A stretch of 64,000 nt of DNA. Origin: an uncultured Planctomycetia bacterium. GTDB lineage: Bacteria; Planctomycetota; Planctomycetia; Pirellulales; Thermoguttaceae. Both the position numbers and the translations under genes were made by a program. Numbering within the stretch: the stretch's first letter is position 1; every line of letters begins with the position of its first letter. Of the stretch, positions 1 through 64,000 are shown in pieces. The notes beneath the pieces are model-generated. The model saw only the letters and a program-made list of their open reading frames with translations, had not been told where the DNA came from and searched no databases. The stretch is from assembly GCA_963709175.1 (NCBI GenBank), contig CAVPVK010000010.1, positions 19,704-83,703 of the forward strand, written 5' to 3'.

Positions 1-384
1 ATCCTGCTCTTCCATGGGATCGGCTGATGAGTTTCCCCAGAGCAGCGTGAAGTTGCTAGCCTGCATTTCACGGGCGATTTCCGCGCAAATCGGTTCGAAG
101 ATCTCGGTATTGCCTAGTCCCGGGATCAGTAGCCCGAACATCTTGCTGCGCAAGGGGTTGGGACTCTTGATATAGGTCCCGGAGCCGACGCGACGTTCCA
201 CCAGTCCGGCGGTCTCAAGGTCGCGCATTGCGCGGGCCACCGTAGGCCGCGAAGTCTCGAAACGCCGGCAGAGTGCCACTTCGCTGGGAAGGCGCTCGCC
301 CGAGGCGAACTTTCCCGCCATAATTCGTTCATGGATATGTTCGAAAACTTGGCGGTGTTTGGGCTTATGACTGGCGTCGATCAT
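1..384 (-). CDS. GntR-type HTH regulator with LacI-like sugar-binding (PBP1) domain; 3' end lies outside the window
   Basis: My own minus-strand translation from the ATG at 384-382 reads MIDASHKPKHRQVFEHIHERIMAGKFASGERLPSEVALCRRFETSRPTVARAMRDLETAGLVERRVGSGTYIKSP..FGLLIPGLGNTEIFEPICAEIARE. This is a GntR winged-helix signature followed by the start of a periplasmic-binding fold. The frame stays open to position 1. It is missing from the ORF track because it has no stop in the window. It is divergent from the fructan locus. Confidence 0.75.
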   Translation of the reverse strand, partial: MIDASHKPKHRQVFEHIHERIMAGKFASGERLPSEVALCRRFETSRPTVARAMRDLETAGLVERRVGSGTYIKSPNPLRSKMFGLLIPGLGNTEIFEPICAEIAREMQASNFTLLWGNSSADPMEEQD

Positions 385-463
385 CGTAGCTGAGGGGGGG
401 CCGAAGGAAGAGCTTCCACAAATCTGATATTACAACTTCTTGAAATTGGCGTCAACCGCTTTC

Positions 464-492
464 TTGCGGATTTTGTAAAGCACTGCTATAGT
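464..492 (+). promoter_or_regulatory. Candidate sigma70-like promoter for the giant surface-protein/fructan locus
   Basis: TTGCGG (464-469), a 17-nt spacer, then TATAGT (487-492), about 85 nt upstream of the ATG at 575 in an AT-richer intergenic region. This is a pattern match only. Confidence 0.35.
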
Positions 493-511
493 GCGTCTAT
501 CCTCTGGGTGC

Positions 512-538
512 GAAACACAAAACCTATGCGTGTGTTTC
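512..538. promoter_or_regulatory. Inverted repeat GAAACACA-N11-TGTGTTTC; candidate operator or 5'-UTR hairpin
   Basis: Perfect 8-bp arms at 512-519 and 531-538, just downstream of the putative -10 box and between the divergent regulator gene and the gene starting at 575. Confidence 0.3.
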
Positions 539-574
539 TCTTTCTTGACAGTCAATGATGGGAGTTGAAGTTTC

Positions 575-3500
575 ATGAATTACCGATTCAATATCCATAT
601 CCATTTACCACAGGCCCTTTTACTGGCGTTTACGTTACTCTCCGGGTCGGCTCGGGCCGATCAACTTTGGACCAACGACACCGGAAACTTTTCTTGGGAC
701 GACACGTCACTGAATTGGAGCGGTGCCGCTTGGACGCCGGGGGCTAACGCCGCCTTCGGGGGACCGGGCGTCGGCACGATCAATGTCGCCGGGCAACAGT
801 CCGTGGGAAATCTGACCTTCACCGCCGCAGGCTACACGCTTGAGGGCGGCATGCTGTCGATGGCGGGCAACTTCGGGGTTTTTGGCAGCGCCAGCGCGAC
901 CGTCGACTCGGCCGTCTCCAGCAGTGGCATCCTCGTGTTGGATAGCTCCTATGTCGGGCAAATGACTTTCGGGGGCGCCGTGAACGTGGCCGGGTTTCAG
1001 GTCAACGGCGGCACGGCGATAATCAACGGTACTCTCAACTCGGCCGACGGATACTTCTATGTTGGCAATGGAGACGCCAACAACGGCGGCGACGGTCCCA
1101 ACTCCAACGCGAACACGATGATCATCGGCAACGCGGCCCAGGTCAATATCACCGGCAATCTGGGCGATGCGTTCGTCATTGGCCGCGATAGTGATCAGGG
1201 CACAGTCACCCAGAACGGTGGTGCGCTCAACTTCAACCCTGGCAACGGGTCTTCTTTGCTGGTTGCCGCCGGGCCAGCCACGGGCACCTATAATATGAAT
1301 GGCGGCACGCTCAATGTGAACGGAAACTTGTTGGGTGTCGGCAGTTATGGCGGCAAGGGGTCTTTCAATCAGTCCGCTGGATTGATCACAGCCGGCGGTA
1401 TCACGGTTGGCATGACCGGCGGCAATGGCATATTGCTGCAATCCGGCGGGACCATCACCACCGGCAATCTCGACCTGCAAAGCGGAACGGTCTCCGTAAC
1501 CAGCCCGACCGCCGTCGTCACCGTTGCCAATGGTTGGAACCAGGGGTTCCAGGTCGGCGACGGCGCCGCGGGCACGTTCAACCTCTCAGCGGGCCTGATC
1601 ACGGTCCACGACTTCACCATCGGCACAAACGGTGGAACCGGCGTCTTCAATCAATCGGGCGGCACGATCAACTCCAGCGACTTTTTCTCCACGGGGCTGG
1701 TCAACAACGGAACGGCCACTTACAACATGACTGGCGGCGTTTTCAACGAGGCAGGCGACTTCACCCTTTGCGAGACATCCAACCAGACCTGCGCCATGTA
1801 TCAGTCGGGCGGCGTGGTCAATCTCAACGGCAACAATGTCTTCGTGGGCCGATCGACCGTCGGAAAAGGCGTCTACTCGATCAGCGGCGGAACATTGAAC
1901 CAAACGTCGGGCGGCGGCAATGTGCAAATCGGCGGCGCGAATGCCGGCGCCGCCGGTGAGATGGATGTCAGCGGCAGCGGTTCGGTCAGCATTGCCGCGG
2001 GCACGATGTACGTCGGCAACAACAGCACTCCGGGCGTATTGACCGTCAGCCAGTCGGGCTCATTTTCTGCCAACAATATGCAGTTGGGGCTCAACGGCGG
2101 GACGGGCACGATCGTTGTCAGCGGCGGCCAATTCACTCTCGGCAATGGAAGCTACCTGGCGATGGGACTGGGCGGCGGCAATGCCACGGCCAGCGTTTAC
2201 ATGCTCGGCGGCGCGATGAGCCTCGGCTTCCTCTCTGTACACGAAAACTCGACGGCGGCCAGCAGTACATTTTATCAAACTGGCGGCACGGTGACCATGA
2301 ACAGTACCAACGGCATTGCCGTGGGGCGAAGCGGTGGCGGCACCGGCTACTACAGCATGTCGGGCGGCTTGTTCAACGTCGGCACCAATGATTTGAACCT
2401 CAGCATTGACAATTACAACGGTAACTCAGGTGAAACTGGCGTGCTGAACCTCAGCGGCGGATCGATCGTGCAATCCGGCATCTATGGAGTGCATCTTTCC
2501 GTAGACGGGAATTCCAATAGCACGGTCAATCAGACCGGCGGCTTTCTGGGCATTTCCAGCACGTCCATCGACGGTCTCGGTGTCGGTTGGAACGGTTCGA
2601 GCCAGGGCACGTACAACCTGGCCGGCGGCGTTCTACGGACCAACAAAGTGCAATCCCAGGCTGGCGCCAATGGCACTTTCAATTTCAACGGCGGTACGCT
2701 GCAGGCCGACGCCAACAATGCCGACTTCATGCAGGGGTTGACCTCCGCCGTCGTGCAGAGTGGCGGCGCGGTAATCGACACCAACGGCCAGAACATCACC
2801 ATCGCCCAACCGCTTGTGGCTCCCAACGTCTCCGACAGCGGGGCGGTGACGATCGCCGTCACTAGCGGCGGCTCGGGCTATGTGGCCCCGCCCACGGTGA
2901 CGGTCAGCGGCGGCTCGGGCACACCCGCTACGGCAATCGCGAACCTCGATGGCAACGGCCACGTCGCAAGTATAACCATCGCCAATCCTGGCGATTACAC
3001 CAACCTGACCAACGTTGCGGTCAACTTCAGCGGTGGCTTTGGCACAGCCGCCAGTGGCGCGGCTGCCGCGGCAACAGTCAATTTCGCCAATCTTACGAGC
3101 GGCGGCCTGACGAAGGTCGGCAGCGGCGCCCTCACTTTGACCGCGGCCAACACTTACACGGGCAACACGGCCGTGAACGCTGGGACACTCTGTCTCAATG
3201 GCGTCAACGCGACCGCCTCCATCACGGTAGCCGGCGGGGCCGCACTGAGCGGGACCGGCTCGGCACCAGCAGCTACCGTCAACGTGGCCGCTGGCGGCAC
3301 GCTCGACTTCAGCCAGAACGCTGGCGCCGTGTTTGCCGTCGGCGGGCTGAACTTCGCGGGCGGCAGCGCCATCAATGTCGGTGCGCTGGCAGACTATGTG
3401 TCCAATCCGGTCTTGAGTGCGGGGACGATCAGCGCGTCGAATTCGGTTGCCATCAACGCGAACCTCGGCAGCACGACCGTCCTTCCGGGAACCTACGACC

Positions 3501-6401
3501 TGATCGGGTACGGCGGCTCGATCGGCGGCAGCGGATCGGCGGCATTCCATGTCGCGATAAGCGGCCTGGGAAGCAGGCAGACTGCGACTGTGGTCGATAG
3601 CAACAATCAAATCGACATTGTCGTCAGCGGAGCGACACCCTATTGGAACGGAACAGCGTCTGACTGGCTGGCGACCAATGCCTGGACGCTCCAGCCCAGC
3701 AATACGCTGACGACCTACCAGGCTGGCGATGCTGACATCTTTGATGATGCAAATAATATTGCGTCTAATGGCAACGTATCGCTCAATAGAGGCAACATCG
3801 CGCCGGCGAGCGTGACCTTCCTCAACAATGCGTTGGCATACAGCTTGAGCGGAAGCTACGGTATAACCGGTACGAGCAGCCTGGCGATTATCGGCGGCGG
3901 CGTGGTGACGATCTCCGACTCCAACAGCTATAGCGGTGGCACGATCCTGAACGCCGGCGCGTTGAACGTCAACAATGCCTCGGCCTTGGGAAGCGGCCCT
4001 CTGTCGATCTCGGGCGGTACGATCGACAACACCAGTGGCGCGTCCGTGACGCTTTCCACCAACAATCCCCAGACATGGAGCGGCAGTTTCACATTCCAGG
4101 GCAGCAATCCCCTCAATTTGGCGCGGGGGCGGTGACGGTCAGCGGGTCATTGCAAACCGTTACGGTTTCCGGCAGCACGCTGACCGTAGACGGCCCGATT
4201 TCTGCGGCAAATTCGCTCTTAACTGTAAGCGGCGGCGGCGTTCTGGCGTTAACGGGCAACAACACTATCGGCGCCACGAACGTCACGGGCGGCGTTCTCA
4301 TTTCCAGCGGCAGCAGTTCCCTGGGCCCAACCACGGTCAACAATGCTACGCTTCTGCTCAGCGGCAACAACACCCTCGGCGCTACTGCGGTCCAAGGCAA
4401 CGGGTCGCTCGTCGCCGCGGGCAACACCACTTTCGCGGGCCTGCAGGCAAATGGCGGCGGAACGGTCCTCGTATCGGGAAGCGTGAACGTGGCCAGCGGC
4501 TACTTCTACATTGGCAACGGCGGCACCAACAACGGTGCCTATGACACTTCCGGCACGATGACCATCAACAGTGGCGCTACGTTGAACGTTACAGGCAACC
4601 TGGGTGACAACTTCGTCGTCGGCCGCGATTCCGGTTCGGGAGTCGTCAATCAGAATGGCGGGCTGTTCAACTACAATCCCACCAATGGCGACTTCTTCGT
4701 CGGCGCCAGCAACAACGCGGCCACCAGCGCCACGTACAACATGAACGGCGGCACATTGAACCTTAACGGTAAGACGCTCGACGTCGGCTTCGGCGCCGGC
4801 GCAGGGGCGAGCGGCGCGATGAACCAGGCCGGCGGCATAGTGGCAAACGCGGGGACGCTCAAAGTCGGCGTCGGCATCGGCGGCGGCACGTACAATCTGA
4901 CCGGCGGGCAGGTCACGGTTGGCGCGGGTGGAATCGTCGGTGCTTCGAGCTATACGATCAATCTGGGTGGCGGTACCGTCGCCGCCGCCGCCAACTGGTC
5001 GTCGGCCGCGGCCATGACCCTGACGGGGATCAACGGCAACGCGACTTTCGATACGACCGGCGGGTCCATATCCTTGAGCGGCCCCTTGAGCGGCGCCGGT
5101 GGCCTGCAAAAGGTCGGGCCCGGCGTACTTTCACTCACGGCCAGCGCAACCTTTGCCGGCCCGACGATCGTGGCTGGAGGGACGTTGAAGCTGGCGCCGG
5201 GCAATCTGCCTGGGGGAACAGTGGCCTACTACAACTTCAGCAATCCGGGTAATCTCGGTTTCGATGCCAGCGGAAATGGTAACAACCTGGTGACCGGCAC
5301 GGGCTCTCCAACTTACTCCGCGAGCGGCGTCTTCGGCGGCGGCGCGCTCAGCCTGGACGGCGCTTCGACGCTCGTGGCCAACGCCTTTCCCACGGGAGTC
5401 CCGACCGGCGGCAGCCCCTTCACCATCGCGGTCTGGGAGCAGTCGGCGCCTGGCAATGCCGCCAATGCCGGCTTCGTTGGCTGGGGAACCAACTCCAACA
5501 ACGAGACAAACAACCTCCGCCTGGACGGGCCCAACGCCGTTTCGGACTACTTTTACAACAACGACCTCGTGGCGAACACCAGCGCCAATCTGATGGATGG
5601 AACGTGGCATTTCATCGTCGCAACCTACGATGGCACCACAGAAACGATTTATGCGGATGGAACGCCGCTCTCGCCGTCGCGAACCAATTTCACGGCTCTA
5701 ACGTGCAAGCGGCAAACTTCGTCGTCGGCAAGACAACCGCCGACGTCAATTTTACGGGCCTGTTGGACGACCTGCTGATCGCCAATACGGCGCTCAGTTC
5801 GGCGCAAATCGCGGCCCTTTACAACTCGGGGGTCGGTAACGGAGGCAGCAGTAACATCCTGCCCGCCACGACGGCCTTGAAGGTCGCCAGCGGCGGCACG
5901 CTCGATCTGAACGGCGCGTGGCAGCAGGTGGCCTCGCTCAGCGACGCCGCGCCGGGATCGGGCGGAAGTATAATCAACAGCAACCTGGAAGCACCGGCGG
6001 TCCTCACCATCAGCCCCACGGGTGGATCGACGACTTTCAGCGGGTCAATCGAAGGCGGCGGCACGCTGGGATCGCTGGGCCTGGTGCTCTCCGGCCCGGG
6101 CACCCTGGTCTTAAGCGGCAGCAACAGCTATGAAGGAGGCACAACCGTGGCCGAGGGGACGCTGATTGTGGCAACGGGCGGGGCCCTGCCCACCGGAACG
6201 AGCTTGACGGTGGGCGCGGGTGGCACATTTGTGTTCGACCCTTCGGAGGCGGGGACGCCGTTGGCGCAGGCCGCCGCCGAGTCGAGCGCGAACGGCGTGG
6301 CGGCGGTACCCGAGCCAGGGGCAATCGCGCTGCTCCTGGCGGCCCTCGGGATCGCAATGCTCCGTCGCCGCCTGGTTCACCGGCGGAGATCGTTGGGTTA
6401 A
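575..6401 (+). CDS. Giant secreted autotransporter-associated beta-strand-repeat protein with LamG-like domain and PEP-CTERM anchor (2 frameshifts as assembled)
   Basis: ORFs 575-4135, 4075-5778 and 5604-6401 join into one protein. It has a signal peptide (MNYRFNIHIHLPQALLLAFTLLSGSARA) and many G-T-L-x-L-x-G-x-N-T-Y-T/S-G-G-T repeats. A concanavalin/LamG-like block follows (GGSPFTIAVWEQ..NNLRLDG..GTWHFIVATYDG..ANFVVGKTT..FTGLLDDLLIANTALS). The C terminus is VPEPGAIALLLAALGIAMLRRRLVHRRR, i.e. a PEP-CTERM motif, a TM helix and an Arg tail. Frame changes are near 4120 and 5700, placed by comparison with the paralog at 9.6-11.5 kb. Confidence 0.8.
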
Positions 6402-6405
6402 TCGA

Positions 6406-9400
6406 ATGCGAGCAAGGCAGACGACGTGTCCACGACGTTCTGAACAATGGTTCCGCGCGGCTTGCCTGCTTTTGAGCGGCATCGCCATGGCGGGATCCAG
6501 GCTTGCGCGGCGCAGTCCTCGTCCGATCCCTATCGTCCCAGCTTCCACATTACCGCGCCGGTCGGCTGGATCAACGATCCCAATGGGCTGATCGAGACGC
6601 CCGACGACACCTACCAGTACTTTTATCAATACAATCCGACCGGTTACACTTGGGGAGACATCAATTGGGGCCACGCCACCAGCAGCAACATGCTTGACTG
6701 GACAACACAGCCGGTGGCCCTCACCAACACCCTTTCCTATAACGTCGGAGGCTGCTTCACCGGCAGCGCGATCGAGAACTCCAGCGGCCAGTTGACCCTC
6801 GTCTACACGGCTGTGGATGCCAGCGGCAACGAAACGCAAGCCATTGCCACGGCCACGGACTCGACGAACCTCACTTTCACCGAGTATACCAGCAACCCAG
6901 TCATTTCCAGCCCCCCGCCGGGCGGCGACAGCGGCGACTTCCGCGATCCCAAAGTCTGGCAATACAATGGCACATACTACATGATTACCGGCTGGCGCAA
7001 AACGGCCTGGCCAGCACGTTCGTTTACAGCTCGTCGAACCTGGTGAACTGGACCTTTCGCAACCTTTGCTACCAAGACGGCAGCAGCGGGGCTTGGGAGT
7101 GCCCCAATCTCTTTCCCTTGGGCAGCAATGGACAGTATGTCTTGACGTACGGCGCCAACGGGTACGACGAGGCCTCCGTCGGCACGTTCAACTACCAGAC
7201 ATGCCAGTTCACGGCCCGGAATTCGCAAAAACTCGACTACGGCGAATTCTACGCCGGGCAGACCTTCGTCGATCAAAAGGGGCGGACGATCCTCGTGGGC
7301 TGGATTACCGGTTCCGACGGCACCGGGCCGACGTACGGCTGGCAGGGATATTTGAGCATTCCGCGCGTAATGAGCATCCTGCCCGACGGCACGATCAGCA
7401 CGGAGCCCATTCCGGAAATCGCCTCTTTGCGGCAGAACCACCAGCAGTTCAATAACGTGAATGTGACCGCGGTGGGCAGCGGTTACCTGCCGACCGTCAG
7501 CGGCAACTGCATGCAATTGCTGGCCAACTTCAACCTGGCAACGACAACGGCCACAGACTTCGGCCTGGACCTCCTGGAATCGTCCAACGGCAGTCAGGCG
7601 GTGCAGGTCTACTACGACAAGACGAACCTCTATCTGAAGAGCAGTGACGGCACCTTCACCGCGCCGCTGAGCATGGCCACAATTGGCAACACGCTGTCAC
7701 TGGACATTCTCGTCGACGCTTCAGTCGTCGAGGTCTTCGGCAACGATGGCCGCGTGGCCTTGACCGCCCGCGCTTTCAATGCCCCGACTAGCCTGGGCTA
7801 CGACCTCTTTGCCACCGGCGGCTCGACGTCGTTGATCAGCCTCGACACGTACCAGTTGACCACCAATCCGCTGAAGACCTGGACGGGCGGCGGCAGCGAC
7901 GCCAATTGGTCCACCGCCGCCAATTGGGCCGACGGGGTTGCGCCGGGACTCGGCGCTACGATCACGCTGGCCGGCTCCGGGCAAACGACCAACAACAATC
8001 TCGACCCGACGAGCACTTACCTGGCCGGGCTGAGCTTCGCCGCGTCGGCGGGCAGCTTCACCGTGACGGGCAGCGCCATCTGGCTGCAAGGCCCCTTGAG
8101 CAACTTGAGCGCCAAACCGCAGACAATCCAGGCGCCCCTGGTCCTGGACGGCCAGAACGTCCCGGTCAACGCGGTGGGCGACGTGTACCTCAATGGGCCT
8201 GTTAGTCAGTTGGGGGGCAGTTTCGGCATCGTCAAGTTCGACGGCGGCACATTGTACCTCGGCGGTTCCAACAGCTACACCGGCGGCACGACAATCGCCG
8301 CGGGCAACCTGGTTTTCATGACGACCGCGGCCATTTCCGCCAGCGGAAAGATCCTCATCCAAAGCGGCGCGGCGCTGAATGCCACAGGGGCCTATGCCAC
8401 GGTCCAAGCTTGGCTGGCCAGCGGAGCGATCGACCCCAGTTCCAGCGGCGCGATCGCCGTCGGCAGCAACGACAACGAGCACATTAACTTCGCGGGCTAC
8501 AACTCGCTCTGCCTGGGGGCAGTTGCCGGTGGAGCGACCTTCAGCGGCACAATCACTCCAACCAACAACGTCTACCGCCTGGGCGGCGGCGGGCCGCTGA
8601 CGGTGACGGCATCGCTGCCGGATGCCGCGGGCACGGAGCTGGTGGTCAGCGGGGCGGTCACGCTCGCCGCGAGCAACACCTATACTGGCGGCACCAAGGT
8701 CCTGACCTGCAGCACTCTCGAACTTGGCCAGCGGACTTCACTGTACAACGCCAACACGGGCGATTGGACCGCGGCCAATATCGTCGTTAACAGCGGCGCC
8801 ACGCTGACGCTGGCTGTGGGCGGTCCGGGCCAGTTCACCGCCGCGGACGTGCAGCTCCTGGCGACCATGGGAAACTCCAATGGCGGTTTCCAGAGCGGCT
8901 CGTCGCTGGGGTTGGACACCAGCGGTGGAAGCCTTGCCTACGGCAACGCACTCGCCAATCCCAACGACGGCGGCAACGTGCTTTCGTTAGTCAAGCTGGG
9001 GACCAATACACTTTCTCTCAACGCCGCCGACACCTTCACGGGCACGACGTCGATCGCCGCCGGCGCGATCAGCCTGGGCAATGCGCAGGCCCTGCAGTAC
9101 AGTACGGTGACCATCGTCCCCAACAACGGCCTGACCTTTGCCGCCGGCATCGTCGCGCCCACGCTCGGGGCGTTGGCGGGCAGCGGCAACCTGCTGCTGC
9201 AGAATGCCGCGGGAAACGCCGTCACGCTTGCCGTGGGCTCCAACGGCGCCTCGACGACCTACGGAGGTGTGTTGAGCGGCAGCGGCGGCCTGACGGTAGT
9301 CGGCAGCGCCACGCTGGTCCTGACGGGCGGCAACATCTACTCGGGTGGTACCACGGTCACCGCGGGCAGCCTGCAAATTGGGGCGGGCGGCACGGGCGCC

Positions 9401-11541
9401 TCGCTCGCCAGCGGCACGATCAACTACAATGCGGCGGCCCTGACGTTCGACCAGGCCGACAACACCACCTACGCGGGGACGATCGACGGATCCGGCGTTT
9501 TCTCCGAGTTAGGCACGGGGCAGTTGACGCTCAACGGCAATACGACTACCGGCGACTCGCTGGTCACCGGCGGCACGCTCGTCCTGGCCGGTACCCATTC
9601 TTTCACCGGCCTGCAGGCCAGCGGCGGGGCGATCGTGGTTTCCGGCAGCGTGAACGTGGCCAGCGGGTATTTCTACGTCGGCAACGGCGGCGCCAATAAC
9701 GGCGTCGCCGGCACGATCGGCGGGCAGTTGATCATTGACGGCGAGGCGACCATCAATGTCACGGGGAACTTGGGCGACAACCTCGTCGTCGGCCGAGATT
9801 CCGGCAGCGGCAGCGTGATCCAAAACGGCGGACTGTTCAATTACCATCCCAGCCAATCCACCTTCTACGTCTGCGCCAGCAACAACCCCAGCACTAATGC
9901 GTTCTATTACATGAACGGCGGCACGCTGAACCTCAATGGCAAGACGATGGCGGTGGGCTTCGGAACGAGCGGGAACTCGGCCACGGGCACTTTGACACAA
10001 ACGGGCGGGATGATTGCGGGCGTCGGCGCTTTGCAGGTCGGTGTCGTCAGTGGCGACGGCGCTTTCAATCTCACCGGTGGTCAGTTCGTGATCGGCAGCG
10101 GCGGGATCGTCGGCAGCTCGAACTACGCGATCCACCTTGGCGGCGGGACGATCGCCGCCGCCGGCAACTGGTCTTCGGCTGCGGCCATGACGCTCACCGG
10201 CGTCAACGGCAACGCGTGCTTCGACACCACGGGCGGTTCGATCGTGCTCAGCGGCCCGTTTACCGGCACGGGCGGCCTAACCAAGATCGGCGCCGGTACA
10301 CTTCAGTTGACGGCTCCTTGCAGCTATACGGGCGCGACAGTCGTCAGTGGCGGGACGTTGCGGTTGGTTGCCAACGTGCTGCCGGCTGGGACGGTGGCGT
10401 ACTACAGTTTCAACAATTCCGCCAACCTGGGCGCCGACAGCAGCGGCAACGGATACAACCTGGTCGTGGGAAGCGGCGCGCCGGCCTTTTCGGCCAGCGG
10501 CCTCTTTGGCGGCGGGGCGCTGAGCCTCGACGGGTCGTCGACGCTCGTGGCAGCGACCTTCCCCTCGCTTCTGCCAACTGGCGGCAGCCCCTATACGATC
10601 GCCTTGTGGGAGGAAGCTGCCCCGGGTTGCGCGAACAACGGCGGTTTCCTCGGCTGGGGCGTGAATGCCAACAACGAAACCAATAACCTGCGGCTGAACG
10701 GCCCCAATTCCCTGCAAAACTACTGGTACAACAATGATCTGACCGCCACCGGCATGGCCGTCAATCCGATGGACGGCAATTGGCACTTCATCGTCGCCAC
10801 TTATAACGGAACTGCAAACACCCTGTACTGCGACGGCAGCCAGGTGGCCACGCGGACGGCCGCCGGCCTGAGTGCTCAGGCGGCGAATTTCGTCGTCGGC
10901 AAGACGACCAACGACGTCGATTTCACGGGCCTGCTCGACGACGTTCTCATCGCCGACACCGCCCTAAACCTGGCGCAAATCACCGCGCTGATGACTTCCG
11001 GCGTCAATCCCTCCAGCGGCAACGTCCTGCCCGCCGCCACCGCGCTGACGATTGCCATCGGCGCAACGCTGGACCTCGACGGCACGAGGCAACAGGTGGC
11101 CTCGTTGGGCGATGTTGGTCCCGGCACCGGCGGCAACATCGTTAACAGCAACGCAGCGACGCCGTCGGTCCTCGTCGTCAGCCCAAGCAGCGGTTCGAGC
11201 ACGTTCAGCGGACAGATTGAGGGGGGCGATGGGCTGGGCGCGATCGAGTTGCTGAAGGCGGGGGCGGGGACCTTGGTCCTCTCGGGCTCGAATTCCTACA
11301 CGGGAGGCACGACGGTTGCCGCCGGCGCCATGGTGGACACCGCCACCGACGTCCTTCCGGCCGGCATGCCTCTAGCCATCGGCGCCGGGGGAACGTTCCT
11401 CTTCGACCCGACGGCAGGCGGATCGCCGGCAGCGGGCCTCGCTGACAACCTATTCGCCGTGCCGGAACCGGGCACTATTGCGTTGATATTGGCGGCCGCG
11501 TGCGGCGCGGTCTTCCGTCGCCGCGGCCGAGGGCCGACAAA
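6406..11541 (+). CDS. GH32 (beta-fructofuranosidase/fructanase) catalytic domain fused to autotransporter-type beta-strand repeats, LamG-like domain and PEP-CTERM anchor (frameshifted; stop codon missing as assembled)
   Basis: The signal peptide is in one frame (MRARQTTCPRRSEQWFRAACLLLSGIAMAGS, ATG 6406). GH32 motifs follow: WINDPNG (about 6560), FRDPKVW (about 6940) and ECPNLFPL (about 7100), plus a C-terminal beta-sandwich up to about 7870. Repeats and a LamG block come next (GGSPYTIALWEE..NNLRLNG..GNWHFIVATYNG). The protein ends with VPEPGTIALILAAACGAVFRRRGRG (11459-11535). Frame changes are near 6500 and 6990. Confidence 0.75.
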
Positions 11542-12554
11542 GTGCCGCCGCGATTGTGGCGGATTCACTCTCGTCGAGCTTCTCGTGGTGATTACAGTCA
11601 TCGGGATCCTCATCGCGCTGCTGTTACCGGCAGCCAATGCCGCTCGAGAGGGCGCCCGCCGCGTGCAATGCGCCAACAACTTGCGACAGATTGCCTTGGC
11701 CTCCCAAGCATACGGTGAGGCCCACGGCACCTTCCCGGCGGGCGGCGTCCAGTCCAAGATGAGCGAGACCACTGATCCAATGGCCAATCTCAACGGCTGG
11801 AACCGTCCCACTGGGCAGGATTTTTCTAATAACTTCACGTGGCCAACCCTGATCCTGCCCTATATTGATCAAGAGACCGTCTATCGCATGTACGATTTCA
11901 GCCAACCGCAAGTGGGCGAAGTGAATTCCTTGGCCCGTTCGCAAGCAGTGCTGGCCTATGTCTGCCCCGACGACAGACTGCAAATCAACGAGCCCAAACC
12001 GGGGCAACTGGGGGCGACGCCCACGCAGGGTGTGGGAAACTGGGACGTCTACTCCCGCATGCGGTTGAACTACGTTGCCAACTACGGCAACACCGGCTAC
12101 AGTCAGACCGATTTAAACGGCGTGACCTTCTTGGGCGGGTTCTTTACCAACGGCAAGGGCTACACGACCGCGGAGATCGCCGACGGCGCGTCCAACACGC
12201 TGGCCTTCAGCGAGTGCCTGTCCGCTCACGGACCGGAATACTGGGGGCCGCCGGGCGATGGCATGCTGGCGGAAGGCGGCCAGGCCTTCGAAGGCTACCT
12301 GACGCCGAATTCCTCGGCCCCCGACGTAGTTTGCAACATTTGTCCGCAGTCGCGGGCCATTCCCGCAGGCTGTGTGGTCTCGATGGTCGATGCGCAACAA
12401 TACTCGGCCGCGCGCAGCGCCCACCCGACCGGTGTGAATCTGCGCCTTCGGCGACGCGAGCATGCGGTTCATCAGCAACTTCATTGATATCAATACCTGG
12501 CGCGCGCTCTGCTCGTCGCGTGGCGGCGAGTCGATCGATTCCTCCAAATACTGA
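11542..12554 (+). CDS. DUF1559 / prepilin-type N-terminal cleavage-methylation domain protein (planctomycete pseudopilin-like); start uncertain, 1 frameshift near 12440
   Basis: GFTLVELLVVITVIGILIALLLPAANAAREGARRVQCANNLRQIALA at 11561 onward is the type IV pilin-like leader and helix typical of DUF1559. After a 1-nt shift the C terminus reads HPTGVNL/AFGDASMRFISNFIDINTWRALCSSRGGESIDSSKY, with the stop at 12552-12554. As assembled it is in frame with the upstream PEP-CTERM protein. Confidence 0.8.
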
Positions 12555-12562
12555 GCCCGCCC

Positions 12563-13006
12563 GTGAATACTTACAACTTGTCAGACTGGACTGTCCCGCG
12601 AAACCGGCTGGTTATCGCTTACCTGGCTGCCCTGGTGCTGCCGACCGCCGCAGGATGCGGACAGGGCCCGAAGTACGCCACGGCAACGGTCTCCGGACAC
12701 ATCGCGATCGACGGCCAGCCGGTGCCCCGGGGGGCGGTGACCTTTTCGCCCATGACAGGCACGTCCGGAGCTGTCGTCGGCGGCGAAATCAAGACGGGGG
12801 AGTACCGTTGCGACGGCGTTCCGTTGGGGAAGCTGAACGTGACGTTCGTCGCCCAAGCGGCCAAACTGGTGCCTTTCGTCGAGAAGGCCACCGGCCAAAC
12901 CCGCCAGGTCCCCAAAGACATCCTGCCAGCACGCTATGCCAACGGTATCACTGTGGAAATCACCGGCAATCGTTCCGATCTGAATTTCGACCTCAAACAT
13001 GAATAA
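12563..13006 (+). CDS. Small lipoprotein (carboxypeptidase-regulatory-like beta-sandwich), the usual partner of DUF1559 genes
   Basis: GTG start, then a signal peptide with a lipobox (LVLPTAAGC). The 147-aa protein (TVSGHIAIDGQPVPRGAVTFSP..GEYRCDGVPLGKLNVTF) sits 9 nt after the DUF1559 stop. Confidence 0.7.
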   Translation: MNTYNLSDWTVPRNRLVIAYLAALVLPTAAGCGQGPKYATATVSGHIAIDGQPVPRGAVTFSPMTGTSGAVVGGEIKTGEYRCDGVPLGKLNVTFVAQAAKLVPFVEKATGQTRQVPKDILPARYANGITVEITGNRSDLNFDLKHE

Positions 13007-13036
13007 GGAGCCCTGACGAAACTGGGTAAAACTTCC

Positions 13037-14911
13037 ATGAGAACAATCTTGCTATCGTTCACCGGGTTAATTGCCCTGGGTCTCATGTCCGCGGCCTCGG
13101 TTCGAGCCGCCGACGACGTCGTCCTGGCCGATTTCGAGGGCCCCGATTACGGCGACTGGAAAGCCACGGGAACCGCCTTCGGCACGGGCCCCGCCCACGG
13201 CACGCTGCCCAACCAGCAAGCCGTAACGGGATTCCTAGGCAAGGGCCTGGTCAACACCTACTTGAATGGCGATGCCTCGACCGGCACGCTCACCTCTCCG
13301 GCCTTCAAGATCGAGCGCAAGTTCCTCAACTTCCTCATTGGCGGAGGGGCCCACGAAGGCGAGACATGCGTCAATCTGCTCGTTGATGGCAAGGTCGTTC
13401 GCACATCGACCGGCAACGACGACGAGCGGCTCGACTGGTGCACATGGAACCTCAGCGAACTGGCCGGCAAGCAGGCTCGCATCGAGATCGTCGATCGCGC
13501 CAGCGGAGGCTGGGGACACATCAACGTCGATCAGATCGTCATGAGCGACCAGGCCCGCGTTCCGCCCGCGAAGCCGGCAAAACTCTACGACGAACGCTAC
13601 CGGCCCCAGTTCCATTTCAGTCCCATGAAGAACTGGACCAATGATCCCAACGGGATGATGTTCTATAAAGGCGAGTACCATTTATTCTTCCAGCACAATC
13701 CCTCCGGCAAGAACTGGGGCAATATGACCTGGGGGCATGCCGTCAGTCCCGACATGTTCCATTGGACACAGCTCGACCATGCCATCCATCCCGACAAGTT
13801 GGGCACGATCTTCTCCGGTTCCGGAGTGGTCGACGAGGACAACACGGCCGGTTTCCAGAAAGGCAAGGAGAAGACCCTGGTCTGCATCTTCACTTCGGCG
13901 GGCAATCCCTTCACGCAGTCGATCGCCTACAGCAACGACCGCGGCCGAACTTGGGCCAAGTACGCTGGCAACCCGGTGCTCAGGCACATCGCAGGCGATA
14001 ACCGCGACCCCAAGGTCTTCTGGCACGCCGCGAGCAAGAAGTGGATCATGGCCCTTTTCCTCGACGGAAACACGTACGCATTATTCTCCTCGCCGAATCT
14101 TAAACAATGGTCAAAACTGTGCGACGTGCCTATGCCCGGCTCCGGCGAATGTCCTGATTTCTTTCCCTTGCCCGTTGACGACGACGCGGCGAAGGTGAAA
14201 TGGGTTTTCTGGGGGGCCAACAACAACTACATGCTGGGCAGCTTCGACGGCCAATGCTTCCACAAGGAGGCTGGCCCGCTTCCCAGCCATTTCGGCGCCA
14301 ACCGCTATGCGGCGCAAACCTTCAGCGGAATTCCCCCAGAAGACGGCCGTCGCATCCAGATCGCTTGGATGGCCGGCGGACAGTATCCCGGCATGCCGTT
14401 CAACCAGCAGATGTCGCTGCCCGTCGGGTTGACGCTGCGGACATTCCCCGAAGGCGTTCGCCTTTGCACCCTGCCCGTCCGCGAGGTGGACCGTCTGCAC
14501 GCGGGCGAGAAGTTCACTTTCAGCGGCCAGTTGAAGCCGGGCGACAATCCGCTGCAGGCAGTGCGCGGTGAATTGTTCGATATCAACCTGGCGGCCGAAC
14601 CGGGCACGGCCGGGGAAATTGTGCTGACGGTCCGTGGCACGCCGATTCGCTTCAATGTCAAGACCCGCCAGCTTTCCTGCCTGGGTCGGACGGCGACGAT
14701 CGAACTGATCGATGGCCGCCTGGCCCTGCGAGTGCTCGTGGACCGCTCGTCGATCGAGATCTTCACGGCCGACGGCCGCGCCAACCTGGCTTTTTGCTTC
14801 CTGCCACCTGTCGACAACCAGACCTTGTCTCTTTCCTGCGTCGGCGGAAACGCGGCAATCGTCCATTTGGACGACTGGCGCATGGCATCGACCTGGCCCA
14901 AGTCGGAGTAG
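13037..14911 (+). CDS. Secreted glycoside hydrolase family 32 (levanase/inulinase/invertase-type) with an N-terminal accessory beta-sandwich domain
   Basis: Intact 624-aa ORF with a signal peptide (MRTILLSFTGLIALGLMSAASVRA). GH32 motifs are WTNDPNGMMFYKGEYHLFFQHNP, RDPKVFW and ECPDFFPL. A roughly 170-aa extra N-terminal domain precedes the catalytic domain. Confidence 0.9.
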   Translation: MRTILLSFTGLIALGLMSAASVRAADDVVLADFEGPDYGDWKATGTAFGTGPAHGTLPNQQAVTGFLGKGLVNTYLNGDASTGTLTSPAFKIERKFLNFLIGGGAHEGETCVNLLVDGKVVRTSTGNDDERLDWCTWNLSELAGKQARIEIVDRASGGWGHINVDQIVMSDQARVPPAKPAKLYDERYRPQFHFSPMKNWTNDPNGMMFYKGEYHLFFQHNPSGKNWGNMTWGHAVSPDMFHWTQLDHAIHPDKLGTIFSGSGVVDEDNTAGFQKGKEKTLVCIFTSAGNPFTQSIAYSNDRGRTWAKYAGNPVLRHIAGDNRDPKVFWHAASKKWIMALFLDGNTYALFSSPNLKQWSKLCDVPMPGSGECPDFFPLPVDDDAAKVKWVFWGANNNYMLGSFDGQCFHKEAGPLPSHFGANRYAAQTFSGIPPEDGRRIQIAWMAGGQYPGMPFNQQMSLPVGLTLRTFPEGVRLCTLPVREVDRLHAGEKFTFSGQLKPGDNPLQAVRGELFDINLAAEPGTAGEIVLTVRGTPIRFNVKTRQLSCLGRTATIELIDGRLALRVLVDRSSIEIFTADGRANLAFCFLPPVDNQTLSLSCVGGNAAIVHLDDWRMASTWPKSE

Positions 14912-14918
14912 GCAATTC

Positions 14919-16251
14919 ATGAGATTTCGCGTCTTTTTATGGTCCGTTACTTCGGCCCTGGCCGGATTCCTATTCGGCTTCGACACGGTCGTCATCTCCG
15001 GCGCGGAGCAGACGATCCAGGCGCTCTGGAGCTTGAGCGCCAGCGTCCACGGGCTGGCGATGGGTTCGGCGCTCTACGGCACCGTGGTCGGATCGCTGCT
15101 GGGCGGCTGGCCCACGGACCGATTTGGCCGCAAGCGAACGTTGCTGTTTATCGGCCTGCTCTACATCCTTTCCGCCGTGGGCTGCGGCTTGGCCGATGGG
15201 GTGGGCATGTTCATCGCGGCCCGCTTCATCGGCGGCCTGGGCATCGGCGTCTCCACAGTCGTGGCCCCCCTCTACATTTCCGAAATCGCACCGCCGGCTT
15301 ACCGCGGGCGGTTGGCAGGAATGTTCCAGTTCAACATCGTCTTTGGCATCGTTGTGGCCTTCGCATCCAATGCCCTGATCGACCAAATCGGCGGCGACGA
15401 CGCCTGGCGTTGGATGCTGGGGATTGCCGCCGTCCCCTCGCTCGTCTATTCGTTGATGTGCCTTTGCCTGCCGGAAAGCCCGCGCTGGCTGCTTAGCCGT
15501 AAGGGCGACCGCGAGCGGGGCCTTGAGGTCCTGCGATTGATTGAACCGGACGCTTCGCCGGAGCAACTGACAGCACAGGCCGACGAGATCGTGGCGGCGG
15601 CTCGATCTCGAGCAGGCCGTAGCCTCCGGCTTCTGGACATGGCGCCTCCGCGTGCCGATCCTCTTGGCATTTCTGGTGGCCTTCTTTAACCAGCTTTCCG
15701 GCATCAACGCGGTGCTATATTTCGCCCCGCGGATCTTCGAGATGACGGGGCTGGGCAAGAATGCCGCCCTGCTGCAATCGGTCGGCATTGGCGTGACCAA
15801 CCTCATCTTCACCTTTGTGGGCCTGTGGCTCATCGACCGCGTGGGCCGACGGACGCTTCTATACGTCGGCTCGTTCGGCTACATCCTCTCGCTGGGGCTG
15901 ACGGCCTGGGCCTTCTTCACTCAACATTACGGCATCGTACCGGGGTGCATCTTCGCCTTTATCGCCGCGCATGCTGTGGGCCAGGGAACGGTGATCTGGG
16001 TGCTTATTTCCGAGATCTTCCCTAGTCGCCATCGCGCCGAAGGCCAGTCGCTGGGTAGCTTCACCCATTGGATTTTTGCTGCATTGCTGACCAGTTTCTT
16101 CCCGAAGATGGTGGACATCCTGGCACCGGGATATGTTTTCCTGTTCTTCTGCGGGATGATGGTTTTGCAACTGGTGTGGGTTAAGTTGATGGTGCCCGAG
16201 ACCAAGGGTGTTTCCCTGGAAGATATGCAAGAGCGGCTCGGCATCGATTAG
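14919..16251 (+). CDS. MFS sugar porter family transporter (1 frameshift near 15600)
   Basis: The ATG at 14919 lies in ORF 14712-15689 (MRFRVFLWSVTSALAGFLFGFDTVVISGA..GRKRTLLFIGLLY..PESPRWL). It continues in ORF 15652-16251 (FNQLSGINAVLYFAPRIF..PETKGVSLEDMQ). These are classic sugar-porter signatures. Confidence 0.85.
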
Positions 16252-16324
16252 AAATCGTGCGGTGCGCTGGCCGACATAATGACGCAGCATCTTGGGCAGC
16301 CGCGGACGACATGGACAAATTATT

Positions 16325-17368
16325 ATGGAAATAGCAAAAGATAGAACCGATCAACCACTTGTCATCGGACTGGGCGAGGTCCTCTGGGACATCTTACCGA
16401 CAGGACGCCAGTTCGGCGGGGCGCCGGTCAACTTTGCCTATCATGCAGCGCAATGCGGGGCGATGTCTCACGCCGTCAGCGCTGTGGGCGACGACCCCCT
16501 GGGCCGCGAAATCCTCGCGCACCTCGATTCCTTGGGGATTCTGCGGCCGCACGTCGCTGTGGACTCCAAGCATCCCACGGGCACAGTCACTGTCGCCCTC
16601 GACACCGAGGGTAAGCCGCGCTACTCCATCCATGAGGACGTCGCGTGGGATTACATTCCCACCACTCCGTCGCTGCTGGAACTGGCTGGGCGGGCCGAGG
16701 CGGTATGCTTCGGCACGCTGGCACAGCGATCGGCCATTTCCCGCCAAACCGTCCGGCAAGTGTTGGCCGCTGTGCCGCGGACTTGCCTGCGGGTGTTCGA
16801 CATCAATTTGCGCCTCGACTACTTCAGCGCCGAAATCCTGGAAGAGGGTCTGCGGAACTGCGACGTGCTGAAACTGAACGACGAGGAATTGCCGGTGGTC
16901 GCCCGCCTTTTGGCCATCCCGGGAAGTGAGAAGTGCGTCATGAAGGGCTTGTTGGACCGGTATGGCCTGACGTTGGCTGTCCTGACCAAAGGCAGCAATG
17001 GCTCGCTGCTCGTCGGCCGCGACGGCAGCGCGGTCCACTCGGGCGTGCCAACCGAGGTGGTGGACACCGTGGGAGCGGGCGACGCTTTCACGGCCGCCGT
17101 AACCATGGGACTCTTGCGCGGCGCCGACCTCGACGCCATCAGCGAACACGCCAATTGCCTGGCCAGCTACGTATGCAGCCGCAGCGGCGCGACGCCGGCA
17201 ATGCCCGCGAGCGATCATCGCGCCGACGCCATGCACAGCGGGCTGGACCGCTCGTCTGCAGCCATCGGAGTGCGGCGCGATTCTGGGCCGGCAGGTCAGC
17301 GGATGGGGAAGTCGATCGTGCCACCCTTGCGAGGCTCGATCCGCGACGTGCCACCGCCCGGCAGATGA
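16325..17368 (+). CDS. PfkB-family carbohydrate kinase, probable fructokinase
   Basis: MEIAKDRTDQPLVIGLGEVLWDILPTGRQFGGAPVNFAYHAA at the N terminus and VDTVGAGDAFTAAVTMGLL (the PfkB ATP-site motif). The likely start is the ATG at 16325 within ORF 16292-17368. The C-terminal approximately 50 aa overlap the convergent gene and may be read-through caused by an indel. Confidence 0.8.
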   Translation: MEIAKDRTDQPLVIGLGEVLWDILPTGRQFGGAPVNFAYHAAQCGAMSHAVSAVGDDPLGREILAHLDSLGILRPHVAVDSKHPTGTVTVALDTEGKPRYSIHEDVAWDYIPTTPSLLELAGRAEAVCFGTLAQRSAISRQTVRQVLAAVPRTCLRVFDINLRLDYFSAEILEEGLRNCDVLKLNDEELPVVARLLAIPGSEKCVMKGLLDRYGLTLAVLTKGSNGSLLVGRDGSAVHSGVPTEVVDTVGAGDAFTAAVTMGLLRGADLDAISEHANCLASYVCSRSGATPAMPASDHRADAMHSGLDRSSAAIGVRRDSGPAGQRMGKSIVPPLRGSIRDVPPPGR

Positions 17369-19390
17369 ACCACAATGGCTTCGCAGTTCTCCGCCACCGG
17401 TTGGACGTCAAGCGTGGCGGTCTTGCCATCGCCCCGCACCTGAACCGTGAGATGCAACGGACCGAAGGGCGTGGCCACCCCACGCAGCCGCGTGACCATG
17501 CCCGGCTTAAGCCATTGGGCGGGCATGCCTTCCAAAAGGTGCAATTCGTCGCCGCGATCCAACTCGATCAGATGGATCGCCAGGCGGATGAACTCGGCAC
17601 TGGCCCAGTTATGCGGCATGTCTCCGACTTTTCGGAAAGGCTGGCCCTTGAGCGACTGCTCCTCACGCCAGTCGAGCACGGGAGAGGCGTGGTTGGCAAA
17701 GGCATATAGTATCTCAGCCGCCTTCCGCCCATTACCCTGCCATAACCAGGCGTGGCCGTAAAACGATGCAAAGTAGTTCCAGATGCCGGTAGCATCCCAG
17801 CCAGTGCCGTAGACCATTCCTTCTCGCTCGGTCGCCGCCAGCATGCCCAGATTGCCGGTCACCAGCGGATCGTCCTGGGCGAAGAGTTGCCCTGGATAGA
17901 CCCCATGGCAAAATCCCCATTGTGCCCGCTGCGGCAGGTCCTGGCCTTCCATGAGGATCGGCAGGTAGCGGTTGCCCCGGGCGTCAACCTTCATGTCGCG
18001 GGCGGCCGCCTTGCGGAAGGCTGCCAGAAAATCGTCGTATTCTCCCTGCCACTCCGCCGCCTCTTCGGCCTTGCCCAGCCAGCGGGCGGCCTGGACCCAG
18101 GCCCGCAGACCCAGCAGGTTCCAATAGACGTTAGTGTACTCCAAGCGAACGCCGCCGATGCCGCCGTCGGGAAAGCCGGGCGGCTGCAAGCCGTCGTCAA
18201 GCGGCGAGGCGTTCTGCAGCGTTTGCCGGCGGAGCACGCGGATGTACTCGGCGATCCGCCGCAGCCGCGGCCAAACGGATGCCAGCCACTTTTTGTCCTG
18301 CGTGAGCTGGGCGTGGCGGAGACACGTCCACAGCACAATGCCGTTCTCTTTCCAATAGTTCGACATCACCTCGATGCGGCCATCAGGCTTCTGGTGCGTC
18401 AGCTCGTAGGCCACGCCGTTGCGGGCCTGGTCGCCGGCGCCGAGTATCGCCGCCGTCTCCAGCAGAAATGCGCCATCGACGATCCACAGGCCGCGGTAGC
18501 ACGTCGGCCCAACCTGGAAGGCCGGCAGGCCGCCCTTAATTTCCCGCGCCTGCCAGATGTTGCGGATTGAGGAATCGATCAACGCCTGAATTCCAGCGTC
18601 CGGTACTTCGACCCGCCCAAACGGCAACGATACCCTTTCCCAATACGCCATGGCGCGATCGCGGGCCGCTTCGGCCTGTTGAACGGTTCTTGGCCGGGCC
18701 GCCATTTCACCGCCGCCGCAGACCACCAAGAAGCTTGCACTCCCTCCGCCGGGCACGGTCATGGCTTCCAAAGGAATCTCTTTCGCAAATTCGCCCGCGG
18801 CCATTTTCAAGGAGCAGGTGACCAACTCGCCGTGGTTGACCACAACGTGATCCTCTTGGCGCTCGCGCCAAACGCCGTGTCAACAATCAACCGCGGCTGC
18901 AACGTTTGCGGACGCCCGTCAAGGTTTTTGACGCGAACGAGGATCACGTCGTAGCGGGCGTGGCCGTCCAGGGCAGCCGCGTTCGCGCCGGGCGTTACGG
19001 CAAAGGCCTGCTCGACGATCTCCCACTGCGTTGCGTTGACCGGCCCTTTCGCGGTCCAACAGGTTTTGACGATGGGTGCCCGCGGAGTGAGCAACTCCTG
19101 TTTCTGCCAAACGGCATTTTCGGCGAGTTTGACTCCGATCCGCGTGCCGAACTCGCGTCCGCCCTGGTTAAAGTCGTAGAGCAGATCGCCGCGATTGTCG
19201 ACGAGCGACTTTTGCGGGTCGTCCGGCAAGCAGATCGCCGCCTGCCACTCCGGCGGAGCGTAGCGGAAATCCACTACGGAAGGAGCGGCGGCCGCGCGGA
19301 AATCCCAGCCAAAACCACGCAGGCAACTACGAATCCGACACGTTCCGCGTGCCGCATACGACTTGTTTCACGCCAATTGAGGCGATTCAT
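17296..19390 (-). CDS. Secreted six-hairpin (alpha/alpha)6 glycosidase-like protein, GH15-like fold (2 frameshifts)
   Basis: ORFs 17296-18843 and 18807-19274 plus an N-terminal signal segment in a third frame (ATG 19390: MNRLNWRETSRMRHAERVGFVVACVVLAGISA). Toroid-like motifs include CYRGLWIVDGAFLLETAAILG and YWKENGIVLWTCLRHAQL. The family assignment is tentative. Confidence 0.55.
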
Positions 19391-19399
19391 CACATGGCC

Positions 19400-20791
<1,392 letters not shown>

Positions 20792-20827
20792 GGTGGGATT
20801 TAAGTGAGTGGGGAATCGGATTGGTTC

Positions 20828-21735
20828 TTACCTGGGTGCGTCGCCCGAGCCGAGCGTGACGCGATACTTCAACGTCAGCGGTTTGCCAGGCTCGAGGGTA
20901 AACGGCTTCAGCCCTGGCCACGACACGTTGAGGAATCCAAATCCATGTCGCAGCAGCCAGCCGTTGTTCGGATAGCCGGGGTTTCCTTCCATGTCGTCGA
21001 TGCGCCCCCAGGCCGGCTTTCCATGGAAGACGCCCGCCACCTCGGTCCAGCGATGCTTTGCCAGCACGCCGTCCTTGGGCGACGGGCCCTTCTCGGTGTG
21101 GATGGCGGTCTTTGTCGCGCCGCCGTCGCGGGCGCAAAGCGGAAGCAAAAGCCGCCGAAACCTTTCTTGCCCTCCGACGTGCCGACGATCCGCACCGGTC
21201 GGTCGATGGCATCAAACACCAGCGTGAAATCGATTGTTCGCCGCGCATCGACCGTCGCCGGTCGTTCCACGCGGTGGACGACAATCTCTACGTGCTCCTT
21301 AACGAAGCGGCGTTCACCATCGAACCAGCCGTTCTCCACGGCCAGCTTCGCCGTCTCCGCCGTCGTCTCACGGGCCTCCCATCGCACGAACCGTTGCTTG
21401 AAATTCTTCACGGTCCAGATATCTCCATTGCGGCCGTCGACCGTAACATCGGGCCACATCCACGAGATACCGCGGTGATGCGGGTGGTCCGGATTAAAGT
21501 CGTCGGTCAGCACTGTGCCATCCGGGCCATACACGGGATGCAGGTAGCATGATCGCTCCATCGCCTTGGGAAAGCCGGGGGCCAGTACCATGCCGAAATT
21601 ATAAACGAAAACCGGCTGCCCGCCGTCGCTGAGCCGCAATGCGCTGGGGCTGATCTCCTGGAATGTGAATTCCGTTTTCGCTTCCCGCGCGGAAAGGGTC
21701 GAGGCGGCGAGGAGTAGGGCATAGGCGCAGTTCAT
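20828..21735 (-). CDS. PmoA-family (DUF6807-like) protein commonly paired with Gfo/Idh/MocA oxidoreductases (1 frameshift near 21125)
   Basis: ORF 20908-21735 (signal peptide, CYLHPVYGPDGTVLTDDFNPDHPHHRGISWMW) joins ORF 20828-21148 (GNPGYPNNGWLLRHGFGFLNVSWPG). The family call is from my memory of the conserved DHPHHRG motif. Confidence 0.6.
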
Positions 21736-21826
21736 GGTCGCTCCAGCGGGCGTGATAGTTCTAACGGCGAGTTCCCAGAATCGCCTTCGAGTCTAGGCGA
21801 AAACCAGGCGTTTGTCAATTAATCAG

Positions 21827-22174
21827 CTAGTCGTCGATCTCGATGCTTTCCAGCAGCAGTTCCCGTCCCTCTTCGATGACGATGGCCGGACTGCCGCACT
21901 GCGGGCAGTCAATCACCAATTCGGTGATCTCGCTGGCAGCGCCGCATTGGCTGCAGCGGGAAATCGCCGGCGGCTGGCGAATGAGAAGTTCGGCTCCTGC
22001 GGCGGCCGTGCCGGGCGATAGTAACTCGAATGCGAACCGCAAGCAGTCGCAGTGGACGCCGGAAAGTCTTCCCACGGCCACGTCCAAGCGTTTCACGGCG
22101 CCGCGCTGTCCGGCACGTTCGAGTTCCGCGCCGACCTGTTCGATCAACGCTTCCGCAATCGCCAACTCGTGCAT
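21827..22174 (-). CDS. hypA: Hydrogenase nickel-insertion protein HypA
   Basis: 115 aa with an MHELAIAEALIE N terminus and two CxxC pairs (CSQCG..CPQCG). Confidence 0.9.
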   Translation of the reverse strand: MHELAIAEALIEQVGAELERAGQRGAVKRLDVAVGRLSGVHCDCLRFAFELLSPGTAAAGAELLIRQPPAISRCSQCGAASEITELVIDCPQCGSPAIVIEEGRELLLESIEIDD

Positions 22175-22191
22175 AAATGAATTATATGCAT

Positions 22192-22638
22192 CTAGGCCGC
22201 TGCCAACTGCACGCGGGCGCCTTCCAGGCGATGCGCGAGCAGCTTCGCCACCTCCAGCATCAATTGGTAGCCGAGCCGGGCGTCGTTGCGGCTGAGTTCG
22301 CGAAGCTTTAGCGCGTCCAACAAAACGAGGTCGGTCCTCTGGGTCGTCGTGCCGAAGCCCGTATACAAGTAAGGTTCGATAACGGCGGAGAATCCCAGCA
22401 GGTCGCCGGCCACCAACGTGTCCACCGTCCGCATTTCGCCGTTGCCTAGCAGGTACTGAATATTAACTTCCCCGCAGACAATGATGCCAAGTCGCTTCGC
22501 GGGCTCACCCTCGGCGAAGAGCCGCGTGCCGCCCGGGATCTGCTGTTTCTCCTCGGCGCTCATGGCCAGTTGCCGCAAAGTGGCGTCGTCGACGCCGGCA
22601 AAATACGGATAGCGGCGAAGGATCTCGGGCGAAATCAT
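22192..22638 (-). CDS. Stand-alone cyclic-nucleotide-binding (Crp effector-type) domain protein
   Basis: 148 aa: FAGVDDATLRQLAMSAEEKQQIPGGTRLFAEGEPAKRLGIIVCGEV..GDLLGFSAVIEP. It has no DNA-binding domain. Confidence 0.8.
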   Translation of the reverse strand: MISPEILRRYPYFAGVDDATLRQLAMSAEEKQQIPGGTRLFAEGEPAKRLGIIVCGEVNIQYLLGNGEMRTVDTLVAGDLLGFSAVIEPYLYTGFGTTTQRTDLVLLDALKLRELSRNDARLGYQLMLEVAKLLAHRLEGARVQLAAA

Positions 22639-22699
22639 GGGAATGTGGCTCCGGCTTTGTGGTGGTTGGAGTATGATAAAGTCGTTCGTAGTTCCGGCT

Positions 22700-23221
22700 T
22701 CAGCCGGTCTTCAGGCTCAGATTGCTGCCGACCGCGGGTACGCGCCCAGGCTCGACTGCGGGTGTTCGGTCGAGGAAGTCAAGCACGTCGGCTACGGCCC
22801 GCGGCACGGCGGAGGCTACGGCGGGAGTGCAGGCCTCGCCGAAATTGACGATATCGTCCGCTTCGATTCCCACAAGGAGTATGTCGTCGTCCTGGGGCAG
22901 GTGAAGCTCGGCCTGACGGCCCAAGGCAAGGGCGGTCGGCAGGGTCATGTCGTGCGACGAAGCGCTGCGTTGCGTGGGCATGTCGCCGGGGGCCAGGTGG
23001 TGGATCGTGCCCGGCGCGGCACCGCTCTGGATAGCGTCGATCACGATGGCGCGGTCGTAGCCGACCATCTGCTCCATGAGGCGAAGCCCGCCCCAGTAAT
23101 CCTCGGCGACCTCGACGTCCGCCTGTCCGGCCAGGCGGCTGCGGAGTTCCGCCGCAACGCGCAGGCCGACGCTGTCGTCAGTCACGAGCGGGTTGCCAAG
23201 GCCAATGATGAGGGTGGACAT
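22700..23221 (-). CDS. [NiFe]-hydrogenase maturation endopeptidase (HycI/HoxW/FrhD family)
   Basis: MSTLIIGLGNPLVTDDSVGLRVA..AIVIDAI..SSHDMTLPTAL. The internal Met at 23221 is preferred over the ORF-track start at 23266. Confidence 0.85.
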   Translation of the reverse strand: MSTLIIGLGNPLVTDDSVGLRVAAELRSRLAGQADVEVAEDYWGGLRLMEQMVGYDRAIVIDAIQSGAAPGTIHHLAPGDMPTQRSASSHDMTLPTALALGRQAELHLPQDDDILLVGIEADDIVNFGEACTPAVASAVPRAVADVLDFLDRTPAVEPGRVPAVGSNLSLKTG

Positions 23222-23313
23222 GTGAGGAAAATGGGGGAAAAGAAAATGAATTGATCTTCTTTTCAAAATCTGGGAGTTGAGATTTGAAAATTAGGCAATG
23301 ACAGGAAAATGCC

Positions 23314-23375
23314 GGACAGGAAGATAATCACCATTCGCTCTTAGCCTCAATTCCCCGCACTGTCTCTTCCTGTCC
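23314..23375. repeat. Intercistronic hairpin (GGACAGGAAG / CTTCCTGTCC arms) between mvhA and the protease gene
   Basis: The arms are 23314-23323 and 23366-23375. The flanks have a heptamer-like periodicity (gacagga aaatgcc ggacagg). Confidence 0.5.
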
Positions 23376-23398
23376 CCCATCTTTTCGTCAGCATCTTT

Positions 23399-24862
23399 CT
23401 AAAGGTGCTGCGAAAGCCTCTCAATCACCGCTCCGTCTGGCCTCCGCAACGTCACCTCCAGCGGCATTTCGCCGGGCAGACTGTGCGTAGCACAGCCGAA
23501 ACACGGGTCGTAGGCCCGAAAGGCCATTTCCACCATGTTCAACAGGCCTTGGTTTACCTGGCCTTTGCAGATCAGTTTCTGGGCAGCCTTCTTCACTGAC
23601 ATGCAGATCGGGGCATTGTTGTTCGTCGTGCCGACGATCAGATTCACTTTCGTGAGGATGCCGCGCTCGTCGGTCGTGTAGTGGTGGGTCAGCGTGCCTC
23701 GCGGGGCCTCGACGCAGCCCACGCCCTCGGTCGGCGTGGCCGTGGGCAGCGTGCGATATTCCTTGCCCGTTATCTCGGGATCCCGCGACAGCTCAACCCA
23801 CCGCTCGGCCGCATAGAGCAACTCGACCAGCCGGGCCCAGTGCGTGGCGAGCGTGTGATGCACCGGCTTGCCGCCCAGGGTTTGGTACATCCGCTGGTAC
23901 TCGGCGGCAGCCAGCGGCGTGGCCATGCCGTCGGCGGCATTGCACCGCGAGAGCGGCGTCGCCTTGTAGACGCCCGAGTCCTCGCCGTCCACAAAGCCCT
24001 TCCAGCCGATCTTCCGCAAATAGGGAAACTTCAAATAAGACCACGGCTCGACCCGCTCGGCGATGTACTCACGGTAATCGGCGCAGTCGTACTTGGCGAC
24101 TTCCTTGCCGCTGGGACTGGTGATACGGACCTTGCCGTCATAGAAGTTAGTGCAGTTATTGGCGTCAACCATCCCCATGTTGTAGGTCTTGTGCAGGTAG
24201 ACGTCGCCGGTGATCAGTTCCACGTAGGTCTTGTTGGCCAGCACAATATCATCGAGGATCTTGAGCGAGAACCTGGCGAACTCGACCGCCTCCAGCCCGC
24301 GGGCCTCGATCTCCTTGCGCTGGGTTTCGTCGATGCCGCGGCTCACGCCGCCGGGCAGGCCCCAATTGGGATGCACGGCCCGGCCGCCGATCATCTTTAT
24401 GAGGGAATGGCCGTCGTGCCGCATCTTCAGCACCTTGCCGGCCACGTCCATGCCCACCTTTTTCACCACGCCCAGGATGTTCCGTTCGGCGGGCGGGGCG
24501 TCGGGGCCGAGGACGAAATCCGGCCCGCTCAGGGCGTAAAAATGCGTTGTGTGGTCGGTGGCGTAGAAGATGCTGTAGAACAGTTCGCGGAGCTTCTTGG
24601 CCGTGGGCGGCGGATCGACATGAAAGACCCGGTCCAGGGCCTTCGTGGCCGCCATGTGATGGGCCTCCGGGCAGACGCCGCAGATGCGGGCGGTAAGGTT
24701 GGGCATGTCCTCCGCCTGGCGGCCGACGCAGAACTTCTCGAAACCGCGGAGTTCCGGGATCTGCACGTAGGCGTTGGCCACATCGCCCTGCTCGTCGAGA
24801 AAAATATCGATCTTGCCGTGGCCTTCAAGACGCGTGATGGGGTCGATGGAAATGCGTTTCAT
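23399..24862 (-). CDS. mvhA: [NiFe] hydrogenase large subunit, group 3c (MvhA/VhuA-type, F420-non-reducing)
   Basis: Intact 487 aa with the N-terminal [11 protein letters not shown] and C-terminal [10 protein letters not shown] Ni-Fe ligand motifs and a cleavable C-terminal extension. It is linked to mvhG, mvhD and hdrABC. Confidence 0.9.
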
Positions 24863-24866
24863 GGGA

Positions 24867-24952
24867 GGTCTTGGGTCTTAGGTCTTAGGTCTTGGGTGCG
24901 TACGATTTGCCGGCCCCAAGTCCTAAGACTTAAGACCTAAGACCCAAGACCT
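24867..24952. repeat. Palindromic array of GGTCTTA/TAAGACC heptamers (long hairpin) between mvhG and mvhA
   Basis: The left arm aggtcttgggtcttaggtcttaggtcttggg (24867-24897) pairs with cccaagtcctaagacttaagacctaagacccaagacct (24915-24952). The outer 22 nt are perfectly complementary. Confidence 0.85.
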
Positions 24953-24963
24953 GTAATCAATTT

Positions 24964-25977
24964 CTACTTATGTCCGTTGCCCGCCGCTGCCTTATTGCAG
25001 CGCCTCAGCAAACTGCCGGCCAAGCTAAAGCGATAGAACGTTCCAACGGGATCGGGAATGCCCTCGGCAATGATGCGGTCGATTTCCTCTTCGTCGTTGG
25101 AGTCGATGACCGAGGCTACCGCGCTCATCAGTCGCGAGCCGTAGTCGTCCACCCCTTCGTTCGGCCCGTGGCAACCGATGCAGGGCGAGTTCACGGTCGG
25201 ACACAAGGCCCCGCAGCCCGCCCGCGTGGCGATGCCGCAGCACATCAGCCCCTGCTCCAGTAGGCACGCCTCCTCGTCGGGCACAATCTCCCACGTGCGG
25301 CGGAACTTCTTGATCTTCTTTTCGCTCCGCTTCCGCTTGCACTCGTCGCAGACGGTCGTGTCGGCGCCGATGGTCGAACCCTTCGGCGGCAGATTGCCGG
25401 AGACGATGGCCGTGATCGCCTTCCAGATATTGTCGGCCTCGGGCGGACAGCCCGGCAAGAAGTAATCCACGTCCACGGTTTGCCGGAGCGTCTTCAAAGT
25501 GTCGTAGAATACGGGCAGGTAGAGCGTACCCTCCGGTACTTGCGTTTCGTGCTGCGGATAAACGTTTTGCGGGTTCTCCGGGCCGGTGGCCGAGCCCTGG
25601 TCGTAGACCGTCTCGAAGATCGATTTGCGGTCGTTGAGATTGCCCAGGCCGGGAATGCAGCCTTCCGAGGCGCAGGAGCCGAAGGCCACCAGCACCTTCG
25701 ACTTGCGGCGGAGCAGGCGGGCCATGTACTCCTGCTCGCTGTTGCGGATGCCGCCGTTGAAGAGGCAGACGTCGATTTCGCCGTCGGCCATCTTTTCGAT
25801 GTCGCGGACCTTGCCGTCGGCGATGCAGGGGCAGAAGACCAGGTCGAAGGCGGCATCGACGTCGAGGATCTTGGCGTCGATCTGCAGGATGGAAATCTCG
25901 CAACCACCGCACGACGCGGCCCAGTAGATGGCTAGCTTGCCCTTGGCGGTCTTCTTATCAGCAGTGACTTGACTCAT
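24964..25977 (-). CDS. mvhG: [NiFe] hydrogenase small subunit, group 3c (MvhG-type)
   Basis: MSQVTADKKTAKGKLAIYWAASCGGCEISIL with Fe-S cysteine clusters toward the C terminus. An RBS (GGGAGA) precedes the ATG at 25977, so the ORF-track start at 26055 is probably too long. Confidence 0.85.
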   Translation of the reverse strand: MSQVTADKKTAKGKLAIYWAASCGGCEISILQIDAKILDVDAAFDLVFCPCIADGKVRDIEKMADGEIDVCLFNGGIRNSEQEYMARLLRRKSKVLVAFGSCASEGCIPGLGNLNDRKSIFETVYDQGSATGPENPQNVYPQHETQVPEGTLYLPVFYDTLKTLRQTVDVDYFLPGCPPEADNIWKAITAIVSGNLPPKGSTIGADTTVCDECKRKRSEKKIKKFRRTWEIVPDEEACLLEQGLMCCGIATRAGCGALCPTVNSPCIGCHGPNEGVDDYGSRLMSAVASVIDSNDEEEIDRIIAEGIPDPVGTFYRFSLAGSLLRRCNKAAAGNGHK

Positions 25978-25992
25978 GATTATATCTCCCGT

Positions 25993-26069
25993 AGGCCGGA
26001 ACAAGCTTGCGCAGTCCCGGCAGCAATCTCTCGGCGTCTTGCCGGAACTGCGCAAGCTTGTTCCGGCCT
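25993..26069. repeat. Perfect 23-bp inverted repeat (stem-loop) between mvhD and mvhG
   Basis: aggccggaacaagcttgcgcagt (25993-26015) and its exact reverse complement actgcgcaagcttgttccggcct (26047-26069), with a 31-nt loop. It ends about 5 nt from the mvhD stop and begins 16 nt upstream of the mvhG start. Confidence 0.9.
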
Positions 26070-26073
26070 GCGG

Positions 26074-26565
26074 TTAAACCACCTCCACGCATTCTTCATG
26101 TTCTTTGAGGATCGTCCCCAGGGCCTCTTCCCGATGCCCGTTCTCCGACCAGTTGCCCGGCCACTTCAGGGGCCCCAGCTTGCGGACGTCGGTCACCAGT
26201 TGATCGATGGCATCGGCCAGTTGCTGCCCTTCTGCCGCCGAAGCCCAGACGAGGCGGACGCGGTCCGGCTCGACGCCCATCGCCCGCAGCGTGTGCTTGA
26301 GGATCGAGTACCGCCGCATGGCCTTGTAGTTCTGTTCGATGTAGTGGCACTCGCCCGGATGGCAGCCGGCGATCAGTACGCCGTCGGCCCCCGAGGCCAG
26401 CGCCTTCATGACAAAACTCGGATCGACTCGCCCGCTGCACATTACGCGGATCACGCGGACGTTGGGAGCGTATTTGATGCGGGCGGTGCCGGCCAGATCG
26501 GCCGCCCGGTAAGAGCACCAGTTGCAGCAGAAGCCAACGATTTTTGGTTCAAAGTTTTCGGACAT
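26074..26565 (-). CDS. mvhD: Methyl-viologen-reducing hydrogenase delta subunit (MvhD/FlpD family)
   Basis: 163 aa: KIVGFCCNWCSYRAADLAGTARIKYAPNVRVIRVMCSGRVD..LIAGCHPGECHY, the canonical MvhD cysteine pattern. Confidence 0.9.
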   Translation of the reverse strand: MSENFEPKIVGFCCNWCSYRAADLAGTARIKYAPNVRVIRVMCSGRVDPSFVMKALASGADGVLIAGCHPGECHYIEQNYKAMRRYSILKHTLRAMGVEPDRVRLVWASAAEGQQLADAIDQLVTDVRKLGPLKWPGNWSENGHREEALGTILKEHEECVEVV

Positions 26566-26585
26566 GGGAAGAAGTTGTCGGTTGT

Positions 26586-26723
26586 CAGCACTGAGTACGC
26601 AGTACTCAGCACTCAGTTATCGGATCGTGTTTGACGCTCGCAGTTCTTACTTATTGGACTTTGGCTTCACTCAGTTCGTTTTGCATGTTGTGTACTCGGT
26701 ACTGTGTACTCAGTACTTCGCAC
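26586..26723. repeat. GTAC-rich heptamer arrays in the hdrA-mvhD spacer
   Basis: Period-7 runs are cagcact gagtacg cagtact cagcact (26586-26613, containing the palindrome ctgagtac-gca-gtactcag at 26591-26609) and tgtgtac tcggtac tgtgtac tcagtac ttcgcac (26689-26723). Confidence 0.8.
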
Positions 26724-26768
26724 TTTCTCATCCAGCCGAAACGGCCGCAGCCTCTTGCTCCGTCTCCG

Positions 26769-28757
26769 TCATGGCCCCGTTGCCGTCGGCGTCCCACAGG
26801 CGCCTTCGATCTCGGCGAAAATCTGCTCGTTGCTGAAGTGGGCACCGGCGATCACACCCGCCGGGCAGGCCGCCACACACGTGCCGCAGCCCTTGCACAA
26901 GGCCGTGATCACGTGGCTGGTATTCTTCACCTCCAGGAACTCGATGGCATTGTAGGGGCACATCGTGTTGCAAATCCGGCAGCCGGAACACTCCTCTTCG
27001 TTGATCGAGGCCACTACGGGCTCGATCATCACTTGGCCCTTGGTGATCATGCCGCCCACGCGGGCGGCGGCCGCGGCGCCCTGAGCCACCGAGGCGGGAA
27101 TGTCCTTCGGCCCCTGGCAAACGCCAGCCACGAAGATGCCGTCGGTCATTGTCGCCACCGGGTCGAGCTTGGGATGCCGCTCGGTGTACCAGCCGGCCAT
27201 GCTGCAGGAAATGCCGCATTTCAGTCCCATCTCCTTGGCGTCGGCCTGCGGCTCCAGGCCGGCCATGAGGATCACCATATCGACCGGAATCCGCCGCTGC
27301 TTGCCCAGAAGCGTATCTTCCACCTGCACGATCAGCCGGCCCGCCTCGTCAGGCTGACGGGCTGCGTCCGTCACCTCGGCCACCTTGCCGCGGACGAAAT
27401 GCATGCCCTCTTCCAGCAGCCGCTGGTAAAACTCCTCGTAGTCCTTTTGCGGCGCCCGCATGTCGATGTAGAACGAATAGACCTCGGCTTGGGTCTTTTC
27501 CAGCACGAGGTGGCCAAACTTCATCGCCGCCATGCAGCAGACGTTGGAGCAATAGGTGTTGGTCGTCGTGTCGCGGCTGCCCACGCAGTGGATGATGGCC
27601 ACGCGCTTCGGCTCGCTCTTGCCGTCGCGGAGCACGATCTTGCCGTTGGTCGGACCGGCGGCGTTGCAGAGCCGCTCGAACTCCATGTTCGTGTAGACGT
27701 TGGCCAGCCGCCCATAGCCGTACTGCGGGATCCGCTTGCAATCAAAGGGCTTCCAGCCGGTGGCCATGATGATGTTGCCAACCTCGACCTCGACAATTTC
27801 GTCTTTCTGCGTGTAGTCGATGGCGTTGGTCGGGCAGACCTTCTCGCAGACCTTGCACTTGCCGCGGGTGAAATAGGTGCAGTTGGCCGTATCGAGCACC
27901 GGAATCCGCGGCACTGCCTGGGGGAACGGCATGTAGATGGCCTTCCGCGTGGTCATGCCCACTTCGAAGACGTCGTCGACCACCTTCCGCGGGCACTTCT
28001 CCACGCAGATGCCGCAGCCCGTGCAATCCGGGGCGTTGACCATGCGGGCCTTCTGGCGGATCTTGACCTTGAAGTTGCCCACCGAGCCGGTCACCTCTTC
28101 CAACTCGGAATAGGTGTACATCGTCACCTTGTCGTGCTGGCCGACCTCGGACATTTTGGGCGTGAGGATGCAGGCCGAGCAGTCCAGGGTGGGGAAGGTC
28201 TTGTCGAACTGGGCCATATGGCCGCCGACGGAAGGCTCGCGCTCGACCAGGTAGACCGGATAGCCGGCGTCGGCCAGCTCGAGCGTGGCCTGCAGGCCGG
28301 CGATGCCGCCGCCGATGACCAGCGTGGCCGGGTTGACCTTCACATACATCCGCTCCAGCGGCCGTTGATGGCGGACCCGTCCGGCAGCCGCGGCCACCAG
28401 GGCCTTGGTCTTCTCGGTCGCCGCCTTCTTGTCGGTATGGACCCACGAGCAGTGCTCGCGGACGTTGGTCATTTGCAGCAGATACGGATTCAAGCCGGCG
28501 TTCTCGCAAGCGCGGCGGAAGGTCTTCTCGTGCAGGTGCGGCGAGCAGGCGGCCACGACAATCCGCGTGAGACCTTCCTTCTTGATGTCCTCTTCAATCA
28601 GGCTCTGGCCCAGCGACGAGCACATGAACTTGTAGTCGCGGGAGACGATCACGTCCTTGACGTTCTTGCCCGCCCAGCGGGCGACCTCTTCCACGTCAAC
28701 CGTGCCGGCGATGTTGCTGCCGCAATGGCAGACGTAAATGCCGATTTTCTCAGACAT
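26769..28757 (-). CDS. hdrA: Heterodisulfide reductase subunit A-like FAD/Fe-S flavoprotein
   Basis: Intact 662 aa: MSEKIGIYVCHCGSNIAGTVD, the FAD motif VIGGGIAGLQATLELADAG, several CxxCxxCxxxCP ferredoxin motifs, and a C-terminal CSGCRICNTMCP..CKGCGTCVAACP. Confidence 0.9.
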   Translation of the reverse strand: MSEKIGIYVCHCGSNIAGTVDVEEVARWAGKNVKDVIVSRDYKFMCSSLGQSLIEEDIKKEGLTRIVVAACSPHLHEKTFRRACENAGLNPYLLQMTNVREHCSWVHTDKKAATEKTKALVAAAAGRVRHQRPLERMYVKVNPATLVIGGGIAGLQATLELADAGYPVYLVEREPSVGGHMAQFDKTFPTLDCSACILTPKMSEVGQHDKVTMYTYSELEEVTGSVGNFKVKIRQKARMVNAPDCTGCGICVEKCPRKVVDDVFEVGMTTRKAIYMPFPQAVPRIPVLDTANCTYFTRGKCKVCEKVCPTNAIDYTQKDEIVEVEVGNIIMATGWKPFDCKRIPQYGYGRLANVYTNMEFERLCNAAGPTNGKIVLRDGKSEPKRVAIIHCVGSRDTTTNTYCSNVCCMAAMKFGHLVLEKTQAEVYSFYIDMRAPQKDYEEFYQRLLEEGMHFVRGKVAEVTDAARQPDEAGRLIVQVEDTLLGKQRRIPVDMVILMAGLEPQADAKEMGLKCGISCSMAGWYTERHPKLDPVATMTDGIFVAGVCQGPKDIPASVAQGAAAAARVGGMITKGQVMIEPVVASINEEECSGCRICNTMCPYNAIEFLEVKNTSHVITALCKGCGTCVAACPAGVIAGAHFSNEQIFAEIEGACGTPTATGP

Positions 28758-28770
28758 AGTTATTCCTCAA

Positions 28771-28878
28771 TCGAGTACCCGGTACTTACACTCAGCACCG
28801 GGTGCAATGCTCGCGAATCTCAAATTTCAAATCTCAGATCTCAGTTACTACCGAGTACTGTGTACTCAGTACTTCCTA
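28771..28878. repeat. Three heptamer arrays in the hdrB-hdrA spacer
   Basis: The arrays are a GTAC-rich tract around tcgagtacccggtac (28771-28806), tctcaaa tttcaaa tctcaga tctcagt (28818-28845), and ccgagtac tgtgtac tcagtac ttcctac (28851-28878). The 21-mer gtactgtgtactcagtacttc (28855-28875) is identical to 26699-26719. Confidence 0.85.
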
Positions 28879-29769
28879 CACCGCCGCCGCCAGTTTCCCA
28901 TTCAGTTTCGCCGTCAACACGGGCATGGCGGCTACCAGCTCCTTGCCGAATCCCAACCGCTTCGGGTCCAGACCGAAGGCGATGCCCAGGATCTGAGTGA
29001 AGTAGATGATCGGCAGGTTGAACTGCGTGTTGAAATAGCCGTTCACGCGGGCCTGGTAGCCGTCCATATTCAACTGGCACATGGGGCACATGCAGAGGAT
29101 CATGTCGGCGTGGTAATCCTGGGCGCTTTGCAGCAACCGGCGGATGAGCTCGAATGCCTGCGGCTCACTGATCTGCGTCATGTGCCCGCCGCAGCAGTGG
29201 GCCTTGACCGGATAATCGACGACCTCGGCCCCCAGCCAGGCGAGCAGGTTGTCCATCTTCATGGGGTATTCGGTGCTGTCGCCGCCCTTGATTGGCCGCA
29301 CGACCTGGCAGCCGTAATAGGGGGCGACCCGCAGGCCGGTCAAGGGCCGCACGACCTTGTCACGCACGGCCCGCTCGCCGATGTCGTCGTGGATCACGTC
29401 GAGCATGTGGCGGACAATCACGCGGCCCGGATCGTAGTGCAGGCCGCCGGCGGCCAGACACTGATTGATTTTTGCGCCCAGTTCCGGGTGATCGGCCATC
29501 AGGCGGTCGGTTTTCTTGAGGTTCAGGTAACAAGCCGCACAGGGGGCAACGAGCTGCTTGATCTGCGGATCGACCAGGGCCAGGTTTCGGGCGACCACGG
29601 CGCAAGCCGTCAATTCATCCTGGCTGAAGTATTCTGTTGCCCCGCAGCAGTTCCAATCATCGAGCTCCTGGAGCTTGATGTCGAGCAGATCGGCCACCTC
29701 GCGGACCGAATGGTCGTAGGCGGCGGCGTTGATTTCCAACGAGCATCCGGGGTAGTAGGCGTACTTCAT
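28876..29769 (-). CDS. hdrB: Heterodisulfide reductase subunit B (two CCG domains)
   Basis: Intact 297 aa: MKYAYYPGCSL..CCGA..PCAACY..YYGCQ..HCCGG..CPMCQ, the characteristic CCG-domain cysteines. Confidence 0.9.
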   Translation of the reverse strand: MKYAYYPGCSLEINAAAYDHSVREVADLLDIKLQELDDWNCCGATEYFSQDELTACAVVARNLALVDPQIKQLVAPCAACYLNLKKTDRLMADHPELGAKINQCLAAGGLHYDPGRVIVRHMLDVIHDDIGERAVRDKVVRPLTGLRVAPYYGCQVVRPIKGGDSTEYPMKMDNLLAWLGAEVVDYPVKAHCCGGHMTQISEPQAFELIRRLLQSAQDYHADMILCMCPMCQLNMDGYQARVNGYFNTQFNLPIIYFTQILGIAFGLDPKRLGFGKELVAAMPVLTAKLNGKLAAAV

Positions 29770-29798
29770 GGCGGATCGGGTGTTGGGGGACTGGGGAG

Positions 29799-29833
29799 GT
29801 TCTTAGGTCCTACGTCTTAGGTCTTACGTCTTT
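29799..29833. repeat. GTCTTAG-type heptamer array in the hdrC-hdrB spacer
   Basis: gttctta ggtccta cgtctta ggtctta cgtcttt, period 7. It is related to the array at 24867-24952. Confidence 0.75.
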
Positions 29834-29855
29834 TTTGCGGTCTAAACTCTCAGTA

Positions 29856-30443
29856 CTAAGTTCTTTCCCCGCTTAGTTCTTTCGCTTTGCGAATAATTGC
29901 CTGCAATTGCGGCAAGTTCTTGATCTTGCTGGGGGTCAGCGCCATGCGGCCGCGGCGGAACATGGCCAACCCCATGGGCCCCATCTTCATGGCCTGCAAG
30001 GGGCGATTCAGCAGGTGGTAGCTGGTGGCCAGGCCCAGTTCAAAGCTGCGTCCGTACTTGTCCACGTAGTCGGTGAAAGCCTTGGCCAAGGCCGGGGCGT
30101 CAGTGTCGTGGTGTAGCCGCTGGGCAATCGACATCCGCTTGAGCGTGTACATGATGTCGGTGATGGGAATCTCCTGCGGGCAGCGGGTGGTGCAGAAGTA
30201 GCACGAGACACAGACCCACATGGTGTTGGCGGCCAACACTCGCTGGCGGTCTTCGGCGTTGATCAACGCGAAGATCGTGCGCGGCGTGTACTGCATGTCG
30301 GCCCCGCTGGGGCACGAGCCGCCGCAACTCCCACATTGCAGGCAATGCGCCAGGCGCTCTCCGCCGGGCGTGGCTTCGATTACCTCGCCCAGAAAAGAAT
30401 CCTTGTTTCGGATGGTGTGTGTGGTCATCAATAGCTGCTCCAC
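29856..30443 (-). CDS. hdrC: Heterodisulfide reductase subunit C (2x[4Fe-4S])
   Basis: 195 aa with CLQCGSCGGSCP and CVSCYFCTTRCP motifs. It is the first gene of the hdrCBA-mvhDGA operon. Confidence 0.85.
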   Translation of the reverse strand: MEQLLMTTHTIRNKDSFLGEVIEATPGGERLAHCLQCGSCGGSCPSGADMQYTPRTIFALINAEDRQRVLAANTMWVCVSCYFCTTRCPQEIPITDIMYTLKRMSIAQRLHHDTDAPALAKAFTDYVDKYGRSFELGLATSYHLLNRPLQAMKMGPMGLAMFRRGRMALTPSKIKNLPQLQAIIRKAKELSGERT

Positions 30444-31280
30444 CGCGGAAGTGTCCGCCCAGGTTCTGCGGTCCGTTTCTCATGGACGCAACAACCGCAT
30501 CGTTATCGTCCGCTCAGCCCTCAGCAATCAGCGTTCCAGAGGCGGTGGCAGGCTGAAGGAATCGCCGCAATCGGCTGGAGTCTAAGGACTTACACTTTTG
30601 TCGCGCCTTTGGCGGATGTCCGCCGCTTCGGCTGGGTCCGCGGAATTTCGTTGCGCGGCCGCGCGGAAATCCGCGACTCCGGCTCCGCCGGCCGGGCGAT
30701 GGTCGCTCGTAGTCCCGGCTCCAGCCAGAACCTTCTGCGTTTTGCCCCGAATTGCAAAACCTGGTCCTGCATTCTCGGCTCAACCAAAAAACCTTGGAAA
30801 ACACGATGTTATTGCTGCTCTAGAGGTAGCACCTTTCGCGGCATGCTCGCCATCCGCGGCAAGACTGCCGAAAACCATCTCCCAGGCATTGAGTACTGAG
30901 TGCCGTGTACTGCGTACCGCATACCCTTTCAGCCATGGCACGGTCGTCCCCTAAGACAAATTACGCCGCCACGGTAGGATAATTCCAACCAATCGCGTCG
31001 GACCCCTCGATTCCACGTATCCAATGCCTTGCTGGGCAGGCGACCATCCCCGTGCAATCGCGCGGTCCGGTTGGAAAGTCGTCGGATCGCAACCGCGTGG
31101 AAACGAAGAGCTTTGCAGAAGCGATCCCAGGGAAGAAAGACTAATTCGCTACGCCTGGCGACCAACGGGGCGAATCATGCCGAATGTCGACTTGAGCTAT
31201 GCGCTTTGGGTCGCAGGCGGATTCCCGCCGATCAGGGATAGCTTTGGATCGAGGACCGCCTGAACGCGGGACTACGAACG

Positions 31281-32000
31281 TTACTTGATACCCAAGGTCC
31301 GCTGGAGTTTAACCCGCAACTCCGCCAATTGCTTGGACTTGAAGCTCTCCTTGGTCTTTTCCAAGACCTCGATGGCGTACAGAATCGCCTGGCGGTGAAT
31401 GGGGCGCTGCGGGCAGTCCAAGAGCTCGCATAGATCCAGTTGGCCGCATGCCGTCGCGGGGTTGCTCCAAAGCGTCAACAGGTCCGACAGGCAGGAAGCC
31501 AAAGTGCGAATGGTGCCAAGGGGACCCTCATGAATCAACTCTTTCGGCGATCCCGGAACGGACTGCTCGGCTTCCAAACCCGTCAACACGGATCGAAGCC
31601 GCTCGGCAACGGCCGTTAAACGCCGGCGGTCGCGCGATTGCTGCACGAGCTTGCGAAGCGTCGCAAACAGCTCCTCCATATTCAATGGCTTGGTCAAATA
31701 TCCGTCAACCGCCATGGCAATCGATTGGATCGCCGTGTCCACCGAGGGGTAGGCGGTGACCAGGATGATCGGGAGGTGGCTGTCCAGGCCGCGGGCCTCT
31801 TTGACGATCCGCAGGTCCGGATTGTGCGGCATGCGAATATCGGAGACCATGACATCGAATCGCTTGTGCTGCAACATCTCGACGGCCTGATCGACGTCGT
31901 CGGCGCAAAGGCATTCGAAGCCTTCGCGCCGCAACAGCCGGGAAGTCGATTCGCGAAAGGCCTCCTCGTCGTCGGCAATCAGCACGGATCCCATGGACAT
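31281..32000 (-). CDS. Response regulator (receiver domain plus uncharacterised C-terminal helical domain)
   Basis: Intact 239 aa: VLIADDEEAFRESTSRLLRREGFE..FDVMVSDIRMP..PIILVTAY..DGYLTKP. No recognisable DNA-binding motif. Confidence 0.85.
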   Translation of the reverse strand: MSMGSVLIADDEEAFRESTSRLLRREGFECLCADDVDQAVEMLQHKRFDVMVSDIRMPHNPDLRIVKEARGLDSHLPIILVTAYPSVDTAIQSIAMAVDGYLTKPLNMEELFATLRKLVQQSRDRRRLTAVAERLRSVLTGLEAEQSVPGSPKELIHEGPLGTIRTLASCLSDLLTLWSNPATACGQLDLCELLDCPQRPIHRQAILYAIEVLEKTKESFKSKQLAELRVKLQRTLGIK

Positions 32001-32015
32001 ATTGCTTCACCTTCT

Positions 32016-32555
32016 TTAGAACCTCGAATACCACCGACTGATTCGCGTCGTTTCAGGGCGAAACACGGTTGCATCACGCGGCCTCACCCAATCGGTCCGA
32101 TTGGCTTCCGCCGGTCTCGGGGGCAGAGAGACGCGGAAGGAACTTCCCTCGCCGGCGGTGCACTGGAAATCCAGGCCTCCGTCGAGCGACTTCACAATCC
32201 CCTTCACGATCGCCAGTCCCAGACCAAGCCCAGGTCTGGCCGAGTTCGCGGCACCCGTTAAGCAGAACGGTGCAAAAAGCTCGTCGCGGATCTCGGCGGC
32301 GATGCCGTGCCCTCGATCGCGAATCCAGATTATCACTTTGTGGTTATCGGCGTAATCCACAGAAATGTTCACGCGTTCGCCGCGGCGAGATGCCTCGATG
32401 GCATTTCGGCGCAATCGGCTCAGTTTCCACCGTTTCATTCCACCGTTTCAGCGTGATCGTGGCAAATCGGAACGAGCATGTTCAACACGTCGTGCATGGT
32501 CCTAGCAATTTCACGTTCGATCCGCTCCAGCATGTCATTATCGGGATATTCCCTA
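32016..32555 (-). pseudogene. Histidine kinase remnant (H-box-like segment plus HATPase_c), disrupted
   Basis: ORF 32016-32438 carries the N/G boxes (RNAIEAS..IWIRDRGHGIAAE..GLGLGLAIVKGIV). Upstream, in another frame, is a short H-box-like stretch (MLERIEREIARTMHDVLNMLVPI) only about 25 codons away, with no sensor or DHp of normal length. A perfect 13-bp tandem duplication (ttccaccgtttca x2, 32425-32450) sits at the frame break. Confidence 0.55.
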
Positions 32556-32708
32556 GGCACCGCGTCGGGGACCAGGCGAAAGGAATTCCGTCATTCATGG
32601 CTACCTTCCAGCCTAATGTGCAATTATATCGTGGTTGGCCCTTAGGGAAAATGCAACCTAGAGTTCTGATGACGGCAATAACCCAATTCGGGAAACAGGA
32701 GAGCGGCG

Positions 32709-33934
32709 ATGGCCGTGGAAGAGATTCGCGTCCTGGTGGTCGATGATTCGGCGGTGATCCGATCGCTCATTGCCGACAGCATTGCCGCTACGCCCGGAAT
32801 GAAGGTGGTGGGTACGTGCCGAAGACGGTCAAAAGGCATTGGAGATGCTCGATGCGGTCGCGGCCGGACGTGATCACGCTGGACGTGCAGATGCCCCGCA
32901 TGGACGGTCTGGCGACCCTCGACGCCATCCTCGCACGACGCTCCATTCCCGTGATCATGGTCAGTTCGTTGACCAGGTTAGGGGCGGAAATCGCGCTGGA
33001 TGCCCTCGACCGCGGGGCCGTGGACTACCTGGCGAAGCCCGACTACGGCGAAAAAACCAAGGCGGCTCTGCGGGACGAATTGCCGCGGAAGATCCGCATG
33101 GCGGCCGGCTGCGACGTGCAGCGGATCCTGGAAATCCGCCGCGAGCAACGAAAGCGGATTGCCGAGCGGGTAGCCCAGCGCGGAACGGTGCCGCGGGCGG
33201 GAAAGCCGCGCCGGCGAACTTGGCGTTGCCGACAGACGCGGCCGGTGTATCTGCCACATCGCTTTTCCCGCGGAATTGGCGGGAAAGTGCATTGCGATCG
33301 GCATTTCGACGGGCGGTCCGCCTGCGCTGGCCCAGTTGTTCGCGGCGCTTCGGCCGCCCATGCCGCCGATCGTCGTGGTGCAGCACATGCCCCCGAGCTT
33401 CACGAAACCGCTGGCCTGGCGACTGGATTCGCTCAGCGAGTTGACCATCAAAGAGGCCGCCGTGGGCGATGTCCTGGTGCCCAACCAGGTCCTGATTGCC
33501 CCCGGCGGCAAGCACCTGCAAGTCCGCCGCCTGGGCGAGTGCGGTGAAGGCCGTGATCCGCGACGGGCCGGTCGTCAGCGGCCACAAGCCCTCGGTCGAC
33601 GTGATGATGAACAGCGTCGTCGCGGCCTTCGGCGGCGGTTGCCTGGGGGTGATCATGACCGGCATGGGCCGCGACGGGGCCGACGGCTGCCGCGCAATCC
33701 GCGCCGCCGGCGGCTATGTCCTCGGCCAGGACGAGGCCACGTCCGACGTCTACGGCATGAACAAGGTGGCTTATGTGGAAGGGCAACGTCGATCGCCAGT
33801 TCGCCCTGGACGACGCCGCCACGGTCATTGCCCAGCAGAGCCGCCGGCTGCGCATTGCCGCCGCAGTCGGCGAGCTAGTGGTCCGTTTCACAAACGACGT
33901 CATGGTTCTTACCCCACCCGGTTCATTTGGATGA
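32709..33934 (+). CDS. cheB: Chemotaxis protein-glutamate methylesterase CheB (at least 4 frameshifts as assembled)
   Basis: Stitched from four frames: MAVEEIRVLVVDDSAVIRSLIADSIAATPGMKVVGT / AEDGQKALEMLDAVRPDVITLDVQMPRMDGLATLDAIL..DYLAKP / CIAIGISTGGPPALAQLFAALRPPMPPIVVVQHMPPSFTKPLAWRL / VVSGHKPSVDVMMNSV..GVIMTGMGRDGADG..GQDEATSDVYGM. An RBS (AGGAGA) precedes the ATG. The 3' end is approximate. Confidence 0.8.
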
Positions 33935-34120
33935 ACGGGGTGGAGTCGCAGAAAGATACCACGCTGGCCGCTTAGCCATCGATCTCCTTCACCGACCGCT
34001 CCCAGAGGTCGCCCGACCGGAGCGGTCGCAATATCCGAGCTGCCCGAAGAGAGATTTGACATAGCCCTGCCCTGACCTACGTTTATTTGTCACTTTGAAA
34101 TCTTAACCCCGGGTAACGTT

Positions 34121-34487
34121 ATGAGTGCCAGAGTTCTCGTCGCCGACGATTCCGCCACCATGCGGAAGATCATCATGCGGAGCCTCAACGCCGTCGGGAA
34201 TCCCCACGGCAACGTCGAGGCCTCCGATGGAAACGAGGCCGTGCAGACCTTCGTCACCAGGCCAGTTCGACCTGGTGCTGACCGACTGGAACATGCCGGG
34301 CAAGACGGGCTTGGAGGTGATCAAGGAGATTCGTGCCAAGGATGCCAAGGTGCCGATCATCATGATCACCACCGAGGCCGAGAAGAGCCGCGTGTTGGCC
34401 GCCATCCAGGCGGGCGTCTCCGACTACCTGGTCAAGCCGTTCACGCCCGACACGCTCCGCGAAAAACTGGCAAAGCACGGTTGCTGA
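34121..34487 (+). CDS. cheY: Chemotaxis response regulator CheY (1 frameshift near 34255)
   Basis: MSARVLVADDSATMRKIIMRSLNAVG..ASDGNEAVQTF in one frame, then QFDLVLTDWNMPGKTGLEVIKEIRAKDAKVPIIMITTEAEKSRVLAAIQAGVSDYLVKPFTPDTLREKL in the next. Confidence 0.85.
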
Positions 34488-34637
34488 CGAATAATTCTTC
34501 GCCTGCGGCAACTTTGTGAGCTACGGTTGCGTATAGAGTTTCTTCATGCAGGCAGCCCGGAGAAACGCGGCCCGCCGACCATGAGTACATGTGACCGGCG
34601 GGCTGCCTTAGTGGGCAGACCTCGGGTCTGCTAGTTG

Positions 34638-34702
34638 AAGGCACAGTTGAAGTCGCTCTCTTCGCTAGGAAGAGACGACTTCGACTGTGCCTTTTTTGTT
34701 TT
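34638..34702 (+). terminator. Rho-independent terminator-like hairpin with a T tract
   Basis: gaaggcacagttgaagtcg..cgacttcgactgtgcctt, a long GC-containing stem, followed by ttttgtttt. It lies downstream of cheY and only 12 nt upstream of the cheR ATG. Confidence 0.6.
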
Positions 34703-34714
34703 GGGACTGGGAAC

Positions 34715-35422
34715 ATGGCATTCACGTTCTTCTTCCGCGACTCAGAGACCCTCGAACTGGCGATCGAGGACGCCCTGCCCAGCCTCAGAGGCCGAGCCTT
34801 CATCCATGTGTGGGACGCCGGATGCGCCCACGGACCCGAGCCCTACACGCTGGCCATCCTGCTGCGAGAGCGGATGTCCGAATACGTCTTCCGGAACGTG
34901 CAGATCCATGCCACCGACATGGATTCGAGCTTCGCCGAGCCAGGTTACTTCCGGCATCTTTCCCGACCAGGAGGTGAAACGCGTCCCGCCGAGATCTTCC
35001 AGAAATACTTCCGTCCGGCTTCCCAGCCCGGCTTTGTCGAGGTCGTGCCGGAGCTGCGGGCCAAAGTCACGTTTTCGCACCGCGACCTGCTGTCGCTGCG
35101 GCCCGTGCGGGAGGGCCTCAGCCTGATCGTCTGCAAGAACGTGCTGCTGCACTTCGACGAAGCGCAGCGGATCAACGTGCTCCAGATGTTCCACCAGGCC
35201 CTTCAGCCCGGCGGCACGCTCGTCATGGAGCGCACGCAGAAACTGCCCGCGACGCTTGCGACTCGCTTCCGGCAAGTCGCCCCCTACGCCCAGGTGTTTC
35301 GCAAGCTGGATCGTGCGGTTGGGGAGCCTCGGGCGGAGAACCATCGCGTCCCACCTGCACTCCGGACGGCTCGGCGGGCCTTCACGGCCGCCGGCCGCTC
35401 CCCCATGTACCCGCGGACATGA
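34715..35422 (+). CDS. cheR: CheR-type chemotaxis protein methyltransferase (short form; internal +1/-1 compensated frameshift pair)
   Basis: MAFTFFFRDSETLE..HVWDAGCAHGPEPYTLAILL..LIVCKNVLLHF. Between about 34935 and 34990 the alternative frame reads the conserved-looking QVTSGIFPDQEVKRVPP instead of PGYFRHLSRPGGETRPA. Confidence 0.8.
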   Translation: MAFTFFFRDSETLELAIEDALPSLRGRAFIHVWDAGCAHGPEPYTLAILLRERMSEYVFRNVQIHATDMDSSFAEPGYFRHLSRPGGETRPAEIFQKYFRPASQPGFVEVVPELRAKVTFSHRDLLSLRPVREGLSLIVCKNVLLHFDEAQRINVLQMFHQALQPGGTLVMERTQKLPATLATRFRQVAPYAQVFRKLDRAVGEPRAENHRVPPALRTARRAFTAAGRSPMYPRT

Positions 35423-35527
35423 CCAGTCGCACTGTGGCTGAACCAACCGCCTGCCGCGTGCGACCTGCACCTACCTTCCAGTTCCTACCTTTCACTTCCC
35501 ACCCTATTGAAACCAGGAGAATGACAG

Positions 35528-38284
35528 ATGTTTACCAGCGGCAAGGCACTTACAGCGCTCGTTGCCGAGAGCAAGCGGCTCGCGGACGCAATCAAGGAAG
35601 GCAAACTCCAGGCCCGCGCCAATCCGGAGGCCGTGGCCCGAAGTTCCGGCCCGTCGTCGAGGCCATGAACGCGATGGCGGACGCCTTCGTGGCCCCGATC
35701 AACGTGACTGCCGAGTACGTCGACCGGATTTCCAAGGGCGACATCCCGCCGAAGATCACCGACACCTACAGCGGCGACTTCAACGAGATCAAGAACAACC
35801 TCAACCAGTGCATCGACGCCCTGAGCGGCCTGATCGGCGAGATGAACCGCATGAGCCGCGAGCACGACGCCGGCGACATCGACGTGGCGATCCCGGCCGA
35901 CAAGTTCCAGGGCGCCTACCGCGACGATGGCCGAGGGCGTCAACAAGATGGTCGTCGGCCACATCGCCGTGAAGAAGAAGGCCATGGCCTGCATCGCCGA
36001 GTTCGGCAAGGGCAACTTCGACGCCGAGCTGGAGAAGTTCCCCGGCAAGAAGGCCTTCATCAACGACACCATCGAACGGCTGCGCACCAACCTCAAGAGC
36101 TTCATCGCCGAGATGCACCGCATGTCGGACGAGCACAACAAGGGCGACATCGACGTGGTGATCCCGGTGGAGAAGTTCGAGGGCGCCTATCAAGACGATG
36201 GCCCAAGGCGTCAACGAGCATGGCCGGCGGCCACATCGCCGTGAAGAAGAAGGCCATGGCCTGCATCGCCGAGTTCGGCAAGGGCAACTTCGAGGCCGCG
36301 CTGGAGAAGTTCCCCGGCAAGAAGGCGTTCATCAACGACACCATCGAAGGGGTGCGGACGAACCTGAAGGCGGTGCTCGCCGAGATCGAATCGCGCTGAT
36401 CAAGGCGACCCAGGACGGCAAGCTGCAGACCCGCGGCAACGCCGCAGCAGTTCGCCGGCGGCTGGGGCGAGATGGTGGGCGGCGTGAACAAGCTGATCGA
36501 CGCCTTCGTGGCCCCCATCAACGTCACCGCCGAGTACGTGGACCGCATCTCCAAGGGCGACATCCCGCCGAAGATCACCGACACCTACAACGGCGACTTC
36601 AACGAGATCAAGAACAACCTCAACGCCTGCATCGACGTGATGAACGGCTTGCTGCGGGAGACGAATACGCTGATCCAGGCGACCCAAGACGGCAAGCTGC
36701 AGACCCGCGGCAACGCCAAGCAGTTCGCCGGCGGCTGGGGCGAGTTGGTGGGCGGCGTGAACAAGCTGATCGACGCCTTCGTGGCCCCGATCAACGTCAC
36801 CGCCGAGTACGTGGACCGCATCTCCAAGGGCGACATCCCGCCCAAGATCACCGACACCTACAACGGCGACTTCAACGAGATCAAGAACAACCTCAACGCC
36901 TGCATCGACGTGATGAACGGGTTGCTGCGGGAGACGGCAACACGCTGATCCAGGCGACCCAGGACGGCAAGCTGCAGACCCGCGGCAACGCCCAGCAGTT
37001 CGCCGGCGGCTGGGGCGAGTTGGTGGGCGGCGTGAACAAGCTGATCGACGCCTTCGTGGCCCCGATCAACGTCACCGCCGAGTACGTCGATCGCATCTCC
37101 AAGGGCAACATCCCGGCGAAGATCACCGACACCTACAACGGCGACTTCAACCTCATCAAGAACAACCTCAACCAGTGCATCGACGCGGTGAACGCCATGT
37201 CGGCCGACGCCGTGATGCTGGCCAAGGCGGCCGTGGAAGGCAAGCTGGCCGACCCGGGCCGACGCCTCGAAGCACCAGGGCGACTTCCGCAAGATCGTGC
37301 AGGGCGTGAACGACACGCTGGACGCCGTGATCGGCCCCATGAACGACGCCGCCAAGGCCCTGAAGGCCATGGCGGCCAAGGACTTCACCCGGCCCATCGA
37401 GGGCGACTACGCCGGCGATTTCAAGGCCCTGAAGAACGCCGTCAACGCCGTGGTGGAGAACGTCCGCTCGGCGATCGGCCAGATCACCGAGAGCGCCGCG
37501 CAGTTCGGCGAGGGCTCGCGGGTGATCGCCGAGAGCTCGCAGACGCTGGCCTCCGGGGCCCAGCAGCAAAGCTCCTCGGTGCAGCAGGTGACGGCCTCCA
37601 TCGAAGAGCTGAGCCGCTCGGTGGAGAACGTCAAGGACATCGGCCCACGGGGCCGACAAGCTGGCCAAGGAAACGAGCGTCCTGGCCGAGCAAGGCGGGG
37701 CGGCCGTGCAGAAGTCGGTCGAGGCCATGGAACTGATCCGCACCAGTTCCACGCAGATCGGCGAGATCATCCAGGTGATCTCCGAGATCGCCAGCCAGAC
37801 CAACCTGCTGGCCCTGAACGCGGCCATCGAGGCGGCCCGGGCCGGCGAGCACGGCCGGGGATTCGCCGTGGTGGCCGACGAGGTCCGCAAGCTGGCCGAG
37901 CGGTCCAACAAGGCGGCCGGCGAGATCACCAGCCTCATCAAGGAATCGACGCAACAGGTCGCAGCAAGGCGCGCAACTCAGCGGCGAGACCGGCGAGGCG
38001 CTGAAGAAGATCGTCGAGAGCGTCAAGGCCACCGCGGCCAAGATCGCCGAGATCGCCACGGCCACGGTGCAGCAGGCCGCCAACTCCGAGGAGGTCTCCA
38101 AGGCCACCCAGGGCATCGCCCAGGTGACCGAGCAGGCCGCGGCCGGCACCGAGCAGATGGCCTCCAGCAGCCAGGAACTTGGGGCCCAGGCCCAGGCCCT
38201 CCGCGACCTGGTGAGCACGTTCCGCACCAAGAGCCAGGCAGCCGAGGCCGAGTCCGAGGCCGACGCCGAGCCATGGCCGTCTGA
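35528..38284 (+). CDS. Soluble methyl-accepting chemotaxis protein with a poly-HAMP-like repeat array (about 9 frame changes as assembled)
   Basis: The start is [37 protein letters not shown], with no TM segment. Repeated modules follow (..[50 protein letters not shown]..). The signalling domain is [48 protein letters not shown]. The reading frame hops among all three + frames. Confidence 0.85.
36396..37215 (+). repeat. Three near-identical ~273-276-nt tandem repeats inside the MCP gene
   Basis: Units begin with ctgatc(a/c)aggcgaccca(g/a)gacggcaagctgcagacccgcggcaacgcc at 36396, 36670 and 36945. The spacings of 274 and 275 nt are not multiples of 3, so indels are present. Each unit encodes [75 protein letters not shown]. 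Confidence 0.9.
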
Positions 38285-38300
38285 TCGTAACGCGAGGCGA

Positions 38301-38328
38301 GGGCGGCCTCGGTCAGCCGAGGCCGCCC
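38301..38328 (+). terminator. GC-rich hairpin after the MCP gene (no T tract)
   Basis: gggcggcctcgg-tcag-ccgaggccgccc, a perfect 12-bp stem. It may be an attenuator or mRNA-stabilising element rather than a full terminator. Confidence 0.4.
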
Positions 38329-38429
38329 GCCTAGACGTAATTCGCCTGACAAATGGTGGGACTCGCTCCGCTCGAGCCCACCCTTCACCTGCTACAAACC
38401 ACACTTCACATACACAAGGAGAACATTTC

Positions 38430-38965
38430 ATGTCCACCGTCATGCAAGAACCGCCCGCCGGCCTGGCGGAAAACACCGTCCGCGAGCAGACCCGCTCCGC
38501 CCGACCGGCTCGATGCAACTGGTGAGCTTCAAGCTCAGCGACGAAACCTACGGGATCGAAATCACCAAGATCCGCGAGATCATCCTCGTGGGCCAGATCA
38601 CGCGGGTCCCGGAAACGCCGCACTACATCAAGGGCTTGATCAATCTCCGCAGCTCGGTCATTCCCGTGATCGACTTGCGGGCCCGCTTCTCGCTGGCCGA
38701 GAACGAACTGACCCAGGACAGCCGCATCATGGTGCTCAACGTCGGCCGCCGCACGATCGGCATCGTCGTCGATTCGGTGAACGAGGTGCTGCGGGTGGCG
38801 CAGGACCAGATCTCGCCGGCCCCGCCCACCGTGGCCAGCCTGGGCAACCAGTACATGACCGGCCTGGTCCGGCTGGAGGAGCAATTGCTGATCCTCCTGG
38901 ACGTGGACCGGCTGTTCGGCGAGGAAGCCACCGCGGCCATGGACGAAGCCGTGGCCAACGGCTGA
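38430..38965 (+). CDS. cheW: Chemotaxis coupling protein CheW (1 frameshift near 38490)
   Basis: A strong RBS (AAGGAG) lies 8 nt before the ATG at 38430 (MSTVMQEPPAGLAENTVREQ). The frame then shifts into ORF 38513-38965 (QLVSFKLSDETYGIEITKIREIILVGQITRVPETPHYIKGLINLRSSVIPVIDLR). Confidence 0.85.
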
Positions 38966-39085
38966 AATTTTGGTGTGAAATAGAGGATCGGCGGCACGCC
39001 CGCGGGCGCCGCGGGCATGCCGACCGATCCACTCGCAGGATGGCAAGAGTGGCTTTTTTGCGGCGCCGTAACACGGGAGACGATC

Positions 39086-39265
39086 ATGTTGCCGGACGAG
39101 TCGAATAACGTTGACGAATTCGAGCGGAAGCTGACGAGGCTGCGACTGCGGATTGACCAGTTGCCGCCCGAACAACGGTCGCACCTATACGCCTTGGCGG
39201 ACGCTATTGCGGAAGAGCGCAGGCAATTGCCCGATCGACAGCCTTCCATCACCGGCTCGGCGTGA
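39086..39265 (+). CDS. Small hypothetical protein within the che operon (59 aa)
   Basis: A GGGAGA RBS lies 6 nt upstream of the ATG at 39086. The sequence MLPDESNNVDEFERKLTRLRLRIDQLPPEQRSHLYALADAIAEERRQL is predicted helical. I do not recognise a family. Confidence 0.4.
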   Translation: MLPDESNNVDEFERKLTRLRLRIDQLPPEQRSHLYALADAIAEERRQLPDRQPSITGSA

Positions 39266-39301
39266 GGCGTCTTTCTTCCTCCAGGAAACAGCGGACCCGA
39301 T

Positions 39302-42300
39302 CATGAGCGACTTGCAAGCGAGCGGACAGAACGAACTGCTCGACAGCCTGCTGGGCGACTTTCTCGACGAGTCGGACCAGCTCCTCACGCAACTCAACGA
39401 GCGGCTGCTGCAGCTCGACGAATGGGTCCGCGCGCTGGACGACGACCACGTCGGAGCACTGCGACCCCACGTTGCTCAACGAGATGTTCCGCGCGGCCCA
39501 CAGCCTCAAGGGCCTGTCGGCCATGCTGGGGCTCACGGACATCAACAACCTGACGCACAAGATCGAAAACGTCTTCGACGCCGCCCGCAAGAACGAACTG
39601 GCCGTCAACGGCGACGTGACCGAATTGGTCTTCATGGGACTCGATCAACTGACGGCCCTGATCGACCGCTTGAAGGATCCTGGGAGCGAGCCGGTCGATT
39701 GCAGCGCCGTGCGTCGACTCCATCCGCCGGCTGCTGCAGACGCGCGGGCGTGGAGCGGAAGCAGTCGTCGCAGGCCGACGCGGAAAGGGCCATGGCGGCG
39801 GAAGGCGAGCAGAGCAGTGAGCGGGCAGCGGGGAGCGGGGAAACGCAGAGAGGGGACACGGCAGACGCGGGGAGCGCAACGTTCCCGTCCCTCTGTTCCC
39901 GTGTCTCCTCTCCTCCCGCTCCCCGCTCCCTGCTCCCCGCTCCCCACTCCCCTCCCCGCCGATCCAATGGCGGAGGTGCGCGACGAAGGCGGGATATCCG
40001 CAAAAGTACCTTTCGATCTTCATCGACGAGAGCGAGGCCTCCCTGGATGCGCTGACCAGCGCCTTGCTTGGCGCTGGAGAACGGCGGCAACGGCGACGAT
40101 CTGAAGGGCCTGATGGGCACCGCCCACAAGATCAAGGGATCGGCGGCATCCATCGGCCTGAACCGGATCGCCAAGCTGGCCCACCTGATGGAGGACTTGC
40201 TGCAGGAGTTGCTGCAGACGCACGGCTCGCTGTCCAGCGGCGCTGACCGACGTCTTCTTGAAATGCACCGATGCCCTGCAGCGCCACGTGGCCGAACTGA
40301 AGCACGGCGGACGGCCAGTCGGACCATTTCGGCCGATCTGGCCCGGCTGAACTGCTGGCGGCACGTCCGGCGAATCGCGGACGCGAGGACGCGTGCGGCA
40401 AGACCACTTATCGTCGGCGAAGTGAAATTCGAGCCCGCCTTGGCCGCTGTCGGCGCTGAAGGCCAGTTTGATCTACGAGAAACTTTCCAGGCTGGGAGAA
40501 TTGTCCGAGTGCGATCCGCGGCCGGAGTCGTTCGACGAGATCGAGCAGCTCGATTGTTTTCGCTTTCGCTTGGCCACCGACCAGCCCTTGGAAATCATCA
40601 AGGACCGCTTGCGGATTGCGGGCGTGCTGGAAGCGAGCGTCGCGCGCTGGATCCACTGCGCCACTGGCGCGGAGCAGGCGCAGGGCGGCGAGGGCTCGCG
40701 AGCACCGGCCCGAACGGCGAGAACCATCGGATCCGAGGCGGCCCACGCTCGCCAACCAGTGCGCGACCGCAACCGCGCGCCCCGCTACCCGGCTCTGTCG
40801 CACCCCGCAACCCCAGTCCGCCGGCCGTCCCTGACAGGCTTCAACCGCTCCGCAACCGACCGGCATCGCCGCCAAGCCGGGTGCCGGACAGCGAGCCGCG
40901 CACCGCCGACGCCGGGCAGCGGCCCACCGAGACGGTCCGCGTGGACATCGACCGGCTGGACCACCTGATGGACCTTGCCGGCCAGTTGGTCATCAACAAG
41001 GCGCAGTTCGTGCAAATCGGCGACAAGTTCCGCAGCGCGCTGGGCTGCAAGCACTCGGAGCAGGCGCTTGAACAAGGTGTCGGCCGAACTGGAGCGGATG
41101 GGCGGCCAGATCGCCCTGCGAGCTCGACGGCGAGCACTCGGCCGGCCGTGCTGGAAGGCATCCGCGGCCACGTGCGGCGGATCCAGAACGAGTTGGAGCC
41201 GCTCCGCCGCGAGGTCGCAGGCCTTCCGCCAGGCCCGCGACGTCGTCGAGGACCTGTTCGAAGCGATCCATCAACTTGGGCGCGTCAGCGACGGCATCCA
41301 GCAGAGCGTCATGGACACGCGGATGGTCCCCATCGGGCCGCTCTTCGCCCGCTTCAAGCGCGTGGTCCGCGACATCACCCGCTCGACCGCCAAGCAGGCC
41401 CGGCTGGAGATCCGCGGCGAGAACACCGAGCTGGACAAGCGGATGATCGACGAGCTGGGCGACCCGCTGGTCCACCTGGTGCGCAATTCGGTGGACCACG
41501 GCATCGAACCGCCCGAGGTCCGCGAAGCGGCCGGAAAGCCCCGCGAGGGGACCGTGACGCTCGATGCCTTCCACCGCGGCAACAGCATCGTGATCGAGGT
41601 CCGCGACGACGGCAAGGGCCTGGACGCCGACCGCATCCTGCAAAAGTGCCTGGAGAAGGGCCTGGTGACCAAGGCCGACGCCGAAAAAATGACGACGCAG
41701 CAGATCTACCAGAAGATCTGGGAGCCCGGACTCAGCACCGCGGAGAAGGTGACCGAAGTCTCCGGCCGCGGCATGGGAATGGACATCGTCAAATCGAAGA
41801 TCGACGAGCTCAGCGGGACCGTCGATATCGACAGCGTGCCCGGCCAGGGCACCACGATCACGATCAAGCTGCCGCTGACGCTGGCGATCCTCCCCTCGCT
41901 GATGGTCGAGATCCGCGGCGACGTGTTCGCCATCCCGATGGAGGCCGTCGTCGAAATCGTCAGCGTCGCCCGGAACCAGGTGAATTCGGTGCAAGGGCGG
42001 CAGATGGCGCTGCGTGCGGGGGCGAGCGGTCTCCCTCTTGCGGCTGGGCGACCTGCTCAGCTTCCACGGCGCCGGCGCGACGCCGCCGTCGCCAGCCCGC
42101 GGAAACCACGCTGGTGATCGTGGGCGAGGCGGGCGAAGAAGTCGGCCTGGCCGTCGACCGCGTCATCGGCGAAGAGGAAGTGGTCATCAAGTCCATCGCC
42201 GAGAACTTCGCCAATGTGCCGGGAATCGCCGGGGCCAGCATCCTCGGCGACGGCCGCGTGTCGCTGATCCTCGATATCGCCGGCCTCGTCGAGATCGTAT

Positions 42301-42317
42301 CCAAGAAGGCCGCCTGA
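39302..42317 (+). CDS. cheA: Chemotaxis histidine kinase CheA with two HPt domains, or an HPt protein (39302 to about 39820) plus CheA (39967-42317); at least 8 frameshifts as assembled
   Basis: HPt 1 is MSDLQASGQNELLDSLLGDFLDESDQLL..MFRAAHSLKGLSAMLG. HPt 2 is (MAEVRDEGG)..PQKYLSIFIDESEASLDALTSALLALENGG..MGTAHKIKGSAASIG. P3 is VRVDIDRLDHLMDLAGQLVINKAQ. HATPase is HLVRNSVDHGIE..IEVRDDGKGLD..GRGMGMDIVKSKI..GQGTTITIKLPLTLAI. P5 is GLAVDRVIGEEEVVIKSI..ILGDGRVSLILDI. Confidence 0.85.
39818..39960. repeat. Inverted arrays of GAGCGGG / CCGCTCC heptamers between the two HPt modules
   Basis: Left: gagcggg cagcggg gagcggg (39819-39839). Right: ccgctcc ccgctcc ctgctcc ccgctcc ccactcc cctcccc (39916-39957). 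The arms 39819-39861 and 39899-39935 are imperfectly complementary. Confidence 0.85.
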
Positions 42318-42349
42318 AATCACCTGAACGCTAAAGAGAAACGACTGCC

Positions 42350-43019
42350 ATGATCAAACCGCTAACTGCAAACGTCACCTGTCACTGGCCGGGCTGCACG
42401 AGCTGTTCGCCTCGGCCACGCACGACGCCTCGGCCGCCATGTGCCGCTGGACCGACGGGATCATCACCGTCACGCTCGACGAGGTCCGGCAAGTCGCGCT
42501 GGAAGAGGTCGGCCGTCGAACTGGCCGTCGGCGACGAGCCGCTGACCATGGTCGTCATGACGCTCGACGGCGAACTCGGCGGCAGCATCATCCTGATGTT
42601 CGACGACGCTCAACGGCCGGCAACTGGCCGCGTCGCTGCTTGGGCCGCGAGGCCGGCACGGAACCCGAGTGGAGCGAACTGGAGAAGTCGGCGCTGATGG
42701 AGACCGGCAACATCCTCGGCTGCGCCTACGTCAACGCGCTGACGCGCCTGGTCGGCATGGACCTGCGTCCTTCGCCGCCCTACTTCATCCAGGATTTCGG
42801 GGCCAGCGTCCTCGAGCAGGCCCTGATGACCCAGGCCGCGGCCGGCGACAGCCTGTTGCTCTGCGACATCGGCTTCCACCGCAACGGAGGAAAGCTCGAT
42901 TGGCGGGTCGTCTTCGTTCCCACGCCCGGACTGCAGGAGTCGCTCAGCGGTCGCTGCATGCGGCCCCGGCTACGACAGTCCCGGAACCTGCCAGAGCTGT
43001 GCGACTACTCGCGACATGA
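42350..43019 (+). CDS. cheC: CheC-family CheY-P phosphatase (about 3 frameshifts)
   Basis: Segments are HELFASATHDASAAMCRWTDGIITVTLDEVRQVALEEV, AVELAVGDEPLTMVVMTLDGELGGSIILMFDD and SELEKSALMETGNILGCAYVNALTRLVG. The stop overlaps the cheD start (ATGA at 43016-43019). Confidence 0.7.
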
Positions 43020-43503
43020 TCACCACGACAAACACGACAACCCTGGAAACGCTGGTCGGCATGGGACAGATCGCGGCCGGCGGGCCGCCGCAGAAAATGA
43101 GGGCGGTCGTCGGCTCCTGCATTGCCCTGGCGCTGTACCATCCCCGGCTCAAACGGGGCGTCATGGCCCACATCGTCCTGCCGGACTCGGCCGGACGCGA
43201 CGGCACGCCGGGCAAGTTCGCCGATACGGCGATTCCGCAGGATGCTGGAATTGCTCAAGGAGTCGGCGCGCCGGCCACTGCCTGACGGCCAAGCTCGCCG
43301 GCGGCGCCAACATGTTCGGCAGTTCCGGGCCCTTGCAGATCGGCGATGCCAACATCGAGGCCGTTGCCCAGGCCCTGCGGACCGCCGGCATTCGCATCGC
43401 GGCCCAGGACGTCGGCGGAAATCGCGGACGGCGCGTGACCTTCGAATGCGACAGCGGGGCGATGATCGTCGAATCGGCCGGCCAGCCCACGAAAACCCTG
43501 TGA
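43016..43503 (+). CDS. cheD: Chemoreceptor glutamine deamidase CheD (2 frameshifts)
   Basis: ETLVGMGQIAAGGPPQKMRAVVGSCIALALYHPRLKRGVMAHIVLPDS..GKFADTAIP, then a shift into LTAKLAGGANMFG..IGDANIEAVAQALRTAGIRIAAQDVGGNRGRRVTFECDSGAMIVES. Confidence 0.8.
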
Positions 43504-43585
43504 TATCGTTCAAGTATACCGGCACGCACAGCCAGTCTGCGGGAAGGTTCGAAAACCAGTGCTATGCTTCAGGAGGCTTTGAACA

Positions 43586-43957
43586 ATGCCACGCAGACTA
43601 TTAGTCGCCGATGACGCCATGATCATCCGGCAGATCATCAAGGACATGGCCGTCGTCGCCGGCTGGGAAGTGGTCGGCGAGGCCAGCAACGGCCAGGAGG
43701 CGATCGACCGTTACCGGGAACTGCACCCCGACGCCGTGACCCTGGACCTGGTCATGCCCGAACACGACGGCCTGCATGCCTTGCACGGCATCATGGAGTT
43801 CGATCCCGAGGCCAAGGTCCTCGTGGTCAGTGCCCTGGAGCAGCGCGGCGTGCTCAAGGATGCCATCAAGGCCGGCGCCGCCGACTTTGTCGCCAAGCCG
43901 TTCGACAAGAAGAGCCTCCAGGCGACCTTGGAACAATTGGTCCCCCAGCCCGTCTAA
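43586..43957 (+). CDS. cheY: CheY-like single-domain response regulator
   Basis: Intact 123 aa: RLLVADDAMIIRQIIKD..DAVTLDLVMPEHDG..KVLVVSAL..ADFVAKPF. Confidence 0.9.
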   Translation: MPRRLLVADDAMIIRQIIKDMAVVAGWEVVGEASNGQEAIDRYRELHPDAVTLDLVMPEHDGLHALHGIMEFDPEAKVLVVSALEQRGVLKDAIKAGAADFVAKPFDKKSLQATLEQLVPQPV

Positions 43958-43967
43958 AGAGAAAAAC

Positions 43968-44467
43968 ATGAATGTCGAGTACATCAATCCCTTCCTGACG
44001 TCGACGATTTCGGTCTTCGATACGATGCTGAACTGCAAGCTGGAGCGAGGCACGCCGTACCTCAAGAACGGAACCCAACCGCAGCACGAGGTCAGCGGCG
44101 TAATCGGGCTTTCGGGTAAGGCCTTGGGCACGGTCGTCCTGGGCCTTAGCCGCGAGGCGGCCATCTCCGCCACCGAGGTCCTGCTCCAGGAGCGGCCGGC
44201 CGAAATCAACGGCGACGTCACCGATGCCGTCGGCGAACTGGTGAACATCATCGCCGGCAACGCCAAGGCCAGCTTGGAGCACCTGGAGATGAGCGTGAGC
44301 CTGCCGACGGTGATCACGGGCAAGAACCACTGCGTCGAATTTCCCACGCGGGTCACGCCGATCAGCATCCCCTTCACCTCGCCTTGGGGTGAAATTACCG
44401 TGGACGTTGGCCTGTATGAACTCCCCAGCGGTACGGTCGCCGACGCGGAAATGGAACAGGTGACTGC

Positions 44468-44471
<4 letters not shown>
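43968..44471 (+). CDS. cheX: CheX-type chemotaxis phosphatase
   Basis: ATG at 43968: MNVEYINPFLTSTISVFDTMLNCKLERG..VSGVIGLSGKALGTVVLGLS..AVGELVNIIAGNAK. The stop overlaps the ATG of the following kinase. Confidence 0.8.
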
Positions 44472-48328
<3,857 letters not shown>

Positions 48329-48382
48329 CAACCTCAACCACTTTCGTCCCTCCTGGCCGGAGGGACCTACGGAGAAACACCA

Positions 48383-48820
48383 ATGCCGATCCTCGAGCAT
48401 AAAACGACGCTCTTACTGGTCGATGACGACCGCAGCATTGTCCGCTTGTTGTCGAAGGTCATCGATCGCAACTTCGGCGATCGCATCACCCTGCACTCCC
48501 TGGCCGAACCTCAGGACGCCCGTCAATGGATCGCCCAGAACCTGGTCGACATCCTCGTGACGGATCTGGAGATGCCGGGCGTCAGCGGCCTGGAATTGCT
48601 CCGCTGCGCCAAGCGGAAGAACCCTTGTGCCCAGGTACTGTTCATCACGGGGCATTCGACCGTCCAGTCACTCATGGACGCCTTGGAGCTTGGCGCGACC
48701 GACTACCTGCTCAAGCCGATCGACCAGACGGAACTGATCGATCTGGTGGGCGATGCGGAACGGCGCTTGCGGCGGTGGCGCGAGGCCCTGCTCGGCACCG
48801 TTCAGGGCGTCTGGGCCTGA
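48383..48820 (+). CDS. Single-domain response regulator
   Basis: Intact 145 aa: LLLVDDDRSIVRLL..DILVTDLEMPGVSGLELL..VLFITGH..TDYLLKP. Confidence 0.85.
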   Translation: MPILEHKTTLLLVDDDRSIVRLLSKVIDRNFGDRITLHSLAEPQDARQWIAQNLVDILVTDLEMPGVSGLELLRCAKRKNPCAQVLFITGHSTVQSLMDALELGATDYLLKPIDQTELIDLVGDAERRLRRWREALLGTVQGVWA

Positions 48821-49103
48821 GGGACGGGCCCAGGCAAACCCGTCGATCGCTGTCGGTGGAGCTCACGGGCTGCCGGCAGGTGCCGTCCGCAGAATTGCAA
48901 GCGATTTGCGATTTCTTGCCGCCGCCGGGGGGGGCCATACCCGTGCGCTGAAACGGGTGCCAATTATGCCGGGTTTGACGGTCATTGCAAGCCGCGTTGG
49001 CATGAGCTACACTTACTACGTCACGCGGTTGAGTGGTCACTCCTGACGCGATTGCAGGCCAACGTGCTATTGGCGTGCGTCATCAAGCAGCTTTTCTACT
49101 CTC

Positions 49104-49865
49104 ATGAATTCACTGGCAATCAGCGGCATCATCTTCGCCTGCGTCTGCGGCGGTGCGCTTTTGGGAATGGTTCTGCGGGCTGTCCTTCCCGCGCAACACC
49201 TGGGCAGCGAGGCCAAGGATGTCGTCAAGCTGGGAATGGGCCTGCTCGGCACCATGACGGCGATGGTGCTCGGACTGATGATCGCCTCAGCCAAGAGCAC
49301 CTTCGATACGCAGCGGACGGGGCTGGCACAACTGGCGGGAAACGTGATCATGCTGGACCGGATCCTTGAACATTACGGTCCGGAATCGAAGGACGCCCGC
49401 GAAATGCTCCGCGCCTCCGTGGCCGACATGATCGCCCGGACGTGGGCCGCCGAGAGTTCCGCAGCCGGTCAGACCGGAAGCGGCCGCACCGAAGGTCGCT
49501 ACGAGGGACTTTTCGAGAAGGTTGAGGCACTGGCGCCGAAGAACGACGCTCAGCGGGCGTGGCAGGCGCAGGCCCTCAAGCTCTGCACCGACATGGCGCA
49601 AATGCGGCTGGGTGTTGTTCGCCCAGAAGGGGAGTTCCATCCCCATGCCCTTCCTGTTAGTGATGGTTGCCTGGCTGGCCTTATTGTTCGCCAGTTTCAG
49701 CCTCTTTGCGCCTCCCAATCCAATCGTGATTGTCACTTTGTTGGTTTCATGCTGGCCGTGTCCAGCGCGATTTTCCTGATCCTGGAACTTGACCGGCCCT
49801 TCGCCGGCGTGATCCAGATTTCGAGCGAGCCCTTACGCGCCGCGCTAACGATACTCGGGCACTAG
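49104..49865 (+). CDS. DUF4239-like membrane protein (internal compensated frameshift pair, about 49605 and 49745)
   Basis: An N-terminal TM (MNSLAISGIIFACVCGGALLGMVL) is followed by DVVKLGMGLLGTMTAMVLGLMIASAKSTFD. The alternative frame between the two shifts gives the expected TM helices (IPMPFLLVMVAWLALLFASFSLFAPPNPIVIVTLL). The family call is from memory. Confidence 0.5.
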   Translation: MNSLAISGIIFACVCGGALLGMVLRAVLPAQHLGSEAKDVVKLGMGLLGTMTAMVLGLMIASAKSTFDTQRTGLAQLAGNVIMLDRILEHYGPESKDAREMLRASVADMIARTWAAESSAAGQTGSGRTEGRYEGLFEKVEALAPKNDAQRAWQAQALKLCTDMAQMRLGVVRPEGEFHPHALPVSDGCLAGLIVRQFQPLCASQSNRDCHFVGFMLAVSSAIFLILELDRPFAGVIQISSEPLRAALTILGH

Positions 49866-50023
49866 AGGGAAAACGGGCACTATTCGTGCCAAGCGCCGTC
49901 CGGTCCGTTCCGGCAAATGGTGCTGTCACTTTTTTCCCTAGGGTCGGACCCTCGCTGGCATGGTGTCCGGTGTATTGACAACGGCGAGACGGAATTGACA
50001 CTACTAACCGATAACCCCCCAGA

Positions 50024-52890
50024 ATGGAAGTAACTCCCGATGCGAAGACTCTCCACTCGCGACCTCGTCGTGGCGCTCTTGCTGGCGCTCTGGCGATTCC
50101 CGGCTGTGAATCGCCCAAGGCGGGTCCGGCACTCGCAAAACCGGCCAAGGCCCCCGATCAACCGGTCGTCCTCGAATATAGGGAAATTGATCTCATCCCC
50201 GGTGAGGAGAAAACGGTCAAGGTAAAGTCAGGGACGGCCAAATCGGCCAAGGCTGAGAAGGAATCGGGATTGGTCGCGCAGGCCGACAATGACTCGGTCA
50301 CGGTCGCCGCCACCAAGGACGCCCAGGTCGGCGATTGCAGGATTATCATCAAGAATGGCAAGGCCAAGGGCCTGCTCACGGTTCATGTGAAGGCCGCCAA
50401 TTCCGATACGGCCAAGCCGGGCGTGGCGGCAGCCACACAGGGCCCGGCCGCGCCAGTGGAGGTCACCGGCACACTTGGCGCACCCAACGCCACGACAACC
50501 ATCAGCGGGCAGCAACTTCCGGCACTCGACCCGAGTTTCGGCGGAGTAATCAAGGGTAACGCCTTGGAATCCAAGGCCTGGTGGGCCCCGCGGATCGTGC
50601 CGCCCAAGAAGGCGCCCAACGTACTGTTGATCATGACCGACGACGTGGGCTTCGCCGCCCCGAGCACCTTCGGCGGCGTGATCCCCACGCCGGCCCTGGA
50701 CCGCATCGCCAAGGCTGGACTCCGCTACACCCAGTTCCACTCCTGTGCTCTTTGTTCGCCGACGCGGGCCGCCTTGATCACTGGCCGCAATCACCACTCT
50801 GCGGGCTTCGGCGTGATCTCCGAGCAGTCCACCGGTTTCCCCGGCTACAACAGCATCATCGCCAAGGACAAGGCGACCATCGGCCGCATCCTCAAAGACA
50901 ACGGTTACGCCACCTCCTGGTTCGGCAAGGACCACAACACGCCCACGTTCACCGCGAGCCAAGTAGGGCCATTCGACCAGTGGCCCATTGGCATGGGCTT
51001 TGACTATTTCTACGGCTTCGTTGGCGGCGACTCCAGCCAGTGGCAGCCAAACCTCTTCCGCAATACCACCCAAATTTACCCCTACGTCGGCAAACCGGGC
51101 TGGAACCTCACCACCGCCGAGGCCGATGACGCTATCGACTGGCTGCACCGCATCGATCAAATTGATCCGTCCAAGCCATTCTTCTGCTACTACGTGCCGG
51201 GCGGCACGCATGCACCACACCACGCCACGCCGGAGTGGATCAAGAAGATCAGCGACATGCACCTTTTCGACGGTGGCTGGAACAAGCTCCGCGACACGAT
51301 CTTCGCCAACCAGAAGAAGCTCGGCGTGATCCCTCAGAACGCGAAGATGACGCCCTGGCCGGACAAGCTTTTGAAACAGTGGGACCAACTTACCGCCGAC
51401 GAGAAGAAGCTGTTCATCCGCCAGGTGGACGTGTACGCGGCCTACCTGGCCTACACCGACCACGAGATCGGCCGGGTGATCCAGGCCGTCGAGGACATGG
51501 GCGAGCTCGACAACACGCTCATCATCTACATCAGCGGCGACAACGGATCTAGCGCCGAAGGCACGCTGATCGGCACGCCCAACGAGGTCGCCCAGTTCAA
51601 TGGCGTGGAGATTCCGGTCGAGCGCAATTGAAATATTTCTACGATGTCTGGGGCTCGGACAAGACCTACAATCACATGGCCGTGGCGTGGACGTGGGCCT
51701 TCGACACGCCGTTCAGTTGGACGAAGCAAGTGGCCTCGCACTTCGGCGGCACGCGTCAAGGCATGTGCGTCTCCTGGCCAGGTCACATCAAGGACGTGGG
51801 CGGCATACGCAACCAGTTCCACCACATCATCGACGTGGTGCCGACGCTTCTGGAAGTCAGCGGGATTCCCGCGCCCAAGCAGGTGGACGGCATCCCGCAG
51901 TCGCCCATTGAAGGCGTGAGCTTCGCCTACACCTTCGACAAGGGCAGTGCCGACTCCCCATCGCACCACAAGACGCAGTACTTCGAGATGATGGGCGATC
52001 ACGCCATTTACCACGAAGGCTGGATCGCCAGCACCAAGGTCATCCGCCCGCCCTGGGAAGTTTTCGGAGCCGTCAATCCGGATCCGCTGAACAACTGCAC
52101 CTGGGAACTTTATGACCTGACCAAGGACTGGACCCAGGACGAGGACGTGGCGGCCAAGTATCCCGACAAGCTCACGGAGCTGAAGCAATTGTTTCTCGCG
52201 GAGGCCAAAAAGTTCCAGGTTTTGCCGTTGGACGCTTCCGTGGCGACGCGGATCGTCGCCCCGCGGCCGAACCTCACCGCCGGCCGCAGCGAATTCATCT
52301 ACACCCGGCCGATGACGGGCCTCCCGCAAGGCGATTCGCCCCTGCTTTTGAACTGCTCCTACAACATCGCGGCCGAGATCGATGTGCCGGAAGGCGGCGC
52401 GGAAGGCATGATCCTCACTTCCGGCGGGCGCTTCGGCGGTTACGGTTTCTACCTGCTCAAAGGCAAGCCGGTCTTCGTCTGGAACCTGGTCGACGTCAAG
52501 CGCCAACGCTGGGAAGGCAAGGAGCCGGTCTCGCCCGGCAAGCACACCGTGGAATTCAATTTCAAGTACGATGGCTTAGGCGCGGGTACGCTGGCGTTCA
52601 ACAGCATCAGCGGCCTGGGGCGGAGCGGCACCGGCACGCTCAAGGTGGACGGCAAAGAGATCGTCACCCAGAAGATGGAGTGGACGCTGCCGATCATTAT
52701 GCAGTGGGACGAGAGCTTTGACATCGGCTCCGACACGGGCACGCCGGTCTGCGACGAAGATTATCAATGTCCCTTCCCGTTGACGGCCAAATTCAACAAG
52801 CTGACGATCAAGGTCGATCGGCCGCAATTGTCGCCCGCCGACATCAAGAAGCTCGAGGAGGCCACGCGGAACAACAAGGCCAGCGAGTAG
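50024..52890 (+). CDS. Arylsulfatase (formylglycine-dependent sulfatase family) with an N-terminal lipoprotein signal and Ig-like extension; frameshift near 51620 and possibly near 50090
   Basis: NVLLIMTDDVGFAAPSTFGG..FHSCALCSPTRAALITGRNHH carries the C-x-P-x-R FGly motif. ORF 51628-52890 continues the sulfatase C-terminal domains (SHFGGTRQGMCVSWPGHI). An alternative start at ATG 50040 (MRRLSTRDLVVALLLAL) would join AIPGCES. Confidence 0.85.
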
Positions 52891-52995
52891 GATTTGATCC
52901 GTGAGCTAGAATAACTTTAACGACCACGAGGATTACCGTAGATTGCTGAATGCCAAGGATGGTTCAGTCCCACTTCCTTCCCGGAGCATTCCCCG

Positions 52996-54057
52996 ATGAT
53001 ACCAAGGTTTTTCAATTCTCTCGCTTTCCGCGCGGCGGCGATGGTATTTCTTGCCGGCCGTATTTTGGCCTGCCCGGCGGCCGCCGCCGATAAGTTTGAC
53101 AAATCCGACAAGACTGTCAAACCCGACACGCCGGCAACGAAACCGGCTCCCCTTCCCAAGACGATTTTACTGCCAATGGCAACGCCGGCCCCGTCATTGG
53201 CCGAGGCGGCAATCCGGGCCACGGCCAAGGAATACACCGCGGCGTTCGACCGCGGCGATGCCGCCGCTCTGGCCGCCATGTTCACCCCCGCTGCCTCGGT
53301 GGCGGACGACGAAGGTCAGATCCTTCACGGTCAGACCGCCATCCGCGACGAATACGCCCGGCTCTTCAAGGCTTATCCCGGGGCCAAGGTCGTGGTGGCC
53401 ATCAAGTCAGTGGAATTCCCCGCGCCGGAGATGGCCATTGAGGATGGCCTCACCCAGGTCTCGGCGGAGCAGGTTGGCCCGCCCGTGATTAGCCGCTATA
53501 CCGTCTGCCACGTGCTGATGAATGGCAAGTGGCTGATGGCCAGCGTTCGCGAGTCGCGGGTTCGCCTTGCCAGCAATCACTCGCGCGTGGAAGATCTCGA
53601 CTGGCTGGTCGGCACGTGGCGCGCCGAACGGGACGGCAAGAGTGCCGTTTCCAAGATCTACTGGATCGCCAACAAGAGCTTTCTCGCGCGGGACTACAAG
53701 GTCTCCGTCGATGGCATCCAGGTCTCTGGCGGCAGGCAGATCGTCGGCTGGGACCCGAACGCCGGCAAGCTCCGCTCATGGTCCTTCGACGCCTCGGGCG
53801 GATATGGCACAGGTCTCTGGACGCCCACGCCCGACGGCTGGCAGATCGAGACCACCGGGGTTCTCGCCGATGGCACGCCCACCTCGTCGCGCGACACGCT
53901 GATCCGGGTTCCCGGCGCCGACAACGTTTTCGGTTGGAAATCGGTGGCTCGCACCATGGGCGAGGTTTCCTTGTCCGACACGCCGGAAGTCGTATTCGAC
54001 CGCCTCGTTGAGAAGAGCGTTGAGAAGAGCGTTGAAAAGAACGTCAAGAAGAAGTAG
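52996..54057 (+). CDS. Secreted NTF2-like (SnoaL/DUF4440-type) two-domain protein
   Basis: Intact 353 aa with a signal peptide. AIRATAKEYTAAFDRGDAAALAAMFTP..GQTAIRDEYARLF is typical of SgcJ/EcaC-like NTF2 folds. The C-terminal tail has VEKS repeats. Confidence 0.55.
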   Translation: MIPRFFNSLAFRAAAMVFLAGRILACPAAAADKFDKSDKTVKPDTPATKPAPLPKTILLPMATPAPSLAEAAIRATAKEYTAAFDRGDAAALAAMFTPAASVADDEGQILHGQTAIRDEYARLFKAYPGAKVVVAIKSVEFPAPEMAIEDGLTQVSAEQVGPPVISRYTVCHVLMNGKWLMASVRESRVRLASNHSRVEDLDWLVGTWRAERDGKSAVSKIYWIANKSFLARDYKVSVDGIQVSGGRQIVGWDPNAGKLRSWSFDASGGYGTGLWTPTPDGWQIETTGVLADGTPTSSRDTLIRVPGADNVFGWKSVARTMGEVSLSDTPEVVFDRLVEKSVEKSVEKNVKKK

Positions 54058-54106
54058 CGTCGATATCGACTTCCCTTTGGCCTATTGATCTTGCGGAGAT
54101 ACTCAC

Positions 54107-55561
54107 ATGAACAAGTTCCTTGCGGCGGTTGTCTTCCTGGCGTTGGCGATCGGTTGTTTGCCGGCAGCCGTCTTTGCCCGCGGTTTCGGCGGATTTGGCG
54201 GCGGCGGCTTCCACGGCGGGGGGTTCAGCGCCGGGGGTTTCCACGCCGGCGGGTTCAATGCCGGCGGGTTTGATCGCGGCAGTTTCGGCGGCGCCAGTTT
54301 CGACCGCGGCAGTTTTGGCGGTGCCAGCTATGGTGGTTTCGATCGCGGCAGTTTCGGCGGTGCTAGCTACGGCGGTTTTGACCGCGGCGGCGATAGCTTC
54401 GGCACTGTTGACCGGGGCAGCCTCGGCGGCGCCACTTACGGCAGTTTCGACCGCGGTGCTGCCGGCGGATTTTCCGCGGGCGGCTACCGCGCGGCCGACT
54501 ATGGTGACTCCGTCAGCCGCGGCCAACTCAACGGTTTCCTCGGGCTGCCTACCGACGGCGGCTTCCACACGTCGGGGGGCTACACGGCCCGTGGCTACGA
54601 GGGTCCAGGCGGTACCGAGGTCGTCCACGGCGCGGCCGGCGTGCAAGGCGCGGCGGTCGGTCCCGGCGGGATGGCGGCCGGTGGTCGCTACGCCAGCGGC
54701 ACCGCCATCAAGACTCCCAACGGCAATGTCTATACCCATGAAACCACCGCCGGGCGCGGCGTGGCCGCCGGGCCCGACGGCGTCGCGGCTGGCCACTATG
54801 CCGCCTCGGGCACGGCCGTCAACGGCCAGAGGGTTGCCGGCCGCGGATACGCGGGCTACGGCACCCACGCCTGGTCGCCCACCTATCGCCATGCACAGGC
54901 CATGGGATGTTACGGCTGGGCCGCGGACCGCGGCATGTACTCGGGCGCCTGGTGCGCGAGGCATCCCTGGGCGTGGTACCCGGCGGCCTACTCTGCCGCC
55001 GATTGGGCCGCGGCGGTTTGGGCGCCGGTAGCCTGGGCCTCCCTCGACGGGTTCCTCGGATATGCCGACGCCCAGCCCTATAGTTACGATTACGGCGACG
55101 ACATCGTCTACCAGCACAACAGCGTCTACTATGGCGGCCAGTTGGCCGGCTCCGCCGACCAGTATTATCAGCAGGCCGCCACGCTGGCCGAATCGGCCAA
55201 CAACACCCCGGCAGTCAACGACCAGTGGTTGCCACTTGGTGTCTTCGGCCTCGTGGAGCCGGGCAAGCAGACGCCGACGATGATCTTCCAACTGGCCGTC
55301 GATAAGAACGGCGTAATTCGCGGCAACTACTTCGATCAGGTGACGCAAACCAACCAGCCCGTGACCGGGGCCGTTGACAAGAAGACCCAGCGGGTCGCCT
55401 GGCGGGTCGCCGGCGGCAAGGAGCTGGTGGTCGAAACCGGCCTTTACAACCTCACGATGAGCGACTCGACGGCCCTGGTCCATTACGGCGCGGACCGCAC
55501 CGAGCAGGAACTTCTCGTACGGATGCAGCAGCCGCCGGCGGACCAGACGGCCGCCGAATGA
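54107..55561 (+). CDS. Secreted glycine-rich repeat protein with a conserved globular C-terminal domain, function unknown
   Basis: Intact 484 aa with a signal peptide (MNKFLAAVVFLALAIGCLPAAVFA). Tandem GGF(H/D)(A/R)G(G/S)F(G/N).. and GGFDRGSFGGASY repeats fill 54180-54480. The C-terminal about 150 aa are not repetitive (WLPLGVFGLVEPGKQTPTMIFQLAVDKNGVIRGNYFD). Confidence 0.6.
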   Translation: MNKFLAAVVFLALAIGCLPAAVFARGFGGFGGGGFHGGGFSAGGFHAGGFNAGGFDRGSFGGASFDRGSFGGASYGGFDRGSFGGASYGGFDRGGDSFGTVDRGSLGGATYGSFDRGAAGGFSAGGYRAADYGDSVSRGQLNGFLGLPTDGGFHTSGGYTARGYEGPGGTEVVHGAAGVQGAAVGPGGMAAGGRYASGTAIKTPNGNVYTHETTAGRGVAAGPDGVAAGHYAASGTAVNGQRVAGRGYAGYGTHAWSPTYRHAQAMGCYGWAADRGMYSGAWCARHPWAWYPAAYSAADWAAAVWAPVAWASLDGFLGYADAQPYSYDYGDDIVYQHNSVYYGGQLAGSADQYYQQAATLAESANNTPAVNDQWLPLGVFGLVEPGKQTPTMIFQLAVDKNGVIRGNYFDQVTQTNQPVTGAVDKKTQRVAWRVAGGKELVVETGLYNLTMSDSTALVHYGADRTEQELLVRMQQPPADQTAAE

Positions 55562-55607
55562 TCTTCGACTGTGGGTTCAATTTCAACCATTACGAAAGGA
55601 CATAGCC

Positions 55608-56207
55608 ATGACCAACGAACCGCAAATCTCTTCGCCTGTCTCGCCCGTTCCGACGGCCGCGCTGATCGTCCGACACGAGTTGCACCACGCCCGCAACCAC
55701 TGGTGGTGGTTCCTGCTGTTGGGGGTCGTGCTCGTGATCTGCGGCACAGCCTCCTTGGTGTATCCGCTTCTCGCCAGCCTGGCAGCGGTCACTTTTCTCT
55801 CGGTCATGCTGCTGGTGGCGGGTGTGACCACGCTCGTTGGCTCATTCTGGATCGGATAGTGGAGCGGCTTCTTGCTCAACGTGCTGGTGGGGTTGCTCTA
55901 TCTGGCCGGTGGCTTCGTCGCCTCTGAAAAGCCGGTCTTCACGGCCGTCGCAGTCACGGTCTACCTGGCCGTCTCGTTCATGGTCATGGGCATCTTCCGC
56001 GTCCTGGCAGCGCTGGCCATGCGCCATGCGCAATGGGGTTGGACGCTATTGAACGGCTGCGTGACCTTCCTCGTCGGCCTCGTAATCTATCGCCAACTGC
56101 CGTTTGACGCCATTTGGGTGATCGGCTTGCTGGTGGGTTTGGAACTCCTTTTCGCCGGCTGGACCTGGGTCATGCTATCCCTTGCGATCCGCCGCATCCC
56201 GGCGTAG
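55608..56207 (+). pseudogene. hdeD: HdeD/DUF308-family membrane protein interrupted by one in-frame TAG (55857-55859)
   Basis: ORFs 55608-55859 and 55872-56207 are in the same frame. The joined sequence ..VTTLVGSFWIG*WSGFLLNVLVGLLYLAGGF.. has the repeated TM hairpins of DUF308. Confidence 0.7.
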
Positions 56208-56218
56208 GCGAGCGGGCA

Positions 56219-59200
56219 TCAAAGCCTGCCGTCGGCCAGTAATTCGTCTACGGCATTTCTATCGAGATCGCCGGCGGAGCGACGCTGTTGGCTTTGCGCG
56301 TCGGCCACATCCCACCATAGCCAGGCCAAGTTGCCGGTCGCGCGAAGGGCAATGCTCGTTTGCAGGGCCGCGTCGTGGGCGCTTGTTTGCCGCAAGAGGC
56401 TCGCGGGAGGAGCAACGCTGCCGGAATGCTGCACTACTGCGGGCGCGATGCTGAGGACCGGCATGACGACCTGTAGTGACGCTTCGGAAGGCGATTGGGC
56501 CACAGCAACTTCTGGCTTCGCGTTCCCGGTTGGTGCCGAGGAAGCCAAGGGCGACGCCACAGCGGTGGGATCGAAGACGAATTCTCCGCCGCCGCCGATC
56601 ACAAGTGCCGTGCCAGTCGGCAAGGCGGTCGAACTGGTGATGATCAGCGTGCCCGACATGACGTTGGTAGTTCCCGCGTAGGTGTTCGCGCCCGAAAGCA
56701 CCATGTCGCTGCCGCCGCTCACGGTCACGCCGCCCGGTCCGCCAAGATTGGCGCTGACCATGCCGTCGTTGAGTTGGTAGGCGGCGGCATAGACCGGCCC
56801 GCCCGTGACGCTTCCGCCGTAATCCACCGTAAGGGTCCCACCGGTCGAGAACAGGCCGGCGGGATCGACGCTGAGCATCGTGCCGCTGCCCGTCACGCTG
56901 GTGTTGGTAATGGTAAGCACGGCACTTGGGTTGATAGCTACTCGGCGCTGGACTGGACTACGAAAGGGCGTTGGTGCTTGTGCGAAGTGGCATTTGACAA
57001 CGCTGCGCTGTGCTGACGCTGGCGTCTACGGCGTTGTAGGGGTAGGACGGACGAGTTTTGGTATATTGGGTATTAGTTAATTGCTCACTTCGCTGGGTGT
57101 ATAAGTCAGAGTGGTTGCGTAAGTGAACTGATAGGTAGGGGAAAAGATAGATGTGTGCTGGTAGTGTAGATAGTGATGTGAGCGTGGCAGCGAATAAGAG
57201 GTAGGGGTTGGTGACTACGATCTGGCTGTCACTATTGCTGATGATTGGGTAGGTGGGGACAATTCGTAGTTTGGAACGTTAAAATAGACTTAGATGGCCT
57301 CTGTTGGTATCTACGCTGATAGTCACTGTGTGTGCTGGTGATAGGTACGCTCTTTAGGGCTGACACTGTTATCACAGGTGCTGCCACGTAAGTGTACTGG
57401 TATCGGTAGGCGTAGTGGGAGACGTGACGCTAGAGGTAGCCACTGTCACGTACACGTCTCAGGGCTACTGGCTGGGAAGAGGACGTATAGTATAGTCACG
57501 GAAACGGAGAATATAGAACAGGTGGTTTGGCAGAAGTAGATGGTAGTGGTGTATCTCAGGTTAGTGTGTTGATATACAAGTAGTTGCTGCTCGCTACGGG
57601 GTTATAGAGGGGATAGATAGAGGTCACGCTGGAGTGAAGACGTAATCAAAAAGAACAGGAATACTGTTATATGATGGTAGGCGTTGTCACGGTGACGTCT
57701 ACGTAGCTGGTGGCCTCGCTGGTCGCTGCGGGACTGATAGCTACGATAGTGTGAGCGCTCTGATTGTCTGGTATTGCTGACGATAGTACGAGCGGTTTGT
57801 AGAAGAAGTATACGCTGTGGCGCGCGGTTAGGCTAGTGTGGGTAATAGCTACTTGGTTGCAGCTGGAGATAGATAAGCTGGGAGGACTGACAGAGGTGAT
57901 TTGGGGCGTGGGCAGGTAAGTGAACTGATAGGTAGGCTGGGAAATGGCAGAAGTGCGGCTAGCGGTGGTCACGTGATATAGACAGTGCGAGGATTGTCGC
58001 TGGGGCTGGTAACGACAAGCTGGCTGTCGGTGCTGGCTGTCGATAGTGGCTGGGAAATAGCCGAAATTGACGGACGACGCATTGGCCAATCCCGTGCCGG
58101 TGATCGTGACCGTCTGGCCACCGTTGACCGACCCGGCGGAGGGACTGACCGCGGCGATGATCGGCGCGGCCACGTAGGTGTACTGGTCCGCCGGCTGGGA
58201 AATAGGCGACGTGCCATTGGGGTCTGTCACCGTCACGTCCACCATGCCGGCTGTCGCACCGGCGGGCTGAGGGCGATGATGAACGAGTACGCGGCCTCAA
58301 GGATCATGCCCGAATTGGAACCGAAGTCTACCGCCGTGGCGCGCGCCCAGATCGGTGCCGTAAAGAAAGACCGACTTGCCACCCGACACCGGGCCGAGCG
58401 GCGTTCCGATCGAGGTAACCGCGGGTCCGGCGACGTAGGTAAATTGATCGGCCGGATTAACGGCCGATGTTCGCCAGTGGTTGTCACGGTCAGGTCGACG
58501 GTGCCCAAACCCTCGCGGGGCTGGTGACGACGAGTTGTGTTGTCGAATCGGTGACAATCGTGCCCGGGTAAACATCGCCCTGGCTGTCGGTGAAATCGAC
58601 CACCGAGGCGTTATCCAGATCGGTGCGGTGATAGTCACCTGACTCCCGCCCCCCACCACGCCTGCCGACGGACTCACGCCGTCAATGACGGGTTGCGGCT
58701 GGATGTAAGCGAACTCGTTGGCGGAAGAGGTGGGCGAGGTTCCGCCCGGCGTGACCACGGTCGCATCCACGATGCCGTCGCTGCCAGCGGGAGTGGTGGC
58801 GTGATCGATCTGTTCGCGTTGACCGTGAAGCCGGCCGCCGGGACGCTGCCGAAGTCGACCGCCGTGGCGTTGGCGAGATTCGTGCCGGTGATCGTCACCT
58901 GGTCGCCGCCGCGCGGAAGCCCGTAACTGGAATGACGGCCTGAGACCGCCGGCGACACCACGTAGGTGAACTGGTCCGCCGGCGACGTGTACGAAGTGCC
59001 GCCGTTGGTGGTCACGATGATGTCGACATGTGCCAGAGTATGCATCCGGGCTGGTGACGACGATCTGGTTGTCGGTATTGCTGCCGGTGACGATTGCAGC
59101 CGGAAAGACATCGCCCTGGCCGTCGTTGAAGACGACACTCGACGCGTTGTCCAGGCCGGTGCCGTACACTGTCACGCTGGTACGCCGCCGTCCGGGCTGG

Positions 59201-62200
59201 CATTGGGGCTGACGTTCGTAACGACGGGCGCCGCCACGTAAGTGAACTGGTCGGCCGGCGTAGCGAGCGACAGGCCCCCCAGACCCAACACCTGGACGTC
59301 GACCGTGCCTGGCTGCGGCGGGAACGAAGAGTTGAATCTGCGTATCGTTAGTGAAATAGTAGTTCGGAATCGCCACGTTCGGACCGAAGTCGACGGCCGG
59401 CGCGTTTTCCAGGTTCGTGCCCGTGATCGTCAACCAAGTGCCGCCGCCCAGCGGACCGCTCGATTGGGAAAGGCCGGTGACCGTGGGCGGCAGGTAGTAG
59501 CCATAGCCATAGGCAACGGTCGATGTGCCGTAGGGCGTCGTCACGCTGACGTTCACGTACTGCTCCGCGTCACCGGTTGATTCGGGATTGATGACGACAA
59601 GCGTGTCCGTCCCCTGGTAGTCCGTATTGCTGACGATCGTGGCCGGGTTGCCGCCAAAAAGAACCGATGAGAAACCGACGAGCCCCGTGCCGGTGATCGT
59701 GACCTGCGTGCCGCCATAGACCGATCTCGACGGGGGACTGACAGCCCCGATCGCAGGCGCGGGCATAAAGGTGAATTGATCGGGCGTGCCGGTGGCCGAA
59801 GTTCCGCCCGGAGTCGTGACGACGATATCGTACGTTAACAGATTGACGCCGTTGTAGTTCCCCGTGGGATTATCGGGACTGGTAACAACGAGTTGATTGT
59901 CTGAATCGCTGACAATCGTGCCCGGAAAGCTGTCACCGTAGCTATCGACGAAATCGACGCTTGAGGCGTAGGCCAGGCCGGTACCGCTGATCGTAGACTT
60001 GCGTGGCACGGTAATAGATCCTGTCGGCGGACTGACCGCCGAGACGTTGGGAATCGCCGCAAAGACGAACTGATCTTGCGGCGTAATGTCGGTCGTGCCG
60101 TAGGCGTTCGTCACCGAAACATCGACGGTTCCGGCGGCTTCCATCGGGCTGATGGCCGCGATCGATTGCTGCGAGATAACCTGAGTGTCGGTCGCGGGCA
60201 CGCCGCCGAAGTAGACCTCCGGCGCAGTCCAGGTTGGAATCCGTCAAGTCGGCGCCGTTGATCGTGACGGTGGTGCCGACCGCAATTGAGCCGCCTGCCA
60301 CCGAACCGGGGATGGATGGAGTCGACAGGCTGGCGATGAATGGGGCATCCGTATAAGTGAACCCGTTGGCTGGCTCGTTTATCGCGGAGGTGCCGTCGGG
60401 GGTTGTCACCGTCACGTCCACGGTGCCCAGGCCGGAATACAACCCACCCTGCGTCGCATCCGGAGTGATGGCCACGACCTGGCTGTCGGTATTACTGACA
60501 ATGTGCCGGGTACTGGCCAAAGTCGACTGCGGTTGCGTTGGCGAGGTTGGTGCCGGTGATGGTCACCGTGGTGCCGCCCTCCGCGGCGCCGGAAGGCGGA
60601 GTCAAGCCCGAAGGCACACTCAAGCCCGTGACGGCCGGACCCGGCACGTAGGTGAACTCATCGGCGGCCGAGGTGGCCGATGTAGCGCCATAAGACGTGG
60701 CCGTGACGTCCACCATGCCCAATTCGTTGCCGGGCGGGCTGATGACGAAAATCGTGCTGACCGTATCGGCGTCCTCGGCCGGAGGCAACGGGTATGCCGT
60801 CTCCGAGTAGCCGGTGAACGTGGCCGGATTGCCGCCGAAGTAAACTTGACCCACGTTGGACAAGCCGGTGCCCGTAATCGCCACGGTGTTTCCGCCGCCG
60901 ATGCCTCCGGACGCGGGACTGATTCCCGTGATGGTCGGGACCGCGTAATAGGTGTAGACCGGAACGAAGGCGATAGTGGAACTGCCTTCCGGAGTCGTCA
61001 CGATTTCGGGCGCGGGGCCAGGGTTGTTCGGGGGGACGGTAACCGTGATCGAACTCGAGGAAACGCTGGTAATAGTGCCGGGCACGCCGCCAAAGTCCAC
61101 GGCGGTGTCGGCCCCCGTTGGGTCATCCGGCGCCGTCAGGTTGAAGCCCGTGAGCGTAATCGACGCGCCGCCCAGCACGGGGCCATAGTAGCCGCCAGTC
61201 AAGACGAGCGGGGCTTGGGTGTACGTAAATTGGTCGGCTGGGACAGCGAGCGATTCGCCCAAATTCGTGACGACCTGCACGTCGATCGTCGCGGCGGCTG
61301 GTCCGGGAGTCCGAGAGCAATTATCGTCCCGGCGGCGTTTACCGAGAACTCGGAACTTGTAAGATCGGTCTGGGTATAGGGAATGGAACTGCCGTAGATC
61401 ACGTTCGTGGCGCCGGTGAAATTCGCCCCGTAGATATACTGAGTGTAGAATTCGCCGGGGGAAGTGTAGGCCGGCCCTACGCTGTAACTGAGCCCTGTTA
61501 CTACCGGCAGGTTGCCATAGGTGTATTTGTCGTTGGGGGAAGTGGCCGAAAGCCCGCCCGACGATTGCACCCGCACGTCCACCGCTCCGGTAGCGTCGCC
61601 GGGACTCGCCGGAATGGTAACCGAGATCGACTCGTCCGAGTAGAAGGTAATGCCGCTGAAGGGGATCACGACGCTGCCGAAATCGACGGCCGAGGTGCCG
61701 TCCGACTCCAAGTTTGTGCCGCTGATGGTCAGCGTTCCGCCACCCGACGTGAGCCCGGACGCGGGACTGATGCCCGTGACCGTCGGCGCGGGGTAGCCGT
61801 AAGTGAACTGATCCGCGGGCCGCGAAATCGCCGACGTACCCAGGGGTGACGTGACCTGCACGTCCACGGTGCTGGGGCCCAAGTAGGGACCGGTCACCAC
61901 AATGGCATCGGGAGAGATGGAGTCAATCTTGGCCCCGTAACCGTCGAACGTCACCGACGTTGCGCCGGTGAAACCAATTCCGCTGATAGTCACCGTCGTG
62001 CCGCCCCCCACCGGCCCGCTCGTCGGATTTAACCCGGTCACCGCCACGCCGGTCGTGTACGTGAAGTTCAAGCTGTTGGACGTTACCACCGATTGCGAGC
62101 CGGGCCCGTCGGGCGTGGTCACGGTCACCGGCACCGTGTCGCCGGGCGTGTTCGGCGGATTCGTCGGAGTCGGATTCGTAACCACGACTTCATTGTACGA

Positions 62201-64000
62201 GTCAGACTCAATATAGCCCGCGATGCCGTTGAATAGTACACTGGCGCCCATGAGGTTTTCGCCGGTAATCGTCACCGAGCTCTGGTAGGTCGCGGGACCG
62301 GACAACGGTGAGAGGCTGGAGATTACCGGGGGAACGATCTCGTAGTTGTATTGGCCCGCCGCGGTCATTCCGTCGGGCGTTTCCACGTATACGGTCGCCA
62401 GACCCAGGGGGCCGGGCGGCACGGTCACTTCAATTTGACCGGGAGTATCCGAGACGATTGTGGCGGGGTTGCCCAGACCGAAATAGACGCTTACGCCGCC
62501 GAGTGTCGCGTCGCCCAAGTTGGAGCCGTTGATGGTCACGGTGTTGCCGCCTTCATAGGGACCGTAATTCTGCGGGGTCAATTGCGAGACGGCCGGCCCG
62601 GGCACGTAGGTGAACTGGTCCGTGGGCGCGGTCGACGTGGCCGAAAACCCGCCTGCCGTCAACACCGAAATTGCAACCGGCCCAGTGGCCGTCGAAATGG
62701 GACTGGTGGCGAAAACAACCCAATTCCCGGTGGCTGAGTCTATCGAATCGAAAATGTTGGGCTGCACGACAAGTGTCGTGCCGAACAGCACTCCCACCGC
62801 GTTGGCCAGATTCGTTCCCGAGATCTCCACCTGGGTGTTGCCGCTGAGCGGGCCAGAAGCCGGCAGACCGGAGAGACCGGTCACGTCGGTCACCGTCGGC
62901 GGCGGCACGTAGGTATAGGCGTCGGCCGGCCGGGAAAGGGCCGAAGTGCCGCCCGGCGTGGTCACCGTCACGTCGACCGTGCCCGCCATACCCGCCGGCA
63001 CGTCGGCCGTAATCTGCCAAAGATTGGGATTCTGAGCGGGTATCAGTTGTACGTCGGAGACGATCGTGCCTGCATTCTGGCCGAAGCTCACGTTGGCGTC
63101 GGCGGTTGGGCCCAAATACGTACCGACGATGTTCACCTCAGACTGGCCCCCGAGAATTGGGTCGATGCTATTTAGCGGGCCAGCCGCGGGAGTGACGCTT
63201 TGCACCACCGGCACGCCAAAGTAGGTGAACTGAGACTGATCCGCTTCCGGCAGACGTAAACCCCCGCTCGGGATGTAGGTTCCGTTCGGATTCGAAGTGC
63301 CGCCCGGCGTGGCCACCGTCACGTTGACCGTGCCCGGGCTCGATTGCGCCGGATCGTAATCGATCGTTATCTGCGTGCCTGCCGCGTTGACGGATATGTT
63401 GGGGAACTCGAAGCGGCCAGAGCCAATAATGAATGGCACCTCGACGCTGCCGAAGTATATGGCGATATAGTTCTCCAAGTTCGTGCCCGTGAGCGTCACC
63501 GTTTGGTTGCCGGCCAGAGCGCCAACGGGCGGCCCGGCCGCCGTGCTGATGTAATCGATGTTGGGGGGCGGAATGTACGTGAAAGCATCGGGATCGGGGG
63601 ATCCCCCGTAAGGTTCCGAGGTTCCGCCCGGCGTGGTCACGTGTACGTCGACCGTGCCGCTGCCCATCGGGCTTACCACGTAGAGCGTCGTCGCGCTGTC
63701 CTGGCTGAGGTATTGCGGATCGCTGTCGATGGCGCCTGGTTCGCGCCGAAGTAGACGGAGGTAACGCCGTTGAGGTTCGTGCCCTGCAACTCCACAATCT
63801 CGTTGCCGCCGCCCGGACCGGTCTGCGGCGAAACGCTCGTAATGATCGGCGGCGGCAGGAAGGTGAACCCGTCCTCTAGGATGAAGGCGCCCTGCGGCGT
63901 TTGCACCTCGACGTTGACCGTCGCGGGCGACGCGAGGAGCTCGATGGGCGTCTCCACCACGAGGGAAAATGGTCCGTCGCTCCCCGGCTGGATCGTGCCG
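56219..64000 (-). CDS. Giant IPT/TIG (Ig-like) repeat cell-surface protein with C-terminal autotransporter-type beta-strand repeats; 5' end outside the window; many frameshifts and a degenerate internal block
   Basis: Minus-strand ORFs 63673-63960, 61199-63679 (826 aa, intact), 60492-61280, 59942-60520, 58297-60201, 57667-58245 and 56219-56920 all encode units of about 90 aa. The unit pattern is P..GP..GGT.VTI.GTNL..A..V.FG...A......S.T.I.V.SP....GTVDVTVTTPGGTSA.S.ADQFTY. The last ORF carries LSGANTYAGTTNVMSGTLII. Confidence 0.8.
57040..58080 (-). other. Degenerate, C-poor (plus strand) / G-poor (coding strand) block of about four IPT repeat units with stops in all frames
   Basis: See the findings. 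The roughly 270-nt periodicity is retained, marked by the QFTY/QYTY-coding gtaagtgaactg or gtaagtgtactg at 57119, 57388 and 57917. No ORF longer than about 60 aa appears on either strand between 57017 and 57666. Confidence 0.7.

Follow-up and report, generated by a model that had tools for sequence, protein, structure and literature searches.

A giant adhesin gene encoded on the minus strand contains in its 3' part a tract of about 1.17 kb, at positions 56892-58065, that has lost about half of its coding-strand guanines. This tract is probably the product of strand-specific guanine miscalling in a thinly covered, strain-variable stretch. Most likely, the G-depleted tract is not the true sequence and the gene carries ordinary IPT/TIG units, as found in L004 (contig_12392 of ENA ERZ25039454), an independent assembly of the same gene from another sample.

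In the window, that is, the whole 64-kb stretch of DNA that was analysed, the plus-strand interval from about 56900 to 58065 is the sole extended composition outlier, as judged from 200-nt and 1-kb profiles and from 50-nt counts. In the 1-kb profile, the bin 57001-58000 has a GC content of 0.50 and a GC skew of +0.41, whereas all remaining bins have GC contents of 0.57-0.68 and absolute skews of at most 0.09. A scan at 150 nt through the entire window returned short intergenic blips only and no second such tract. The plus strand of 56892-58065 contains 14% C and 36% G, with a GC content of about 50% and a skew of +0.3 to +0.6. From 57030 to 58060, its composition is A 23.6, C 14.4, G 35.7, and T 26.4%, compared with 29.3% C and 33.9% G in the flank, and only four CC dinucleotides are present vs. 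about 95 expected from the flank frequency. The near-absence of CC on the plus strand sets the tract limits; both edges are sharp, the anomaly switching on or off within about 15 nt. An earlier description made from the letters alone (the sequence-only reading) gave about 14% C, 33% G, and 47% GC, values that are essentially right. The block that it recognized stands, but the limits that it proposed, 57040-58080, do not: the true ones are wider and sharper. The G-depleted block is present in the deposited sequence, since the 192-aa product of an ORF at 57667-58245, of which 130 codons lie in the block, matches P0007 of a 208,103-bp NCBI/ENA contig at 100% identity. Rfam and Tandem Repeats Finder gave no match.

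Pfam identified the host gene, which lies on the minus strand, as coding for a giant IPT/TIG adhesin (TIG, PF01833; E = 1.5e-48, 6.7e-24, and 5.7e-12). PATR (PF12951) was matched at E = 4.6e-05, below the gathering score, and also occurs in homologues; with both families matched, the protein falls among the IPT/TIG-repeat surface proteins having a PATR C-terminal domain. A scan of GTDB genomes with an 826-aa IPT ORF found no relative, so that the source genome is not among the species representatives and these lack an orthologous adhesin. A distant relative (L001, 51% in the C-terminal domain) has a normal composition and is too remote to inform. In the direction of the gene, the relevant features are as follows:

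58066-64000, minus strand: unaffected IPT/TIG repeat region running off the window, about 98% identical to L004, without G bias.
57916-58173, minus strand: IPT unit straddling the 5' edge of the tract, intact from 58173 to about 58066 and G-depleted below; G content of the unit 0.23.
56892-58065, minus strand: anomalous tract, made up of four IPT/TIG units and the linker to the C-terminal domain, with about half of the coding-strand G lost.
57650-57915, 57388-57649, and 57119-57387, minus strand: three wholly affected IPT units with in-frame stops and several frameshifts; G content 0.14-0.16.
56892-57118, minus strand: affected linker from the last IPT unit to the PATR domain, where L004 reads ...TWTPGEVGNWTNAQWTGTVLSDPDNAVDASVGGSGS...; final G loss at about 56904.
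56219-56891, minus strand: C-terminal PATR-repeat domain of normal composition, matched by Pfam PATR and 100% identical to P0001.
56560-56575, no strand: junction common to two other assemblies, where L003 (contig_37451) switches to unrelated genes and L004 ends.

Within the tract, the repeat period of about 265-270 nt is retained, with FTY anchors at 57119, 57388, and 57916 and a weaker unit boundary near 57650, placed by eye. Minus-strand translation recovers the peptides SPTYQFTY, YQYTYVAAPVIT, and PIISNSDSQIVVTNP; each frame has 10-16 stops and only one or two Gly, vs. 37-38 in the L004 orthologue. Thus, the sequence-only reading was correct as regards the homology to IPT units, the period of about 270 nt, the minus-strand peptides, the loss of Gly, and the stops in every frame.

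L004 is collinear with the window from 64000 to 56568; no publication on ERZ25039454 was found. Across the block it contains 30% G and 112 GG dinucleotides and codes for intact TIG units; the equivalent of 57119-57915 consists of intact ORFs with TIG matches. Compared with L004, which comes from another sample with another C-terminal allele and shows the unmutated sequence, not the source DNA, 184 of 357 coding-strand G (52%) are altered in the window. The outcomes are G>A (74), G>T (73), G deleted (24), and G>C (13), corresponding on the plus strand to C>T for 40% of the changes, C>A for 40%, C deleted for 13%, and C>G for 7%. Only five coding-strand GG are left where L004 has 112. The C content of the coding strand is unaltered (0.34 vs. 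0.36), and non-G positions of the tract differ from L004 at about 4-6% of sites. Fisher tests gave p = 2e-75 for G vs. non-G and p = 2e-112 for tract G vs. flank G. Deletions rise alongside substitutions, affecting 6.7% of G in the block vs. 1.0% in the flank, whereas the indel and mismatch rates of non-G positions in the block are only about twice those of the flank. A table per 60 nt shows a uniform hit rate, about 50% of G, along the whole tract, and the 5' edge is visible within a single unit, with 0/19 G changed at 58120-58061 and 9/19 at 58000-57942. Consensus columns drawn from the paralogous units point the same way: the wholly affected units of 57119-57915 keep 33-37% of consensus G vs. 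75% in intact units, and their non-G positions show the conservation seen in intact paralogues. The paralogous units are only 40-64% identical to one another; the spectrum derived from these columns was qualitatively right (G-specific, with G>A and G>T, GG being worst affected) and is superseded by the L004 comparison. Hence, the comparison bears out the earlier claim that G is lost from the coding strand mainly by substitution (160 substitutions and 24 deletions), with plus-strand C>A, C>T, and C>G changes, and that simple cytosine deamination is insufficient, G>T being as common as G>A.

The fate of a G depends on its neighbors. Changes affect 76% of G before G and 65% before A, vs. 35% before C and 29% before T, while a G following A is changed in only 14% of cases (p-values from 1e-7 to 1e-12 for these context effects). 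The commonest outcome of a GG doublet is AG (29/112). Identical 7-mers agree in outcome in 65% of pairs vs. 42 +/- 6% in shuffles within NGN context. The replacement base is not a copy of the neighboring base (23/160), and non-G differences do not cluster beside changed G (15 vs. 12.4 +/- 3.0).

No selection has acted on these changes. Gly codons are destroyed through their GG doublets, and stops are as numerous as expected at random (38 seen vs. 37.2 +/- 3.1), without avoidance of stop codons in the tract. Functional diversification of the repeats, one of the causes proposed initially, would avoid stops and is contradicted by this count. A 130-codon open stretch at the tract start would be improbable from composition (p ~0.01); it arises because IPT units have few codons convertible to stops by G>A or G>T.

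The position of the tract and the quality of the contig also have to be considered. No more than about 15 nt separate the 3' edge of the tract from the position at which the window passes from the same allele as L004 to 80% identity, and about 320 nt separate it from a junction where two further contigs terminate or diverge. Between 56891 and 56568, identity to L004 is only about 80%, and the divergence is of an ordinary, protein-conserving kind, which marks a different allele. L003 matches 43018-56563 of the window at 98.8%, near-perfectly over the last 1 kb or so, before the junction at 56560-56575, which may be either the boundary of a strain-variable island or a branch point of the assembly graph. 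The source contig is demonstrably error-rich. Indeed, 46 one-base deletions and seven insertions separate it from L004 over 58066-64000, where the frame is broken roughly every 100-300 codons, and frameshifts also interrupt genes for a sulfatase, a histidine kinase, a Laminin_G protein, and a sugar transporter. The sister contigs are named in the style of Flye, and in GTDB the closest genomes are Nanopore MAGs from Microflora Danica; this naming style and these relatives suggest that the source contig belongs to a Nanopore project. Microflora Danica assemblies were made with Flye --meta --nano-hq followed by one Medaka round (PMC12313526). The homopolymer-length spectrum gave no clear cut-off as a platform fingerprint.

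Taken with these observations, strand-specific miscalling, which was among the four causes first listed, is the best supported of them. The sequence-only reading had stated that its finding would fail if an independent assembly carried intact repeats of normal GC content here, and L004 carries them; as it comes from another sample, a real difference between alleles is still conceivable. Since the sequence is normal in this independent assembly, a long-read sequencing error is most likely, and not a biological feature. What is altered is one base on one strand, by substitutions and deletions together, in a manner that depends on k-mer context. The consensus over about 1.17 kb would have been built from one or very few long reads in a single orientation, in which coding-strand G was systematically called A or T, sometimes C, or skipped. 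The tract lies in a strain-variable adhesin island beside a haplotype and assembly junction, where coverage is expected to be thin, and the errors would have been left uncorrected for this reason. Two physical causes may be proposed, either a chemically altered G (lesion or modification) on the read strand of the native molecule, or a transient pore state collapsing the discrimination of G-containing k-mers. The near-flank quality of non-G positions would be surprising if the read were poor overall or its signal disturbed. A genome-wide base modification combined with single-orientation coverage was also considered and is unlikely, with one tract in 64 kb and the rest of the presumably thinly covered adhesin gene showing no G or C bias.

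Published Nanopore errors caused by modifications or lesions share several properties with the tract. They affect one base on one strand depending on k-mer context, combine substitutions and deletions, may be carried over into the consensus, and rise to about 40-50% per site in reads from the strand concerned. With a single strand carrying 8-oxo-dG, deletions (16%) and miscalls as C (13.5%) or A (12.5%) were observed with a clean opposite strand, at rates ranging from 1.4 to 91% depending on context (PMC12141616). Strand-specific errors induced by modifications persist in Nanopore-only assemblies (PMC11610603; bioRxiv 10.64898/2026.03.20.713089), and basecalling errors associated with dnd/dpd have been described (bioRxiv 10.64898/2026.03.20.713089). 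The joint rise of G substitutions and G deletions in the tract resembles the behavior reported for a basecaller meeting an altered base. However, published errors occur at sparse motif sites genome-wide and are mainly C>T and G>A for methylation, or mostly deletions and C for 8-oxo-dG, whereas here about half of the G are hit over an unbroken 1.17 kb, G>T matches G>A in number, and the remainder of the 64 kb shows nothing similar. We found in the literature no documented Nanopore error mode with a 52% G-specific error and G>T equal to G>A.

A genuine one-strand hypermutation of this allele is unlikely. It would have altered a single-stranded intermediate of plus-strand sense, by changing C in 5'-YC-3' or misreading G before a purine, and replication would then have fixed the changes, so that the dominant strain of the sample would have an adhesin gene whose 3' part is dead and full of stops. 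DNA resected at the site of a recombination junction, transforming DNA taken up by the cell, and cDNA made from mRNA are candidate intermediates. The strict strand and base specificity, the sharp ends, one of them at an apparent recombination breakpoint relative to L004, the near-flank quality of non-G positions, and the random number of stops, as for unselected damage, would all agree with such a process. So would the preference for GpG and GpA, with GG>AG as the commonest doublet outcome. This preference recalls the editing of retroviral cDNA by APOBEC3G/3F and reverse transcription starved of dCTP; APOBEC3G/3F hypermutation and the strand-coordinated mutation clusters of damaged single-stranded DNA (kataegis) also affect one base on one strand in tracts with many stops, G before G or A being the complement of the 5'-YC dinucleotide. 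The 5'-YC preference would suit a cytidine deaminase, whether APOBEC/AID-like or a bacterial deaminase toxin, but such an enzyme would give C>T (G>A) transitions nearly exclusively. Likewise, these eukaryotic and viral processes produce G>A almost exclusively (or C>T and C>G) and, retroviral editing excepted, are sparser by orders of magnitude, whereas 40% of events here are G>T and 13% are deletions, a spectrum that fits neither deamination nor a single lesion type, and the 64-kb window contains no retroelement. It contains neither a reverse transcriptase nor a template copy. The partly deterministic outcomes of identical 7-mers and the location of the tract in the noisiest, strain-variable part of an error-prone contig also argue against hypermutation, and we know of no bacterial process that changes about half of the G of one strand over 1.2 kb. 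Fungal RIP likewise makes repeated DNA AT-richer and stop-riddled, possibly with local strand asymmetry. RIP is restricted to fungi, produces only C>T transitions at CpA, and requires repeats with an identity above about 80%; the IPT units are 45-60% identical and transversions are as common as transitions. That the G-depleted sequence is real, representing saturating single-strand, G-specific hypermutation (G>A and G>T, favoring GpG and GpA) of a 1.17-kb tract abutting a recombination breakpoint in a natural planctomycete population, is likewise improbable.

It is very improbable that the tract is a variable region into which an error-prone reverse transcriptase copied an intact template repeat, as in a diversity-generating retroelement (DGR) with guanine instead of adenine mutagenesis. 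About 50% of one coding-strand base is replaced within sharp limits in the 3' part of a gene for an Ig-like-domain surface protein, and this fraction and polarity resemble the adenine-specific mutagenic retrohoming of DGRs. However, the differences from L004 are at G, not A, the tract measures 1.17 kb vs. about 0.1-0.2 kb, and the frame is not kept, with G deletions, frameshifts, and stops that are not avoided. Pfam gave no RT/RVT match among the roughly 40 ORFs of the window (64 kb of the 208-kb contig), and sensitive blastn found in the window no copy of the block that could serve as a template, its only matches being 71-86% patches shared with paralogous units; L004 itself is an orthologous allele with the same flanks and not a template repeat.

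An old decayed module, a bona fide low-Gly, low-G linker module, or a patch from a diverged low-GC homologue is also highly improbable: it would account for the low GC, the loss of Gly, and the many stops, but ordinary decay would touch all four bases on both strands whereas C, A, and T are retained as in intact paralogues, recombination with a low-GC copy would bring loss of G and C together with third-position differences whereas C is untouched, and G is lost here at amino-acid-defining codon positions within edges that do not respect domain boundaries. The non-G positions are 94-96% identical to L004 and the flank 98%; therefore, the change is recent and base-specific and does not reflect a diverged copy.

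If the tract is indeed the artefact of guanine miscalling, it reveals a conspicuous error signature that could readily be screened for in public long-read MAGs: over a kilobase, one strand has half of its normal content of one base, the corresponding homodinucleotide is abolished, and every frame contains stops. Sequences of this kind give rise to spurious pseudogenes and bias scans that rely on composition, and a simple filter on skew and dinucleotides would detect further cases. This error mode is unlike the published methylation-type errors, and its cause, either damaged or modified G or a pore-state glitch, would be of interest to holders of signal data. If, on the other hand, the hypermutation were real, it would imply a new process in bacteria with a single-stranded DNA or cDNA intermediate as its substrate, such as a retrohoming-like event with a G-unfaithful polymerase, dCTP-starved synthesis, or heavy base damage fixed by translesion synthesis. 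As true biology, it would be a targeted or accidental hypermutation without precedent in bacteria.

The giant adhesin gene of the window lies on the minus strand and encodes IPT/TIG repeats (Pfam PF01833, best E 1.5e-48) with a PATR-repeat domain at the C-terminus; it continues past the window end (64000). When the whole window is divided into 1-kb bins, the bin 57001-58000 has a GC content of 0.50 and a GC skew of +0.41, vs. 0.57-0.68 and |skew| <= 0.09 in the other bins. Profiles of 200 and 50 nt place the tract at ~56900-58065, and a 150-nt scan of all 64 kb gives no second extended outlier. On the plus strand, 57030-58060 contains 23.6% A, 14.4% C, 35.7% G, and 26.4% T, and the adjacent repeats have 29.3% C and 33.9% G. 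The tract is marked most sharply by its lack of CC dinucleotides: 57030-58060 contains 4, where the flank frequency predicts ~95; AC is nearly the same as in the flank, GC and TC are down more modestly, and CT, TA, and AG are up two- to three-fold. The tract limits, 56892-58065, were set by this absence of CC. The compositional anomaly, which the sequence-only reading had described as a C-depleted, stop-riddled IPT block at 57040-58080, is real and the sole one in the window. The peptides quoted there are recovered in a three-frame translation of the minus strand, which within the tract has 10-16 stops per frame and is nearly devoid of Gly. Frameshifts break the adhesin gene over its entire length, in the tract and outside.

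A frame-corrected translation spanning the 5' edge of the tract, used as a protein query, gave two close matches. P0007, 100% identical to the window ORF, is carried by an NCBI/ENA contig of 208,103 bp, so the public record does contain the tract. P0008, a match at 72%, is encoded on ENA ERZ25039454 contig_12392 (L004), an assembly of the same adhesin gene from another sample. Its first 70 residues are those of the window except one; past this point it reads ...TAGGTSAISQPADQFTY...GGNQVAITGTGL...AATGEATGYVDVTVTTP, vs. ...TASRTSAISQPTYQFTY...SCNQVAITHTSL...AATSEATSYVDVTVTTP in the window. L004 is collinear with window 64000-56568 in a single alignment, and the upstream flank (58066-64000) is ~98% identical, without base bias. 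On the coding strand of the tract, 184 of the 357 G of L004 differ in the window (74 G>A, 73 G>T, 24 deleted, 13 G>C), vs. only ~4-6% of 830-834 non-G positions (Fisher p = 2e-75). Across the tract, L004 has normal G (0.30, with 112 GG) and carries the linker as well as intact IPT units; the corresponding window values are 0.15 and 5 GG. L004 10181-11371 is itself noisy, its intact IPT units being spread over about five frame segments in 1.2 kb.

Along the tract, the rate of G change is uniform (~50% of G per 60 nt), with onset and offset within ~15 nt at both ends. The proportion changed varies with the next base (G 76%, A 65%, C 35%, T 29%), and G after A is spared (14%). In runs, 76% of 5' G and 51% of 3' G are changed, and 34% of isolated G. 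Isolated G becomes mainly T and a run's 5' G mainly A, and only 4 of the 112 GG doublets of L004 survive in the window. Pairs of identical 7-mer contexts agree in outcome 65% of the time, vs. 42 +/- 6% in shuffles preserving the NGN context. Between tract and L004, neither replacement bases copying a neighbor of the changed G nor clustering of non-G differences beside it was seen. Deletions affect 6.7% of G in the tract vs. 1.0% in the flank, and non-G indels and mismatches run at ~2x the flank rate. Over three frames, 38 stops were created (random expectation 37.2 +/- 3.1), and Gly codons were lost through positions 1 and 2. Hence, the process behind the G changes is blind to coding.

The loss is also G-specific when degenerate units are aligned with intact ones of the same gene. 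DNA identity between IPT units is just 40-64%, and the comparison was therefore restricted to columns conserved in a set of 15 intact units. Consensus G is retained at 33-37% in the three fully affected units vs. 75% in intact units (measured leave-one-out), with an excess of G>A (25 vs. 10%) and G>T (17 vs. 4%). For consensus C, A, and T, retention matches that of intact units, and GG doublets are worst affected (0 of 36 retained). This pattern favors ordinary IPT units in which a single base was changed, on one strand, over a diverged module.

The contig carries indel errors throughout. Four ordinary genes are split into overlapping ORFs, with Pfam profile coordinates running on from one into the next:

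Genes split between overlapping ORFs (Pfam)
4075-5778 / 5604-6401, Laminin_G_3/PATR protein (Laminin_G_3), frame-split
14712-15689 / 15571-16248, sugar transporter, frame-split
44468-47563 / 47160-48047, PAS/GAF histidine kinase (HisKA) cut from its HATPase_c
50024-51631 / 51628-52890, sulfatase, frame-split

Against L004, the adhesin region shows 46 one-base deletions and 7 insertions in 6 kb, many in short homopolymers. This rate is two to three times that of the core compared with L003 (ENA ERZ25039472 contig_37451). The sister contigs bear Flye-style names, and by NiFe hydrogenase (94% aa) the closest GTDB genomes are long-read Planctomycetia MAGs of Microflora Danica. That project assembled Nanopore data with Flye --meta --nano-hq, followed by a single Medaka round (PMC12313526); we infer that it, or a comparable pipeline, produced the contig.

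Other features of the window deserve mention. At 21830-26073 (and in L005/L006) lie clustered genes for HypA and both NiFe hydrogenase subunits, the large one 94% identical to that of two Microflora Danica Planctomycetia MAGs. This puts the organism in Planctomycetia, close to MAGs of Thermoguttaceae/Pirellulales type, and the presence of DUF1559, sulfatases, and PEP-CTERM proteins agrees with it. A single 1814-aa ORF (7043-12487) encodes a truncated GH32, Laminin_G_3, five PATR repeats, and a PEP-CTERM anchor, then runs on into an N-terminal methylation motif and a DUF1559 domain; this suggests an in-frame fusion of two genes, probably via a lost stop or an indel. The stretch 54100-55000 is very GC-rich (0.68-0.74) and has a long ORF on each strand, 54044-55483 (minus) and 54107-55561 (plus), neither of which matches Pfam. 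At 36000-39000, a strong A-over-T skew of +0.2 to +0.3 covers HAMP-repeat chemoreceptor genes of a chemotaxis cluster (CheA-like, CheW, CheD, response regulators).

Downstream of the tract, below 56891, identity to L004 drops abruptly to ~80%, so that the 3' tract edge coincides with a haplotype switch. Divergence between 56568-56891 and L004 11372-11695 is ordinary, transition-rich, and protein-conserving, and the PATR domain is therefore a different allele. With PATR ~80% and upstream IPT ~98% identical to L004, the adhesin alleles are mosaic or recombinant. L003 matches window 43018-56563 at 98.8% identity, almost perfectly in the last ~1 kb, then (~L003 13568) passes into unrelated ribokinase-like and pectate-lyase-like genes, without adhesin. 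Within the C-terminal domain, at ~56560-56575, the three assemblies part: L003 switches, L004 terminates (~56568, ~320 nt beyond the 3' tract edge), and the window stays in the adhesin. This point is either a strain-variable island boundary or an assembly-graph branch.

The best-supported explanation of the tract is a consensus error. The stretch would be thinly covered, probably by one or few reads of a single orientation, and guanines of the read strand would have been miscalled or skipped; candidate physical causes are lesions or modification on the native molecule, or a transient pore/signal state. The principle is documented: a chemically altered guanine (8-oxo-dG) on one strand is misread ~40% of the time at its site, as a deletion or as a wrong base and in a strongly context-dependent manner, with the other strand clean (PMC12141616). 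Strand-specific, modification-induced errors survive in Nanopore-only assemblies (PMC11610603), and with some models, high error rates result from phosphorothioate and 7-deazaguanine systems (bioRxiv 10.64898/2026.03.20.713089). Unlike the tract, however, none of these published cases is a contiguous kilobase in which G>T is as frequent as G>A.

Genuine one-strand hypermutation of this adhesin allele is unlikely, and a DGR-like system as its agent very improbable. A single-stranded intermediate would be consistent with the sharp limits, with the GpR preference, and with a position next to a breakpoint, and GpR preference recalls APOBEC3-edited retroviral cDNA or dCTP-starved reverse transcription. 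However, the spectrum matches no single known process, deletions accompany the substitutions, and outcomes are partly deterministic by 7-mer. The lack of any RT or template copy in the 64-kb window also counts against it, and we know of no bacterial precedent for one-strand G hypermutation. Finally, the base specificity and the 94-96% non-G identity to the orthologue L004 contradict ordinary decay, a functional low-Gly module, and a diverged low-GC donor. The interpretation given in the sequence-only reading is partly supported: of the causes listed there, decay and the low-GC donor fall, and the artifact stands best, L004 being normal.

The error mode being unusual and the judgment made from assemblies, there is a non-negligible chance that the tract is a real feature; most likely it is not. 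The adhesin itself would be a strain-variable island, with the tract at its edge.
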